Source: Nitrospinaceae bacterium | Lineage (GTDB): Bacteria > Nitrospinota > Nitrospinia > Nitrospinales > Nitrospinaceae | Length of the DNA: 64,000 nucleotides | Assembly (NCBI GenBank): GCA_965223665.1 | Contig: OZ245011.1 | Span: 3,136,001 to 3,200,000, forward strand | Reading direction: 5' to 3' | In this document: positions 1-64,000 of the stretch, in pieces | Position numbering within the stretch: the first letter of the stretch is position 1 | Layout: the number at the start of each line of letters is the position of its first letter | Notes under the pieces: model-generated | What the model was told of the DNA's origin: nothing | What the model saw: only the letters and a program-made list of their open reading frames with translations | Databases searched by the model: none | Program-made: the position numbers and the translations under genes

Positions 1-778
1 CGCAAGAAAGGGCACCTAATTTTGCTGCTTCATAACATCCTCCTTGATGCGATAGTTCTTCTACATGTGCTCGTAAATCAAATCCTAATAACTTGGCTTG
101 TAAAAATAATTTTCGTAGATCTGCTGATGTGAACACCCCTTTTTCACAAAAAATATCGACCCCGTCTGCAAGTTCACGAAACCTGGGTAGATTCTCCATA
201 ATTGATTCAAAATAGGCCTCCTTTTTAATGCCGGGTGGAATTGCATGGGCTCCGAGATAAGTTAGAGTAATGGGGGAGGGAAATGCTTTGCGAAGTTTTT
301 GCCCAACGCGAAGGATTTTCATTTCATTTTTCAAGTCCAGTCCATAGCCGCTTTTAATTTCGAATGCGGTGGTTCCAAATGTAATCATTCGACGTATTCT
401 TTTTTTGGCTAAGCTTAATAACGTTTTTTCTGAAGATTCACGTGTCGCTCTTACAGTTTCATGGATACCCCTTCCTTTATTCAAAGTTTCCATATAAGAG
501 GTTCCGCTCATTCGATCTTCCATCTCCTTTTTTCGTTCACCTGCATAAATTAAATGGGTGTGGCAGTCCACTAATCCGGGGATTACTGCACGTCCCTTGA
601 GGTCAATTACCTGGCTGTAACGGTTGGATGGTTTTATTTCGGAGTCTCTTACTATCTTGTCAATTTTTCCATTTCGAACTAAAAGAGCACAGTTTTCTTT
701 GAGTCTTACTCCGGGTAAGGTGGAGTCATCAACTTGAACTAATTGACTAATATTTCGGAAACAAAGAGTATCGCTCAT
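1..778 (-). CDS. hutI: Imidazolonepropionase (5' part only; runs off the window's left edge)
   Basis: Not in the ORF track. Manual translation from ATG at 778 gives MSDTLCFRNISQLV...PGLVDCHTHLIYAGER...GTTAFEIKSGYGL...TYLGAHAIP...VDIFCEKGVF...AHVEEL, the HutI amidohydrolase motifs. Directly downstream of hutU. Confidence 0.93.
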   Translation of the reverse strand, partial: MSDTLCFRNISQLVQVDDSTLPGVRLKENCALLVRNGKIDKIVRDSEIKPSNRYSQVIDLKGRAVIPGLVDCHTHLIYAGERKKEMEDRMSGTSYMETLNKGRGIHETVRATRESSEKTLLSLAKKRIRRMITFGTTAFEIKSGYGLDLKNEMKILRVGQKLRKAFPSPITLTYLGAHAIPPGIKKEAYFESIMENLPRFRELADGVDIFCEKGVFTSADLRKLFLQAKLLGFDLRAHVEELSHQGGCYEAAKLGALSC

Positions 779-801
779 ATCAATTTCTCGAGCACTTTGG
801 A

Positions 802-2544
802 TTAAGGTTTTGGAAGATTTAGTTTTCGGTTAAATGCTACTTCTTTGGCTTGTTTATACCCAGCATCAAAATGTCGAGCTACCCCCAAACCGGGGTCGTT
901 GGTGAGTACGCGATCAAGGCGGTTAGCTTTGTCTTTAGAACCATCAGCTACGATTGCCATTCCAGCGTGTAATGAGTTACCCATGCCCACTCCTCCGCCA
1001 TGATGATAACTTACCCAACTTGCCCCAGAAACAGCGTTAACTGCAAAGTTTAAAAGTGGCCAGTCCGCCACAGCGTCGCTTCCATCTATCATATTTTCGG
1101 TTTCCCGGTTAGGTGATGCTACGCTACCACAATCCAAATGGTCTCGGCCAATAACAATTGGAGCTTTAACTTTATTTTTTTGAACTAGATGATTCATTAC
1201 TTGACCCATTTTTGCACGTTCACCATAACCCAACCAGCATACTCTTGTGGGTAAACCAAGAATAGGAACTTGAGCTTGTGCTTTTAAAATCCAACGGTGC
1301 AAATGTTTATTTTTAGGAAAGGTGTCCATCACCGCTCGGTCTACTGTATACAAATCTTTTTTACTTCCTGAAAGAATTGCCCATCGAAATGGACCTTGGC
1401 CCTCGCAAAATAAAGGGCGGATATATGAAGGCACAAAACCGGGGTAAATAAAGGTACCGTCTGACTTACGAACGGAAAGCCCTCCAAGCTCTGCTTGACC
1501 ACGTAAATTGTTTCCATAATCAAAAACAACCGCACCCAGGGTTTGAAATTGAATCATTGCACGGGTGTGTTTAACTATAGTGGCAAGTGACCGCTTACGA
1601 TATTCTTCAGGTGATCGATTCCGAAGTTTTAACAAACTATTATAATCTTTTCCCTCGGGAACATAATCCATCAAATTGTGGGCAGAAGTTTGATCAGTGA
1701 CGATATCAGGAATACGTTTCATTTTAACTAATTGCTCTGCAACCGTAGCCCCATTGGCAACAATTCCAACACTTATCGGTTGACGGTTTGCTAATCCCTC
1801 ATCAATTATTTTTAGGGCTTTTTCTAATGAAGTAACGACTTGATCGAGATAACCTTCTTTAAGCCGACGTTTTACTTGAGCAGGGTTGACCTCGGCAACT
1901 AAAACACAAGCCTCATTCATGGTGCCTGCTAAAGGTTGGGCGGCTCCCATGTTTCCTAATCCTGCAGTGTAAATCCAATTCCCCGAAAGTGTAGAAGCGT
2001 CAAAATCGATTTTCCCGCAAGCCCCAAATGTTTCATAGGTCCCTTGTAAGATTCCCTGGGTGCCAATATATATCCAGCTGCCTGCGGTCATTTGGCCATA
2101 CATCATCAATCCCATTTTGTCCAACTGGTCAAAATGTTCATCATCGGCATATTTAGGTACCAGATTCGAATTCGCTATAATTACCCGCGGGGCTGAGGGA
2201 TGTGATTTTGCCAAATAAACCGGTTTGCCAGATTGGACGCATAAGGTTTCATCGCGTTTTAAATTTTTTAGGGTTTTAACCAAACGATGGTATTCTTTCC
2301 AATTTCTCGCAGCTCTGCCTGATCCACCATAGACTATTAATTGTTTCCAATCTAAAGCCACCCGGTCATCTAAATTATTCTGAAGCATACGTAATGCGGC
2401 TTCAGTATCCCAGTCACAGCAACGTAAGGTAAGAGAAGTGCTAGCCCTTGGTGCTCGTTTTGGGCAGAGATTCATGAACATCGGACGAGATTTTAATGTT
2501 TTTGTGGGGGATTTATTCTTTGATTTGTTGGGGGTCACTTTCAT
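802..2544 (-). CDS. hutU: Urocanate hydratase
   Basis: YGGSGRAARNW, QSGKPV, GQMTAGSWIYIGTQGILQGTYET, TDQTSAH, GRDHLDCGSVASPNRETE and HHGGGVG motifs. Confidence 0.98.
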   Translation of the reverse strand: MKVTPNKSKNKSPTKTLKSRPMFMNLCPKRAPRASTSLTLRCCDWDTEAALRMLQNNLDDRVALDWKQLIVYGGSGRAARNWKEYHRLVKTLKNLKRDETLCVQSGKPVYLAKSHPSAPRVIIANSNLVPKYADDEHFDQLDKMGLMMYGQMTAGSWIYIGTQGILQGTYETFGACGKIDFDASTLSGNWIYTAGLGNMGAAQPLAGTMNEACVLVAEVNPAQVKRRLKEGYLDQVVTSLEKALKIIDEGLANRQPISVGIVANGATVAEQLVKMKRIPDIVTDQTSAHNLMDYVPEGKDYNSLLKLRNRSPEEYRKRSLATIVKHTRAMIQFQTLGAVVFDYGNNLRGQAELGGLSVRKSDGTFIYPGFVPSYIRPLFCEGQGPFRWAILSGSKKDLYTVDRAVMDTFPKNKHLHRWILKAQAQVPILGLPTRVCWLGYGERAKMGQVMNHLVQKNKVKAPIVIGRDHLDCGSVASPNRETENMIDGSDAVADWPLLNFAVNAVSGASWVSYHHGGGVGMGNSLHAGMAIVADGSKDKANRLDRVLTNDPGLGVARHFDAGYKQAKEVAFNRKLNLPKP

Positions 2545-2644
2545 ACTGTTTTATTATTGGAGAACAATTTGTAAGTGAACAATTTTTTGAAAAGTTGTAA
2601 TCCGAATTTAGGATAAGATTACTTATTCCATATTATCATTTTGG

Positions 2645-3565
2645 TCACAATCTTGTCAGTTTTCGCGAAGCTAAACCTAAACAGAAGTGGTAGAAAATAT
2701 TTACCGCTAACCGACCGGTCCGTTCTTCTTCAATTAGAGGATTGTATTCAGAAAGATCAAATAATTGTACTTTGGGATTGCTACCTGCCACCAAAGCAAT
2801 TTCTATTGCATCCCTTGCGGTTAACCCCATGGGGCTGGGACATGAAACACCCGGAGAATCAGATGAGCAAATGGAATCCATATCGAAACTCACGAATATA
2901 TTGTCACAATCCCAGGCTAATTTACCCAGAGCGCACCGAAAGGCATTTTCTACGGCTTCTTCTTTATATATATCTGATAACCAAACGATATGACCACCAT
3001 GGTCTTTTACGAACTTGGTGTGTTCCGCACTGCATTGACTGCCTTGTGATGCAAATTCAATCAGATGTTTCCCTGAAAAGCGAGGGTCTTCCAACATTAA
3101 TCTAAAGGGAGAACCACTATGCGCTCGATTATTTTTTAAAGGACGGACATCCAAATGAGCATCAATGTTGATGACACCAACAGTTTTTTTGGATTGGTGA
3201 TTTAATAAAGCACAAAAGTTTGGGAAAGATTGGTCATTTCCACCACCCAGGACAAAGGGTATAGAATTTTTTTTTAATATTGATTCAACTTTATTGGTTA
3301 ATTCCTTGTGAGCTTGTTCCAAGGGGAGTCCAGATTCGATATTCCCGGCGTCTGATATATTTATCGTGTTCAAATCCAATTGAAATTCAGGATTGATGGC
3401 CGTTCCAAACCTCTGAATCCATTGACGAAATTTGTCTGGTCCTAAAGCAGACCCGGACCTTCCACCGTTTATTTCAACCCCTTGATCATATGGAAATCCA
3501 AGAAGGACTATATCTCCTTGATCAGATTGCCGAATTAGATCAGCTAAACGTGCGTCATTATTCAT
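2645..3565 (-). CDS. hutG: Formimidoylglutamase (arginase/ureohydrolase family)
   Basis: GGGND, IDAHLD and DMDS...PGVS ureohydrolase motifs; first gene of the hutG-hutU-hutI run. Confidence 0.88.
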   Translation of the reverse strand: MNNDARLADLIRQSDQGDIVLLGFPYDQGVEINGGRSGSALGPDKFRQWIQRFGTAINPEFQLDLNTINISDAGNIESGLPLEQAHKELTNKVESILKKNSIPFVLGGGNDQSFPNFCALLNHQSKKTVGVINIDAHLDVRPLKNNRAHSGSPFRLMLEDPRFSGKHLIEFASQGSQCSAEHTKFVKDHGGHIVWLSDIYKEEAVENAFRCALGKLAWDCDNIFVSFDMDSICSSDSPGVSCPSPMGLTARDAIEIALVAGSNPKVQLFDLSEYNPLIEEERTGRLAVNIFYHFCLGLASRKLTRL

Positions 3566-3767
3566 AAGGCTCCTATAGTCTGTTATAGTTGTTTTTTAAA
3601 TTGAGCGAATTTCATGGTTTTATGGAAATATTTCGTATTTTTCCTCTAAGCAATTTACCCGTTCCAACCTTTATTATCAAGGGTTCTGGCTTGTGTTCTT
3701 AATGAGGATTTGTTAGTATTTTTGCATTCAACCTTTATTTTAAGAAATCAATTGTAGGAGATTTAAC

Positions 3768-4082
3768 ATGTCAAGTTCCGTAGAAGCGTTAAAGCAGGCT
3801 GTAATCCTGGAAAAACAAGCTTTGGAACAATATCAAATTGCCTCGGAAAATTCACTTCATTCAGAAACCAAGCAAGAGTTAGAAAAGTATCTTTCAGATA
3901 AGCAGCAAAAAATCGATGCTCTTTCTTGGATGATAATGGCAGAATCCGGGACCTTAGAGAAATCAGACGAAGCTCCAAAAGAAAACGGGGCGCAAAAACT
4001 GGCTGCCGGGAAATGTCCTTTTTCTGGGGAACTGGCTAAAATGGGAATCGATATCACAAAAATGTCGAAACCTGATTTATAA
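3768..4082 (+). CDS. Small protein with half ferritin/rubrerythrin-like helix pair and C-terminal KCPF motif
   Basis: RBS AGGAG upstream. ALKQAVILEKQALEQY...ETKQELEKY resembles the N-half of rubrerythrin, but ExxH is missing. Confidence 0.55.
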   Translation: MSSSVEALKQAVILEKQALEQYQIASENSLHSETKQELEKYLSDKQQKIDALSWMIMAESGTLEKSDEAPKENGAQKLAAGKCPFSGELAKMGIDITKMSKPDL

Positions 4083-4088
4083 TTTTTT

Positions 4089-4523
4089 TTGAATTTTCGA
4101 ATGAGTTTGCAATCGCCTAGTGAAATTTTAATTGAATGTGGAGCATGTGGAATTGAAAATATTTATTCAGACTATTCGCCTGATAAATTTTTAATATGCA
4201 ATCAATGTCGAGATGGTTTATTGCACCCAAATTTCAATGACACTCACAATGAATACCGATGTCAAGATTGTGGATTTTCGGTTTGTTTATTAAAAGAAAC
4301 TGAATTTGAAGTTGGTAACACACCATGTAGATGTAGCAGTTTAAATATTTTGCCTATTAAGCCTTCCCAGCTTTATGATTCAGCAAATAAAGCCGGGGCT
4401 TTCAATTTTGAAGAGGACTTAGAGAAAGGAAGTAGCTTTGATTGGTATCGTTCGGAACCTGAGAACAAGGATTCCTTAAAGGACTATAATGAAATGTTTG
4501 ATCAGGATCCGGGAGCTAATTGA
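4089..4523 (+). CDS. Cys-rich putative double zinc-ribbon protein (start uncertain)
   Basis: CGAC, CNQC, CQDC and CRC Cys groups; acidic C-terminal tail. Confidence 0.6.
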   Translation: MNFRMSLQSPSEILIECGACGIENIYSDYSPDKFLICNQCRDGLLHPNFNDTHNEYRCQDCGFSVCLLKETEFEVGNTPCRCSSLNILPIKPSQLYDSANKAGAFNFEEDLEKGSSFDWYRSEPENKDSLKDYNEMFDQDPGAN

Positions 4524-4618
4524 ACCCTATGAGATAAATATTAATTCAAATAAGTCTCAAATAATGGGAGCAACACCTCTGGTTGATAGAATAGGGTTTT
4601 TTTGGAGGGGAATTCTAT

Positions 4619-5818
4619 ATGGGTATCAAAGCGCCCATTTCTGGCTCGTTATGGGAAGAAAATATTAAAAAAGCGGTTTCCTTATTTCGCAATAATCGAG
4701 GGTTCTTTTTTACGGGTTATCTTGATGGCGATGCTTTAGGAACTATGCTGTCACTTGCTCTTTATCTACGGCAATTAGAAAAAAAAATATTCCTCTTTTT
4801 ACCTCATCCACTAAAAACTAATTTTGACTTTTTAGATGCAATAATCCGTCATAATAATATAGAAGTTGTTCATAACAAATCCGCCCTTCCTAAAATAAAA
4901 AATGAAATTGATACCTTAATTGTTTGCGATACCGCCAATGCACAGCTAATTCCAAACATTTCAGAAATGTCATCGTTTATTTTGGATCCGCAAGTATCAG
5001 TATTGGAAATTGATCATCATTTTGGGACAGACAGTGATGCGGTGTCTGCCCGTTCTATTCGTTTATTCCGAAAAGCAAACGCTTGTACTGAAATTGCTGC
5101 TGAACTATTACAAAAGTTTCATAGCTCTTTCCCCCATTTACCCAATCCCTTTGTCCAAAGGAATATTCTTCTTTGCCTATTAATTGGAATGGTTACCGAT
5201 ACTGCAGGTGGAAAGGTTATCCCTATTAAGGAAGATTATTTGTATTGGATTGAAGTTTTAGGTGACCAACTTAAAAACGGAACTTTCTCTTATCCAAAAG
5301 AGTTTTCACCATCTGTTTTAGAAAAAAATTTTTCTTCTCCAGAGGACCTTTTGGACCATATTCACCAGTTAACACCAGAGCAAAATAGGTATGTTGAAAA
5401 CTTTAAAAAACGTATTCAAAAAAGAAATGGTGTGGGACAACTTAATTTGCTAGATTCTTCTATCCTTGAAGTTTGCAATGGCGAGATTATGGGGGACTTA
5501 GAATGTCTCACAGTAATAAAGGAATATCTGGTCAATAAAGTTCCCGAAGAATCAGGTAAAATTGGATTGTTATTTTTTAATGGTATGGACCCGCAAGAAC
5601 ACCCATGTATCTATATTAAATTAAGGCGCAGTACTGAATATGATGGAATTGACTTGAGAGCGGTAGAAAAAAAACTTTTGTCGATCTTTGAAAACGATTA
5701 TATAGGGGGTGGGGGACATCCCTCAGCAGTGTCTTTCCGGGTTCGTTCTATGGAAGAAGAAGAATTTATAAAAAAAATAAACCAGCTCTTGAACTACTTT
5801 CAAAACTACTTTTCCTAA
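4619..5818 (+). CDS. DHH/DHHA1 family phosphoesterase
   Basis: DGDALG, VCDTA, IDHH, VTDTAG and C-terminal GGGHPSAV motifs; RBS GGAGG. Confidence 0.85.
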   Translation: MGIKAPISGSLWEENIKKAVSLFRNNRGFFFTGYLDGDALGTMLSLALYLRQLEKKIFLFLPHPLKTNFDFLDAIIRHNNIEVVHNKSALPKIKNEIDTLIVCDTANAQLIPNISEMSSFILDPQVSVLEIDHHFGTDSDAVSARSIRLFRKANACTEIAAELLQKFHSSFPHLPNPFVQRNILLCLLIGMVTDTAGGKVIPIKEDYLYWIEVLGDQLKNGTFSYPKEFSPSVLEKNFSSPEDLLDHIHQLTPEQNRYVENFKKRIQKRNGVGQLNLLDSSILEVCNGEIMGDLECLTVIKEYLVNKVPEESGKIGLLFFNGMDPQEHPCIYIKLRRSTEYDGIDLRAVEKKLLSIFENDYIGGGGHPSAVSFRVRSMEEEEFIKKINQLLNYFQNYFS

Positions 5819-5834
5819 TTTGTTTAAAAAAACC

Positions 5835-7448
5835 TTATCGTGCGATTTTAACTTTTTTCAAATAAAGTAATTCCATGGCATTGGTTTCAAGACCTTGGAT
5901 ATAAGGTTTTACCAAAATGTTTTGGGCTGAAGTGAAAAGCGAGATAATAGGGGTATCTTTTTCCGTCAATATTTTTTGAGCTCGATCGTAAATTGATTTT
6001 CTTAATTGTAAATTTTGTTCAGCTGCTCCTTGTTGAATAAGTTGGTCGTAAGTCGAATTTCCCCATCTCAAATGGTTGTTCCCACTACTGGAAGTAAATA
6101 AATTCATAAAATTATCAGGATCTGGAAAGTCTGCTCCCCACCCTAATCGAAAAATAGAAGGTGGATCCACTTTTAAGCGGCTCAAAAAAACTTTCCATTC
6201 CTGGTCTTCCAATTGAGCATGTATATTTAAATGCTCTTTCCATTGGGCTTGAATAAACTGGGCAATTAATCGGTTTGCTGGGTCGGAGTTATAAGTGATG
6301 CTGAATTCTGGAAAATTTTTTCCATTGGGATATCCTGCCGAGCTTAACAACTTGTTGGCTTTTTCAGGATTAAATTTAGGTCCTATTTTTTTATTATATC
6401 CAAACATCCCTTTTGGGATCCAGGATGCTGAAGGCAACTCTCCTCCATTTAAAATTTTTGGGATTCTTTTCCGGTCGATTGCATAAGCTAATGCTTGGCG
6501 AATTCGAACATCGTCAAAGGGTGGCTTTTGAACATTAAATCCATAATAATATCCTCTTAATAAAGGAAGGTTTAAATACTCAGGACTGTTTTGATAATGG
6601 GGTATTGCCACGGGTGGTAATTCTACCATATCCAATTCTCCTGTCTCATAAAGAGTTAATTCGGTTGTGGCTTCTCGGACGATATAAATATTTATTTGAT
6701 CAATTTCAGGAGGACCTTCATAAAAACTTTTATTAGCATTTAAGACCAGTTTGTATTCGTGCTGCCATTCTTTTAATAAAAAGGGACCATTGGTAATAAT
6801 ATTTTTAGGGTCCGTCCAATGGTCTCCAAAACGCTCAATCACATCTTTTCTTAGGGGAAAAGTCACCATAAATGTTGTGATGCTTGGGAAATAAATAACT
6901 GGCCGTTTTAATCGAACTTGTAATACTGATGGAGATAAAGCCCTTACTCCTACTTGGTCTGCATTTTTAATTTTGCCAGAGTTATATTCGTAAGCGTTTT
7001 CTATATCGAAAAGAAAATAGGCGTATTCAGCTGCCGTTGCGGGGTTTAATAATCGCTTCCAGGAGTATTCGAAGTCCCCGGCAGTAACCAACTTCCCATC
7101 TGACCATTTGACATCATTACGTAAAAAAAAAGTTAAGGTTCGCCCCTGATCGGAAAATTCCCACCGTTTCGCAATTGCTGGAACAGGTTCGAGTTTTGAA
7201 TTGTATTGGGTGAGACCTTCCATAATATTCGTCAAAATATCAAACGAGACGTTATCTGTTGCCAAAGACCCATCTAAAGTAGGGGGTTCAGCCTTTATGG
7301 CGATTCTCAAAGTATTTTGCGAATTGCTTGTTACTTCAATATCTCCACACCCCAATAAAAATACCAACGGTAAAACTACCAAACCAATCGAGTGACTAAC
7401 TATTTGATTTCTAAGGACATATTTTTTAGATTGCATGGAGACAAGCAT
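5835..7448 (-). CDS. Peptide ABC transporter substrate-binding lipoprotein (OppA-like, family 5)
   Basis: Lipobox LLGC; EGLT...PAIAKRWEFS, WSDGKLVTAGDFEYSW, NGPF, PPFDDVRIRQAL and GWGADFPDP motifs. Confidence 0.92.
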   Translation of the reverse strand: MLVSMQSKKYVLRNQIVSHSIGLVVLPLVFLLGCGDIEVTSNSQNTLRIAIKAEPPTLDGSLATDNVSFDILTNIMEGLTQYNSKLEPVPAIAKRWEFSDQGRTLTFFLRNDVKWSDGKLVTAGDFEYSWKRLLNPATAAEYAYFLFDIENAYEYNSGKIKNADQVGVRALSPSVLQVRLKRPVIYFPSITTFMVTFPLRKDVIERFGDHWTDPKNIITNGPFLLKEWQHEYKLVLNANKSFYEGPPEIDQINIYIVREATTELTLYETGELDMVELPPVAIPHYQNSPEYLNLPLLRGYYYGFNVQKPPFDDVRIRQALAYAIDRKRIPKILNGGELPSASWIPKGMFGYNKKIGPKFNPEKANKLLSSAGYPNGKNFPEFSITYNSDPANRLIAQFIQAQWKEHLNIHAQLEDQEWKVFLSRLKVDPPSIFRLGWGADFPDPDNFMNLFTSSSGNNHLRWGNSTYDQLIQQGAAEQNLQLRKSIYDRAQKILTEKDTPIISLFTSAQNILVKPYIQGLETNAMELLYLKKVKIAR

Positions 7449-7577
7449 AGCATTGTTGATCGGTTTTATAAAGATGGTCCCAATATTCCTTTAGATAGTT
7501 TCCCTGGTTGCGGAATAACCCTTTACTTTTCCTGCGACATCGATAAAATTGGAGGTTTCCATTAACCTTTTTAAATC

Positions 7578-8267
7578 TTGGAAGTTATGGTACCCCGTCC
7601 ATCCACAGACGATATTACATGGATACGACGCTGGATAAAAAAGGGTCTGAGTAAGGATAAAAAGACTTTGGATTTATCTAATCGACGTTTTAACATGCAC
7701 ATCGCTATTGATGTAGCTGAAAACATGGCTGTTCCCGGAATTGAGACCCTTTATATGCATAATTGCTGGTTGAAGGATGCTTACCTTGAAGAATTGGTAG
7801 AGGGTGATTTGTTTGAACCAGTAAAATTTCTTTGGATGTATGAAAACCTCATTAAAAGTAGTGGCGTGGAATATTTAGCCGAATCCCCTAAATTAAATAA
7901 TGTCAAATACCTCAGTCTTTACTCCAATAAAATTGGTCCTGAAGGAGCTGAAGCAATAGCTGAGTCAGATTCACTTTCGGGTTTAGAGACATTAGATCTT
8001 TCCTTTAATAGAATTGCTGATGAAGGAGCCGTGGCTTTGGCCAACTCACGCAACCTTAGTAAACTAAAAGTATTACATTTAGATGCTAATGGGATTGGAG
8101 CAGCAGGGATGGAGGCTTTGGCCGAAGGGAAAGGCCTAAAAAATCTAAGATGTTTGTATATGACTTACAACCGCATGGAACCCGATGGATTGGAAATCCT
8201 CCAAACTTCTGAGCGTTTGAAAGCTCTAAAAGAATTTAAGTCAGATGCTCCGGAGGATGATGACTAA
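7578..8267 (+). CDS. Leucine-rich repeat protein (RI-like, about 28-aa repeats)
   Basis: Repeated LxxLxLxxNxIGxxGAxALAxS units. Confidence 0.85.
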   Translation: MEVMVPRPSTDDITWIRRWIKKGLSKDKKTLDLSNRRFNMHIAIDVAENMAVPGIETLYMHNCWLKDAYLEELVEGDLFEPVKFLWMYENLIKSSGVEYLAESPKLNNVKYLSLYSNKIGPEGAEAIAESDSLSGLETLDLSFNRIADEGAVALANSRNLSKLKVLHLDANGIGAAGMEALAEGKGLKNLRCLYMTYNRMEPDGLEILQTSERLKALKEFKSDAPEDDD

Positions 8268-9750
8268 ATCCAATACTTTACAATCCAATGAAGAACGAAT
8301 TTTACGCGTTCTTGAAGATGGTTTATTGTTGCAATCCTCCCATCTAAACCTCAGTTATGAATCCCTGGGTGATTTGGGAGTGATTTTTCTGGCTCGTAAA
8401 AAAGATTTATCCCATGTTACTTATTTGGATTTGAGCTGGAACCGGGTTGCAGATCTTGGCGTAAAAGCTTTGGCGAATTGTACTTACCTTAAAAATCTAA
8501 GGCATTTAGTTTTAGAGTCCAATGATATTTCGGATAGTGGCGCATTGGCCCTCGCCCAATCAAAGTTTCTGCCAAATTTAAAAACTTTAAGTTTGGTTAA
8601 TAATCACGTGGGTGAATTAGGGGCGCTTCATTTAATTAAATCCCCAAAGCTAGAACAATTAAACGTTTTAGAACTTGAATTGAATAAAATTGGAGAAACT
8701 CCTTTATCGGATTATCCTGATGGTCCTGCAAACCCTAAGCTAAATCGATTAAATGTGCGACGGAACTTTATTAATAATGAAGTTTTATCAAATTGGTTAC
8801 AAGCAGGAGTATTTACTCCTTTAAATCATGTCAATTTGGGGTGGAATCTATTGACTGACTTGGGGGCAAAACAAATTTCTCAGTCTCCCACTGTAAAAAG
8901 TGTAGAAACTTTAATTTTGGATTCAAACTATATCGGTAATGAGGGTGCTAAGGCTTTGGCGGAGTCCAAAAACCTATTAAAATTACGTGAACTTTTCATG
9001 CATGATAATAAGTTCAATCGGACTGGTGAGCATTCGTTGAATGATTTCCATCTTCGTCAATTGATAAACAATAACCTGAAGGATTCTACCCTGAATCTAA
9101 ATGGTCAACGTCTGGGGAACAAAGGCTTGGCAGCTTTAGCCCGATGTGATGCACTCGTTAACGTAGAAACACTTTCTCTTCGTAACAATTTTTTTGATCA
9201 CAAAGGTTTGGAAGTTTTACTGAATAGTGAGTTTCTACAGAATCTTAGTTCTTTGAACCTCATGCATAATAAAATTGGAAATAAGGGTGCTTTGATTCTA
9301 TCCCTGGCAACCTCAGTCAAAGGATTAAAAAAACTAAATCTTGAGGGTACGGATTTAAGCAAAGCAGGTGTGTTGGCATTAGCAATTTCTGAAAATCTTA
9401 GAGAATTAGAAGAGCTCAATTTAAGCGGCAATTTTATCGGGGATTCTGGTTTAGAAACTTTAGTGGCTTCAAAGAATGTAGCAAATTTAAAGAAACTATT
9501 TTTATGGAAAACGGATATAGGTGACTCTAGTTTAAGTGCACTAACGAAATGCTCCTATTTAGGAAAACTGAATGAATTGCGTTTAAGTAATAACCGAATT
9601 GGTCCTGAAGGAATCAAAGAATTTGCTAATTCTTCTAATTTTAAAAACCTACAAACCCTCGATTTACGCAACAACCTGTACTCCATAAATACTTTCATTC
9701 TTTTCAAAGAAGGAAAGAAATTCCAATCTCTCGAGGAATTAAGATTTTAA
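8245..9750 (+). CDS. Leucine-rich repeat protein (RI-like); true start may be 8257/8260
   Basis: More than a dozen LxxLxLxxNxIxxxGxxALA repeats; overlaps the upstream LRR stop codon. Confidence 0.88.
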   Translation: MLRRMMTKSNTLQSNEERILRVLEDGLLLQSSHLNLSYESLGDLGVIFLARKKDLSHVTYLDLSWNRVADLGVKALANCTYLKNLRHLVLESNDISDSGALALAQSKFLPNLKTLSLVNNHVGELGALHLIKSPKLEQLNVLELELNKIGETPLSDYPDGPANPKLNRLNVRRNFINNEVLSNWLQAGVFTPLNHVNLGWNLLTDLGAKQISQSPTVKSVETLILDSNYIGNEGAKALAESKNLLKLRELFMHDNKFNRTGEHSLNDFHLRQLINNNLKDSTLNLNGQRLGNKGLAALARCDALVNVETLSLRNNFFDHKGLEVLLNSEFLQNLSSLNLMHNKIGNKGALILSLATSVKGLKKLNLEGTDLSKAGVLALAISENLRELEELNLSGNFIGDSGLETLVASKNVANLKKLFLWKTDIGDSSLSALTKCSYLGKLNELRLSNNRIGPEGIKEFANSSNFKNLQTLDLRNNLYSINTFILFKEGKKFQSLEELRF

Positions 9751-9957
9751 TTTATTTTGAAAATTTCTTTTAAATCGTATCAGCTTAACCTCCAAGCAAA
9801 ATTACCCGAACGATTTGATTCTAGCTGTTATAGGGTCTTTTATTTCTAATCTGACATTTTCAATTCTTTAAATATCTGTTTTTCTTAACTTTGGGTTAAG
9901 ATTTGTATCGTTGCGAAATTTGATGGATTGGCTGGATAATGGTATTATCATTTCATC

Positions 9958-11235
9958 ATGAAGGAAAACACTTATTCTACGATAGTCCTTGGAGCTGGCC
10001 CTGTTGGGCTTGCCACGGCCAAAAAGCTTAGTTCAGAAAATTTGCCAATTGCAATTTTAGAAAAAAAAGTGACTGGCGGACTTTTAAAATCAGTAAACGT
10101 AGAAGGCAAAATTTATGATATAGGAAATTTTATTTTTACAAACGATGATCTTCTTTTAAAAAACTATCCTCTTTCTACAAAGAACTATGTTTCTGTAAAA
10201 AGTAAAACCTATATTCGTATGGAGGGTGATAATTTTGTGGATTGGCCCCCTCATCCAAAAAAAATTGTTAATACCCCCGTGGAATTAATAAAATTATACG
10301 TTTCTCTATTAATCTCAAAAGTGAAGCGGAATAAAAATTCAGATCTTAGAAGTTATTGTGAGTATTTTTGCGGAACACATTTTTTTAAAAATTGTGGATT
10401 GGAAGTTTATATTGAGAATTTATTTGGGTCAAAAGTGGAAGATTTGGAATTTGAATTAGTTAAAACCCGGATAAAATTTATTGAAAGCTTTGGTATTCGA
10501 AAGTATCTTTCCAAGAAAATAAAATCAAAGATTTTTAAAAGAAGTGACACTTCATTGATTAAACATTTTGTCAGGCCCTATGATGGATTTGATGTTCTAT
10601 TCAGTGAAATTAAAAAAGAGGCAGAATCTTCTAAAATCGAAATCTACGAATATCAAAATATTAAGAATATTGCTAAGGTAAAAGAAAACTGGAAAATTGA
10701 ACTTGAAGATAAACCTTTTTTTTGTGAAAAACTAATTTCCACTATTCCAATCCAAGATCTTTGTGTCTTATTAAAGCTTCCTATTAAAAACAAAATTAAC
10801 AGCAGTATGTTATTGTCTACGTTCTTTTGCGGCCCTATTCCAAGAAAGTTTCATGTTCTTTATAATTTTACGCGAAAGGGATGTTGGAAACGAATTACAA
10901 ATTTTGGATTTACCTATGCTCCGAACGAAGAATTTACCTGGATTACTGCCGAAACCGTTATTCATTCCTTAAATGGGCTCCAAAATTCTATTGAACAAAT
11001 CTGTGAAGATGTTAAATCTTTGTTTCCTAATCTAAAGTTTATGGATTATGAAATAACCGATGATGCTTACCCCACCTATGAAAAAGGAAGCTTAGAAAGT
11101 TTAAATAAAGCAATAAAAGAAATAGAAGATAAAGGAATTATTCTTGGAGGAAGACAGGGGAGATATGATTACGTTTCTGCAACTGAGGCTTTCAAAAAAC
11201 TGTTTAGGAAAAAACCAAACCTAATGAAAGGATAA
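9958..11235 (+). CDS. FAD-dependent oxidoreductase (protoporphyrinogen oxidase/UDP-galactopyranose mutase-like)
   Basis: GAGPVGL Rossmann motif, EKK-x-xGGL, AYPTY and C-terminal GRQGRYDY. Confidence 0.7.
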   Translation: MKENTYSTIVLGAGPVGLATAKKLSSENLPIAILEKKVTGGLLKSVNVEGKIYDIGNFIFTNDDLLLKNYPLSTKNYVSVKSKTYIRMEGDNFVDWPPHPKKIVNTPVELIKLYVSLLISKVKRNKNSDLRSYCEYFCGTHFFKNCGLEVYIENLFGSKVEDLEFELVKTRIKFIESFGIRKYLSKKIKSKIFKRSDTSLIKHFVRPYDGFDVLFSEIKKEAESSKIEIYEYQNIKNIAKVKENWKIELEDKPFFCEKLISTIPIQDLCVLLKLPIKNKINSSMLLSTFFCGPIPRKFHVLYNFTRKGCWKRITNFGFTYAPNEEFTWITAETVIHSLNGLQNSIEQICEDVKSLFPNLKFMDYEITDDAYPTYEKGSLESLNKAIKEIEDKGIILGGRQGRYDYVSATEAFKKLFRKKPNLMKG

Positions 11236-11243
11236 TTTTATCT

Positions 11244-12704
11244 TTAAGCACACATATTTTTAATTTTGGGAGCAAACTCTAGATAATTAATTTGGCGGCC
11301 TAATAAAGGCCTAAATGCTTGTTTAGGATCATTTGCAACCAGTATGGAACCCAAGGGATGATGCTTTCCACTATGATGGTCATCAACTGTGAATTTAACA
11401 AAACCAAAATCTTTAAAACTATAAATTGAATTTCTAATTCTAATGGCTTTATCTTTTTCCGGAACCATATGAATTGTAAATGTTATTTTATTCCCGTTAA
11501 TATCACATTTTCCTTCCATCCCATTTTGGTTCTTCTCAGAAAAATATTTTTCAAAAATTAATTTCTTTATAAGACATTCATTATTGCTTTTTAATCGGAA
11601 GGTGTATTGAGGTACCATAGCGCTTTCAAATGTTGCAGTAGAGTCTTTGCCAAAAATTAAATTAAAAAATTTAAGGGGATCTTCCAGGCGATAATCACTC
11701 GAAAACTTATTAACATCATCTTGTGAAAGTCGAAGGTTTGCTCCTTGTCCCATGCTAGTAGTCACCAGCATAGTGTATCCATTTTTTTTTGCGATTTTCC
11801 CTATGACTTTTAAATATTTGTCAAGTTCATCCATTGCGAAGAGTATTTCATTTTGATATTTTTTGACCCAATCCTTTGGATAAAGCCTTTCGCAAAAATC
11901 ATCTGGAAAAAGTGCATACCAATACCGATGCATATTTGCGGCAACGTGATTGGTAAATAAAACCGCTAAAGAAGGTTTTTTTCGAATAAGTCCTTTTAAA
12001 AATATTTCACCAATTAAAGGAAATTGAGCCGTTCGCAATCTTTCTTTATTGTGTAGTAGTCCCCCGAGTAAACTTTTTCCAATAGATAAACATGAGCGAG
12101 AGGAAAGCCCCCAGTTTCCAAATGATGGGTTAGCCAACCAATTGGTTGCTGTACCTAAAATTAATTTTTTAACTTGAGTTTGTCTTCGAGAATCTTCTAC
12201 TACCGCTAGGTTAAAGGATTGGAAAGGTTGAAACTTTTTTGGATAAGCTGTAGATGTTGGAGCAAAACAATCTGGAATTGCTAAGCAATAATTACCTTGA
12301 TTTATATATGTTTCCAGGGGTGACGAATGGAGGGTGCTAACGATCATGGTCTTTTTTCTTTTTTGTGCCCAATAATGCCAGTAAAAATCTTCAAAATTTT
12401 TGGGATCGTTATACCAATGGATTTTATGTTCTCGATAAGGGAGCCCTGTATTAAAAGATGCCCAAGTTTGAGAAGGATATAAAAAATCATATTCTACATC
12501 ATTGGCAATAGTTTCTATTAGATTTGTTTGTTTGAGTAAATTGTTAATAAAAGATTTTGGGCGGATTTTGGAGTAATGACGAAACAACTTAGGCGGTATT
12601 TCATTTGCTTCGATTATTAGAAGTTTCAAGTCAAATCCTAATGTAAGGGTATTGCAGAAAAAGTAACAAAAATGAAATAATCTGTCAAATTTAAGGACTA
12701 ACAA
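11244..12704 (-). CDS. Putative alkaline-phosphatase-superfamily protein; likely start TTG at 12629
   Basis: LLIIEANE, PSQTWASFNTG, NHVAANMHRYW and SGKHHPLG follow the superfamily pattern. Confidence 0.55.
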   Translation of the reverse strand: MLVLKFDRLFHFCYFFCNTLTLGFDLKLLIIEANEIPPKLFRHYSKIRPKSFINNLLKQTNLIETIANDVEYDFLYPSQTWASFNTGLPYREHKIHWYNDPKNFEDFYWHYWAQKRKKTMIVSTLHSSPLETYINQGNYCLAIPDCFAPTSTAYPKKFQPFQSFNLAVVEDSRRQTQVKKLILGTATNWLANPSFGNWGLSSRSCLSIGKSLLGGLLHNKERLRTAQFPLIGEIFLKGLIRKKPSLAVLFTNHVAANMHRYWYALFPDDFCERLYPKDWVKKYQNEILFAMDELDKYLKVIGKIAKKNGYTMLVTTSMGQGANLRLSQDDVNKFSSDYRLEDPLKFFNLIFGKDSTATFESAMVPQYTFRLKSNNECLIKKLIFEKYFSEKNQNGMEGKCDINGNKITFTIHMVPEKDKAIRIRNSIYSFKDFGFVKFTVDDHHSGKHHPLGSILVANDPKQAFRPLLGRQINYLEFAPKIKNMCA

Positions 12705-12894
12705 ATTTTTATTTGGAACTTAAAATTGCATGGATAAATTAATAAGCAATTGATTAGTTTGGGTTTAAGCGGGTTGTTTGTTTTGGAAAAGTGGTATGTT
12801 TTTTAGGATGCTAAGAGAGGTTCTGTTATTAGTTGAAAAAATTTGGGCAAAGTAAAATAATAATACTGGTTTTGGGTTGACAGTATCCGTATAG

Positions 12895-12925
12895 AAAAAG
12901 CCATTCTGGTAAAGACCAGAATGGC
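12895..12925 (-). terminator. Rho-independent terminator of the HydB/NuoF-like gene
   Basis: Perfect 11-bp stem GCCATTCTGGT/ACCAGAATGGC with 4-nt loop, followed by TTTTT on the minus strand, about 27 bp after the stop. Confidence 0.85.
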
Positions 12926-12952
12926 CAAGATATTTTTGGATTAAACTAAATG

Positions 12953-14776
12953 TTAAGCAATTGCTAAAAAGTTACAGGCCTGATAACAAGCATTACAATT
13001 AATACAAAGATCCATATCAATATGGGCTGCAACTTTTTTAGTACCGCCTGTAATAGCGCCTGTAGGGCAGGGTTTAATACAGGCTCCACATGCAACACAC
13101 TCCTCTTCTTTAACTACATATTTATAGAGTCCGGTACACATAGCGGCATCACAGACTTGATCGACAATATGGCGTTCGTATTCTTTACGAAAATATTTAA
13201 GGCCGGTCAATACTGCCTTAACAGCCGTTTCACCTAAGCCGCATAAAGAGGATACATTGATTTCTTCTGACATTGCCTGTAGTTTATCAAGATACTCAAT
13301 TTTTCCACGACCTTCCGCAATATCATCCAAAAGGTTCTTAATTAGAGTTAAGCCAATACGACAAGGTGTACATTTGCCACATGTTTCTGCCTCATTAAAT
13401 CCAATAGAAAAACGTGTAAGATCAATGACACATGCAGAAGCATCATAAGCAGCAAAACTTGCTTGACCCATAATCACACCTGCGTTTAACAGGCTTTCAT
13501 AGTCAGTTTTCGTATCTTTTTTTTCAGGAGGCAAGAACCCACCGGTAACCCCACCCACATGGATGACTTTCAGCTCTTTCTTTTTTAGAATCCCACCACA
13601 ATAATCATCAATAGCTTCACCCAAAGTGGTATTCATATCCAATTCCATGAGCCCGTTGTATTTTAGATTTCCGGCTATAGCCCAGGTTTTACAACCAGGA
13701 GAATTTTCCGGTCCCATGGATTTATACCAATCTGCACCATTCATAATGATGGGTGGAACAGTTGCCCAGGTTTCAGCATTGTTTAAATTAGTGGGGTAAC
13801 CAAATACTCCTTTTACACTTGAATGTGGAGGTTGGGATTTCGGGAAGGGACGTTTACCCTCAACGGAGGCCATTAAAGCAGTGGATTCTCCACCGATGAA
13901 TGCTTCCATTCCTTCATGTACATAACAATCAATACTGAAGTCGGTTCCCATAATATTATTTCCCAGGAATCCCCGTTCACGGGCCTGCTCCATGGCTTTA
14001 TTAAGTCGTTTGACTGCAATTGCATAATCAGACCGCGTATAAATAATGGCGTCTGTTGCACCAATCGCATAAGCACCAATGAGAAGCCCCTCTAAAACCT
14101 GATGAGGACAGCCTTCCATAATACTACGATCCATATAAGAAGCTGGATTTCCTTCGTCACCGTTTACCATAATGAACCGGCGTTCAGCAGGAGTATTGGC
14201 AGCAATTTCCCATTTATTGGCAGTAATAAATCCGCCGCCACCTTTTCCCCGAAGCTTGGCGCTTTTGACCTCATCGATAATTTCACGCGGCTTCATGGTG
14301 GTTAGTGCTTTTCGCAATGCTTCATAACCACCAACGGCAATGTATTCATCAATACTTTCCGGATCAATACTTCCACCATGTTTCAGTGCAACCCGGTTTT
14401 GTTTTTCTAAAGTAGTATAGTAATCGTCTTTTGCAGCGGCACGTTTAAAGACTTTTCCACCAATGACATGATCATTAAAGATCTGTTTTGCCATTTCCGG
14501 TTTAACACGTTCATAAGTGACACGTGGTTCGCCAGGAACATAAACGTCCACCAAAACATCACGACTACAATAACCACGACATCCGACTTGCCCTAATTTA
14601 CATCCGCCTCGGTCGCCTAATTCCACATTGGATTGATTTTCAGCGATCAACTTTTCAAATTCTTTAAATACATCCATTCCGCCTTCGGCGATTCCGCTCA
14701 AGCTCAAGCAAACCGTAATTTTAATGGTCTCTTTTTTGGTTTCTGTTGCTTGGGTTTGTGCTTCCGCAACTTCCAT
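12953..14776 (-). CDS. NAD(P)H-dependent flavin/Fe-S diaphorase subunit (HydB/HndC/NuoF-like)
   Basis: N-terminal thioredoxin-like [2Fe-2S] region (GCRGYC); LRGKGGGGF; NGDEGNP..MDR; SLBB region; CGKCTPCRIG...SLCGLG; C-terminal 2x[4Fe-4S] (CVACGACIKPCP, CINCNACYQAC). Confidence 0.93.
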   Translation of the reverse strand: MEVAEAQTQATETKKETIKITVCLSLSGIAEGGMDVFKEFEKLIAENQSNVELGDRGGCKLGQVGCRGYCSRDVLVDVYVPGEPRVTYERVKPEMAKQIFNDHVIGGKVFKRAAAKDDYYTTLEKQNRVALKHGGSIDPESIDEYIAVGGYEALRKALTTMKPREIIDEVKSAKLRGKGGGGFITANKWEIAANTPAERRFIMVNGDEGNPASYMDRSIMEGCPHQVLEGLLIGAYAIGATDAIIYTRSDYAIAVKRLNKAMEQARERGFLGNNIMGTDFSIDCYVHEGMEAFIGGESTALMASVEGKRPFPKSQPPHSSVKGVFGYPTNLNNAETWATVPPIIMNGADWYKSMGPENSPGCKTWAIAGNLKYNGLMELDMNTTLGEAIDDYCGGILKKKELKVIHVGGVTGGFLPPEKKDTKTDYESLLNAGVIMGQASFAAYDASACVIDLTRFSIGFNEAETCGKCTPCRIGLTLIKNLLDDIAEGRGKIEYLDKLQAMSEEINVSSLCGLGETAVKAVLTGLKYFRKEYERHIVDQVCDAAMCTGLYKYVVKEEECVACGACIKPCPTGAITGGTKKVAAHIDMDLCINCNACYQACNFLAIA

Positions 14777-14902
14777 GGAACTCTCCTTTTCAGGATATAT
14801 AATTAACTTTGATTATAATTGTTTTATAGGATAAAGGACCTTAGGCCCCTAAAAAGTTTCTAAGTATAACAAAATCTCACAATAATTTGGAAAATTCCAC
14901 AA

Positions 14903-14931
14903 ATTCTAAGGATCAATCCAGCTTTTGTCAA
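14903..14931 (-). promoter_or_regulatory. Sigma70-type promoter of the HydB/NuoF-like gene
   Basis: Minus strand reads TTGACA-N17-TAGAAT, about 125 bp upstream of the ATG. Confidence 0.7.
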
Positions 14932-15354
14932 TCCATTGAAAAATAAAAATTTTCTTAAAAAATTATCGATTTGTATTTAAGACATAATAAACAGGGGAAA
15001 ATGTCTCTAATTCATTTTTTCTAAAGGAATTATACACTGGGAATTCCTTCAAAAAATAATTTGATAAAAATGATTAACGGTCACCTCTCCCTCTATTAAT
15101 AATAATCAACAACAAGCCATACAAACCTTAAGCCAACTCGCGGTAATAGAAAAATAACAATTTAAATATTTTTTTTTAAAATGCTCTTCGCTCTCGTTTT
15201 AGCTAACTTATTGTTATTAATAGACCGAAAGTCATTACAGGAAAATACCCCAAAATAACCCTATATATTCTATTGACAAACCCCACTAGAGGTATTAAAT
15301 ATAAAATAACATTAAGTGTTAATGAAATTTTAAAGACTTAGCCTTGGGAGGGTT

Positions 15355-18300
15355 ATGAACACTATTAAACTTTCAATCAATTTTCTTTTGTGGGGAATAT
15401 GTACTATCTCTCTAGTTGTATCCCCTTCTTTTGCAAATTTGTCAAAATCTAAAGCTGAAATTTCCTCGCAGTTGCCTGTAAATGGTTTAAATAAGGCGTT
15501 AGGGAATAGTCTCAAAACGCAAAGCCTGGAAGGAAATCCTTTTCGTTTTAAAGGAAAGACTTTTTCCTTGTCTTTCTCAAAGACGCAAGTTGAGTTTCCA
15601 AAGGTTTTAAATGCCCATCACCCGATCAAACTTCAAACTCCTTATGGAATGGTCCGTCAATTTTTGGTTTCTAATGATTCCTATATAGCTGAACTTCAAG
15701 GAAATTTTTTAATTTACCGAGGGAATAAAAATTCGATTGTTTACTTTTTGGATGATGCAAATAATTCTCTTCGTGAATTTGTATTCCTCGAAAGTGCTTC
15801 TGATTTTTCTTCAAACCAACCGGTTATTCAATGGCGATTCGAAGGCGCAAACCTTAAAGTACAAGGAAATGGAAGTATTGTTTTATCAAAAGTCATTCTC
15901 CAGAAAAAAGGAAAAACTTATAAACAGAACCTTGATGCTCGCATAAACAGATTTTTAGAAAAACAATCTCGAAAAAATAAAAATTTATCCTACGCAAAAA
16001 AGTTATTTGAAATTCCTAAGCCAGAATTCATCGATGGAAATTTAAAAGTTCATTATGATGGACTACGTTATTCCACTCAGGGACAAAAATTAGCACTTCA
16101 TTTAGAACCAAAGGAGAAGTTAGTTTTTCCTCTGTGGGTGGATCCATCCTTGCGGGCAGATCCAGATGCAAATATCACAATTAATGGTCAAAATTCTTTA
16201 GATCATTTAGGATTTAACGTTGCATCCGCGGGTGATTTTAACGGAGATGGCTTAGAAGACGTTATTGTTGGGGCTCGCTTTGATGATAATAATTTTGCTA
16301 CCAATTCAGGAAGTGCTTATATCTTTTTCGGACGAAATTCAAATGCCCCATCAAATTTATCTGTAGATTCAAGTGCAGACGTAATTCTAAATGGCCAAAG
16401 CGATGGTGATCGATTTGGCAATACAGTAGCTTCTGCTGGAGATTTTAATGGAGACGGACTTGATGATGTCATTGTAGGGGCACTATTTGATGATAATAAT
16501 TCAGAATTCGATTCAGGAAGTGCTTATATCTTTTTTGGCCGTAACCCTGGAGCTCCATTGACACTTAGAGCTGATGCTGATGCAAACATAATCTTAGATG
16601 GCCAAAGTGCTGGAGATTTGTTTGGAAATTCAGTCGGATCTGCTGGTGATTTTAATGGAGATGGACTTGATGATGTCATTGTTGGAGCCAATAGTGATGA
16701 CAACAATGGAGAAAATAATTCCGGAAGTGCTTTTATTTTCTTTGGACAAAATCCGGCCAATCAATTGACACTTCGTGCAGATTTAAATGCTAATGTGATT
16801 TTAAATGGTCAAAGCGCTAACGATCAATTCAGTGTGTCAGTTGCAACTGCGGGGGACTTTAATGGAGATGGTTTAGATGACGTTGTTGTTGGGGCCACCG
16901 GAGACGATAATAATTCTCAAACCAATTCTGGAAGTGCATATGTATTTTTTGGTCGAAGTGCAGTAACCCAGCTCAATTTAAGGGCTGATGCAGATGCAAA
17001 TATAATCCTGGACGGGCAAAGCACCGGAGATTTGTTCGGAGGATCTGTTGCTTCAGCCGGGGACTTCAACAATGATGGACGTGACGACATTATTATTGGA
17101 GCGCGCTCAGATGATAATAATGGCTTGGACCGATCCGGTAGTGCCTTTATCTTTTTTGGTCAAAACCCTGTAACTCAATTGATTCTTCGCGCTGATGCCA
17201 ATGCGGATGTCATCATGAATGGAGCGGGATTTAGAGATCAATTTGGATTTTCTGTAAGTTCTTCGGGAGATTTCAATGCCGATGGTTTTGGTGATGTCAT
17301 TGTAGGTTCTTTTCTTGATGATAATAATAGTGAGGACAACTCGGGAAGCGCGTTTCTATTTTTTGGACGAAACCCAAGTGGTCAGTTGACTTTACAAGCA
17401 GATTCAGATGCTGATTATATTTTCAATGGACAGAACTCAAACGATCAATTTGGAATTTCCGTATCTGGCGTGGGTGACTTTAATGGTGATGGTGTGGATG
17501 ATGTTATTATTGGTGCTTACCAGGATGATAATAATGGTGAAGTTGATTCTGGAAGCGCTTTCCTTTTTTATTCCCCGGAATCACCGCCCTCAGATACCGT
17601 TCCACCCGTAATAACAGTCTTGGGAAATAATCCTGTCAATATTGATTTGGGAAACCCTTATGTAGACGCAGGAGCAACGGCATTGGACGATGTGGATGGT
17701 GATATTTCCACAAACATTTTAGTTACTGGATTACCAGTAGATTCTAGTGTGGTTGGTCAGCATATCGTTCAATATGAGGTAAGTGATGCCGCTGGAAACT
17801 CAACACAGGCACAACGGATTGTAAATGTATTAGATTCGGATACCATTCCTCCAGAGCTTTTCTTACTGGGTGAAAGTCCAGTTAAGGTAGAAGCTGGTAC
17901 AAGCTATGTCGATGCTGGAGCCACCGCTACAGACAATATCGATGGAGACTTGACCGCCAGTATCAAGATTAGTGGTTTGCCAATTGATACTCTTAAAGTC
18001 GGCAGTCATTTTGTAAAATATGAAGTAATGGATGCAGCAGGTAATTTAGCTCTATTGGAGCGAAAAGTAATAGTCAATGATACAACACCTCCTTCTATTA
18101 CAGCCCCTCTAAATATTACTATGGACCAAACTGCCGAATTCACTACAGTTAATTTAGGAGATCCTGATGTGAAGGATACCATTGGTCTGGGTCCAGTTTT
18201 TAACAATGCACCTAACAAAGGTTTTCCTGTTGGGAAAACTGAAGTTGTTTGGACTGCCCAGGACCTTTCCGGAAATGAAGCAACAGCAAATCAACAAGTC

Positions 18301-18756
18301 ACCATTAATCCGGTTCCAGGTATTCAATTACAGATTCTCATTGAAATTGTGAGAAATTTGGAAATTAATTCTGGTTTTAAAAGCAGTTTGCTAGCTAAAT
18401 TAAATTCTGCTGAAAAGTCTCTTTTGAGATCTAACCAAAGTAATGAGAAAACTGAAAAAATTGTTCTTAAATATAAGAGGCATATTCGTTTTCTTATGCA
18501 TCGTATTCGGTTTTTTATGCAATCTCAAGAAAAGGGATTAGAAAGAATATACCTTCATAATTTGAGAGAATATGTGAAAAGGATTTATACAAGATACATT
18601 CGATTATCTCATTTTCATAAAAATAGTGATCGAACTGCTAAAAAGATTTTAGGGGCTTTCATCAATCAAGTTGAAGGGCAAACTGGTAAGAAAATTGATG
18701 AAGCTCAATCAAATAATATGATTGATAAAGCAAAATTTATTATCAGTCTAATTTAA
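15355..18756 (+). CDS. Secreted FG-GAP (integrin-alpha-like beta-propeller) protein with DUF5011/HYR-type Ig domains and FIMAH-like C-terminus
   Basis: Signal peptide; seven FG..V..AGDFNGDG.DD..VGA repeats; DTxPPxI Ig-like repeats (YVDAGATAxD); C-terminal LGAFINQVEGQTGKKI. Confidence 0.88.
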   Translation: MNTIKLSINFLLWGICTISLVVSPSFANLSKSKAEISSQLPVNGLNKALGNSLKTQSLEGNPFRFKGKTFSLSFSKTQVEFPKVLNAHHPIKLQTPYGMVRQFLVSNDSYIAELQGNFLIYRGNKNSIVYFLDDANNSLREFVFLESASDFSSNQPVIQWRFEGANLKVQGNGSIVLSKVILQKKGKTYKQNLDARINRFLEKQSRKNKNLSYAKKLFEIPKPEFIDGNLKVHYDGLRYSTQGQKLALHLEPKEKLVFPLWVDPSLRADPDANITINGQNSLDHLGFNVASAGDFNGDGLEDVIVGARFDDNNFATNSGSAYIFFGRNSNAPSNLSVDSSADVILNGQSDGDRFGNTVASAGDFNGDGLDDVIVGALFDDNNSEFDSGSAYIFFGRNPGAPLTLRADADANIILDGQSAGDLFGNSVGSAGDFNGDGLDDVIVGANSDDNNGENNSGSAFIFFGQNPANQLTLRADLNANVILNGQSANDQFSVSVATAGDFNGDGLDDVVVGATGDDNNSQTNSGSAYVFFGRSAVTQLNLRADADANIILDGQSTGDLFGGSVASAGDFNNDGRDDIIIGARSDDNNGLDRSGSAFIFFGQNPVTQLILRADANADVIMNGAGFRDQFGFSVSSSGDFNADGFGDVIVGSFLDDNNSEDNSGSAFLFFGRNPSGQLTLQADSDADYIFNGQNSNDQFGISVSGVGDFNGDGVDDVIIGAYQDDNNGEVDSGSAFLFYSPESPPSDTVPPVITVLGNNPVNIDLGNPYVDAGATALDDVDGDISTNILVTGLPVDSSVVGQHIVQYEVSDAAGNSTQAQRIVNVLDSDTIPPELFLLGESPVKVEAGTSYVDAGATATDNIDGDLTASIKISGLPIDTLKVGSHFVKYEVMDAAGNLALLERKVIVNDTTPPSITAPLNITMDQTAEFTTVNLGDPDVKDTIGLGPVFNNAPNKGFPVGKTEVVWTAQDLSGNEATANQQVTINPVPGIQLQILIEIVRNLEINSGFKSSLLAKLNSAEKSLLRSNQSNEKTEKIVLKYKRHIRFLMHRIRFFMQSQEKGLERIYLHNLREYVKRIYTRYIRLSHFHKNSDRTAKKILGAFINQVEGQTGKKIDEAQSNNMIDKAKFIISLI
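16150..17575 (+). repeat. Seven diverged FG-GAP repeats, about 207-bp (69-aa) period
   Basis: The GDFNxDG-encoding motif recurs about every 207 bp between about 16230 and 17490. Confidence 0.85.
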
Positions 18757-18800
18757 GGGAGAGGTCTTTCCCCCCGAGACTTCGTTATACCCTTTGCTGA

Positions 18801-18829
18801 GGAGCCGTCTCCTTTTGGGAGGCGGCTCC
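18801..18829 (+). terminator. GC-rich hairpin after the FG-GAP gene (possible terminator or mRNA stabiliser)
   Basis: GGAGCCGTCTCC/GGAGGCGGCTCC 12-bp stem with one G-U pair; only a weak, delayed T tract follows. Confidence 0.5.
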
Positions 18830-18920
18830 ATATCTATTTTTCAATTCTTTTGTCCCTGCCTTGTAATTCTTGAGAATAAAATATAGTAGAATAGAAAGAA
18901 ATTTAAAATATGGAACCCCA

Positions 18921-19373
18921 ATGCAACAGAAAAATGCAAGATTAAGAATCTTATTTTTGTGCACAGGTAATTCTTGTCGTAGCCAAATGGCCGAAGGATG
19001 GGCTAACAATTTAAAAAGTGATTCCATTGAATCTTATTCGGCAGGGGTGGATCCTCATGGTATGAATGAGAGGGCAATCCAGGTTATGGAAGAAGTTGGT
19101 GTGGATATTTCAGGACACCATTCAAAAAATGTAAAAGAAGTTATGGATATTCCATTTGATTTTGTGATTACGGTTTGTGGATCAGCAGACGAAACCTGCC
19201 CATCTTTTCCAGGAAAAACCAAAGTTATTCATAAAGGGTTCGATGATCCTCCGAAATTGGCTAAAGAAGCCAACTCTGAGGAGGAAGCTTTAGTGCATTA
19301 TCGAAGAGTGAGAGATCAGATCAGGGAATTTATAGAAACGTTACCCGAATATCTCATGGATAATTTAAAGTAG
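18921..19373 (+). CDS. arsC: Arsenate reductase, thioredoxin-coupled (LMW-PTP fold)
   Basis: LFLCTGNSCRSQMAEG active site, VITVC..A.ETCP and FDDP motifs. ATG 18921 preferred over the track's 18870 start. Confidence 0.85.
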   Translation: MQQKNARLRILFLCTGNSCRSQMAEGWANNLKSDSIESYSAGVDPHGMNERAIQVMEEVGVDISGHHSKNVKEVMDIPFDFVITVCGSADETCPSFPGKTKVIHKGFDDPPKLAKEANSEEEALVHYRRVRDQIREFIETLPEYLMDNLK

Positions 19374-19436
19374 AAGCAGTAAAAAATAAATCTTACTTCA
19401 AAATAGACAGCTGTAAAACAAGCAAGGATATGCAAA

Positions 19437-20540
19437 ATGACATTTAAGTTTTTTCAGGAGACCTGCAAACATTCCTATTATTTATTAGGTTTGGTTGCCG
19501 TGAATATAATTTTTGGCTTGTCCTCTGTCGCTTTAGGTCATGAAGAAAAGTCACTTAAGGTAGTGATTGTAGGAGACACAGGAATTGGAGAACGTTCTGC
19601 GAAAAACAGTTTTAAGGCAATTCAAAAGGAGATGCAAAACCATAACGCTGATATTGTTTTGCATCTTGGAGATTTTGTCTATCAGCCGGATAAATTTCCA
19701 GAACATTGTCCGGACCGGTATATTGATACAATTAAGAAAACATTAGTAGATCCTTATTCAATCCGAATTTTTGTTGCAGGAGATAATGATTTGCCTCCAC
19801 ATAAATGGAAGCCCAAAGCCTCTGGTTGTTGGGAGAAAATTGCACCCATGGCAACACCTTTTGATTCGAACCATTCTAAAGAAAATGGGCCGAGAGACCT
19901 TGAAGGGGCTATTGAAATTGGACCAGCACTATTTGTTGTGTTAAATAACTATGATTGGAAAAATCCGGTTTCTTGGGTACAACCACTTATTAGAAAAGCA
20001 CGTCAACAAGAAAAATGGGTGATCTTTGCCCTTCACGAACCTCCTATAACAACGGCTTGGTATCGTAAGCGCAATCAACATATTTTTGAAGACATTAATA
20101 ATTTAAAACCCGATTTAGTATTCTCGGGAAATCAACACTCTTATGAAAGATTTTTTCCGATAAAAAAACTGGGTGATACAATTACTGCATTGGAAAAATC
20201 TTCTTATACACAAGGGTCAGGGATAACTTATATTGTCTCAGGAGGAGGAGGTGCTTTTTTTAAACCCTTTGCCGACATGCAAGGGATTAAAAAACGAACT
20301 GCTCCAAAAGAGATAAAAAATTCTCTTGCTATACGAAGTCTTATGTTTCATTTTGTCAGCTTAGAAATAGACGGTCATAAATTGAAGGGTAAAACAAATC
20401 TTGTTTGTCTCCCAACAGATGACGAAACCACAAACCCTAGGTGGCGTCCGGATGACACCATGTGGGAGGGGGTTAAATTGGAATGTGATGGCAAACCAAC
20501 TGGAACAACCGTATTTGATAGTTTCGAAATTAAAAAATAA
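19437..20540 (+). CDS. Secreted calcineurin-like metallophosphoesterase (purple acid phosphatase-like)
   Basis: Signal peptide; GDTG, LGDFVY, AGDND, LHEP, GNQHSYER and VSGGGG motifs. Confidence 0.8.
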   Translation: MTFKFFQETCKHSYYLLGLVAVNIIFGLSSVALGHEEKSLKVVIVGDTGIGERSAKNSFKAIQKEMQNHNADIVLHLGDFVYQPDKFPEHCPDRYIDTIKKTLVDPYSIRIFVAGDNDLPPHKWKPKASGCWEKIAPMATPFDSNHSKENGPRDLEGAIEIGPALFVVLNNYDWKNPVSWVQPLIRKARQQEKWVIFALHEPPITTAWYRKRNQHIFEDINNLKPDLVFSGNQHSYERFFPIKKLGDTITALEKSSYTQGSGITYIVSGGGGAFFKPFADMQGIKKRTAPKEIKNSLAIRSLMFHFVSLEIDGHKLKGKTNLVCLPTDDETTNPRWRPDDTMWEGVKLECDGKPTGTTVFDSFEIKK

Positions 20541-20588
20541 TAATTCTTGACTGGATTCAAATTTTCAAAAAGATCGATAGGAAAAAAT

Positions 20589-21530
20589 TTAAGAACCAAG
20601 GAAGGAGTTTATTTCATCAATTGTAGTTTTTACATCTGAGGCCGACTTGTCTAACGCCTTTTTTTCCTCATCGGTTAGTTTGAGCTCAATTATTTTATCA
20701 ATACCTTCATGTCCTAACTCAACCGGAACTCCAAAAAATATATCTTTCCAACCGTATTCTCCATCAAGATAAGCAGTGCAAGGAAGTATACGTCGTTTAT
20801 CTTGTAATATTGCTTCAATCATTTTAACAACGGAAGCACCGGGAGCCAGAAAAGCACTTCCTTTTTTTAGATACCCAACAATTTCCGCTCCACCTTTTCG
20901 GGTACGTTCAACTAAACGTTCAATTTGTTCCTGTGTCATGAGATCGGTAATCGAAATACCGGAAACGGTAGTATAACGTGGCATAGGAACCATAGAGTCC
21001 CCATGACCTCCCAATACCATGGCGTCAACATCTACTAAAGAACAGGATAATTCAAGTGAAACAAAAGTACGAAATCTTGCAGAATCCAGTACACCTGCCA
21101 TCCCAATGACTTGTTTTCTAGATAAACCCGAAACTTTTTTGGTGAGATAAACCATGGCATCCAATGGATTTGAGACAACAATAATTATCGGGTCTTTAGA
21201 ATATTTCATTATTTCTTCAGTAACACTTTTTACAATATTTGCATTTGTAATTAAGAGGTCAGATCTATCTTGACCTGGTTTTCTAGGAACTCCAGCAGTA
21301 ATAACTACGATATCTGAATCTTTAGTGTCACTGTAATCATTGGTGCCTTGTACCAGACTGTCAAATACTTGAAGACAACCGGATTGTTGCAAATCTAATG
21401 CTTTTCCTTGAGGAATTCCCTCTACAATATCGATGAGAACAACGTTGCCCAAATTTTTATATGCAATCAGTTGGGCAACAGTGGTGCCCACCTGCCCGGC
21501 TCCTACAACAGTGATTTTTCTTCGCATCAT
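20589..21530 (-). CDS. mdh: Malate dehydrogenase (LDH-like)
   Basis: GAGQVG, GKALD, AGVPRKPGQDR, VSNPLD, GVLDSARF and GGHGD motifs. Confidence 0.97.
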   Translation of the reverse strand: MMRRKITVVGAGQVGTTVAQLIAYKNLGNVVLIDIVEGIPQGKALDLQQSGCLQVFDSLVQGTNDYSDTKDSDIVVITAGVPRKPGQDRSDLLITNANIVKSVTEEIMKYSKDPIIIVVSNPLDAMVYLTKKVSGLSRKQVIGMAGVLDSARFRTFVSLELSCSLVDVDAMVLGGHGDSMVPMPRYTTVSGISITDLMTQEQIERLVERTRKGGAEIVGYLKKGSAFLAPGASVVKMIEAILQDKRRILPCTAYLDGEYGWKDIFFGVPVELGHEGIDKIIELKLTDEEKKALDKSASDVKTTIDEINSFLGS

Positions 21531-21718
21531 TTAGCTCCTAAAATAGGTCAGAGACTCTTAAGGTGCAATTGACTGAGAAATTATTTTCTCAATATTTTTT
21601 TACTTATAAAAATCTTAAAACTTACGGGAAATATTTAAACTAAAATAAAATCGGCGAAATACAAATCCCTATTTTTAAAGGGAATACAAGAGTACAACTC
21701 AATGTAAATGAATGAGGT

Positions 21719-21747
21719 AAACTAAATTATACAACCCCTTTTGTCAA
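21719..21747 (-). promoter_or_regulatory. Putative sigma70 promoter of mdh
   Basis: Minus strand reads TTGACA-N17-TAGTTT, about 190 bp upstream of mdh. Confidence 0.5.
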
Positions 21748-21918
21748 GAATTTTTGCTAAGATCGAAAACGGTCTTTATTGAGAAAATTTGCTATAGTAA
21801 TTTCTTATTTGAATGGTAAGTTTTGCTCTTCCATTCCTAAGAGTTTTGTTTTATATCTGACCCGTAAAGATTTCCTTATATTACAATTACATTCAGATTA
21901 ACTTCATTTGGAATCACT

Positions 21919-24627
21919 TTGGCCTCTCTTTCCAAAAAATATCAATTTTCTATCGATTTTTCTTCTCTTGGCGATATCCCAATAGAATCCAAAGAAAGAT
22001 TGGGTTACTTCCAAAAGTTTATGGGTCTTTTGGAAGAAGAGAGGAAAAAAATTAAGCAATGGCACAGGTCGGGAGCGGGCGGAAGGGAAGTAGTTCAGGC
22101 TCATACAGGTCTTATTGATGAAACAATAAAATATGTGATTACGACCCTCGCCAATTTATCAGATGTAAAAAATAAAACTCTTTTAGATAAGTTTGCTTTG
22201 GTGGCAGTAGGTGGTTATGGACGTGGAGAGCTCAACCCTTGCTCGGACATTGATCTTTTGTTTCTTTATCAGGGTAAATTAGATAAGGCATTAGATTCCT
22301 TTATTCAGGATAGTATTTCTGTTCTTTGGGGGATCAATTTAGAAATTGGTCATAGTTGTCGAACCGTTAAAGATTGTCAAAATATGGCTCTCCAAGACAC
22401 CACCATTCGTACCTCAATGGTTGAAATGCGTCTCTTAATTGGAAATATTAATTTATATAAAAAACTTTGGGGTGCCATTCGAAAAAATGTTTTTAAGAAA
22501 AATTCTTTCAATTTTCTAAATGGACAGCTAAAGGATTTCTTGGCCAGAAAAGAAGCGAAAGAAGGTGTTACAAGTCAACTAGAACCGGATATAAAAAATG
22601 GTCCGGGGGGCTTGCGAGATTACCATTTAACGCAATGGGCTGTGGCTATTCGTTTCGAAGGGCAATCTTATTCCGAATTAAACAGGCAGGATATTATTTC
22701 CTCAAAAGAATTGGATGCTTTAGAAAAGTCAGTTGATTTTTTGTTAAGGGTGAGGAATGAGCTTCACTACTTAAAGAATAAAAAAGCCGATAAACTGGAT
22801 TTGGATGTTCAAAAACTGTTAGCCAAAAATTTAAATTATAAAGAACCAAATGAAAGTGCCCGAGCGGAGTTCTTTATGCGAGATTATTATTCGCATGCTA
22901 CATCTATAAGGCAAATAGCAGATGATGTTTTTAATAGATGTTTAGAAGCAAAACCACTAATTAAATCTGTCATTTCAAACCTAAGACAAAAGAAATTGTC
23001 GAATGGGTTTTCTATTCGCCAATCACAATTGACCTTAATTGAAAATGAAAAGTTCTTGTTGGGAAAAGATAAAGATCTTTTTCTTGAAGTATTTCAATAT
23101 TGTCAGGAATACAACATTAAACCAAGTTCTCAATTGAAACGGATTATTAGAGAAAACCTAGCTCTAATAGATTCAGATTTCTTGCAAAAAGAATCTGTGG
23201 GAAATTATTTTATGGGGTTATTAGAAATTCCTGATTCAGAAAAAATATTAAGGCTAATGCATGAAATTGGAGTTTTAGGCCGTTTGTTACCCGAATTCGA
23301 GCAGATTCTTTTTCAAGTTAATTACGATTATTATCATCGCTATACGACGGATGAACACTCACTTAGAATGGTAAAATTTTTAGAACAAATTCCGTTGTTA
23401 GAAGAGGAAAACCTTGGTCGAATTAAAACAATTTATATTGAAAATAAAGAATTACCCATACTTAAATTAGCCTGTCTGTTGCATGCCTTGGGTGAAAAGC
23501 GTCAAACAAGAAAACAAACTATTAAATCGGCTCTTAAGAGAGTGATCATCGATTTGAAAATTAACGAAAATCAGCGAAAATCACTGGTTTTTCTTATAGA
23601 AAATTTAAATACGATGAATGAAATTTCTTTTCACAAGGATATTCATGAACAATCCACTATAAAAAATTTTGGAGAGCTGGTTGAGTCAGTGGATCAACTA
23701 AATTTACTGTTGCTAATCAGTTATGCTGAACTGAAAGCTGTTGCACCGGATACATGGACAGCGTGGAAAAAAATATTACTTTTAGAGCTTTATCATAGAA
23801 CACGCAATTTTTTAGTCCGACCAGAATCTTTAGAAGACAAACCTAATGCAACTCGTTCGGCGGTTATATCTTCGCTGAGAAAAGAAATACCTCAGGAAAT
23901 GATTATTGAACATTTTAATTTAATGCCTGAGGATTATCTTCAAATTGCGGATTCCAAAAATGTTATCGATCATATTCGATTAATAAATCAGTTAAAAGAA
24001 CAACCCTTTGTATTTAAAACCCAATATAATGAATCAGGAAATTTTTATGATCTGATTTTATGTTGTCCCAGTAATATCAATGTAGTTAAAAATCTTATAG
24101 GTGTTTTGACTGCAAAAGCCCTCAATATTCTGGGAGCCCAGATTTTTTCTCGAAAAGATAATCTTGCCGTAATTATTTTACAAATTGAAGGAGAACAAGC
24201 CACCCAAATACATGGAGATGCTGATAAAGTTTGGAAAGTGGTGCAAGAGGACTTTATGGCTCTTGTGGAAAAACGAATTACCCTCAATACTCTTCTTAAG
24301 GGGCGCACAAGGTTAATAAATGAAGACAATTCAAAAGCTCCTATTTTGCCAAGAATTCAAACGGATAATTTCCCAGACAACTCCTATACTTTTATTAGAA
24401 TTGAAGCGAAAGATCATCCTGGGATGCTGTATAAAATTGTTCATTCTCTAGCAAAATTTGGAATTGAGCTTCACAGAGCAAAAATTTCAACTAAAGGAGG
24501 ACGCGGAATTGATGTTTTTTCTGTATCTTTGAGAAATGAAAAAATTAGCTTTCAACCTCTTTTGAGAAAATTGCGAGAAAGTTTAATTAACTCACTTTTG
24601 GTTGAACGGTTAGAAGATCTTTATTAA
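21919..24627 (+). CDS. glnD: [Protein-PII] uridylyltransferase with degenerate HD domain
   Basis: GGYGRGELNPCSDIDL nucleotidyltransferase motif, EPDIKNGPGGLRD, YHRYTTDEH and C-terminal ACT domains (DHPGML). Confidence 0.93.
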   Translation: MASLSKKYQFSIDFSSLGDIPIESKERLGYFQKFMGLLEEERKKIKQWHRSGAGGREVVQAHTGLIDETIKYVITTLANLSDVKNKTLLDKFALVAVGGYGRGELNPCSDIDLLFLYQGKLDKALDSFIQDSISVLWGINLEIGHSCRTVKDCQNMALQDTTIRTSMVEMRLLIGNINLYKKLWGAIRKNVFKKNSFNFLNGQLKDFLARKEAKEGVTSQLEPDIKNGPGGLRDYHLTQWAVAIRFEGQSYSELNRQDIISSKELDALEKSVDFLLRVRNELHYLKNKKADKLDLDVQKLLAKNLNYKEPNESARAEFFMRDYYSHATSIRQIADDVFNRCLEAKPLIKSVISNLRQKKLSNGFSIRQSQLTLIENEKFLLGKDKDLFLEVFQYCQEYNIKPSSQLKRIIRENLALIDSDFLQKESVGNYFMGLLEIPDSEKILRLMHEIGVLGRLLPEFEQILFQVNYDYYHRYTTDEHSLRMVKFLEQIPLLEEENLGRIKTIYIENKELPILKLACLLHALGEKRQTRKQTIKSALKRVIIDLKINENQRKSLVFLIENLNTMNEISFHKDIHEQSTIKNFGELVESVDQLNLLLLISYAELKAVAPDTWTAWKKILLLELYHRTRNFLVRPESLEDKPNATRSAVISSLRKEIPQEMIIEHFNLMPEDYLQIADSKNVIDHIRLINQLKEQPFVFKTQYNESGNFYDLILCCPSNINVVKNLIGVLTAKALNILGAQIFSRKDNLAVIILQIEGEQATQIHGDADKVWKVVQEDFMALVEKRITLNTLLKGRTRLINEDNSKAPILPRIQTDNFPDNSYTFIRIEAKDHPGMLYKIVHSLAKFGIELHRAKISTKGGRGIDVFSVSLRNEKISFQPLLRKLRESLINSLLVERLEDLY

Positions 24628-24637
24628 TCCATATTTC

Positions 24638-25495
24638 GTGATAGTGGCAATGGAAAAATTGTCTTTAAACGATATCCCTGAACTTTATGGACTATCTCAA
24701 GGAGCGGGCTGGGAACATTCCATTGAAGACTGGAAAACTATTCTTAATGTAGGAATGATTTATGGTCTCCGGTCTGCAAACAATGATTTAATGGCTTGTG
24801 CGGGTATTTTTGAATTTGGAAAAGAGCTAGCATCGATTGGAATGGTCCTGGTTTGTCCCAAAGAACAAGGCAAGGGTTTGGGAAAAAAATTAATCAATTA
24901 TATTTTGTATGAGAGGAATAATTTTTCATCAAGAATTATCCTGGTTGCAGGGGTTAAAGCCAAATCTTACTATGAAAAATTTGGTTTCCAGCAAATTGAA
25001 TCCATATCAAAATTGGTAGGTGAAAAACTTTCTTGGAAAATTAACATTCCAAAAGATTCACAAATGATAGTAACCTCAATTTCAATGGATGACTTAAGGG
25101 TTTTAAATCAAATTGACTGTCAAATTACTGGTGGAAATCGTGAGCGAATGATTCGAGCAAGGATTGAGCAGTCTCAAAGGGGTGTATTAATCAAGAATTT
25201 AAAAGGTGTCGTTTTGGGTTTTGGTATGGGGTCTATTAATGAAAAACACTTACTTTTAGGTCCTATTGAGGCCTTCAATCGATATGTGGTCCTCAAAGTA
25301 ATTCAGGCATTAACCAAAAATCATAAGGGAGGTATCAGGCTGGATATATTAGACCAACACAATGAATTGATTAATGAATTAATTTCAGTTGGATTTAAAA
25401 GAGAGGCACAACAACCTATCATGAGTTTGAATGGTGAATCTCTTCCAGGTAAACGAGACCATCTTTTTGCGATAACTTCCCAAGCTTTTGGGTAA
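24638..25495 (+). CDS. GNAT family N-acetyltransferase (tandem GNAT, YitH-like)
   Basis: IGMVLV..EQGKGLGK acetyl-CoA motif, YEKFGF, and a second degenerate domain (LGPI.A). Confidence 0.8.
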   Translation: MIVAMEKLSLNDIPELYGLSQGAGWEHSIEDWKTILNVGMIYGLRSANNDLMACAGIFEFGKELASIGMVLVCPKEQGKGLGKKLINYILYERNNFSSRIILVAGVKAKSYYEKFGFQQIESISKLVGEKLSWKINIPKDSQMIVTSISMDDLRVLNQIDCQITGGNRERMIRARIEQSQRGVLIKNLKGVVLGFGMGSINEKHLLLGPIEAFNRYVVLKVIQALTKNHKGGIRLDILDQHNELINELISVGFKREAQQPIMSLNGESLPGKRDHLFAITSQAFG

Positions 25496-25497
25496 AA

Positions 25498-25535
25498 AAC
25501 TCCTCTGAAACTTTTTTATAAGTTCCAGAGGAGTT
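25498..25535. terminator. Likely bidirectional terminator between convergent genes
   Basis: AACTCCTCTG...CAGAGGAGTT inverted repeat with inner AACTT/AAGTT, flanked by A and T tracts. Confidence 0.65.
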
Positions 25536-25587
25536 AAAGTTTTTTTTCATCAATTGTGGATTGATGGATATCCCAATAAAAATTATC

Positions 25588-26313
25588 TTATTTATAGATT
25601 GAAACGCTGATGGCACCACCCAGGTCACCTTCGTGGCCACCAGATTTTCCAGCGTGGATTCCAGCGCCAGCATCACCACCGTGACAACCCATACAGCCCG
25701 CTTTATAATATTCAGGTAAGATCAAGCGGAACGCTTTTTTTCCATTATGAGTGGTTAACTCAGAAAAGGTTTGACCCTTTTTCCAATCCCCTTTTAGAAA
25801 CTTTCCATCAATAACACTTTTTTCCCAATCATCTGCTTTGTTAGAAGCATTCACTAAATATTTATCTTGGGTAGTGAGTTTAAGGTACATTTTTCCACCT
25901 GAAGTTTCCCCAAATCGTGTGGCTGCCTTTCTGGCAAAAATCGCAGGAAGAAAACGCCCTTTGGGATCTAAATCTTTATCTTTACCGCTAATGACATCTC
26001 CTACTACTCCCTTAATTGCGGTAATCAGAACATCCTGGGCTTTTCCCAAATCGCCGGCGCCTTTTTCAAAGCTTTTTCCTGCCATTTTTGCATAATTGTC
26101 TTTAGTAATCGCAAGGAATTTGTCTACGTCAATTCCGGCCCCAGTGGGGTTTTTGATCAGCGGTTTATTTTGAACCAAAACCGCTCTTGAAGATTTCAGT
26201 AATAAAGTCAATTCTTTAGCTATTGCTTCATCATTACTTGCAAAACCAGAGTTAGCGCAAAAACCAATCATCAAACAAAACAGCATCACAAAAGAAAACA
26301 AGAATTTTCTCAT
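25588..26313 (-). CDS. Exported c-type heme protein, Tll0287-like/DUF3365
   Basis: Signal peptide; N.ADDWE, single CMGCH motif and terminal GDLGGAISV; RBS GGAGG. Confidence 0.82.
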   Translation of the reverse strand: MRKFLFSFVMLFCLMIGFCANSGFASNDEAIAKELTLLLKSSRAVLVQNKPLIKNPTGAGIDVDKFLAITKDNYAKMAGKSFEKGAGDLGKAQDVLITAIKGVVGDVISGKDKDLDPKGRFLPAIFARKAATRFGETSGGKMYLKLTTQDKYLVNASNKADDWEKSVIDGKFLKGDWKKGQTFSELTTHNGKKAFRLILPEYYKAGCMGCHGGDAGAGIHAGKSGGHEGDLGGAISVSIYK

Positions 26314-27428
26314 AGGACGTCCTCCCCTTTTATAAAAAGGAATAATATTGGTATAAATAACTTGGAATTCGAAAAAGGATTATAATGGAATCCAAAGAAA
26401 ATACTAAAAATAATTGCTTGAAAGTATATAAAATACGATTTTTCAATGATTTTTAATTGTGAATTAATATAATTTAAAATGGAAATAGCTTCTAATGGTA
26501 AGAAAATTCCTAATTTTTTAAGAAAATTCTTATTGAGTTTAGCGATATAAACTTTCGCTAAAATTTATCTTATTTTTACAAATAAAAAATAATTTCAGAA
26601 ATTTCCAAATGAAAAACGCAGCATTTTGAAATAGAAAGTCTTCGGGGGGTACCTAAATTAGGCAGAGAGTTTTATTTTGAATGAAAAAGTATTCATATTT
26701 ATTTAAATAATTAAACCAGGTAATTCGATGAGGTTATATATTTTTCTAAGAAAGTTTTTATTAGTAACTAAAATGTATGAATTAAACTTAAACCAAATCA
26801 TCAAAATGAATTGCGGTCATTTTAAAAAGTATATTTAAGAGAAATTGATTGTAAATAGGGTGAAAAGAAAATGAAAAGTAAAAAGTCATTTTTAATATTC
26901 ATGGCTTAATGTAATATAATATAAAGAGAGCTTAAGTATTTGTTTTTATTGTTATAGAGATTGGTGTTGCTAAAAATTCATTTAGCGAATCCGTTTTATG
27001 GAAATATCCTAGTGAAATCCTAACCATTTTTAAAGTGTTCCAAAATAAAAATCCCATAAAAAAAAGAAAATATTAGTTTTTTAATTTATAATAAAGCCCC
27101 CTGGGAAATTAAAGGAAATATTAAATGGAGAGTTCAAAAATCAATTTTTTCATCCTTTAAGGACCCTGTAAAAAAGAATAGCTTTTTTACAAGTCTTCCT
27201 TAATATAGCGTTCGTGATTTATCCTGTAGTTTGTGGGTGAGTGATTCCGAAAACGGGAGGGTGGCCGGAAAACATTCAAACAAACCTTTGCAAAGCGAAT
27301 ATAGTTTTGATGCGATACATTTGAGTCGCTTATTTGGCTTTTGTTTTTCGTCAATTTCTTATTTACGGCTATACCCATTTAAATTGTAATCTTCAGAGAA
27401 GACTTTAGAAGAGTTTCTGGTCACCTAT

Positions 27429-28754
27429 ATGAAAATAAAAACAAGACTTTATTATTTATTACGAAATAATTTCGTATATAAAGATTGGGCTGAATACTAT
27501 AAAAAGACTTTTGGGTTAGCGAATAATAAAGTCATTCATTCCCTATTAAATGACCTTTTGATTCATGCAAGAGAAAATGTTCCCTTTTACAGTAGACGCA
27601 TTCCCTACAAAAGTGATCTGCAAAACTTTCTTCATGAAATACCCATACTTCGTAGAGAAACAATAGAAAAAAATTTGGAACAATTAAAATCTATAGATTT
27701 TTCACAGCGTCCTCATTTTTTGAACAGTTCAAGTGGTTCAACCGCTCAACCTATACAATTTTATCAAGATCAAGAATACAACCAATGGTTGCTGGCAACT
27801 GAAAATTATTATTACCAAAAATTTTTAGGAATTGATTATGCGGATACGAAAAAGGTAATCATATGGGGTTCTGCAAGAGATTTAAAAACTTCATCAACCT
27901 TAAAGTCTAAGGTTGGCCAATTTCTCAGCAGTACGTATTACCTTAATTCATTTGATGATTCTCCCCATATTTGGAAGAATTTTGTTGATAGGATCAATCA
28001 TATTAAGCCTGATTTAATTAAAAGTTATGCAAGTAGTTTATTTTTACTTGCAAAGCAAATAAAAGAAAAAAACTTAAAGTGTCACCGCCCTAAATATTTA
28101 ATTACTTCCGCCGAGACGCTTAAACCCTATATGCGAGAGACCATTGAGGAAGTATTTCAACAAAACGTCCAGGATTATTATGGGAGTCGTGAATTAGGAA
28201 TAATTGCTGCTCAATGTACAAAAGGAAAAATGCACACCTTTCCTTTCTTTAATTATGTAGAAATTGCTGATAGTAAAGGTGAGCCAGTCAAACCGGGTGA
28301 AGATGGTATTATTTTGATCACTAACTTACGAAATTTCTCCATGCCATTTATTAGATATCAATTAGGGGATACTGCCATAATGGGAGATCATTGCCTTTGT
28401 GGGGAGGCAACTCCCGTTTTAGAAAAAGTTACCGGTAGAATAGCTGACCATTTTCTTGCCCATGATGGAAGTCAAGTCCATGGTTTGTTTTTTAGTCGGA
28501 TGTTTTTCTTTAAAAAATGGGTAGCAGAATTTCAACTATTACAAAAAGAAATTGACTTAATTGAAATTCATTTTGTTCCCAAAGAATTGCCCTCATCTTC
28601 TGATAAAGAGGAAATAAACAGGAAAATAAGGGAAAGAATGGGAGAACAATGTCGCATCCATTGGGTAGAAAAAGAAAAAATTCATCGAACCCGTGAAGGT
28701 AAGTGGCTTGTTACCAAAAATTTAATCAATAAAGAAAAAACCCCGGTTTCTTAA
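27429..28754 (+). CDS. Phenylacetate-CoA ligase family (CapK/PaaK-like) adenylating enzyme
   Basis: ARENVPFY, SSSGSTAQP P-loop, YGSRE, PFIRYQLGD and TGR motifs. Confidence 0.82.
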   Translation: MKIKTRLYYLLRNNFVYKDWAEYYKKTFGLANNKVIHSLLNDLLIHARENVPFYSRRIPYKSDLQNFLHEIPILRRETIEKNLEQLKSIDFSQRPHFLNSSSGSTAQPIQFYQDQEYNQWLLATENYYYQKFLGIDYADTKKVIIWGSARDLKTSSTLKSKVGQFLSSTYYLNSFDDSPHIWKNFVDRINHIKPDLIKSYASSLFLLAKQIKEKNLKCHRPKYLITSAETLKPYMRETIEEVFQQNVQDYYGSRELGIIAAQCTKGKMHTFPFFNYVEIADSKGEPVKPGEDGIILITNLRNFSMPFIRYQLGDTAIMGDHCLCGEATPVLEKVTGRIADHFLAHDGSQVHGLFFSRMFFFKKWVAEFQLLQKEIDLIEIHFVPKELPSSSDKEEINRKIRERMGEQCRIHWVEKEKIHRTREGKWLVTKNLINKEKTPVS

Positions 28755-28789
28755 AAACAAATCAGCCAATCCTTCATCTTTTTTGAAAA

Positions 28790-29098
28790 TTATTTGTTAA
28801 GCTCCTTGCCTAACTTTTTTTCTACCGAAGCCATTTTTGATTCTAGTCGACCAGTTTTTCCTTTCCGATAATCAATTTTTATTGCGCAGGTGATTCGATT
28901 ACAGTCAGAGCTCATTTTTTCATAGCACTTTTTTACCACTTCCATCACTTCATCCCATTCCCCTTCGAGAACCGTTCCCATCGGATTTAAACGATAAGGA
29001 ACCCCACTATTTGAAATAATATCCAGGGAACGGCTGACATAGGGGCTGACACTTTCCCCCTTATCCATAGGCGACATGCTAAATTCAAGAAGAATCAT
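28790..29098 (-). CDS. MTH1187/YkoF family thiamine-binding protein
   Basis: EFSMSP..GESVS.YV...PMGTVLEGEWDEV...IKIDYR pattern. Confidence 0.88.
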   Translation of the reverse strand: MILLEFSMSPMDKGESVSPYVSRSLDIISNSGVPYRLNPMGTVLEGEWDEVMEVVKKCYEKMSSDCNRITCAIKIDYRKGKTGRLESKMASVEKKLGKELNK

Positions 29099-29162
29099 TA
29101 GGTTTCCTTTCTAATAACATTCTGTTGATCTGAATTTTATACTTGCATTTTAGTAGGGAAAT

Positions 29163-30305
29163 GTGAAATCATCAACATTCCCATTCGAAATTCCAAGTTT
29201 CGAAAATCCAAGTAAAGGCGGTAAAAATCGTTTGAGCAAAATTGATCAATTTCGAAGTCAGATCGATAAGATCGACGAGAAATTATTGCAATTGTTCAAT
29301 CGCCGGGCAAGTTTAGCAATAAAAATCGGCGAAGAAAAATCAAAACAAAATAAGGCGAATCATTTTCATGTTCCCCATCGTGAAAGAGAAATATTTGAAC
29401 GCCTAAGAACCCTGAATTCTGGCCCACTTCCCTCTTCAGCTATTGAAGTAATTTTTCGCGAAGTATTCTCTGCAACTTTAGCTTTAGAAAAACCCTTACG
29501 AATTTCCTTTTTGGGACCAGAAACCACTTTTTCACACCAAGCCGCTATTAAACAGTTCGGCCACTCAGCAGTTTTTCTGCCTTGCGCAACAATTGAGTCT
29601 ATTTTTTCTCACGTGGAACAGGATAATGCAGATTACGGAATTGTACCTATTGAAAACTCCATCGAAGGCGTTGTGAATTTAACTTTAGATTGTTTTGTAG
29701 ATTCAAAACTTTTTATTTGTGAAGAAATTAAATTGGGAATCAACTTGTATTATATGTCGAAGACAGGGGATTCCAAAAAAGTGAAAGCCATATATTCTCA
29801 TCCCCAGCCATTAGCGCAATGTCGAAATTGGCTTAATAAAAATACGTCTGGGATTGAACAAATTGCTACTTCAAGTACTGCCAATGCGGCAGAAATGGCT
29901 TCAAAAAATAAAAATACCGCAGCTATAGCAGGCAAATTAGCAGCAGAATATTATGATTTAGAGGTCATCGCTGAAAGAATTGAAGATCGTTCTCAAAATA
30001 CCACACGATTTTTAGTCATCAGTAAGGAACCAGCAAAAAAAGCCAAACACAATAAAACCTCAATAATGTTTTCTATAAGAGATGAAGCTGGATCACTTAT
30101 TAAAGTACTTCAACTTTTTGCCCGCCATCAGATAAATTTGACTAAAATCCAGTCTCGTCCTTTACGCAATCGACCTTGGGAGTATTTGTTTTTTGTTGAT
30201 TTTGAAGGCCATAAAGATGATCAAAAAATAGGGAAAGTCATTGACCAACTTGGGCGGCGTTGTGTCTTCATTCGTGTGTTGGGATCGTATCCCAGATTGG
30301 TTTGA
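29163..30305 (+). CDS. pheA: Chorismate mutase/prephenate dehydratase (start may be TTG 29232)
   Basis: R.QIDKID..L..LF.RR mutase domain, FLGPETTFS, VPIENSIEG, NTTRF and IQSRP ACT domain. Confidence 0.96.
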   Translation: MKSSTFPFEIPSFENPSKGGKNRLSKIDQFRSQIDKIDEKLLQLFNRRASLAIKIGEEKSKQNKANHFHVPHREREIFERLRTLNSGPLPSSAIEVIFREVFSATLALEKPLRISFLGPETTFSHQAAIKQFGHSAVFLPCATIESIFSHVEQDNADYGIVPIENSIEGVVNLTLDCFVDSKLFICEEIKLGINLYYMSKTGDSKKVKAIYSHPQPLAQCRNWLNKNTSGIEQIATSSTANAAEMASKNKNTAAIAGKLAAEYYDLEVIAERIEDRSQNTTRFLVISKEPAKKAKHNKTSIMFSIRDEAGSLIKVLQLFARHQINLTKIQSRPLRNRPWEYLFFVDFEGHKDDQKIGKVIDQLGRRCVFIRVLGSYPRLV

Positions 30306-30308
30306 TTT

Positions 30309-31184
30309 ATGGTTAAATTTGGAACCATTAGTATTATTGGAGTGGGTTTATTAGGTGGGGCGATTGCTCAAGCTTGTCGATATTATGGAATAGCAAACCA
30401 AATAGTTGGTTTTGGGCGAAATGCAAATAACTTAAAGGAAGCGGAGGAAGCCAAAATTGTTGATTCAAGCTTTACAGACCTGGAATCAGCCGTAAAGAAC
30501 TCTGACCTTGTAATTCTTTGCACTCCAGTGGGAGTTCTGGTTGAAAGAGTGAAAGAAATGCTACCTTTCCTGAAAGAAGGTTGTTTAATAACAGATGTGG
30601 GGTCTGTGAAGAGTTCTTTGGTAGATCAAATTGATGGATTGATATCGGATCAAATTCGTTTTGTTGGGTCCCACCCAATTGCTGGTGGAGAAAAAACAGG
30701 TTGGAGGGCTTCTAGAAAAGAGTTATTGAAAAATGCACGATGTGTGGTGACCCCAACTACTAGAACTGATCCAAGAGCGTTAAAGGAAATTCGGTTGTTT
30801 TGGGAGCAGTTGGGAATGAATGTTGAAGAAATGGATGCAGATGAACATGATTATATTTATGGAGCTGTAAGTCATTTACCTCATGTTGTGGCATTCACTC
30901 TTATGAATACAGTGGGTCAATCTAAAACAAATAATCATGATGAGCTTTTATCTCTCTCTGCGGGGGGGTTAAGAGATATTACACGTATTGCGTCCAGTGA
31001 TCCGGTGATGTGGAGAGATATTTGTGTGAATAATAAAAAGCATATTATTCAATTGATCAATGATTTTCAACATGAACTGAACACGATTAAATCTTATATA
31101 AATAACGAGGATAAAGAGACCTTAAAAAATTCATTTCAAGTAGCCAAGGAAAAGCGAGAATTATTAACTAAGGAAACCGGATGA
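30309..31184 (+). CDS. tyrA: Prephenate/arogenate dehydrogenase
   Basis: GVGLLGG, TDVGSVK, HPIAGGE, EHD..VSHLPH and RDITRIASSDP.MW motifs. Confidence 0.93.
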   Translation: MVKFGTISIIGVGLLGGAIAQACRYYGIANQIVGFGRNANNLKEAEEAKIVDSSFTDLESAVKNSDLVILCTPVGVLVERVKEMLPFLKEGCLITDVGSVKSSLVDQIDGLISDQIRFVGSHPIAGGEKTGWRASRKELLKNARCVVTPTTRTDPRALKEIRLFWEQLGMNVEEMDADEHDYIYGAVSHLPHVVAFTLMNTVGQSKTNNHDELLSLSAGGLRDITRIASSDPVMWRDICVNNKKHIIQLINDFQHELNTIKSYINNEDKETLKNSFQVAKEKRELLTKETG

Positions 31185-31846
31185 TAATTGCTATCGATGG
31201 GCCTGCGGGTAGTGGTAAGAGTACGGTAGCTCGAATAATTGCCCAGAAACTTGGGTTTAATTATATTGAGACAGGTTCTATGTATCGTGCGGTGGCTTGG
31301 AAAACTAATAAGGATAATATCGATCCAAAAGACTTAGATAAGGTTTCTTCACTGGCAGAAGAATTAATAATTGAATTTTTACCAAGCATTGAGGGACAGA
31401 GGGTATTGGTGAATGGGAAAGATTTAACATCCATTTTGAAAACAGAATCTATTGGGCAAATTGCAGCCATAGTTGCTGCAAATCCAAGGGTTCGGGAACT
31501 CATGGTCGCTAAGCAACGTAAAATGGGAGAAATAGACAATGTTGTTATGGATGGACGTGATATAGGAACGGATGTTTTTCCTAATGCAGAGATAAAATTT
31601 TTTTTAAATGCGGACCCAGAGGAACGGGCCCATCGTCGTTACCTGGAGTTGAAGAAAAAGTTTCCAGATTTGAAATTAGAAGAAGTAATTAAGCAGATGA
31701 AGCAAAGAGACTATGAAGATGAAAATCGATCGGTCTCTCCATTGCGTCCTGCAGAGGACGCGATTATGGTAGACACCACTGGACAAAAAATTGATGAGGT
31801 TATTGAAGAGGTGTTTAAAACAATTCAATCTGTTCAAAAGAGATAA
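31181..31846 (+). CDS. cmk: Cytidylate kinase
   Basis: IAIDGPAGSGKST, TGSMYRA and DGRDIGT motifs. Confidence 0.97.
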   Translation: MIIAIDGPAGSGKSTVARIIAQKLGFNYIETGSMYRAVAWKTNKDNIDPKDLDKVSSLAEELIIEFLPSIEGQRVLVNGKDLTSILKTESIGQIAAIVAANPRVRELMVAKQRKMGEIDNVVMDGRDIGTDVFPNAEIKFFLNADPEERAHRRYLELKKKFPDLKLEEVIKQMKQRDYEDENRSVSPLRPAEDAIMVDTTGQKIDEVIEEVFKTIQSVQKR

Positions 31847-31890
31847 CAACGAAAAAGAATATCAATAATTTAGTTTTAAGGAGAACTATT

Positions 31891-33591
31891 GTGCAGGAAT
31901 TTGATTTAGACTTTGATGATTTTGAGGATGAGGAGCTTACGGAAGAGGATAAAGCTGCTCGCCAGGAATTAGAAGCCTATCTGGAACAAAGTATGACAAA
32001 CTTTAAAGAAGGCGAAATTATCAATGGGAAAGTATTGAATGTTGGAAAAGGAATGGTAACCATTGATGTGGGATTTAAATCAGAGGGAATTGTAAATTTA
32101 AATGAATTCCCCGAATCAGAAAAAAATCTCCAAATTGGAGACGATGTTGAAGTTTTCCTTGAACGGGTAGAGGATAATGATGGCATTGTTGTCCTGTCCA
32201 AGGAAAAAGCCAACAAAATTAAAATTTGGGAAAAACTTGTTACAGCTTTTGAATCTGGAGAAATTATTGAAGGAGTGGTTGTTGCTAAAGCTAAAGGTGG
32301 CCTTACGGTGGATATAGGGTTGAAGGCCTTTTTACCTGGTTCTCAAATTGATCTTCGCCCAGTGAGAAATCTTGAAAAGTTGATTGGTGATCGATTTGAA
32401 ATGAAGATCATTAAAATGAATAAAAAAAGGGGAAATATAGTACTTTCGCGAAGAATTTTGTTGGAAGAAGAACGGCAACAGGCTCGAGAAGGTACCCTCC
32501 AAAAAATGGAAGAAGGAAATAAAGTGGAAGGTATTGTCAAAAACATTACCGATTACGGAGTGTTTATTGACTTAGGAGGTATTGATGGTCTTCTTCATAT
32601 TACTGACATGTCGTGGGGACGCGTGAACCACCCCTCAGAAATGTTTTCCATCGGGGACAAGGTGACCGTCATGGTCTTGAAATACGATAAAGAAAAAGAA
32701 AGGGTTTCCCTGGGGCTAAAACAGATCACTCCTGATCCATGGGTTAATGTTGAAGAAAAATATCCTGTTAATACCAAAATTCAGGGCAATGTAGTTAGTA
32801 TTACAGATTATGGTGCTTTTGTAGAATTAGAAAAGGGGATTGAAGGGTTAGTGCACGTTTCTGAAATTTCATGGAGCAGGCATGTAAAACATCCCAATAA
32901 AGTGGTTTCCATTGGAGACTCTGTGGATGCTATTGTGCTTACACTTGATAAAGAAAAGAAACGAATTTCATTGGGAATGAAGCAAACTGAACCGAATCCT
33001 TGGAATGAAATTGAAGATAAATATCCAATTGGTTCTCAAGTGGAAGGTATTGTCCGAAATTTAACCGATTTTGGAGCTTTTGTAGAATTAGAGGATGGTG
33101 TGGATGGTTTGATCCATATTTCAGATATGGCTTGGAACAAGAAAATTAAACATCCCTCAGAGGCCCTTAAGAAAAAGGACAAAGTCACAGCCGCTGTTTT
33201 GAATATTGATAAGGAAGCTTGCCGTATTTCCCTGGGTATAAAGCAACTTGAGCCAGACCCATGGGAAAAAATCCCTGAACAATATCCAATAGGAAAAGAT
33301 GTTTCAGGCACGATTGTAAAAGTTACCGGTTTCGGGGCTTTTGCAGAATTTGATGATGGGTTAGAAGGTTTGATCCATGTTTCTCAGTTAAGTTCTGAAA
33401 AAGTTACTCATCCGGAAAAGGTTGTAAAAGTTGGAGATTCTATTAAGGCGAAGGTGGTTAAGGTCGATACCACTAATAAGAAGATTGGTTTAAGTATTAA
33501 GGCTTATGAAGAGAACATGGATCCTTCGCAAATTGCCATGGAAGATGTTCAACTTGATGATCCTGAAGAACAAACCGAAGAATCCTCTTAA
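31891..33591 (+). CDS. rpsA: 30S ribosomal protein S1
   Basis: Six S1 domains (GFKSEG, AFLPGSQ, DGLLHITDMSW, EGLVHVSE). Confidence 0.98.
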   Translation: MQEFDLDFDDFEDEELTEEDKAARQELEAYLEQSMTNFKEGEIINGKVLNVGKGMVTIDVGFKSEGIVNLNEFPESEKNLQIGDDVEVFLERVEDNDGIVVLSKEKANKIKIWEKLVTAFESGEIIEGVVVAKAKGGLTVDIGLKAFLPGSQIDLRPVRNLEKLIGDRFEMKIIKMNKKRGNIVLSRRILLEEERQQAREGTLQKMEEGNKVEGIVKNITDYGVFIDLGGIDGLLHITDMSWGRVNHPSEMFSIGDKVTVMVLKYDKEKERVSLGLKQITPDPWVNVEEKYPVNTKIQGNVVSITDYGAFVELEKGIEGLVHVSEISWSRHVKHPNKVVSIGDSVDAIVLTLDKEKKRISLGMKQTEPNPWNEIEDKYPIGSQVEGIVRNLTDFGAFVELEDGVDGLIHISDMAWNKKIKHPSEALKKKDKVTAAVLNIDKEACRISLGIKQLEPDPWEKIPEQYPIGKDVSGTIVKVTGFGAFAEFDDGLEGLIHVSQLSSEKVTHPEKVVKVGDSIKAKVVKVDTTNKKIGLSIKAYEENMDPSQIAMEDVQLDDPEEQTEESS

Positions 33592-33602
33592 CCTTAAATT
33601 CT

Positions 33603-34526
33603 TTGGAGAGCAATATGGCAGGAACAGCACCCAATAAACCGAAAAGATCCTTTAGTCGAGGTTTAATTTATTTTTTTGTGGGTCTTTTGGCCCTGATTGG
33701 ATTTTCATCTGTATTAGGGAAATTCATGTCGGATGACTTGGACAGTGGCAAGGAAAAGATTGCTTTAGTCGAGGTCACAGGCATGATATCCGATTCTTCT
33801 GAAGTGGTGAATCAATTATCCCAGTACGGGAGAAATAAAAGTATTAAGGGTATTATTTTACGTATTGATTCACCAGGGGGAGCGGTTGCGCCTTCACAAG
33901 AAATATATGATGAAGTTCTAAGGACTCGTGCAAAGAATAAAACGGTTTATGCTTCTATGGGAAGTCTGGCTGCTTCAGGGGGTTATTATATAGCAGCCGC
34001 GGCTGATCGTATCTTTGCAAACCCAGGCACTCTAACTGGAAGTATAGGAGTGATTATGGCTTTTTCCAATGCAGAAGAATTGATCCATAAAATTGGGTTG
34101 AAGCCGGAAGTAGTTAAAAGTGGAAAATTTAAGGATACGGGTTCTCCTGCAAGAAAAATGAGTAAAGAAGAAAGAGGGTATTTGCAGAGAGTAGTAAATG
34201 ATGTTCACCAACAATTTGTGGAAGCAGTCGCAAAGGGAAGAAATTTAAAAATTCCCGAAGCTAGAAAGTTAGCTGATGGGCGAATATACACAGGTCGCCA
34301 GGCTTTTAAATTAAAGATGGTAGACCAAATAGGTAGTCTGGAAGATGCCATTGCAAGTTTAAGTGAGGTTTTAGGGATACGAGGAAGACCAAAAATAGTA
34401 AAAGAATCTAAAAAACAAAGCTTTATGGAATGGTTTATGGGAAATAATGCAGTTGCGGAAAATATAAAAAGCGCTCTTTGGCCGGCTCGGTTTCCCCACC
34501 TTCAGTATCTATGGCTTCCGGGATAG
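33603..34526 (+). CDS. sppA: Signal peptide peptidase, 36K type (start likely ATG 33615)
   Basis: RIDSPGG, AASGGYY, TGSIGVI and KSGKFKD motifs. Confidence 0.93.
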   Translation: MESNMAGTAPNKPKRSFSRGLIYFFVGLLALIGFSSVLGKFMSDDLDSGKEKIALVEVTGMISDSSEVVNQLSQYGRNKSIKGIILRIDSPGGAVAPSQEIYDEVLRTRAKNKTVYASMGSLAASGGYYIAAAADRIFANPGTLTGSIGVIMAFSNAEELIHKIGLKPEVVKSGKFKDTGSPARKMSKEERGYLQRVVNDVHQQFVEAVAKGRNLKIPEARKLADGRIYTGRQAFKLKMVDQIGSLEDAIASLSEVLGIRGRPKIVKESKKQSFMEWFMGNNAVAENIKSALWPARFPHLQYLWLPG

Positions 34527-34715
34527 TTTACAGATAAAAATTTTGCTATTTCGATAATTTTATGGCTCATAAAGGGTATTAATCGATTTTATAATATTTT
34601 TTGAAGCTTGCTAACCTTTATTAAAGAAACCATCTAACAAGAAAAAGTCCAAATTTTTAAAAAATCCCAATACATACAAAAAAGGTATTATCTATTTCGA
34701 TATGCTCAAAAACTC

Positions 34716-34743
34716 TTGACTTAGTTGGGGTTAGTGGTATACT
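34716..34743 (+). promoter_or_regulatory. Sigma70 promoter of the ihfB-like gene
   Basis: TTGACT-N16-TATACT with extended -10 TG. Confidence 0.65.
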
Positions 34744-34780
34744 TCTCGCATATTACGAGGCCATTAGGGGGAGAAGTTTC

Positions 34781-35113
34781 ATGACCAAAGCGGAGTTGGT
34801 AGAAAAGGTTTCCGCGCAAATCAACCTGACCAAAAAACAAACCGAGGTTGTGGTCAACACTGTGTTTCAAAGTATCACAGAATCTTTGGCGCAAGGCAAA
34901 AAGGTTGAGCTACGTGGATTTGGAAGTTTTCGAGTGCGAAATCGTAATGCCCGGATTGGAAGAAATCCTAAGTCCGGTGATCGTGTTGATGTTCCAGCCA
35001 AGAAAGTCCCTTTTTTTAAAGCAGGTAAGGAACTCAGGGAACTAGTAGATGGGCATTTTGAAATCATGGACGATGATGATTATGATGATCTTGAGGAAGG
35101 TTCCGAAGATTAA
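34781..35113 (+). CDS. ihfB: Integration host factor beta / HU-family DNA-binding protein
   Basis: MTKAEL, VELRGFGSF, GRNPKSG and PFFKAGKELRE motifs; usual rpsA-sppA-ihfB context. Confidence 0.85.
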   Translation: MTKAELVEKVSAQINLTKKQTEVVVNTVFQSITESLAQGKKVELRGFGSFRVRNRNARIGRNPKSGDRVDVPAKKVPFFKAGKELRELVDGHFEIMDDDDYDDLEEGSED

Positions 35114-35150
35114 TTTTTGTTCATGATTTGTATATTTTAGTTTTGTCTTT

Positions 35151-35176
35151 AAGCAGGGTTTGGCCCTGCTTTTTTT
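35151..35176 (+). terminator. Rho-independent terminator after ihfB
   Basis: AAGCAGGG-loop-CCCTGCTT followed by a T run. Confidence 0.85.
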
Positions 35177-35240
35177 ATTTGCTGACACTGTCATTATCCT
35201 ACACTACACCTACTTTTTCGATTTTAACCTAAGATAATAT

Positions 35241-36311
35241 ATGCCTGGAAATACATTTGGACATTTATTTAAAGTGACTACCTGGGGTGAATCCCACGGA
35301 AAGGGTATTGGCGTTGTTGTTGATGGTTGCCCATCAGGATTACCTCTGGTTGAAAAAGATATTCAAAAAGAATTGGAACGTCGTCGCACAGGACAAAGTA
35401 AAGTCACCACCACCAGAAAAGAACCAGATCAAATTGTAATACTCTCAGGGGTTTTTAATGGAAAAACCACTGGGACCCCAATTGCAATGATGGTGGAAAA
35501 TAGTGATGCGGACTCATCAAAGTATGAGCTTATTAAAGATCTTTATCGCCCAGGTCATGCGGATTTTACTTATGATGAAAAGTTTGGATTTAGAGATTAC
35601 CGTGGGGGTGGTCGAAGTAGTGCAAGAGAAACAGTAGGGCGAGTAGCGGCCGGAGCCATTGCCAAAAAGCTATTGGCCCTTAAAAAAATTAAAGTTTTTG
35701 CCTACACAAAACAAATCGGAGAATTGGTGGCAAAAAAGTTTGACATAAAGGAAATTGAAAAAAATATTGTAAGATGCCCAGATAAAAAAGTTGCAGCGCA
35801 AATGGTTGATGCCATTATGAAAGTGCGCAAGCAAGGAGATTCTTTAGGGGGTGTTATAGAAATAATTGCTCAGGGTGTGCCAGCCGGGTTAGGAGAACCT
35901 GTATTTGACCGATTAGATGCTGAGTTAGCAAAAGCATTAATGTCCCTTCCTGCGGTTAAAGGGGTTGAGGTAGGGATAGGATTTGAGGCCGCGAAACTTA
36001 AAGGATCACAATGTAATGATATCTTTATTAAAAAAGGAAAAAAAATTACCACCAAAACAAACAATGCGGGTGGAATTTTAGGCGGGATTTCAAATGGAAA
36101 TGATATTGTTTTGCGAATGGTTGTAAAACCTACCTCTTCTATTAATCGGGTTCAAGATACCGTAAATCAAACCGGAAAAAAATCAAAAATCAGAGTGGAA
36201 GGTAGACATGATCCTTGTGTAGCACCTCGAGCAGTTCCCATGGCAGAAACTATGGTTGCTTTAGTTTTAATTGACCATTTATTTCTCCAGGAACATTCGC
36301 AGCTTAAATAA
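35241..36311 (+). CDS. aroC: Chorismate synthase
   Basis: TTWGESHG, RPGHAD, GGGRSSARET, GGILGGISNG and GRHDPC motifs. Confidence 0.98.
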   Translation: MPGNTFGHLFKVTTWGESHGKGIGVVVDGCPSGLPLVEKDIQKELERRRTGQSKVTTTRKEPDQIVILSGVFNGKTTGTPIAMMVENSDADSSKYELIKDLYRPGHADFTYDEKFGFRDYRGGGRSSARETVGRVAAGAIAKKLLALKKIKVFAYTKQIGELVAKKFDIKEIEKNIVRCPDKKVAAQMVDAIMKVRKQGDSLGGVIEIIAQGVPAGLGEPVFDRLDAELAKALMSLPAVKGVEVGIGFEAAKLKGSQCNDIFIKKGKKITTKTNNAGGILGGISNGNDIVLRMVVKPTSSINRVQDTVNQTGKKSKIRVEGRHDPCVAPRAVPMAETMVALVLIDHLFLQEHSQLK

Positions 36312-36344
36312 TAGCCCTCGAAAAGCTTCCTCCAAAAATTATAT

Positions 36345-37148
36345 ATGACAACCCCCTATAAAATTGGATTTTTACAAACCAATCCCCTATTTGGCAAGGT
36401 AGAAAGCAATCTAAACAAAATCGAACAATATTTCCAGAATGTAAACGCCAATTTGATGGTATTACCTGAACTTTTTAATACAGGATATCAGTTTAAAAGC
36501 ATTGAAGAAGCGAAAGCCATTTCGGAAGAAATACCAGCCGGGAAAACCACACAGTTTTTAATTAATTTAGCGCAAAAGACTCAATCGGCAATTATTGCAG
36601 GAATTGCAGAGATTGATAATGGAGCCTTATTCAACTCCGCTGTGATTATTGGTACGCAAGGTTTTATGGGAAAATACAGAAAGGCCCATATATTTGATAC
36701 AGAAAAAAAATTTTTTAATCCTGGAAATTTACCTTTAAAAACCTTTCAACTTGGCTCCGCCAATGTTGGGGTCATGATCTGCTTTGATTGGCGATTTCCT
36801 GAAGTTTCCCGTACGTTAGCGTTGAAAGGGGCGGACATTATTGCCCATCCATCCAATTTAGTTTTACCGCATTGCCCCCAATCTATGATTACCCGGTGTT
36901 TGGAAAATCGGATATATGCTGTAACCTCGGATCGCATTGGGACTGAAAACAGGATTACAGATGAATCCCTCAAATTTATAGGACAAAGTCAAATTGTTGA
37001 TCCTAATGGCGAAGTACTTTATCGGGCTTCACAGGACCAGGAAGAGATAAAAGTCATTGAAATTGATCTTGACCTGGCAAGAGAAAAGAAAATTAACCCA
37101 CACAATGATCTACTAAAAGATCGAAGAGAAGACCTTTACAGAGCGTAA
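36345..37148 (+). CDS. Nitrilase / carbon-nitrogen hydrolase family protein
   Basis: E-K-C triad motifs LPEL, YRKAH and ICFDWRFPE. Confidence 0.9.
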   Translation: MTTPYKIGFLQTNPLFGKVESNLNKIEQYFQNVNANLMVLPELFNTGYQFKSIEEAKAISEEIPAGKTTQFLINLAQKTQSAIIAGIAEIDNGALFNSAVIIGTQGFMGKYRKAHIFDTEKKFFNPGNLPLKTFQLGSANVGVMICFDWRFPEVSRTLALKGADIIAHPSNLVLPHCPQSMITRCLENRIYAVTSDRIGTENRITDESLKFIGQSQIVDPNGEVLYRASQDQEEIKVIEIDLDLAREKKINPHNDLLKDRREDLYRA

Positions 37149-37335
37149 TCAAATTTGTAAACTAGGCCTAATTTTTTTCAGAATAATACTTTGGGATCTC
37201 AAAATATATATTTTTTGAGGCGTTTAAATTCTCTCTCTAGATAAGGAGGGAGGGTTTCCGTCCAATAAAATTATTTTAAAGGCTCCCTTAAATTCAAAGC
37301 GGTGACTTTGAAAATATTGATATAAAGGACTATTT

Positions 37336-37761
37336 ATGCAACCTCCAAAATCTCGATTTTTAAAAAAAGATGATGGCACAATATATGACTCTCTTACCAG
37401 CCTTACTTGGAAAGCTAAAGATTCTTTGTTAGATTTAGAAAAAGAAGTTTCCTGGGACGAGGCAAACCAATACGCTCAAAATACCAATAATGATCAATTT
37501 GGAGGGCATAATGATTGGAGAGTACCCACGATTCACGAAGCTTCTTCACTGTACGAAGAAGAAAAGTTAAACAAAGACGCAAAAGGAGGGGATATTCACC
37601 TTGATTCTATTTTTCCGCCCGGAGCTGGTAATTGCACTTGGACAAGTAACGAAAGGGGGGGTGAAGCCCAAATCATGTTTTATTTAAATGGTTGTCCTTA
37701 TTGGTATGATAAAAATGATAAAACTATTTCCCATTCAGTCCGCTTAGTAAGAAGAGGTTAA
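37336..37761 (+). CDS. DUF1566 (Lcl C-terminal-like) domain protein
   Basis: DGTIYD..T.LTW, SWDEA, GGHNDWRVPT..E, WTS and VRLVR motifs. Confidence 0.85.
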   Translation: MQPPKSRFLKKDDGTIYDSLTSLTWKAKDSLLDLEKEVSWDEANQYAQNTNNDQFGGHNDWRVPTIHEASSLYEEEKLNKDAKGGDIHLDSIFPPGAGNCTWTSNERGGEAQIMFYLNGCPYWYDKNDKTISHSVRLVRRG

Positions 37762-37837
37762 ATTTAAAATCTAATTTTTTGTTTTATCTTTTTAAAAAAT
37801 CTGAGAACCTAAAGTAAAATAACTTTATTCTCTTTCA

Positions 37838-38290
37838 ATGGATAAGCTTAAGGTTCTTCAGGGTATAGACAGTGCATTTGGTCATATATCTCGTCCAGTC
37901 CATTTTCTAAAAAACCCTAACCATTGTTGTGAATGTGCTGAGCATGAAGACACATTGCAACAAGTTACCCCAATCACTATCAGCCTAAAAGAAGTTGGAT
38001 CCCCTGCATGGGACCCTTTATGTGGAGTGAAACCGGCAGCATTTCAATATTTGATGCCGGGTTTAGCGCGTCTTGCAATGGGGAAAGGGGATAGTTATTA
38101 TTTAGATCAATTCATGTTTCATTTGGAATCCTTCCAAATTGATGAATTCAACCCAGCTCAATCTCAAGCGGTCTTAAATTTGCTTTGGTTTCTTTTTGAA
38201 ACCATGCCAGAGGAAATTGAATCTTCCGTATGGGATGAATTAACCTTAGGAAGGGTAATTGAAAAGTTGGAATTGCAACTTTTCAAATAA
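37838..38290 (+). CDS. Hypothetical protein with HCCECAEH motif
   Basis: 150-aa ORF with a Cys/His cluster near the N-terminus. Confidence 0.6.
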   Translation: MDKLKVLQGIDSAFGHISRPVHFLKNPNHCCECAEHEDTLQQVTPITISLKEVGSPAWDPLCGVKPAAFQYLMPGLARLAMGKGDSYYLDQFMFHLESFQIDEFNPAQSQAVLNLLWFLFETMPEEIESSVWDELTLGRVIEKLELQLFK

Positions 38291-38296
38291 ATCCTC

Positions 38297-39133
38297 TTAT
38301 TTTTTATCCAAATTATAAACTAGAGGGATTCCATTAGTTCCCACCGGGATATAAACTGTAGTGTGATTTGGGGAATCTGCCATTTTATTCTGTGCGTTTA
38401 TAGCTTCATGCTGCAAATAATTTTTTGTTAATGTGGAGTTGATAATTTTCTGTGATTCCGCAATTCCCCTGGCCTCTTCTACTCGGATTTCGGCATTTTT
38501 TATAGCAATTTGTCGTTCAATTGCTTTTTTTTCCAGTTCTTGTTCAGCGGCTAGTTTTCTTTCCACAGCTTGAGCCACAGCTTGAGGATAATCTATATTG
38601 CCGACCACCAGTTTTAACAATTTAAATGGGGTTCCTTCTAAGTGGTTCCTAAGCTTTATCAAAACTTGTTGGGCGATTTTTTCTCGATTAGCTTTTATTT
38701 CTCGTGAATCGAAACTGTGGACAGCATCACGCACAAAAGATCGAAAAGGCTCCTTAACAAAACGAGCATACCAATTTCTTCCACCATAATTCTCCACGAC
38801 CTTTTGAATCGTCCCTTCTTGGATTTCAAAAACTCCCTGAAACCTAAAATTTACATTTAGATCATCTTTAGCAAGAATTTTAAACTCCTCATTCAAAGTC
38901 ATGGGGCGAAAATCAACATTTATGGTTCGGTTTCGCCAAAGTGATACGCCAAAATTTCCTGGCCCTTTCACCCTTCCTTTAAAACCACCATTTCCCCACA
39001 CTCGAGGTTTTTCAAATACATATCCTTCATGGCCTTCGGGTGTGTATGGATTGGTATAAATAGAAAAGAAAATAATTAGAAAGATAAAAATACACACTAA
39101 GCCAAATGTAAAAAAAATATTGGATGTTTTCAT
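38297..39133 (-). CDS. SPFH/band 7 (prohibitin-like) membrane protein
   Basis: N-terminal TM helix, AVERK..AEQ coiled coil, EARGIAESQ. ATG 39133 with RBS GGGAG preferred over the track's 39229. Confidence 0.85.
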   Translation of the reverse strand: MKTSNIFFTFGLVCIFIFLIIFFSIYTNPYTPEGHEGYVFEKPRVWGNGGFKGRVKGPGNFGVSLWRNRTINVDFRPMTLNEEFKILAKDDLNVNFRFQGVFEIQEGTIQKVVENYGGRNWYARFVKEPFRSFVRDAVHSFDSREIKANREKIAQQVLIKLRNHLEGTPFKLLKLVVGNIDYPQAVAQAVERKLAAEQELEKKAIERQIAIKNAEIRVEEARGIAESQKIINSTLTKNYLQHEAINAQNKMADSPNHTTVYIPVGTNGIPLVYNLDKK

Positions 39134-39292
39134 ATCTCCCTCTTGTAAACGGAGGCCTTGATTAGCCATAAAATTATTCCACAATTTTTTTGTCCAAGCA
39201 TAGAATCGCTCGGGGAAATAATTTTTCACTTTATGATTAATGGGGTTCTGGTTTTTTTACTATTTTGTTGGGAAGGAAGTTAAATAGAATTT

Positions 39293-39916
39293 CTAAATAC
39301 TATTAATGTCGTAAACTAGTTCTTCACCTCGCAAAGCAGGCTCCTCGACTTTAATAAATAAATCTTTTAATTTCTCAAGCATATCAGTGTCGATGGCGCT
39401 GGTTCCACGGGATTGGGCGGTAATAGAATCAAAAAGATGTTGATAATATAATCGATACGTTTTCGCTAATATGATGGAATAATTGTTTTCTATTTCTTCA
39501 TCATAAAATCGATTTAATACACTTTGAATTAGGGTATATAAAGCTTCTGAATATAGTTGGAAATAAGCAGACTGTTTTTCAAATTCTTCAAAACGAATTT
39601 CATCTTGGTCACCTTTTAAATATTTAAAGATAACTTTTCCATCCACATCTGTATTTCTTTTAAAATATTCTTGCCACATCACCATATTTTTAATGTTTTC
39701 AATAAGAGTTTTTCTAAAGGCACATTTCTGATCTAAATGATTGTCTTTAGAACAAACATCGTTAACCACAGAAAAAAAAGCCTGGTGAACATCCCCATTT
39801 AACTGAGAGTTATTCTGCAATGCTTTTGCAAAAAGAAACTTTTTTTTAGCTTCTTCCTCGTTTGCGTATTGATCAAATATCCTTTGACCAAAATCTTTGA
39901 CAGTCCCTATATCCAT
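39293..39916 (-). CDS. Hypothetical protein
   Basis: 207-aa ORF with RBS AAAGGA; no recognised motif. Confidence 0.6.
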   Translation of the reverse strand: MDIGTVKDFGQRIFDQYANEEEAKKKFLFAKALQNNSQLNGDVHQAFFSVVNDVCSKDNHLDQKCAFRKTLIENIKNMVMWQEYFKRNTDVDGKVIFKYLKGDQDEIRFEEFEKQSAYFQLYSEALYTLIQSVLNRFYDEEIENNYSIILAKTYRLYYQHLFDSITAQSRGTSAIDTDMLEKLKDLFIKVEEPALRGEELVYDINSI

Positions 39917-40211
39917 TGAATCCTTTCTTGGCCAATCTAAGTGTACAAGCAGATTAGCACGTCATTCCTCTAAGGTAAACAGGGACTCCTACTATATTCA
40001 AGAGGGAAAACTATGGGGAAAAAAGAAAAATATATTGTAAGAAAAATCGTATGCAAAAACTTTTGAAAAGGTCTTTGTTATCCTTATATCCTTCAATTGA
40101 ATAGTGAATTAGATAAATTATTTTTTTTAAAAAAACTTTGGAGATCTTAAAAATAATTGACTAAGAATTATTTTAAAATAAATCTTTAATATGATTTCAA
40201 GAAGTGGATTT

Positions 40212-41015
40212 CTAAAGTGGGCGTTGCGATTTTTTGACGATGTCTTTATCGAAATAATTAATGGACATTCCTGCATCGAGAACGATTCCCTGTGCATTAA
40301 TACCACTGGAGCGTTCACTTAATAAAAACACTGCTGTGTTGGCTACTTCTTGAGTGGTGAGAGCCTTTTTTCTTAGAGTCAATTGTTCCGCATGAAGGTA
40401 GGAGTCAATATAACCAGGAATACCCGCTGATGCAGAGGATTTAAGTAGACCTGCATTGACAGAATTAAAACGAATTTGTGAGAAGGTGCTGAAGGACTTA
40501 GCAAGAAAGCAAAGGGATGAATCCAGTGCCGCTTTTGCAGGCCCCATATAGCCATAGTTTTCTGCCGCCATTCGTGTTGTGGATATTGATACGGTAACAA
40601 TGGAGGCATTTTTATCAAACAATTCTTTAAATGCGTTGGCAAGTTGAATAAGTGAAAAACACGAAATATCCACGCACTGCAAAAAATCTTGTTTTTTAGT
40701 CTCGTGGAATGGCTTCAATCCTTCTGCAAAGTTTGCAAATGCAATCGAGTGGACCATTCCGTGAAGAACATCAGTTTCGTTTTTAATCTGATTTCGTAAT
40801 TTCTCAATTTCTTCAGACTTCTCAACGTCGCAAACGAACACCGGTGCTGGTTTTACCAAAGCTTCAGTACATTTTTTTCGATTTTCGCTGCGCACACTAT
40901 ATAGAACATTTGCTCCTTGCTCGGTAAGAGTTTTCCCAATATAGTGAGCCACACTTTTTTTGTTTGCCACCCCGGTGACTAAAATGGTTTTACCTTGCAA
41001 CTCAAGAAAGCTCAC
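40212..41015 (-). CDS. fabI: Enoyl-ACP reductase (FabI-like SDR)
   Basis: [16 protein letters not shown] and [12 protein letters not shown] (Y-x6-K) motifs. Confidence 0.85.
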
Positions 41016-41437
41016 AGGCTATCCTCCATCATCATTGCAGTGAATTCAACTGAGCAAGCGAGCTTACCATTAACAAAAGCTTTGCCCTTAAGGTAATGAG
41101 CCGGTCCAATGGCCTCAACATGATTTACTTCCATTTCTAGTTGGTCACCTGGATAAACAGGATTCTTGAACTTTACATTTTGTATTCTAGTTAATACAGG
41201 AACGCCGGAAGGAAATCCTCCTAAACGTTTTGATATTAATATGGCTCCAGTTTGGAATACACTTTCACAAATTAAAACTCCCGGCATGATGGGATGATTG
41301 GGATAATGCCCTTTAAAAAAGGATTCGTCAGAATTAATTTGCTTGTGGGCTTTAATATATTGATCTGTTTGTTCCAGGATTTTATCAACAAATAAAAATG
41401 GAGGCCGGTGTGGAATAGAATTTTCAATTTCGTTCAT
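41012..41437 (-). CDS. fabZ: 3-hydroxyacyl-ACP dehydratase (FabZ-like)
   Basis: [29 protein letters not shown] and [10 protein letters not shown] motifs. ATG 41437 preferred over 41515, which lies inside fabG. Confidence 0.88.
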
Positions 41438-41439
41438 GG

Positions 41440-42183
41440 TTACAAACCTCCTGTAACTTCCAATACTGCACCATTGATATAAGATGATTCTCTGGAAGCA
41501 AGAAATAGTACACAATGTGCTACATCATCTACATTCCCAAATCGTTTTAGAGGAATTTGTTTTAAATATTTTTCCTTTTGGTCTTCAGACAAGTCAGCGA
41601 TAAACTCAGTATCAATAAATCCGGGAGAAACACAGTTGACAGTTATTTTGCGAGTAGCTACTTCTTTGGATAAGGACTTGGTAAGTGCGACTTGTCCCGC
41701 TTTGGTAGCAGCATAATTTGACTGACCAGGAAAACCAAATTTACCTATGGGGGAAGTGATATTAATGATTCGACCGTAGCGTTGTCGCATCAAATTCTGT
41801 ACTCCCAATTTACACATATGAAATGTTCCGGTGAGATTGGTATCTATGACTTGAGTCCAGTCCTCCTCACGCATCATCCCTAAAACTGAGTCCCGGCGAA
41901 TTCCCGAATTGTTTACTAAGATTTCAAATTTACCGAAGGATTCTTCAATAAACCTAAAAAAACTTTCAACCTCTGAAAATTGTGTTATATCAAATTGTTT
42001 TAGATGCAATTGATTTTTAAATTCTTTATTAGCTTCTAGAAATTTTTCAGCTGCTTGTTGATTAGCCTGAAAGGTAGCAACTACAGTTGCGCCTGCTTTT
42101 AAAAAGGACTCGACAATACCTCGACCAATGCCGCGGGTACCACCTGTTACAATTACAGTTTGGCCTGTAAAATCGAATTTCAT
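41440..42183 (-). CDS. fabG: 3-oxoacyl-ACP reductase
   Basis: TGGTRGIG, LVNNSGI, GQSNYAATKAG and PGFIDT motifs. Confidence 0.88.
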   Translation of the reverse strand: MKFDFTGQTVIVTGGTRGIGRGIVESFLKAGATVVATFQANQQAAEKFLEANKEFKNQLHLKQFDITQFSEVESFFRFIEESFGKFEILVNNSGIRRDSVLGMMREEDWTQVIDTNLTGTFHMCKLGVQNLMRQRYGRIINITSPIGKFGFPGQSNYAATKAGQVALTKSLSKEVATRKITVNCVSPGFIDTEFIADLSEDQKEKYLKQIPLKRFGNVDDVAHCVLFLASRESSYINGAVLEVTGGL

Positions 42184-42253
42184 GGATAAGGAAGATTAAA
42201 GGAAGAGAGTACCCAATATTCATTTAAAGAAACTGTATTGAGTAATTTTTTAA

Positions 42254-43702
42254 TTATACACTTACAACTTCTAGTTCTTCTTTTGGCGTATGGATCTTTT
42301 GTAAAAACTTGTCCACTTCGTTTGCGACTATTACGCCATAGTTTGCTGCACCCAACCAACCCGACATGATTATCCCAACTGATCCAGCATGAAACAAGCC
42401 AGCAATTTCTTTTGGTAGTTCTTTACTTACCTTGAGGCCCTCAAATTTGGTTCCAAATGAAACCCCTCCAGGGTGCTGGGTGTAACGTTTAAATGTTTTA
42501 GGGGTAGAAGCTTCTAAGTGACCTATCTTATTTCTAATTTCAGGTACATACCGTTCCAGGGCATTTAGAGTAGTTTCAATTAATTCCTGTTTCTTTTTTT
42601 TATATTCTTGTTCTTTCAAATGGGCCCAGTCCTGAAAACGGGCATTCGTGGAAGCTACGATGGCATACATTTTAGATCCGGGTCTCAATTCCGGGTAATA
42701 AAAAGAAAATGTTCTGCTAGTGGTATGAGGTTCTAAAAGCTTTTCAGAATCAAATTCTGGTTCTTGTGAAGTGAATAACAGATCCCCGATATTATCGATT
42801 TTTTCACCACGTTTTATTCCTATATATACTTGGCAACTACTGTCGTTCAGTCTTACCTTTTTTACTTCGTTCAGGTACTCTTCTGAGAAATGTTCATCTC
42901 CTGCCAATTTATGAATAGTTGTCAATAGGTTTGAATTAGACAGTACCGCATTAGAATGAACCTCTCTTCCATTAACCCTGACTCCAACAATCTTTTTATT
43001 TTCCACCAGAATTTTATCCACTAAGCAATGAGTGCGGATGTCCACTCCATTTCGAAGAAGTTCTTTTTTCATCTTTTTTATGAGAGCATTGGTTCCTCCC
43101 TCAAAGGTATAAACCCCTTTGTCCATGAAATTTGAAAATACGATACCATAAGTGATAGCAGGGTCATCTAATGTAGATCCATTGGCATACGTAATGGGTT
43201 CCATGAGAAGGCGATGAACATCAGTTCGTCCAGGGAAAAACTTTTCAAATAGATCCCGAGTGGTCATACTTAAGTCATCATAAAAATTCATTCCCCGAAC
43301 GGTAGTAAAAAAATCATCTATAGTTTCTTTTAAAATTCCAAATCGTTCGCGCATTAGGCGGGTGAAGTCCACCTTGTCGAAGGAGGTCATGAAAGAAAAC
43401 TGTGGATTATCAAATCGAATATTTTTAAGACGGATGATAGAATCAGCAATTTCTTTAGACCAGTATTTTCTACAAGTCTTAATCATACCAATTGGAAAGC
43501 CATGAAGGGAAATATCTAATATATGTCCCCCTTTTCGCTTAAACCAGGTAGCTAATCCTCCTAAATTATAATGATGCTCAAGGATCAGTACTTTATGACC
43601 CATTTTTGCTAATTTGTTTGCAGCAGTGAGTCCACCTAAACCGCTACCGATGATTATTGTGTCGTATGCTTGTTTTACTCCTTTTAACCAGTATTTCGAC
43701 AT
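42254..43702 (-). CDS. Phytoene desaturase (CrtI)/RetSat-like FAD oxidoreductase B
   Basis: [12 protein letters not shown]...LEHH..LGG Rossmann motif, [19 protein letters not shown] 43702 overlaps the upstream stop (TAATG). Confidence 0.85.
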
Positions 43703-45114
43703 TAAATTCTCCCGTATTCCGGTTTGCTTTGACCCTGCAAAACATGCAGATTGGCCATCGATATCCCACTCAGCGTCGCACCAATAATACCTAAAAATCC
43801 CTGATCTGTCCCACAAATAAACAAATTTCTGATGGGTGTGAATCCGTTTTTGACTTTTTTAGGGGAACCATAAACTGCACCATTGAGGTGTCCTGTGTAT
43901 TTTTTTATGGTTTTTGGCGTAAAAGTGTCTAAAAATACCACATGTTCCCGAAAATCGGGAAAAAATTTGAGCAAAGCTTCTACCGCCTGGTCCCTGCAGG
44001 CTTTCTTGGCAGCACGGTAGTCTTTACGAATCATAGAGTCCCAGAATTTAAAATTCGCTTGATTCGTCACGCGTATTATCCCCTCGAAATTGGAGCCATT
44101 ATAATTAAAATTATTGGGGACACATAATACCCCACTGGTTGTGTCGGTCAGTTTGTCTGGAACGCGATAATGAAATTGAGGTTCTGTACAATAGAACACT
44201 ATACTTTTATCATAACCGATTTTTTTTGGTTCACTACCTAAAACGAATAAAGATTCTAAAAAAGACATTTGTCCAATTTCATGATTTTCTAAGCCATCCA
44301 CATTAGGATCACAAAGTTTCATCGTTTCCACGTAACCCGCTGAGGATATTACTTTATCTACCTCAATATTTTCACCTGAATCTAACTGAATGGACTTCAA
44401 AACCCCGTTTTGGTGTCTGATTTGATTTACCCCGGCACCCATTTTTAATTCTCCCCCCAGGTTTTGGTATTTTTTTACCAACATATTAAGTATGGCGACC
44501 ATGCCATCCCGGGGGCGGGCGAACCCTTCCAAATAAACACTTTTAAACATGATGACGAATTGATAAAAATCCATATCATGCTCTTGAGCATTTCCATAAA
44601 ACATTAGGGGGCAAAATATCATATCGATCAAAAGTGGATCTGATAAATACTGATTTAAAACTTGACGGGAGGAAAGTTGCTGATGGTTATTTATGTCTAA
44701 CTCATTAAAACTCCTAATGTGATTTAGTAACTTGCGAAATCCATCAATTTGACTAGGGAATTGTTCAGCGACCTCCTGCTCAAAAAAACTAAAATCATTA
44801 TGAAACCTGAGTGATTTTCCCGGGAACCGGATTTCTGACATTTCTTGTTCGCATAATTGTAAATCTTCATGTTTCAATCGAAGTTGTTTGAGAAGTTTTC
44901 CAAGAGGGGAAGACCGCATTCCCTTAGGGGTGAAATTGGTCATAGCGTGCAAACCAACATCAAAAGTTCGGTTTTTTCTGACATAAAAGGAGTTGAGACC
45001 TCCGACTTCGACATGCTTTTCCACAATTAGTACCTTTTTATCGAAAAGCGCTAGTCGAATGCCTGCGGCCAAACCAGATAAACCGGCTCCTATTATCAAT
45101 GCATCGTAGGTCAT
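43702..45114 (-). CDS. Phytoene desaturase (CrtI)/RetSat-like FAD oxidoreductase A
   Basis: [12 protein letters not shown]...[22 protein letters not shown]...GAVYG and NLFICG motifs. Confidence 0.85.
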
Positions 45115-45183
45115 GAAATGAATAATGAACCAGGAAACTTAATAAATCAATAGGTGGGAAAATTGAGAAAAATCAGAATTATT

Positions 45184-45447
45184 TTAGGTGACAGGCTCTT
45201 GATCCTGCAATCGGGGAAATAGATAAGCTATACAGCTCGACATACTGACAAGCTCAGGGTAATCGTTTTCAGGAACCTCCAAATTGTAACGTTTGCGTAA
45301 TTCCATCACGATGTCCAAAAAGTCCATGGAATCCAGGTCAAATTGGTCCCGAAGCTTTTCATCGTCTTTAAGCTTGCTTAAATCTTCATCTGGGGCAATA
45401 TCTGCAATGATATCAATTATCGCTTGTCGAACTTCGTCCCGGGTCAT
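45184..45447 (-). CDS. Acyl carrier protein
   Basis: Acidic 87-aa protein with LDSMD phosphopantetheine site; RBS AGGAG. Confidence 0.92.
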   Translation of the reverse strand: MTRDEVRQAIIDIIADIAPDEDLSKLKDDEKLRDQFDLDSMDFLDIVMELRKRYNLEVPENDYPELVSMSSCIAYLFPRLQDQEPVT

Positions 45448-45638
45448 CGAGCATAATCTCCTAAATTCTTGATCTTAGGGGAAAAGTCGCTAAATTTCAA
45501 TACTAATTTTAATTCTTTCCGGTTCTCCTTACCTTGAGTAGTTTTAATATTTGTTCCACCTCCTTATACTAATTGAATAACCCAAAAAAGAAGAGGATCT
45601 CATTATTTTAACCTTATCAGGTTCGACGGAGTTTTTAG

Positions 45639-46175
45639 GTGAAATCGTTAATTAAATTTGTTTTTATTGGATTTATTTTTATTATTTTTGTTGAGTTTGC
45701 ATTTAAGTTTTTGGCCACATTTAACCCCAAGGGCTATTTTATTGCTTCCATATTCTATCCTTTTTACCTGATCCTAATTTATTTTTTAAGCAGTCTCCTG
45801 GATAGAGTTTTTCCAAATAAACTGGTCGCCAATGTAATTGCATTTTTTCTATTTGGGTTTATGGGACTATTCATTGAATGGAATTTATTAGGGAATTCTC
45901 CCAGTGGAAATCCCAATGCCAACCAAATAGGAATGTTTGCTTTTTGGGCGGTGTATTGCTGTATGCCTCGTTTGTTTTTAGATTCGGAAACTTCTTCTAC
46001 CTTGAAGTTAAATATAAAGCGATTTTTTGGTTTAAATGTGATCGTTACTTTTCTTATAGCAGTTATATTGCATCAACCGGCTAAGTTTGTGGTGATAATG
46101 TACTTACAGGTTGTGGTTTATGTTTTATTTTCATTCTTCATTTTTTATTATTGGAAGAGTTTAGCGCAAAGATAA
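45639..46175 (+). CDS. Hypothetical multi-pass membrane protein
   Basis: About six hydrophobic segments; antisense to the surrounding fab genes. Confidence 0.7.
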   Translation: MKSLIKFVFIGFIFIIFVEFAFKFLATFNPKGYFIASIFYPFYLILIYFLSSLLDRVFPNKLVANVIAFFLFGFMGLFIEWNLLGNSPSGNPNANQIGMFAFWAVYCCMPRLFLDSETSSTLKLNIKRFFGLNVIVTFLIAVILHQPAKFVVIMYLQVVVYVLFSFFIFYYWKSLAQR

Positions 46176-46228
46176 CCCAGGCAAGTTTTATCAGGGTTTT
46201 TTGTATAGGTTTATGTATTTGGCAGAAA

Positions 46229-47461
46229 TTAAAATCGTTTTACGATTAGAACTGAATTAATTCCGAACATGCCAAAGGAATTGTTCATTATTACATCCAC
46301 CTGGTTCAGTAGTTCAGGTTGATTCGCCACAAGATTATTGAGTTGGCACTCGGGATCAATCTCATCCAAATTGATGGTAGGGTGAATATAGTTATCCTCA
46401 AAGGCAGGCAAATTTCCTGTAAGTTCCAATGCTCCAGCGGCACCCATAGTATGTCCAATGTAACTTTTGGTGTTATTGATTCTAGTTCGACCATTGGTCC
46501 CGAAGACTTCTCGAACGGCCTTACACTCTTGGATATCTCCCAGCTGAGTTGCGGTGGCGTGAGTGTTTAGTAATGCGATATCCTCGGGTTGTAATTCTGC
46601 ACGTTTCAAAGCTAAACGCATGCATTCGGCTTGGCGGTTGGGTTCAGGAAGGATATAGTCATACGCATCTGAGTTACTGGCATAACCAATTATTTCACCA
46701 TAAATTTTTGCCCCGCGTTTTTGTGCATCATCTAATCGTTCGAGTGTATAAAGACAACCTCCTTCGGAGCAAACTATCCCATTACGATTTTTATCAAATG
46801 GTCGACTGGCCTTGGTAGGGTCATTATGTTCTGCCAAGGCCCCTTCACTCTTAAAGCTTGCGAATATACCAAAGGTGTGGATACTTTCCGAAACACCTCC
46901 CGCGATGGCCATATCGACTTCACCTAATCGAAGCATTTGAACCCCCTGGATAAGCCCCAAATTCCCCGCGGCGCAAGCGGCTCCAATTGCATAGTGTGGG
47001 CCGGTAATGCCCATATTCAAGGTAACTTCTCCCGCAGGATTATTGGCTACTGTGCGTGGGTTGTGATGATGCGACCAATATTTGGTGTCATACTCATATT
47101 GGCTTATGTTATAGACTTCGTTTTCTGTTTCAACATTTCCATGCTCAGTTGTTCCTATGTAAACCCCAATCCGTGATTTGTCGAGAGCATCAAAATCAAT
47201 CGATGAATCAAGGACTGCTTCGCGGGAACAATAGACTGCAATTGATCCGGCACGTGTTCCGCGACGGACATCTTTTTTCTTTTGGTAACGCAGTTCATCG
47301 AAATCACACACCCCTGCAAGAACTTCACCCATGAATCGGGTTTTAAACTTTCGAACACCAGATTTACCTTCCAGCAATGATTTGCGAAACTCCGCTAAAG
47401 AATTACCGTTAGGTGCAGTAAGTCCAATTCCTGTAATTACAATACGATCATTTAATGACAC
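46229..47461 (-). CDS. fabF: Beta-ketoacyl-ACP synthase (FabF/FabB-like)
   Basis: Cys-His-His triad: AACAAG, THATATQLGD and KSYIGHTMGAAG; NNSFGMFGIN. Confidence 0.88.
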   Translation of the reverse strand: MSLNDRIVITGIGLTAPNGNSLAEFRKSLLEGKSGVRKFKTRFMGEVLAGVCDFDELRYQKKKDVRRGTRAGSIAVYCSREAVLDSSIDFDALDKSRIGVYIGTTEHGNVETENEVYNISQYEYDTKYWSHHHNPRTVANNPAGEVTLNMGITGPHYAIGAACAAGNLGLIQGVQMLRLGEVDMAIAGGVSESIHTFGIFASFKSEGALAEHNDPTKASRPFDKNRNGIVCSEGGCLYTLERLDDAQKRGAKIYGEIIGYASNSDAYDYILPEPNRQAECMRLALKRAELQPEDIALLNTHATATQLGDIQECKAVREVFGTNGRTRINNTKSYIGHTMGAAGALELTGNLPAFEDNYIHPTINLDEIDPECQLNNLVANQPELLNQVDVIMNNSFGMFGINSVLIVKRF

Positions 47462-47614
47462 AAAATTATCCTAAAATGAAACCTCATGGGTTGGTTATTA
47501 TAGGCAGGTTTAAACTAAAAATCATTATATACGAAGAATTGGGAAATAGGGAGAATGGAGTTTTAAATAGTAATCTTAAATTTTAAAAGTTAAAGGCAGG
47601 ATACCAAAAATTAT

Positions 47615-48091
47615 TCAAATTTTCTCAATGAGTGCCACTGCGTATGCGGCCAGGCCTTCTTCTCGTCCAGGAAACCCAAGTTTCTCAGTAGTTGTTGCTT
47701 TTATATTGACTTGAAAGGGAGAAATACTGAGGGCTTTTGCGAGGTTATCCTTCATTGCGTTCATATAAGACGCTAACTTAGGTTTTTGAGCCACAATGGT
47801 AGAATCAATATTCATGATTTGAAAACCTTTTTCATTAACCATTCGTCCAACCTTTTCCAAAAGCACCAGGCTGGAAACACCGCGCCAACGAGGATCGGTG
47901 TCAGGAAAATAAAGGCCTAAATCGCCACCCCCACTAGCCCCAAGTAGGGCATCACAAATTGCATGGCATAAAGCATCAGCATCTGAATGACCCAAAAGCC
48001 CTTTAGGATGTGGAATTTCCACACCTCCTAAGATCAGTTTTTCGCCTTCTTCAAGGCGATGCACATCATATCCATTACCGACTCTAAACAT
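47615..48091 (-). CDS. ispF: 2-C-methyl-D-erythritol 2,4-cyclodiphosphate synthase
   Basis: GYDVH, GHSDAD..HA..DA and KATTTEKLG motifs. Confidence 0.98.
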
Positions 48092-48283
48092 AAACTCTCT
48101 TTAAAGTTCATAATCCTTCACACTCATTTACCATTGTACCTAGAGTCGTCTTACCTCTACAATACTTTACTTAATCTTTTAGGAATTTTATGTTGTTTTC
48201 CCCAGATAATATTATTTTGCGTATTGAAAAAGCCAGATTCCATATTATTAAGGAACATTAGGTTCTAAAATAATAATCAAAAA

Positions 48284-49189
48284 TTAAGGACTTTCTTCAG
48301 TTTCACAACCGGGGGGTTGAGTTTTGCAAATATAGGTAAGGTGTTTATCCGTTTTGGAATTTTCCAATGGCCAAATACGTTCATCAATAAATCGAGCCAG
48401 GGTGGAAATCTTAAACTCTTTCACAGACTGAGGAACTCTTAAAACAATAAAAAATCTAATTTCATCATTAATTAAATCATCTGAGGCAATCATCCAACGA
48501 CTACGTGGCAGGTTCACCCCTGTAGTCGCAATTTCAACTTTTTCGATATCGTAATTACCTTCCCATTGAAAATTAAAATCTTGTTTTCCTTTGGCGGCAG
48601 CCTTGGCATGGTTCTCACCTATTAGTTTTTTACCAATGGCCAGTTGAAAATCCCCTCCTAAATTTATTTTTGTTTCCCCTCCCAATGTAAAAAGAGATTT
48701 CGTTTTGCTGGCGGGTAATTTGGAAAAAGTAGAAACTTTATTAGGGGAGTATTTCAGTTCAAAAATTAAGACATCAATATCCTCATATTTTTTGGTTTGA
48801 ATCGATAATCCCGTTTCTAAAAAGAAAAATTGATCTTTGGTTTGGTCAACAAGAGCTTGAGCATTGGATTCCAATGGTTTATTTTCTCGCTCCATTTTTT
48901 GGACATAATCAAACAGGATGGGGTTTGAAACAATTTCTGAGTCTGCACCCGGAGGGGTAAAAAATCCACTTTTTGTGGGTCGTTTTTGTAATTTTTCCTG
49001 GGCATTGAGAGTTAAAAGGTTTTTCTCTTCCTCAGACAAATCCTCCAAACCTTCAGACCAGGATTGGACAACCTGTTCCTCAGTTGCAGTTTCAGCGAAT
49101 ACAGGAGAATTTGCGAAAATGAAAATAATAAATATGCCAAGTAGAAAAAGGAAGTGGCAAAAGAGGATGGTTTTTTTATTGGAATTCAA
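48284..49189 (-). CDS. Hypothetical exported protein
   Basis: Signal peptide ending VFA; no recognised domain. Confidence 0.65.
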   Translation of the reverse strand: MNSNKKTILFCHFLFLLGIFIIFIFANSPVFAETATEEQVVQSWSEGLEDLSEEEKNLLTLNAQEKLQKRPTKSGFFTPPGADSEIVSNPILFDYVQKMERENKPLESNAQALVDQTKDQFFFLETGLSIQTKKYEDIDVLIFELKYSPNKVSTFSKLPASKTKSLFTLGGETKINLGGDFQLAIGKKLIGENHAKAAAKGKQDFNFQWEGNYDIEKVEIATTGVNLPRSRWMIASDDLINDEIRFFIVLRVPQSVKEFKISTLARFIDERIWPLENSKTDKHLTYICKTQPPGCETEESP

Positions 49190-49210
49190 TATTAGTTTTT
49201 TTGATAGTTT

Positions 49211-50521
49211 TTACGTTGTGGTAACTTTTGTTTTTACCAGACTAAGTAATGCAAATGGGTGAACCGGCGCTTCCATTTGTATCCAGACACGACCATTCCC
49301 ACCATGGGCAATCGATATAGATTCTTTATTCATATTTTCCATAGCGGTTAATTGAAATTTATGTTGTCCTTCCGGAGAAATGTATTCAAGTTCGTCTCCA
49401 ATTTCAATTCTATTTTTTACTTCAACTTCCATCCACCCCCCAGGCCGTTCTCCAGTAACCTGGCCGGCAAACACTTGCATTAAATCTTCTTCTTGTGGGG
49501 AATCAAATCGTTCGGTTTCATGGTCAGATTTAGGAACATAAAATGCTGAAGTAAAGCCGCGATTGGCTGTTTTATTTAGCTCTTCTAATAAACCAGGATT
49601 AAATGGCCGACCTTCAGCAAGGTCGCTCAAGGCTTTGCGATAGGTTCTTACAACCAAGGATAAATAATATATTGTTTTTGAGCGGCCTTCGATTTTTAAA
49701 GAACACACCCCAGCATCTTGGATTTGTTTTAAGAATTCCAAAGCCCGTAAATCTTTAGAATTCATTATGTAGGTCCCGTGCTCGTCTTCATCAATGGGCA
49801 TTAATTCTCCGGGACGCAGTTTCTCTTCAATAAAATATTCGCCTTGAAGAATTTCAGGGTTGTGGGTGCTTTGTGAATAGTCTGTTGTGGATTCAGAATT
49901 TTCTTGGGTTAGGTTATATTCCCAACGACAACTGTTAGTGCATGTTCCCTGGTTAGCATCACGGTGGTTAAAATAATTTGATAAAAGGCATCGGCCCGAA
50001 TAAGCAATACAAATTGCACCATGAACAAATGCTTCCAGCTCAATACCAGGAACTTTTTCATGAATTTCATGGACCTCGGGCAAGGACAATTCACGTGAAA
50101 GAATAATGCGTTTTACACCCTGTTCATACCAAAATTGAACAGTAGGCCAATTCATCGTATTGGTTTGTACTGAAAGATGAATGGGGATTTGTGGAAACTC
50201 TTTTCGTACAAAAGAAATCATTCCCGGATCCGCCATAATAAAAGCATCAGGCTCCGCTTCTGCGAAATATGCTAATGATTTTTTAAACGATTCGATTTTT
50301 CGATTAGGAGGTAAAATATTTGCAGTGATATAAATCTTTTTACCTAATTGATGGGACCTGTCAATTGCGGTCTTTAAGGTCGCATCTTTAAAAGGATTTT
50401 CACGCGCTCGTAAAGAGAACTTTGGAATTCCTGCATAAATCGCATCTGCTCCGTAAGCAAAAGCATATTCCATCTTTTCTGGACTGCCCGCAGGCGCTAA
50501 TAATTCTGGGATAAGATGCAT
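49211..50521 (-). CDS. trhP: Peptidase U32 family tRNA hydroxylation protein (TrhP/YegQ-like)
   Basis: ELLAPAG, HLSVQ, ILSRELS, VHGAICIAYSGRCLLS..NQGTCTNSCRW, EDEHGTYIMNSKDL and SLKIEGR motifs. Confidence 0.85.
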   Translation of the reverse strand: MHLIPELLAPAGSPEKMEYAFAYGADAIYAGIPKFSLRARENPFKDATLKTAIDRSHQLGKKIYITANILPPNRKIESFKKSLAYFAEAEPDAFIMADPGMISFVRKEFPQIPIHLSVQTNTMNWPTVQFWYEQGVKRIILSRELSLPEVHEIHEKVPGIELEAFVHGAICIAYSGRCLLSNYFNHRDANQGTCTNSCRWEYNLTQENSESTTDYSQSTHNPEILQGEYFIEEKLRPGELMPIDEDEHGTYIMNSKDLRALEFLKQIQDAGVCSLKIEGRSKTIYYLSLVVRTYRKALSDLAEGRPFNPGLLEELNKTANRGFTSAFYVPKSDHETERFDSPQEEDLMQVFAGQVTGERPGGWMEVEVKNRIEIGDELEYISPEGQHKFQLTAMENMNKESISIAHGGNGRVWIQMEAPVHPFALLSLVKTKVTTT

Positions 50522-50619
50522 TTAATTATTCCGTAATTTAAGGTTTATTCGAACAATTATAGTAAATATTAAACTTAAAGGAAAAGCAAATCTCTTGATC
50601 ACTGACAAAACTTAGGGTA

Positions 50620-51297
50620 TTAAGGGCATCCTTTGGCGGGTATATACCCCGCCCGTTCTGCTTCAAGCATATTGCTAAAGATGATCGCTTGCTTTTGCGA
50701 AAAAGGTTTATAGTTAAGACAGGCGGGCCATTGGTATTGTTTCGTTTTCTTATTGGCTACGATACCATAATGAAATATTTGATTATAATCCACTTTATTG
50801 GGACTGACCGGAGCCTCAGGAATTGAAGTTTCTTTGCGAAATTCCCAGGGAGGTAACGGGTTGGGTTGCATCCACAAACCAATATGGTTTGAATAAGCAA
50901 AATATTCCAGCTTTGTTAATTTTTGCGAGGGTTGGTGTTTCACACGATAATGCCAGGCTAACCCGGAAGCTAAAAGTTCCTCATTTAAAGTTCGCCCATT
51001 GTCCAGAACGACTTTACCAATAAACAATCCGTTGGCATCAATTTGCTCAATGGTAATTTCTACTTTTCGATCATAAACCCGGTCATATGTAAAATTTTGA
51101 GCTTGCCGGCCAAAAGATTGTTTTAGCTCCGGTGCATCAACATCGGCCAAGCGAATTTTATATAATTCGTTTTCACTAAGAATGGTAAAAGTATCTCCAC
51201 TATGAACCGCCGTTCCAATTCCAGAAACCACATGTGAAGGAGTTTGAAAATTAAAAAATAAAGAGGCCATTAAAAATATTGTTTTTATGTCCATCAA
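50620..51297 (-). CDS. Thermonuclease (SNase)-like protein with degenerate Ada-like C-terminal domain
   Basis: GDTF, RLADVDAPE.KQ.FG, NEELL..GLAW, GLW...P.PPWEFR; C-terminal F....EAERAGY. Confidence 0.82.
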   Translation of the reverse strand: MMDIKTIFLMASLFFNFQTPSHVVSGIGTAVHSGDTFTILSENELYKIRLADVDAPELKQSFGRQAQNFTYDRVYDRKVEITIEQIDANGLFIGKVVLDNGRTLNEELLASGLAWHYRVKHQPSQKLTKLEYFAYSNHIGLWMQPNPLPPWEFRKETSIPEAPVSPNKVDYNQIFHYGIVANKKTKQYQWPACLNYKPFSQKQAIIFSNMLEAERAGYIPAKGCP

Positions 51298-51340
51298 AAT
51301 CCACTTTTTATTTTAGTTTTGAACTACATTTCATTTTCTA

Positions 51341-52168
51341 TCATTCTAAAGTTTCTCCACAATGTGGGCATTGATGGGGAGTATCCGGACTTTTCCCTTT
51401 TTGCAATTCTTCTAAAAACCCTGTGGCCAGGATAGCTGCAGGTAACCCAAACATTCCCAATCCTAAAATTGCAATCAATCCCCCAAAAACTTTTCCCAAG
51501 GGAGTAATGGGATAAATATCTCCGTAGCCCACTGTGGTCATGGTAGCAACTCCCCACCACATGGAAGCAGGAATACTGGAAAAAGCATCGGGTTGAACCT
51601 CATTTTCCAAAAAATAAATAATACAGGAAGCGAATATTAAAAGAAAAATGATCATAGAAAATGTAACCACTAACTCTTCTTTTTTTTCTTTACCTACTTG
51701 AATAAATAATTTAAGAGAACGAGAGTATCGAACTAATTTTAGGACGACTAATAATCGAAAAAGTCGAAATGCCCTTATAAAACGTAAATCTACGGCAAAA
51801 AATGTTGAAAGATAAAAAGGTAAAATTGCCAACAAGTCTAAAAGCATCATGGGTGTTAGAGCATAGCGAATTCGACCATTTACGGGATCTTTGTATTGTT
51901 CCGAGGTGGTACATGCCCATAACCGTATAAGATATTCAGTAGTAAAAAATACCATTGAAAAAATTTCAAAACTAAAAAACCAAATCCCATAATTTTCATT
52001 TAGAAATTTTACCGTTTCTAAAACGACTGCTAAAACATTTAATAAGATTAAAGCTAATATGAGTTTATCAAAAGTATTGATTACTCTGTCGTGACGGGCA
52101 ACTGGACCCATCAACTCAGCAACTCTCGATTTAAAGGGCTTATTCGGTTTTTGATGTACGTAATTCAT
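51341..52168 (-). CDS. Voltage-gated potassium channel (6TM)
   Basis: S4 segment RFIRAFRLFRLL..LK, pore TMTTVGYGD, C-terminal CPHCG. Confidence 0.92.
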   Translation of the reverse strand: MNYVHQKPNKPFKSRVAELMGPVARHDRVINTFDKLILALILLNVLAVVLETVKFLNENYGIWFFSFEIFSMVFFTTEYLIRLWACTTSEQYKDPVNGRIRYALTPMMLLDLLAILPFYLSTFFAVDLRFIRAFRLFRLLVVLKLVRYSRSLKLFIQVGKEKKEELVVTFSMIIFLLIFASCIIYFLENEVQPDAFSSIPASMWWGVATMTTVGYGDIYPITPLGKVFGGLIAILGLGMFGLPAAILATGFLEELQKGKSPDTPHQCPHCGETLE

Positions 52169-52310
52169 AAATTAAAGGTAAAGTTCCTTAGTTCTTCTTG
52201 AAACTTGATTAGATCTGGTGTTGGGCATACATTTAGATTAAATACTTTTTTGGTATTTGTGAACAAAGGTTTAAAAAAATTGTTATTTTGAATTTTTGCA
52301 GGCTTAAAAT

Positions 52311-53177
52311 ATGTCTGAACTACAACAGGCCCAATTAGCCCTGGATCAGGGGAATATTGAAAAAGCGGTCTTTATACTAAGTGGGTTTTTAAAAAAAGGA
52401 GAATTGTCTTTCTCAGATCGTCTACGAGCTTTGCATAGCCGAGGGGATGCTTTTAATAAAATAGGTCAATTTCAAAAAGCAATGGACGATTATGATCAAA
52501 TAATTGAATTAAACCCTGATTCACCTGCCTCTTATTTTCCTAGAAGTTTAGCGTATTACAGAAGAGGAATGTTTCGACAAGCCATTAAGGATTTTAGCCA
52601 AATAATTCAACTGGATCCCGATCATTTTTATGCGTATTTATATCGTAGTGAAGCATTTTTTTGGGAAGGTAATTTTGCCTTAGCAATTGAGGATTATGAC
52701 CATCTATTGCGATTAAATCCGGATGATGTGTCTATTTTCTTTCATCGAGGTATTGCTCATTTTTGCTGCGGTAATTTTGAGTCAGCTGAAGGGGATTTTG
52801 AAGCTTGCCTGAAAATAGATCCACAAGATGCATATGGAATGATTTGGCTTTTCTTAAGCCGAGAGAGAGATGGAAGAACGGGTGAACTGCAGTTGGTTAC
52901 CCAATCGATAAATATAAATCCAAAGCACTGGCCACATCCAGTTATCTTTTTTTATTTGGGAGAAATGACATCGGAATCCTTAATAAATGCTACGGTCGAC
53001 TCAAATAAGAAAATAGAAGAGAAGCGAATTTGTGAATCTCAGTTTTATATTGGCCAATATCTTTTGTTGCAGGGCGAAGATGGAAAAGCAAGTCAATGCT
53101 TTCAAAATAGTCTAGAATATTCTGGTCATGTTTTTATTTGCTCTGCGGCTCGAAAAGAATTAAATCGTTTGAAATAA
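52311..53177 (+). CDS. TPR protein (NlpI-like)
   Basis: Several RG.A....G.F..A..DY/F...I.L.PD TPR units; WP..V..FYLG and CE..FY.G C-terminal pattern. Confidence 0.8.
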   Translation: MSELQQAQLALDQGNIEKAVFILSGFLKKGELSFSDRLRALHSRGDAFNKIGQFQKAMDDYDQIIELNPDSPASYFPRSLAYYRRGMFRQAIKDFSQIIQLDPDHFYAYLYRSEAFFWEGNFALAIEDYDHLLRLNPDDVSIFFHRGIAHFCCGNFESAEGDFEACLKIDPQDAYGMIWLFLSRERDGRTGELQLVTQSININPKHWPHPVIFFYLGEMTSESLINATVDSNKKIEEKRICESQFYIGQYLLLQGEDGKASQCFQNSLEYSGHVFICSAARKELNRLK

Positions 53178-53809
53178 TCCTACCTGAATAATTTCCATTA
53201 AATCTATTTCAAAGCTTCGATATTTTTATTAGTTTCGATTAAAAAAAAATTAAGCCCTTAAATTAAGCCATGTTTTATGCGGTTGGAAAAAATTTAATTA
53301 TTGAAATTAAAAAATGATTTATGTGAATTTACAAGAATTTGTTTTGCTGAGGGTTTTCCTTATTGATTTGAAGGGTATATTATTATTGCGTAAAAACAAA
53401 AATTTTTTTTGGAGTTTTTGATTTGTCTTCTTGGATAGTTTAGACGAAGTGAGAAAAAGAAATATAGATTTACAAAGTAAACCTTGTTGGCGATTCTCCT
53501 TCTATGTTGAATTATCTTTGATTGAAGGTTTAAGGCTGGTGGGTAGGATTTGGCAAAGATAATTGTAATGAAAATTTTACTCTTTTAATTTTAAATAACC
53601 CTTACACTATTTTATATATTGAGATAATGACAAAGGTTGAGAAGAGGAGAAAGACTTTTTTTTGAAACCTGGGTTATTTAAGTAAGTAATTAATTTTGTA
53701 ATTGAACTTCATTAATATTTGGAGACTTATTTTAATAGAGCGGATGTTCTGGCAAAAACTTAAGGGATTTTTTGTTTAGGGCTTTATTCCATAGATTGAG
53801 GGAAATAAT

Positions 53810-54919
53810 ATGTTAGAGGAAGGACAAAAGGAAGAGGCAAAAATTCTAATTGTGGATGATACCAAACCTAACGTTGTATTACTTGAAGAAATGCTTTCAG
53901 GATTTGGTTACAAACGCATACAATCTGTTACTGATTCACGACAAGCGATTCATATGTATGAAGTTTTTCGTCCTGATGTTCTTTTGTTGGATTTGAATAT
54001 GCCTCATGTTAGTGGATTTGAAATAATGGAACAGTTGAAGACTATTGAAAGCGATTCCTATGCTCCAATTCTGGTCCTTACCGCACAATCGGATACAGAA
54101 ACAAAACGAAGAGCCCTAGAGGTTGGCGCCAAAGATTTTATTGTAAAGCCTTTCGACTTTAATGAGACCCTACAACGAATCGGGAATATGCTAGAAATCC
54201 GACTTCTCCATAAACAAACCAAAGAGCAAAATAAATATTTGGAACGAACGGTTTATGAGCGAACAAAATTGTTGGAGGATACTCGCCTGGAAGTTGTTGA
54301 ACGATTAGGAAGAGCCGCAGAGTACAGGGATAATGAGACAGGAAACCATGTGGTCCGAATGAGTCGGTTTTCAGCAATTTTGGCGCGGGCAGCTGGAATG
54401 CACGAAAACTATTGTCATTTAATTCTTCATGCCAGTCCCATGCATGATATTGGGAAAATTGGTATTCCAGATAATATTCTTTTAAAGCCGGGTAAGTTGG
54501 ATGAACAAGAATGGGAAATAATGAAGACCCATTCTACCATTGGGGGTGAAATTCTGTCAGGAGGAAAATCTGATCTCCTTAAAATGGCACAAACTATTGC
54601 TCTATCCCACCACGAAAAATGGGATGGTTCCGGATATCCTTTAAGTCTAAAAGGAAACGATATTCCTTTTGAGGGTCAAATAGTGGCCATTTGTGATGTT
54701 TTTGATGCATTATCTTCTGAGCGACCCTATAAGAAAGCGTGGCCTTTGGAAAAAACTTTGGATTTAATTAAGGAACAAAGTGGAAAGCATTTCAATCCTA
54801 AAATTGTGGACTACTTTCTCAAGTCCTTAGATGAAATTCTCAAGGTGCAAAAACAATATCAGGATCCAAGTGGGGACCATGCCCAACCTCAAATAGCCTC
54901 AATGAGAAGTGCAGTGTAA
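53810..54919 (+). CDS. Response regulator with HD-GYP cyclic-dinucleotide phosphodiesterase domain (RpfG-like)
   Basis: REC domain (IVDD, LLDLNMP, KPF) plus MHDIGK, HHEKWDGSGYP and RPYK motifs. Confidence 0.95.
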   Translation: MLEEGQKEEAKILIVDDTKPNVVLLEEMLSGFGYKRIQSVTDSRQAIHMYEVFRPDVLLLDLNMPHVSGFEIMEQLKTIESDSYAPILVLTAQSDTETKRRALEVGAKDFIVKPFDFNETLQRIGNMLEIRLLHKQTKEQNKYLERTVYERTKLLEDTRLEVVERLGRAAEYRDNETGNHVVRMSRFSAILARAAGMHENYCHLILHASPMHDIGKIGIPDNILLKPGKLDEQEWEIMKTHSTIGGEILSGGKSDLLKMAQTIALSHHEKWDGSGYPLSLKGNDIPFEGQIVAICDVFDALSSERPYKKAWPLEKTLDLIKEQSGKHFNPKIVDYFLKSLDEILKVQKQYQDPSGDHAQPQIASMRSAV

Positions 54920-54979
54920 AAGGGCCACCCTCATTTCTCAATTTGATTGTTAATATTTAAATCATGTTACAATGCTCCC

Positions 54980-55939
54980 ATGAATATCTTAGTATTTGGG
55001 GCAGGAGCCGTTGGCCTCGGATTAGCCAGTTTTATTATCCAAGCGAAACAAAATGTATTTTTGATTGGTAAAAAAGAAACAGTTGATGAATTAAAAAAAA
55101 ATGGTCTTCAACGAGTAGGTATATTTGGTGAATATCATGCCCTCCCTGATAAGTTCTTTGTAACAGATAACCTTAAAAATCTACCCCAAAAGAATTTTGA
55201 TTATGTTCTTGTATGTACAAAGTCTTTTGATTCCAGTAATTCCGCAGAAATTATTTCCAGTTTTTTAAAAGATAGTAAGAAAGAGTCTATTGTAATCCTT
55301 TGCCAGAATGGGTGGGGGAATGCAGAAACTTTTAGTCAATTTATCTCCAAACATCAAATAAAAAATGCTCGGGTAATTACTGGTTTTCGCCGCCTCTTAA
55401 ATAATAAAGTAGAAATAACCGTTCATGCGGATGCAATAAAAATGGGAAATCTCTTTGGAGAAAATGTAATGGACCTCCATCCTTTAAGGGATGTTCTAAA
55501 TGAAGGAGGGATGCCTTGTGATGTAACAGAAACCATTGAAAGAGATCTGTGGGCAAAAATGTTATATAACTGTATGCTGAATGGATTAAGTACGCTATTT
55601 AATGTTCCGTATGGAAAACTTGGAGAATCAGTTTTCACACGAAATTTAATGGATAAAATTGCTTTAGAGGTCTTTGTGGTTATGCGAGCCGCCGGCTTTA
55701 GGACGCACTGGGATTGTGTAGAAGATTATATTAAGGTTTTCTATCAAAATCAGCTGCCGGCCACTTACCACCATGAGCCCTCAATGCTGCAAGACATCCG
55801 CTCCTTAAAGCGTACCGAAATCGATACTCTCAATGGAGCGGTTATTGCACTAGGAAAAAAACATAACCTCGAAACTCCACATAATTTCTTTATTTCCTCA
55901 GCCATTCATTTTTTGGAAAATCAGTCCAAAAAATATTGA
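54980..55939 (+). CDS. panE: 2-dehydropantoate 2-reductase
   Basis: GAGAVG, CTKS, QNG.GN, WAK...N and SMLQD....RTEID.LNG motifs. ATG 54980 preferred. Confidence 0.88.
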   Translation: MNILVFGAGAVGLGLASFIIQAKQNVFLIGKKETVDELKKNGLQRVGIFGEYHALPDKFFVTDNLKNLPQKNFDYVLVCTKSFDSSNSAEIISSFLKDSKKESIVILCQNGWGNAETFSQFISKHQIKNARVITGFRRLLNNKVEITVHADAIKMGNLFGENVMDLHPLRDVLNEGGMPCDVTETIERDLWAKMLYNCMLNGLSTLFNVPYGKLGESVFTRNLMDKIALEVFVVMRAAGFRTHWDCVEDYIKVFYQNQLPATYHHEPSMLQDIRSLKRTEIDTLNGAVIALGKKHNLETPHNFFISSAIHFLENQSKKY

Positions 55940-55950
55940 TCAATATACAC

Positions 55951-58900
55951 TTATTGCGAGTAAGTAATAGTGATCTTAGGTCTTTTTGAAGAAGCTTCAC
56001 TGGAATTAAAACCAATTCCATTGTTAGACCCATTAGAACGGATAATGAATCCTCGATTCCAAATACTGCCGTCGATCCAACCTTGAACTATGTTTATACC
56101 ATTCTGATTCAAAAAGATTTCCTGTTCATTGAAAATGTTAGATGGAATGGTGCCCAAAATGGTCGATCCAATTTCGCCGGATCCGCTAAATTCATTCCAA
56201 TCAACGGTGCTTTCAGACCAGGAGGATTTGGCTTCATACAAATGATGGTCAGCCGAACTACCATCTGAAATGTTAAAGGTCATACTGACGGATTGGACAA
56301 CAGCATTGCTGGGAATAGAAGACAAGTCCCATAAGATAACACTCATAACTTCCCCATAATTTCCGTTTGAAGGATCAGAGGCCACCCCGTCAACTAACAA
56401 TATGTTATCGTTTCCGACATTCGAGTTTGGAGAAGTTTCTCTTAAGGAAGCATCTCTAGTACCTGAATAACCGTCCACCCCATTTTGAAGGCTAACTGTG
56501 TTTCCACCTCCAACGGAATAAGTAATAGTGATCTTAGGTCTTTTTGAAGAAGCTTCACTGGAATTAAAACCAATTCCATTGTTAGACCCATTAGAACGGA
56601 TAATGAATCCTCGATTCCAAATACTGCCGTCGATCCAACCTTGAACTATGTTTATACCATTCTGATTCAAAAAGATTTCCTGTTCATTGAAAATGTTAGA
56701 TGGAATGGTGCCCAAAATGGTCGATCCAATTTCGCCGGATCCGCTAAATTCATTCCAATCAACGGTGCTTTCAGACCAGGAGGATTTGGCTTCATACAAA
56801 TGATGGTCAGCCGAACTACCATCTGAAATGTTAAAGGTCATACTGACGGATTGGACAACAGCATTGCTGGGAATAGAAGACAAGTCCCATAAGATAACAC
56901 TCATAACTTCCCCATAATTTCCGTTTGAAGGATCAGAGGCCACCCCGTCAACTAACAATATGTTATCGTTTCCGACATTCGAGTTTGGAGAAGTTTCTCT
57001 TAAGGAAGCATCTCTAGTACCTGAATAACCGTCCACCCCATTTTGAAGGCTAACTGTGTTTCCACCTCCAACGGAATAAGTAATAGTGATCTTAGGTCTT
57101 TTTGAAGAAGCTTCACTGGAATTAAAACCAATTCCATTATTATTTCCATCGGTCCGTATAACAAAACCTCTATTAGAAATGCTTCCATCAACCCAACTTT
57201 GAACCAAATTTACACCACTCTGATTTAAAGGAATTTCTTGTTCATTAAAAAGATTAGGGCCAATTGTTCCTAGGATAGCAGAACCGATATCACCAGAATT
57301 ATTAAAGTCGTTCCAATCAACCGTACTTTCAGACCATGAAGATTTGGCTTCATGAAAATAATGGTTTCCAGAACTGGCATCTGAAAAGTTTAGTGTCACA
57401 CTGACGGATTGGACCACCGCATTGCTGGGAATTGAAGACAAATCCCATAAGAGCACTGACACTACTTCCCCATAAGAACCATTTTCAGGATCGGGCGCAG
57501 TACCATCAACCCATAGGAGACTGTCGTTTCCATAATTGGTGTTTGGAGAAGATTCTCGCAACAAAGCGTCTCTTGTTCCGCTATAACCGTCCACCCCATT
57601 TTGAAGGCTAACTGTGTTTCCACCTCCAGGAGGGGGCGGTGGCGGAGGAGGAGGTGGCGGACTTCCGCCACTAAAAGTCGAATTTTCATTTATATTAAAT
57701 TGAATTCCTGGACTTGGAATGGGCAAATTCGCTGCATAGTCTTTGACATTAACCACGGTTAATACTTCGGATCCTGTGGCTGATGAGGATGTAGTTAATC
57801 GAACCACTCTTGGATCACTAAGCCGAACGGCACTGCTTATGGATACACCGTTATCTAACGAATAATTGCTTTTAGTTTCAGCACTCGATTTATGGACGGG
57901 TTCTGAAAATTGCACATCCAGTTTTGTACTATTAATTCGGTGCACCGCAAAAATTGCAGGGGGTGCCACATCACCAGATTTTGCAATGGTGAACTTATCG
58001 CGAATCAATCCATCGTCATCCAGGAACTGGGCTTCCATTCGATTAGCGTAGATATCTAAAATCATAGAACCCAGGATGGCATCTCCATAATCATATTCAG
58101 TGTACATAATGGGATGCATTGGGGATCCATTGGTGGACTGATGACGGCTGGATATTCCCATAACGGCATACACCGTTCCGGTATTACCAGATTTTATATA
58201 GGCTCCATCTGCTCCTGATTCCGGAAATGATTTTCCATTGCTGGAAGTGATTTTACTTCCATTATTTGTTAGAAAGGAACGTTCATACCAGTGATTATTT
58301 CCACTCAATACTAAATCGACACCATGAGACTCCAGGATTGGAACGATATTTTCCCGTAATTCGTTTGGAATTAAGCTGGTGTTATTAACTGCATTGGAGT
58401 AAGGAGGATTGTGAAAGATGCAGATAATCCAATCCTGGTTTGTTGAACTCAAATCATCATCCAACCAATTTACCATTGCAGATCCGGAATTGCGGGGTCG
58501 AGTCAGAGAATTTAAAACTACTATATGGATATTGTTGTAATCGAAAGAATAATAATCTTCGACACCGGAAGACACTCCCCCATTTTCTCCATTCTTAGGA
58601 AATTCAAAATTATTGAAAAAAGGACCTGCTTGAGTGTTTACATCTGAATAAGGTTCGCCATCTGAGAATGTGGTGTATATTGGAGTGTCTTTTAATATTT
58701 CTGAAATTGCATTAAACAATCCACCCTGATACGCCCCATCGGAGCCTTCCCAAAAACCTCCATTGGTATAAGCATTATCACCTAGGGCAAATAAGAGATC
58801 CGCTCGCCGTTTTTTTGTGTAATTTTTAAAGGAATCACGAACTTTGGCCGCATTAGCATCTCCGGTACCCGAATCACCAATAACCCATATTCGTGTTGGT

Positions 58901-59346
58901 TGTGGGCTACCGCCACCAACGGGTGTCATAAAACTACCCCGGGCAGAGGACTCGTTTAATGGAGAGCTTGAAGTTCCAATTTCATAATAATATCGAGTGC
59001 CGGGACTCAAATTAGTTAAAGTAACTGTATGCTCTAGCAAGTTTCCACAACTACTGCACAAAGAAACGCTTTTGGGGTCGGAATCGGATTTAACAGCGCT
59101 GTAATTTTGGGGAAACTCGCCATAGTGAACACTCTTATAGGAGGACTCTGAAGTGCTCACTCTCCATTTAACTACCACACTCGTGGGACTTATTTTTTGT
59201 AAGTATGGACCCCGATCAACTGTACCAGCGGTGACTTCTAAAACATGGAGAAGTAGAAAGGCAACGATAAGAAAAGTGTGAAGTAAATAAGGAAAAAGAT
59301 GTTTTTGAGTTTTTTCTGTAAAACAAAATTTCACGATATACCTCAT
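55951..59346 (-). CDS. Secreted purple-acid-phosphatase-like protein with Ig-like domain, poly-Pro linker and three DNRLRE (CBM96-like) domains
   Basis: Signal peptide; RGPYLQ FN3-like N-domain; GDSG, GDNAY, FHNPP, GNNH.YER; FSEPV...A....NY Ig-like domain; Pro run; three GY.GT.DA.L...P...W.E..V.W...SSE....RP.I domains. Confidence 0.85.
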   Translation of the reverse strand: MRYIVKFCFTEKTQKHLFPYLLHTFLIVAFLLLHVLEVTAGTVDRGPYLQKISPTSVVVKWRVSTSESSYKSVHYGEFPQNYSAVKSDSDPKSVSLCSSCGNLLEHTVTLTNLSPGTRYYYEIGTSSSPLNESSARGSFMTPVGGGSPQPTRIWVIGDSGTGDANAAKVRDSFKNYTKKRRADLLFALGDNAYTNGGFWEGSDGAYQGGLFNAISEILKDTPIYTTFSDGEPYSDVNTQAGPFFNNFEFPKNGENGGVSSGVEDYYSFDYNNIHIVVLNSLTRPRNSGSAMVNWLDDDLSSTNQDWIICIFHNPPYSNAVNNTSLIPNELRENIVPILESHGVDLVLSGNNHWYERSFLTNNGSKITSSNGKSFPESGADGAYIKSGNTGTVYAVMGISSRHQSTNGSPMHPIMYTEYDYGDAILGSMILDIYANRMEAQFLDDDGLIRDKFTIAKSGDVAPPAIFAVHRINSTKLDVQFSEPVHKSSAETKSNYSLDNGVSISSAVRLSDPRVVRLTTSSSATGSEVLTVVNVKDYAANLPIPSPGIQFNINENSTFSGGSPPPPPPPPPPPGGGNTVSLQNGVDGYSGTRDALLRESSPNTNYGNDSLLWVDGTAPDPENGSYGEVVSVLLWDLSSIPSNAVVQSVSVTLNFSDASSGNHYFHEAKSSWSESTVDWNDFNNSGDIGSAILGTIGPNLFNEQEIPLNQSGVNLVQSWVDGSISNRGFVIRTDGNNNGIGFNSSEASSKRPKITITYSVGGGNTVSLQNGVDGYSGTRDASLRETSPNSNVGNDNILLVDGVASDPSNGNYGEVMSVILWDLSSIPSNAVVQSVSMTFNISDGSSADHHLYEAKSSWSESTVDWNEFSGSGEIGSTILGTIPSNIFNEQEIFLNQNGINIVQGWIDGSIWNRGFIIRSNGSNNGIGFNSSEASSKRPKITITYSVGGGNTVSLQNGVDGYSGTRDASLRETSPNSNVGNDNILLVDGVASDPSNGNYGEVMSVILWDLSSIPSNAVVQSVSMTFNISDGSSADHHLYEAKSSWSESTVDWNEFSGSGEIGSTILGTIPSNIFNEQEIFLNQNGINIVQGWIDGSIWNRGFIIRSNGSNNGIGFNSSEASSKRPKITITYSQ
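55961..57138. repeat. Near-perfect 558-bp tandem repeat (about 2.1 units) encoding the last two DNRLRE domains
   Basis: TAAGTAATAGTGATCTTAGG starts at 55961, 56519 and 57077; identical translations in both the coding and an alternate frame. Confidence 0.93.
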
Positions 59347-59474
59347 TATTACAAAAATAAAATTGAAGGGACTTAAACCTTTTGAGTAGAAAGCATCGAG
59401 TTTCCGAAAAAAACTCGAATCCTTACAAAAGCTTTATAAAAAATTTGTCATCGTTAAAAAAAAGTGCACACCAT

Positions 59475-59493
59475 AAAAATGAGAATCATTTTA
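59475..59493. promoter_or_regulatory. Putative Fur-family operator
   Basis: AAAAATGAGAATCATTTTA matches GATAATGATAATCATTATC at 14/19 positions (core AATGAnAATCATT intact); about 130 bp upstream of the phosphatase start. Confidence 0.45.
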
Positions 59494-59868
59494 AAAATGT
59501 AGCACTCTTCTAAGGAATAGGGATAAACTGTTATTTTCCCTAAAAAAAACAAGTAAAACTGTTCAATTTGAATTTTAGGAAGCTGAGCAAGATTAAACAG
59601 TATTCTTCAATGCAATTATTGTGCGGAATGGACCATTTTTATCAAACTTTTGGCAATAAATAAATAAAAACCTTTTTTACAAAAGTTTCAAATTGTTCTG
59701 ATGGACTACCGTTTAAAATATTTTAAAGAGTTTTATTACCTTAAAAACACTGTTTAAACCTAGTAATTGACTTTTATTGCTATTCCTTAATAAATTTTTT
59801 AGCCATTAAACATTTTAAAAATAATATTTTGTTGAATTTTCATTAGTTAAAAAAAAATAGGTTTTTCT

Positions 59869-59895
59869 TGTAAACAAATTCCAGGGTGAAGCGTT
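59869..59895 (+). promoter_or_regulatory. Putative ECF-sigma promoter
   Basis: TGTAAAC-N16-CGTT has the classic AAC/CGT ECF architecture; 46 bp before ATG 59942. Confidence 0.5.
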
Positions 59896-59941
59896 TTATT
59901 TTTTAAGCAACGGATTGGATTTAACAACAAGGAGGAATGAA

Positions 59942-60466
59942 ATGACAAAATACAAATTATTAAACGCTTTTACTTTGGCAACGATATTAACCGCGTCCCC
60001 AGCTTTGGCAGACAACGGGGGATTTGGACAAAAAGTAGAAAACCATTGGGATAGAAAAGGAAACCGAATTGAAAATAGATTAGATGCTAAAGGGGATCGT
60101 ATTAATAATCATTTAGAAAATAAGGGGCAACGGATTGATGATCGTTTAGATGCTAAAGGTCAAAGAATTAATGATCGTCTGGATAACCTGTCCGAGCGAG
60201 CAAAACAGCAGGGAAAAGATGGTTTAGCACGAAAATTAGACCGTAGAGGAAATCGAATTGAACGAAAACTGGACAGAAAAGGAAATAGAATTGAGCGTAA
60301 ATTAGATCGTAGGGGAAATCGAATCGATCGAAAATTAGATCGAAAAGGAAAAAAAATTAATCGACGTATGGACCGTAAAGGAAAACGACTCCATCGAAGA
60401 ATTGACCGCCGAAGCTTTTTTGTTCCTATGAATTTAAACTCCAAAGTTACAAATAACTTTGCTTAA
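59942..60466 (+). CDS. Exported basic protein with 11-aa repeats
   Basis: RBS AGGAGG; signal peptide ending PALA; repeated (R/K)LD(R/A)(K/R)GxRIxx units. Confidence 0.8.
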   Translation: MTKYKLLNAFTLATILTASPALADNGGFGQKVENHWDRKGNRIENRLDAKGDRINNHLENKGQRIDDRLDAKGQRINDRLDNLSERAKQQGKDGLARKLDRRGNRIERKLDRKGNRIERKLDRRGNRIDRKLDRKGKKINRRMDRKGKRLHRRIDRRSFFVPMNLNSKVTNNFA

Positions 60467-60622
60467 AGTCTATAACGAGAAAAAATACTTTTGGGAATAC
60501 TTGAATGTGTAGGCCCGGTTTATAAAGATTTTCGAACCATTATACTATGAAAGGAGGATAGAGATCCTTAATTCGTTTAAAAGATCTCTTTCTCTTTTCA
60601 TGTTCAAGAAAATTCCTAAACT

Positions 60623-61150
60623 ATGGAAGAATTTTTAGCATCGGTGGAAAAAAGGGCATTTCAAATGGCCCATTTTGCAACAGGTAATATTGATGAAGCA
60701 ATGGATATTGTTCAAGATAGTATGTTGCAACTAGTTCGTACTTATTCGAATAAACCCAAGGAAGAACTGCGTCCATTATTTTTTCAAATATTGCAAAATC
60801 GGATTCGTGATTGGTATAGAAGACAAAGTGTTCGAAATCGATTGTATTCATTATGGAGTAACTTTAAAAATCATGATGAGGGACTGGAGAATCCTATTGA
60901 TTTACTACCTGATACTAGGGCATCAAAACCTGAGGATGGTGTTGCTGAAAAGTTTACCAGGGTAAAGCTTGAAAAAGTGCTTAAAGAATTACCATTGCGT
61001 CAACAGCAGGCTTTTCTTTTAAGAGCATGGGAAGAACTTAGTATTTCAGAAACTGCGTTGGCTATGAAATGTTCAGAAGGTTCGGTGAAATCTCATTATT
61101 TTCGTGCTTTACAAACTCTACGTGAAAAATTGGAAGGTTTGGAATTATGA
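60623..61150 (+). CDS. ECF RNA polymerase sigma factor
   Basis: Region 2 DIVQDSM...NRIRDWYRR; region 4 LP.RQQQAFLLR.WEELS..ETA..M.CSEGSVKSH.FRA. Confidence 0.95.
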   Translation: MEEFLASVEKRAFQMAHFATGNIDEAMDIVQDSMLQLVRTYSNKPKEELRPLFFQILQNRIRDWYRRQSVRNRLYSLWSNFKNHDEGLENPIDLLPDTRASKPEDGVAEKFTRVKLEKVLKELPLRQQQAFLLRAWEELSISETALAMKCSEGSVKSHYFRALQTLREKLEGLEL

Positions 61151-61500
61151 AAACTAATGATTCAAAGGATAAATTTATAAAACGAATCAAAGAAGAATTA
61201 GATGGTGCCGAAGACAACCTTGATCCTGGCATTAAATCTAGATTAAGCCGAATGCGCTATCAGGTTTTAGAATCTCAAAAAGAAACTCACTGGTTTCCAA
61301 ACAGGATTCTAAATCCAAAGGTGGTATTTGCATCTTTTGTCATTTTGATCTTGGCGAGTGTTTTATTAATCAAATCACCAACCTCGGTTAATCTAGACTT
61401 TGAAGATGTCGATCTTTTGATATCTACTGAACAACCTGAATTTTACGAAGATTTGGATTTCTATGTTTGGCTAGAACTGGAAGGGATCGATGCAGGTTAA
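61147..61500 (+). CDS. Putative single-TM anti-sigma factor (DUF3619-like)
   Basis: ATGA overlap with the sigma gene; LD...SRL..R, one TM helix and C-terminal EDLDFYVWL. Confidence 0.72.
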   Translation: MKTNDSKDKFIKRIKEELDGAEDNLDPGIKSRLSRMRYQVLESQKETHWFPNRILNPKVVFASFVILILASVLLIKSPTSVNLDFEDVDLLISTEQPEFYEDLDFYVWLELEGIDAG

Positions 61501-61750
61501 AAATATTTTATGGATTTTGTCCCTTATCCTTTGGAACTTATTTCCTTTAGGAGTTTTTGCAGAGGATTCTCCACAGGACAAAGGAAAGCCATCAGACCAA
61601 GATATTGAAGATGAGGTTCCATCCATGGAATTATTGGAATTTTTAGCAGATTTTGAAACAGATGAAGGGCAGTGGTTGGATCCGGAAGACCTCGATCAAA
61701 TTGATTTACCAGAGCCCAAGCAAGGTGAAAATGAAAAATCAGATAAATAA
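61490..61750 (+). CDS. Small acidic exported protein
   Basis: Signal peptide ending VFA; PSMELLEFLADFE...G.WLDP; overlaps both neighbours. Confidence 0.7.
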   Translation: MQVKNILWILSLILWNLFPLGVFAEDSPQDKGKPSDQDIEDEVPSMELLEFLADFETDEGQWLDPEDLDQIDLPEPKQGENEKSDK

Positions 61751-62279
61751 AACTATAGGGATAAGTGCAGTTTTTTGTTTGATCAGTCTTTTTAATTTAT
61801 CTTTTGTATTAGCTGAAGATAATCCTGTTTTGTGGAATTCCCTATCCCAAAAGGAACAAAAAATTTTAAAACCCTTTTCAGAGAAATGGAATCAATTACC
61901 GGTTGAACGACAACGTAAACTACAAAAGGGAGCCATACGCTGGTCTAGGCTAAGCCCAGATGAGCGCGCAACCTTTAAACAGCGTTTTAGAAGGTGGAAG
62001 CAATTCCCTTCGGAAAAGCGAGAACGAATCCGAAAAAAATTTAGACAATTTCGAAACTTGTCGCCAAATCAGCGGAAAAACATTCGCCAAACACGAAAAT
62101 GGTTTCGGAATTTGCCCCCTAAGCAACAGCAAAAATTTAAAAAACGTTGGCGTAATCTTTCCCCTGAAAAAAAGAAAGCATTCAAAAAGCGAATGCGAAA
62201 CATGACTCCTCAACAACGAAAGCGTTTCCTGAATCATAAGAAAAGGAAATTTCAAAAACATCGACGTGGTAAAAAGTAA
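61731..62279 (+). CDS. DUF3106-like exported helical-repeat protein
   Basis: Signal peptide ending VLA; about 18-aa W/FxxLSPEQR repeats. ATG 61731 preferred over 61653. Confidence 0.8.
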   Translation: MKNQINKTIGISAVFCLISLFNLSFVLAEDNPVLWNSLSQKEQKILKPFSEKWNQLPVERQRKLQKGAIRWSRLSPDERATFKQRFRRWKQFPSEKRERIRKKFRQFRNLSPNQRKNIRQTRKWFRNLPPKQQQKFKKRWRNLSPEKKKAFKKRMRNMTPQQRKRFLNHKKRKFQKHRRGKK

Positions 62280-62328
62280 ATAATTATCCTCAAGGTTTAG
62301 CTTGCCAAAAATTAATTTATTACTTTTG

Positions 62329-62811
62329 CTAGGGTTTTATATAAATGTATCCTTCCCGTTGCAAGTCGGCAATTCGTTTTACAGCCACTGGATGACCTGT
62401 AGGTTTAAAACCGGGAGCCAGTTTGTCTAATGGAGTATTAAATAATTTCATCGATACCTGACACATTTCAGCATCGATTCCTTGATCTAACACTTTCTTT
62501 AGTTTGGCTTTAAGTTCTGGATCAATAGTATCTGCTTTAAATAAATGAAGTGCCGGGCCGTGTACAACAAGCTTGACATCTATTTTATCTGGTCCGCCCT
62601 CTGCTTCAATATGTTTATTGATCAATGCCATTGCATATTTTGCTGTTCCCAAATCTTTACCATCTACATGATACAAAACTTTAACTTTTTCATCTGCCCA
62701 GGCAGTGCTAAACTCCGAATTAATTACTCCAACGAGAGATAATATAAACAAAAAGACAACCGCTGAAAGTATTTTTGAGGCAATGGATGAGTATTTATAT
62801 TTTAATGACAT
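62329..62811 (-). CDS. Exported DsrE/DsrF-like family protein
   Basis: Signal peptide ending AWA; VLYHVD, VVHGPAL, EMCQVSM and LQREGYIYIKP motifs. ATG 62811 has an RBS (GGAGG). Confidence 0.8.
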   Translation of the reverse strand: MSLKYKYSSIASKILSAVVFLFILSLVGVINSEFSTAWADEKVKVLYHVDGKDLGTAKYAMALINKHIEAEGGPDKIDVKLVVHGPALHLFKADTIDPELKAKLKKVLDQGIDAEMCQVSMKLFNTPLDKLAPGFKPTGHPVAVKRIADLQREGYIYIKP

Positions 62812-63044
62812 GACGTCCTCCGTCGAATAGATAGATTTCATATGAATTAGATAAACAATTGTATCACGGATTTTTAAACCGGGTTTAAATAGAATGAAGT
62901 AAATTTCATACTTGAGAGTCAGGAGTATTTCATCACCTCTATCGTTCCAATAAAAGTAGTTCTTTGTGCTAACATAAAATGTTTTTAAGAGATCAAAAAA
63001 TAAAAAAGTAATTTTAAATTTAGTTGCCTATTTTTATGGGTAAA

Positions 63045-63416
63045 TTACTTCGGTATGGGAGGGAGATCATTGTATGAAATTTTGTAACCAGGATGACCAA
63101 ATTCTAAAAGTAGATGAATCACTTGTTTTATTGCTGCCACATGATATTTTCGGCTTGCCATTCCATCAAAATGAGGATCATTTTCTTCAATAGATATGGA
63201 ACCAGGTTTCAGGTAGTTTAAATAGAATGCTCCCAAAGGTCTAAATTTTTCCAAGGGCTCATCCTCCGGGCAGGAATTTACTATTATCATATGAATGTCT
63301 TCACCAGGAGTAGAATACACCTCAAACAAGCCCCCTTTTTGAATACTATTTGTCTGGCAGTAGTTCAAAATGCGTTGGGCGTCCTGAATATTGATTTCTT
63401 TAAATAGAGTATGCAT
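63045..63416 (-). CDS. Hypothetical protein
   Basis: 123-aa ORF; no recognised motif. Confidence 0.55.
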   Translation of the reverse strand: MHTLFKEINIQDAQRILNYCQTNSIQKGGLFEVYSTPGEDIHMIIVNSCPEDEPLEKFRPLGAFYLNYLKPGSISIEENDPHFDGMASRKYHVAAIKQVIHLLLEFGHPGYKISYNDLPPIPK

Positions 63417-63518
63417 AAATAAACGGTCCCTTAACTTAATATATTAATATCAGGAAATTTCCCGTTTTCAATTAAATAATGGTAATCTGAGTTTTGAAAT
63501 TTTCTAAGTGAGGTTTTC

Positions 63519-64000
63519 ATGCCAAACTCAATGGACAAATGGTTAGAAAAATTTAAAAACCTTGAAAAAGAACTTTTACAAGAAATTCAAAAAAAAGAAA
63601 AAGAATTTTTTTATAAAATAAGAAAGAAACGCGTTCGATTTGAGAAAGAGGTTCGACAACAACATAAGCTCCTTGTAAAAAAAACTTTTCGTTATATCAA
63701 AGACGCTCGAATTCTTGTAATTTTAACGGCTCCTATCATTTGGTTCTGCCTGGTGCCGGCATTATTGATGGATTTAGTGATTTCATTTTATCAAACTATT
63801 TGTTTCCCTATTTATGGAATTCCTAAAGTAAAAAGGGGAGATTTTATTGTGATTGACCGTCATTATTTGGCTTATTTAAATCCCATTGAGAAAATGAATT
63901 GTGTCTATTGTGGTTATTTCAATGGGGTCATTGCTTATAGTCGGGAAATTGCAGCTAGAACCGAACAGTATTGGTGCCCTATCAAGCATGCTCGAAAATC
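63519..64000 (+). CDS. Hypothetical membrane protein with Cys motifs (3' truncated by the window)
   Basis: Not in the ORF track. Manual translation from ATG 63519 (RBS GAGG) stays open to the end: ...TAPIIW...DRHYLAYLN.IEK.NCVYCGYFNG...ARTEQYWCPIKHARK. Confidence 0.75.
   Translation, partial: MPNSMDKWLEKFKNLEKELLQEIQKKEKEFFYKIRKKRVRFEKEVRQQHKLLVKKTFRYIKDARILVILTAPIIWFCLVPALLMDLVISFYQTICFPIYGIPKVKRGDFIVIDRHYLAYLNPIEKMNCVYCGYFNGVIAYSREIAARTEQYWCPIKHARK

Follow-up and report, generated by a model that had tools for sequence, protein, structure and literature searches.

The seven genes at 40212..47461 of the analysed window (the whole stretch of DNA, 64,000 nucleotides) form an apparently dedicated type II fatty acid synthesis set around two CrtI-fold flavoproteins, FpA and FpB. 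Their order is conserved across bacterial phyla, and in several of these phyla the set is linked to olefin-forming ole genes. We tentatively favour the reading that the seven genes constitute a dissociated, O2-independent type II synthase for polyunsaturated acyl chains.

Table 1 Genes of the cluster, listed from the upstream end
Gene	Product	Position	Strand	Remarks
KS	FabF-like beta-ketoacyl-ACP synthase	46229..47461	-	410 aa, GTG start
ACP	Dedicated acyl carrier protein (putative)	45184..45447	-	87 aa, Pfam PP-binding
FpA	CrtI-fold FAD flavoprotein	43702..45114	-	470 aa, Amino_oxidase + NAD_binding_8
FpB	Second CrtI-fold FAD flavoprotein	42254..43702	-	482 aa, Amino_oxidase + NAD_binding_8
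FabG	FabG-type 3-oxoacyl-ACP reductase	41440..42183	-	247 aa, adh_short
FabZ	FabZ-type 3-hydroxyacyl-ACP dehydratase	41012..41437	-	141 aa, Pfam FabA-like domain
FabI	FabI-type enoyl-ACP reductase	40212..41015	-	267 aa, GTG start, adh_short_C2

ORF calls, Pfam and NCBIfam agreed in placing fabF, ACP, the two flavoprotein genes, fabG, fabZ and fabI on the minus strand, as originally predicted, and a motif reading found the catalytic motifs intact in all genes of the set. The longest ORF for FpB (42254-43816, TTG start) overlaps FpA by 115 bases; its start is likely the ATG at 43702, which shares bases with the FpA stop (TAATG), and direct reading of the DNA gave an overlap of 1 base. The FabZ start was corrected to the ATG at 41437, 2 bases past the fabG stop, and the fabZ TGA overlaps the fabI GTG, so that these two genes share 4 bases. 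With gaps of 69 bases between ACP and FpA and 70 bases between FpB and FabG, the description of the genes as mostly tightly packed holds for these junctions, but not for KS and ACP, which are 781 bases apart. The latter gap contains a hydrophobic plus-strand ORF (45639-46175, 178 aa), which had no match in a Pfam search and no counterpart among 73 related loci.

The KS is a FabF-like member of a distinct and highly conserved family. It contains the N- and C-terminal ketoacyl-synt domains of Pfam, scored below the cut-off of TIGR03150 fabF (333.6 against 493.75), and had FabF 4qav as its nearest solved structure (246 bits). C163, H301 and H337 were invariant in 12/12 aligned orthologues, as were the family-specific blocks TEHGNVETE (105-113) and HHNPRTV (132-138), and identity to orthologues in six bacterial groups was 58-85%. 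The ACP is divergent and apparently dedicated: it reached 30.2 bits against Pfam PP-binding and 31.1 against TIGR00517 acyl_carrier (cut-off 70.45), with a DSM serine motif at residue 39. FabG (YxxxK at residue 157) was marginally under the cut-off of TIGR01830 (284.2 against 297.75) and over that of subfamily NF009466 (254.7 against 222). FabZ, with its catalytic His in GHYP and Glu in PGVLICE, passed NF000582 (136.9, cut-off 113) and stayed below TIGR01750 (133.4, cut-off 155.15); it was nearer to canonical FabZ (3d6x, 101 bits) than to 7qv0/8ayc (85 bits), which we take to be anammox amxFabZ. FabI (Y154-x6-K161) scored 179.8 against the best FabI equivalog (cut-off 391), had FabI 3oif as its nearest solved structure (134 bits), and was 55-79% identical to orthologues in related loci.

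The cluster genes score under nearly all housekeeping equivalog cut-offs of NCBIfam. A scan of the window covered 55 of the 59 ORFs of at least 100 aa, the remaining four being shadow ORFs that overlap longer genes. Among the 55 scanned ORFs there was no match to FabD, FabH or PlsX, to CrtB or CrtE, or to radical-SAM families, all of which had been described as absent, and none to Ole-type families. Because KS, ACP and FabI fall far under their equivalog cut-offs and the window lacks FabD, FabH and PlsX, the set is better regarded as dedicated than as housekeeping, and we infer that a separate housekeeping fab set lies elsewhere in this genome.

FpA and FpB carry the N-terminal, FAD-binding GxGxxG motif at residues 9 and 19. 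Foldseek searches with their AF2 models (pLDDT 87.1 and 84.6) returned 4rep (TM 0.74), 4dgk, 3ka7 and 3nrn as top matches of FpA, and 4rep (TM 0.71) as the top match of FpB; identity to 4rep and 4dgk over the structural alignments was just 16-18%. Carotenoid isomerase and CrtD were the top HMMs for both proteins, though weak. FpA and FpB scored 102.4 and 104.1 against carot_isom (cut-off 586.9) and 64.7 and 79.4 against crtI_fam (cut-off 238.1). Overall, scores were 2.5- to 6-fold under the carotenoid family cut-offs, and every carotenoid equivalog was missed widely. These HMM scores bear out the expectation that neither flavoprotein is a true carotenoid enzyme. FpB is 24% identical to FpA over its full length (E 5e-25). 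Mean column identity was 67% among 24 FpB orthologues, and about 270 clusters (50% identity) matched FpA at E<=1e-30. In the tree, FpA and FpB were both monophyletic, and phyla mostly grouped as clades in either half. The two proteins form two families of their own and appear to be co-inherited as a pair. JGI labels some FpB relatives 'all-trans-retinol 13,14-reductase'.

A synteny comparison across the 73 related loci revealed that the order KS-ACP-FpA-FpB-(FabG)-FabZ-FabI is strongly conserved elsewhere, recurring in Nitrospinota, Dehalococcoidia, Planctomycetota, Opitutaceae-type Verrucomicrobiota, Bdellovibrionota, and a Syntrophia-like MAG. The identical order in these six groups indicates that the arrangement is more than chance. 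KS and ACP lay immediately upstream of FpA in 51/67 loci with at least 1.7 kb of upstream sequence; downstream, where at least 4.5 kb was available (n=53), FpB was found in 32 loci, FabZ in 31, and FabI in 30. Where both flanks extended for at least 8 kb (n=32), the complete set was present in 19 loci. FabG was a cluster member in Nitrospinota, Chloroflexota, the Syntrophia-like MAG, and 1/5 Bdellovibrionota loci, but not in the other groups. The predicted coupling of the two flavoproteins, taken as translational coupling of their genes, applies only to Nitrospinota and Chloroflexota (gaps of 5-52 bases); elsewhere the gap reached 4.6 kb and FpA often had no FpB nearby. Since FpB was missing from every Bdellovibrionota locus whose downstream sequence reached at least 4.5 kb (5/5) and FpA stood alone in 8/32 loci with long flanks, the pair is not obligatory. 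Lineages of strict anaerobes also carry the cluster (Dehalococcoidia, a Smithella/Syntrophaceae-like MAG, and Kuenenia), which supports O2-independence.

The strongest functional clue, invisible from the window alone, is the linkage to ole genes in other phyla. OleABCD-like genes were beside or interleaved with the cluster in 33/73 related loci, and at least two different ones were present in 23/73. By group, linkage was found in 11/15 Verrucomicrobiota, 6/7 Bdellovibrionota, and 13/40 Planctomycetota loci; one locus reads KS-ACP-FpA-OleA-OleB-OleC-OleD-FpB-FabG-FabZ-FabI (L067). The OleA-like protein passed NF006720, and the best specific families were olefin beta-lactone synthetase for the OleC-like protein, some close relatives of which bear the same label at JGI, and 2-alkyl-3-oxoalkanoate reductase for the OleD-like protein. 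Dehalococcoidia loci had added OleA-family KAS III genes, without OleB, OleC or OleD. Ole-like genes were present in 0/6 Nitrospinota loci, and none was found in the 64-kb window, where tblastn with four Ole-like proteins was likewise negative. No Nitrospina-type name occurred among the best 120 OleC-like matches, mostly close relatives of the query.

An unlikely alternative is the synthesis of ordinary monounsaturated fatty acids. One flavoprotein would produce a cis-3 enoyl-ACP from a medium-chain acyl-ACP, by dehydrogenation or isomerisation as in FabX, an unrelated Helicobacter flavoenzyme, and the dedicated KS would elongate it like FabB, giving 16:1 and 18:1 for the membranes of bacteria without FabA/FabB. 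The cluster occurs throughout Nitrospinota; among the best 120 matches, every FpA match carrying an organism name was Nitrospina-type, as were the named FpB matches except one hydrothermal vent metagenome and one Deltaproteobacteria, which fits a core membrane function. The cluster of locus L001 is embedded among housekeeping genes, and Nitrospinota loci have no linked ole genes. Rattray et al. 2009 (PMC2649909) reported an isotope signature common to two 16:1/18:1 isomers and the polyunsaturated hydrocarbons. FabX of Helicobacter pylori, a decanoyl-ACP dehydrogenase/isomerase (PMC8626469), shows that flavin-dependent unsaturated fatty acid synthesis exists, with an O2-free cis bond placed on an ACP-bound chain, and like the role proposed for FpA and FpB it acts inside a type II pathway. 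However, FabX has an unrelated fold with a [4Fe-4S] cluster, makes one double bond, and works with housekeeping ACP and FabF, without a private ACP, KS, FabZ or FabI. One cis bond needs fewer than two distinct flavoproteins, and the tight ole linkage in four other groups argues for a special product.

Rather improbable is another modified chain, in which true CrtI-like desaturation would yield a conjugated polyene acid, or a RetSat-like saturase would act, with a pigment, signal or minor lipid as the product and the ole link secondary. The CrtI/CrtD fold of both flavoproteins with its structural matches 4rep and 4dgk, the best HMMs, the retinol-reductase name of some FpB relatives, and the Dehalococcoidia loci with OleA-family genes only are in its favour. 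Against it, the presence of FabI implies that most cycles are fully reduced, aryl-polyene-type parts are absent (the ApeI-like match of FabZ is 20.9, under the cut-off of 28.5), and the related loci share no conserved genes for tailoring, export or offloading.

It is very improbable that these are the housekeeping fatty acid synthesis genes of the genome with two unrelated flavoprotein genes inserted. FabG and FabZ come near or over some curated cut-offs and all enzymes look active from their sequences, but the low ACP, KS and FabI scores, the lack of fabD, fabH and plsX among the scanned ORFs, and the flavoproteins travelling with KS and ACP across six bacterial groups speak against it. There is similarly scant likelihood of a genuine carotenoid desaturase or isomerase merely beside fab genes. 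FpA and FpB share the fold and the N-terminal GxGxxG with CrtI/CrtD/CrtISO, and ispF, directly upstream here and in loci L001 and L003, would hint at isoprenoid metabolism. But ispF is a housekeeping MEP-pathway gene that adjoins the cluster in only 2/73 loci, both Nitrospinota; the crtI_fam scores are far too low, and the conserved partners are KS and ACP, whereas the context of carotenoid enzymes is crtB/crtE, which the scanned window lacks.

The anammox parallel drawn in the original prediction is real in its theme of ACP, FabZ, FabF-like and phytoene-dehydrogenase-like genes, but loose. The anammox-specific cluster (Dietl 2023) comprises amxACP, amxFabZ, two FabF, one phytoene-dehydrogenase-like protein and a B12 radical-SAM enzyme, without FabI or FabG, and its private ACP and FabZ work only with each other. 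A ladderane-type pathway is effectively refuted by the carrier distribution: despite the shared theme and an FpA orthologue of 52% identity in a Kuenenia MAG, carriers are overwhelmingly non-anammox whereas PMC10139942 describes the anammox cluster as confined to ladderane producers, the Kuenenia locus (L012) has only KS-ACP-FpA in an order unlike published clusters, and the window scan found neither a radical-SAM gene nor a second FabF gene.

The polyunsaturated-synthase reading matches the proposal of Rattray et al. 2009 for Desulfotalea and Kuenenia (PMC2649909). In Desulfotalea psychrophila they reported FASII clusters that contain amine-oxidase/phytoene-dehydrogenase-like genes, among them DP2405/DP2406, which are numbered consecutively, and proposed a novel anaerobic route to PUFA or polyunsaturated hydrocarbons; the bacterium makes C31:8 and C31:9, has no PKS-type PUFA pathway according to the authors, and such hydrocarbons are also cited for Planctomycetes. 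By description, the Desulfotalea and Kuenenia clusters resemble that of the window in divergent FabF paralogues, a private ACP, FabZ and CrtI-like flavoproteins, but they include radical-SAM enzymes, a CoA ligase and a membrane protein, and FabI is located elsewhere; the ole pathway is not described in that paper. Our literature search found no characterised product for any member of the architecture, as the original prediction had held, but the combination of FASII and flavoproteins was known already. That prediction holds as regards a dedicated, non-housekeeping-looking FAS-II set around two CrtI-fold flavoproteins.

On this best and still tentative reading, the synthase would be the type II equivalent of Pfa, the synthase supplying Ole in Shewanella. 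Pfa works as a multidomain megasynthase in which FabA-like dehydratase/isomerase domains introduce the cis bonds and the reductase is FabK-like, whereas the window encodes discrete proteins, with a FabZ-type enzyme as the only dehydratase, a FabI-type reductase, and two CrtI-fold flavoproteins added. Both systems require KS, KR, DH, ER and ACP activities, and both would be O2-independent secondary lipid synthases that operate alongside FAS-II, with ole genes adjoining pfa as they adjoin the present cluster in other phyla. According to PMC6463001 and PMC4882568, Pfa gives OleA 16:4 for head-to-head condensation to C31:9 in Shewanella, and pfa and ole genes are in tandem in Geobacter bemidjiensis.

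Several points count against the polyunsaturated-synthase reading. Nitrospinota loci and the window lack ole genes. CrtI-type desaturation gives conjugated bonds, unlike the methylene-interrupted bonds of C31:9. Shulse and Allen 2011 named a pfa-like 'Type I' cluster as the olefin-precursor source in Deltaproteobacteria and Planctomycetes (PMC3098273). Kuenenia phytoene-desaturase-like paralogues yielded neither lycopene nor PUFA in E. coli (PMC4790861 and PMC10139942), although the paralogues expressed there may not correspond to FpA and FpB.

We infer each chemical step and the product of the favoured synthase as follows. KS, FabG, FabZ and FabI would drive an elongation cycle on the dedicated ACP, and at chosen cycles FpA and/or FpB would isomerise a double bond or dehydrogenate an enoyl- or acyl-ACP intermediate. 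The resulting C=C would escape FabI and be carried onward by the specialised KS, so that several such bonds could be placed without O2 to give a polyunsaturated acyl thioester. In Planctomycetota, Opitutaceae, Bdellovibrionota and Syntrophia-like bacteria, the chain would be passed to OleABCD, which would fuse a pair of chains head to head, yielding a long C31:9-type polyunsaturated olefin. In Nitrospinota, including the bacterium of the window, which have no linked ole genes, the chain would probably enter a membrane lipid, or become a hydrocarbon via unlinked genes.

The cluster had been described from the sequence as a secondary FAS-II set built around two coupled CrtI-like flavoproteins. 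ORF, Pfam and NCBIfam analyses of the window bore out that all seven genes lie on the minus strand within 40212-47461.

Positions of the cluster genes, of the gene next to them and of a related Kuenenia locus
Feature	Position	Strand	Basis or remark
KS, FabF-like ketosynthase	46229-47461	-	ORF, Pfam, NCBIfam
ACP, acyl carrier protein, 87 aa	45184-45447	-	ORF, Pfam, NCBIfam
FpA, Amino_oxidase/NAD_binding_8 flavoprotein	43702-45114	-	ORF, Pfam, NCBIfam
FpB, Amino_oxidase/NAD_binding_8 flavoprotein, 482 aa	ATG at 43702	-	start read from DNA
FabG-type ketoreductase	41440-42183	-	ORF, Pfam, NCBIfam
FabZ-type dehydratase	ATG at 41437	-	start read from DNA
FabI-type enoyl reductase	40212-41015	-	ORF, Pfam, NCBIfam
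ispF, MEP-pathway cyclodiphosphate synthase	47615-48091	-	TIGR00151 212.6, cut-off 116.45
KS-ACP-FpA, locus L012, Kuenenia stuttgartiensis MAG	6914-9829 (in L012)		69%, 56% and 52% identity to window proteins

Judging from the sequence, FpB most likely starts at the ATG at 43702, giving 482 aa, and not as the 520-aa ORF that begins with TTG; this ATG overlaps the FpA stop codon (TAATG). The FabZ ATG lies 2 bases past the fabG stop, the FabZ TGA overlaps the GTG of fabI, and spacers of 69 and 70 bases separate ACP from FpA and FpB from FabG. The tight packing claimed for the cluster thus holds at most joints but fails between KS and ACP, where the gap is 781 bases. Within this gap lies a very hydrophobic plus-strand ORF of 178 aa (45639-46175), rich in F, I and L, for which no Pfam match and no counterpart among the 73 related loci was found. 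In L003, from Nitrospina, the gap is taken up by a TPR gene, whereas in L001, also from Nitrospinota, KS adjoins ACP. This joint seems to be tolerant of insertions. Catalytic motifs are kept in every cluster enzyme, namely C163/H301/H337 of KS (invariant in 12 of 12 aligned orthologues), the DSM serine of ACP, Y157xxxK of FabG, the His in GHYP plus a Glu of FabZ, Y154-x6-K161 of FabI, and GxGxxG in both flavoproteins (GAGLSG at residue 9 and GSGLGG at residue 19). The G+C content of the window is about 37%. Promoter-like sites number 23 where 22.6 are expected, and terminator-like sites 8 where 6.2 are expected, too close to expectation to be informative.

The cluster is unlikely to be the housekeeping fatty-acid synthase. 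KS, ACP and FabI all missed the equivalog cut-offs (333.6 against 493.75 for TIGR03150 fabF, 31.1 against 70.45 for TIGR00517, and 179.8 against 391 for NF005615, the best FabI model). FabG scored 284.2 with TIGR01830, below 297.75, and 254.7 with a subfamily model, above 222; FabZ scored 136.9 with NF000582, above 113, and 133.4 with TIGR01750, below 155.15. The window has 59 ORFs that reach 100 aa; 55 were scanned with Pfam and NCBIfam, the remaining four being shadow ORFs. Among these 55 ORFs in the 64-kb window there was no match to FabD, FabH or PlsX, to a CrtB- or CrtE-type family or to radical-SAM proteins, which agrees with the absences listed in the original prediction. Since free-living autotrophs require FabD, FabH and a canonical AcpP, a housekeeping fab set is presumably present elsewhere in this genome.

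FpA and FpB are distant paralogues with 24% identity over their full length, and both show the CrtI-type three-domain flavoprotein fold with the N-terminal FAD-binding motif. AlphaFold models built from 24-sequence alignments were confident (pLDDT 87.1 for FpA and 84.6 for FpB). Their top Foldseek match was the gamma-carotenoid desaturase 4rep (TM 0.74 and 0.71), and further matches were CrtI 4dgk (E 5e-22 and 3e-19) and the archaeal oxidoreductases 3ka7 and 3nrn, both uncharacterised. The nearest solved structures by sequence were 4dgk for FpA (E 1e-11), and 3ka7 and 4rep for FpB. In NCBIfam, the named families nearest to the two proteins are carotenoid isomerase, CrtD and crtI_fam, and they are members of none. 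FpB and FpA scored 79.4 and 64.7 bits with TIGR02734 crtI_fam (cut-off 238.1), and 104.1 and 102.4 with CrtISO TIGR02730 (cut-off 586.9), the top named family for both. By these models and scores, FpA and FpB are predicted to have a CrtI-like fold yet to form separate families of their own. As had been supposed, the crtI_fam and CrtISO scores well under the cut-offs place them outside the true carotenoid families; with crtB and crtE also missing from the scanned window ORFs, it is unlikely that they are true carotenoid enzymes. The ispF gene lies directly upstream of KS in the window, L001 and L003, adjoins the cluster in no other locus, and could be a misleading pointer to the carotenoid reading.

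About 270 of the 50%-identity clusters searched match FpA at E<=1e-30. A tree of 50 FpA and 36 FpB sequences (49 of 69 and 35 of 36 recovered ORFs, plus the two from the window) split cleanly into an FpA and an FpB clade, and the phyla were mostly clades within each half, a pattern that fits inheritance or transfer of the pair together. Among the 120 best database matches of FpA (63-93% identity), all organism-named rows were Nitrospina-type, under the names Nitrospina gracilis 3/211, Nitrospinaceae, Ca. Nitrohelix and Ca. Nitromaritima. The named rows among the 120 best matches of FpB (69-100% identity) were likewise Nitrospina-type, N. watsonii included, the exceptions being one row from a hydrothermal vent metagenome and one from Deltaproteobacteria. 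The dominance of Nitrospina-type names places the window in the Nitrospinota and marks the flavoprotein pair as a phylum-wide feature. Another uncharacterised flavoprotein, a 425-aa protein with NAD_binding_8 as its sole match, is encoded about 30 kb from the cluster, adjoining an opposite-strand 486-aa protein without a Pfam match (window 9958-12704).

A GTDB scan of one genome per species, with an 8-sequence FpA alignment as the query, returned at least 372 relatives, and the best 80 of these yielded 73 loci, which were probed by tblastn with the window proteins. Synteny, which the original prediction had named as a check, was found: the gene order recurs across six bacterial groups. Assigned to taxa by record title, the 73 loci comprise 40 in Planctomycetota, 15 in Verrucomicrobiota (Opitutaceae-type), 7 in Bdellovibrionota, 6 in Nitrospinota, 4 in Chloroflexota (Dehalococcoidia) and one in a "Deltaproteobacteria" MAG, which is Syntrophia-like, its proteins resembling those of Smithella/Syntrophaceae. 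In 51 of the 67 loci that have at least 1.7 kb upstream, FpA is immediately preceded by KS and ACP. Where at least 4.5 kb is available downstream (n=53), FpB is present in 32, FabZ in 31, FabI in 30 and FabG in 8, the last in 3/3 Nitrospinota, 3/3 Chloroflexota, the Syntrophia-like MAG and 1/5 Bdellovibrionota. With both flanks of at least 8 kb (n=32), KS, ACP, FpB and FabI accompany FpA in 19 loci, and FpA stands alone in 8, all from Planctomycetota. Identity to the window proteins across phyla is 58-85% for KS, 56-81% for FpB, 55-79% for FabI and 45-70% for FpA.

In Nitrospinota and Chloroflexota, FpA and FpB are separated by 5-52 and 8-39 bases, respectively; the figures are 32-3779 for Planctomycetota, 75-1526 for Verrucomicrobiota and 4627 for the Syntrophia-like MAG. 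FpB is missing from all five Bdellovibrionota loci with at least 4.5 kb downstream. The proposed coupling of the flavoproteins therefore stands for the window, where their genes overlap, but their adjacency is not universal across the groups. A spacing of about 940-1000 bases between FpA and FpB is shared by four loci from Verrucomicrobiota and one from Planctomycetota, suggesting that an additional gene is conserved there. In the Verrucomicrobiota locus L015 a 287-aa xylose-isomerase-like TIM-barrel ORF (AP_endonuc_2, 11426-12289) lies between FpA and FpB.

In a further locus, L067, the order is KS-ACP-FpA-OleA-OleB-OleC-OleD-FpB-FabG-FabZ-FabI. By Pfam, the four genes between FpA and FpB encode an OleA-type thiolase, which scores above the NF006720 cut-off (396 bits against 285), an alpha/beta hydrolase, an AMP-ligase and a 3beta-HSD-type reductase. 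By NCBIfam the hydrolase is haloalkane-dehalogenase-like, as is OleB. The best specific family of the ligase is olefin beta-lactone synthetase (506/482 bits, below the cut-offs of 900/850), a name that some of its close relatives also bear at JGI, and that of the reductase is 2-alkyl-3-oxoalkanoate reductase OleD (392 bits, below the cut-off of 580).

Searches with the four L067 proteins, at thresholds of 38% identity and 50% coverage, detected one or more ole-like genes in 33 of the 73 loci and two or more different ones in 23. These counts are lower bounds, since many of the loci are short contigs. The 33 include 11/15 Verrucomicrobiota loci, with OleA-OleB directly after FabI, 6/7 from Bdellovibrionota, with OleABCD directly after FpA, 13/40 from Planctomycetota, and 2/4 from Chloroflexota, with OleA-family genes only. 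No ole genes were detected by tblastn or Pfam in the window or in any of the six Nitrospinota loci, and no Nitrospina-type name appeared among the 120 best matches of the L067 OleC-like query, which were dominated by its close relatives. In the Dehalococcoidia loci L009 (4435-9833) and L010, a duplicated pair, in which a KS comes after an OleA-family KAS III, precedes the cluster, with ACP between the pairs. The KAS III genes score 405 and 426 bits with NF006720, no OleB, OleC or OleD is present, and the duplicated pairs may mean that priming or condensation follows another logic.

Where ole is linked, KS, ACP, KR, DH and ER as discrete proteins, together with the flavoproteins, take the position beside ole that pfa, the multidomain PUFA megasynthase, has in other bacteria. 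Planctomyces maris and Opitutaceae TAV2 reportedly make C31:9. In Shewanella, as outlined in PMC6463001 and PMC4882568, the Pfa synthase gives a 16:4 chain and OleABCD join two of these head to head into C31:9; the same accounts describe pfa and ole genes in tandem in Geobacter bemidjiensis. Rattray et al. 2009 reported FASII clusters with amine-oxidase-type genes (DP1860, DP2405 and DP2406) in Desulfotalea psychrophila, which makes C31:8 and C31:9 and in which, by the authors' account, a PKS-type PUFA pathway is lacking (PMC2649909). Their proposal was a new, anaerobic way to PUFA, and they mentioned hydrocarbons of this kind in Planctomycetes as well. The Pfa-Ole precedent and the D. psychrophila clusters and hydrocarbons make a dissociated polyunsaturated synthase the best explanation. 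From the genes, motifs, synteny and ole linkage observed here we infer the chemistry: the window operon may well encode, though we hold this tentatively, a dissociated synthase that makes a polyunsaturated acyl chain without O2, and its product would feed Ole wherever ole genes are linked. The cluster occurs in strict anaerobes (Dehalococcoidia and Syntrophia-like bacteria), and Kuenenia has an FpA orthologue. By analogy, the cluster would act with Ole much as Pfa does, but in a type II form, and its resemblance to the Pfa synthase would be functional only. Pfa is a multidomain PfaA/PfaC-type enzyme with FabA-like DH domains, whereas the cluster proteins are single-function and of 87-482 aa, and the window KS scored 84.6 with omega_3_PfaA (cut-off 1010). 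In L020, a Pirellulaceae MAG, no pfa-type megasynthase was found beside the cluster. Downstream (17024-19505) it carries another KS (31% identity to the window KS) and two discrete proteins with FabA-like domains, apparently a further type II set for a lipid or polyketide.

A bolder and rather doubtful version takes the cluster for a complete type II PUFA synthase and its two flavoproteins for flavin-dependent enoyl-ACP isomerases, one turning trans-2 into cis-3 and the other trans-2 into cis-2. By our own bookkeeping, anaerobic synthesis of 16:4(n-3) would require KS, KR, DH and a selective ER, with two 2,3-isomerisations (C6 and C12) and two 2,2-isomerisations (C8 and C14). The cluster, with one each of the standard enzymes and two different flavoproteins, equals this enzyme list, and the nearest named relatives of both flavoproteins include the flavin-dependent isomerase CrtISO.

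The literature search found no characterised product for any cluster member, consistent with the original prediction. It also found no paper combining "phytoene" with Ole or olefin terms, nothing on C31:9-type hydrocarbons with planctomycete, and nothing relevant by title or abstract on Nitrospina lipids or on Nitrospina with phytoene. For Deltaproteobacteria and Planctomycetes, Shulse and Allen 2011 named a pfa-like "Type I" cluster as the source of the olefin precursor (PMC3098273). Phytoene-desaturase-like paralogues of Kuenenia gave no lycopene in E. coli (PMC4790861), and, as stated in Dietl 2023 (PMC10139942), expression of such paralogues gave no PUFA; the expressed paralogues may not be orthologues of FpA or FpB.

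A FabX-like route to ordinary monounsaturated fatty acids is an unlikely but real competitor to the polyunsaturated synthase, kept in play by two features of Nitrospinota, the presence of the cluster throughout the phylum and the lack of ole beside it; by membership tests, the cluster is outside the FabX family, as it is outside the CrtI, CrtISO, Pfa, aryl-polyene and anammox-cluster families. A conjugated-polyene or otherwise modified product seems more unlikely still. Aryl polyene systems have an ApeI-type dehydratase, a KS/CLF pair and no enoyl reductase, whereas the cluster has a single KS with an active-site Cys, plus FabI, and its FabZ scored 20.9 with the ApeI-like model, below 28.5. 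A ladderane pathway is unlikely: the putative anammox cluster contains B12/radical-SAM genes, a second non-canonical FabF, amxACP, amxFabZ and a phytoene dehydrogenase (PDH)-like gene (PMC10139942, PMC4790861), whereas one KS lies in or near the window cluster and no radical-SAM gene was among the 55 scanned ORFs. PDH-like genes beside FAS-II are widespread outside anammox bacteria and alone are no evidence for ladderane chemistry. The Kuenenia locus L012 has no FpB within 7.8 kb, and an unrelated SpoIIE response regulator follows FpA. Its order KS-ACP-FpA matches none of the gene orders in PMC4790861 and PMC10139942, and it seems distinct from the published "ladderane" clusters.

Elsewhere in the window, a U32 peptidase-family protein (49211-50521, minus strand) passes the equivalog of TrhP, the prephenate-dependent tRNA U34 hydroxylase (557.6 bits, cut-off 534). 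Two adjacent leucine-rich-repeat proteins (7578-9750, plus strand), a 1133-aa FG-GAP/HYR/Ig-like surface protein (15355-18756, plus strand) and a 1131-aa protein with purple-acid-phosphatase and CBM96 domains (55951-59346, minus strand) form an unusual surface or adhesion-type set for a nitrite oxidiser.

The general architecture was noticed as a hypothesis in 2009, so the cluster is not categorically new. The new points are that seven genes, two of them from distinct flavoprotein families, are defined as a conserved module, that this module occurs in six groups of bacteria, all sampled Nitrospinota included, and that it is physically interleaved with oleABCD. If the bolder version were true, it would add a third, unrecognised route to methylene-interrupted polyenes, after O2-dependent desaturases and Pfa megasynthases, spanning at least six bacterial groups with the ocean's main nitrite oxidisers among them, and would provide the missing precursor supply for C31:9 olefins in pfa-less bacteria. 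If the window operon is a dissociated polyunsaturated synthase, seven small discrete enzymes would suffice for anaerobic polyunsaturated lipids and would be easier to dissect and engineer than the Pfa megasynthases. This would explain the origin of C31:9-type hydrocarbons in Planctomycetes, Opitutaceae, Bacteriovorax and Desulfotalea-like bacteria, and would give a first function to two sizeable CrtI-fold families currently annotated "phytoene dehydrogenase". For Nitrospinota, which matter for marine nitrogen cycling and lipid biomarkers, it would predict a lipid that has so far gone unrecognised.
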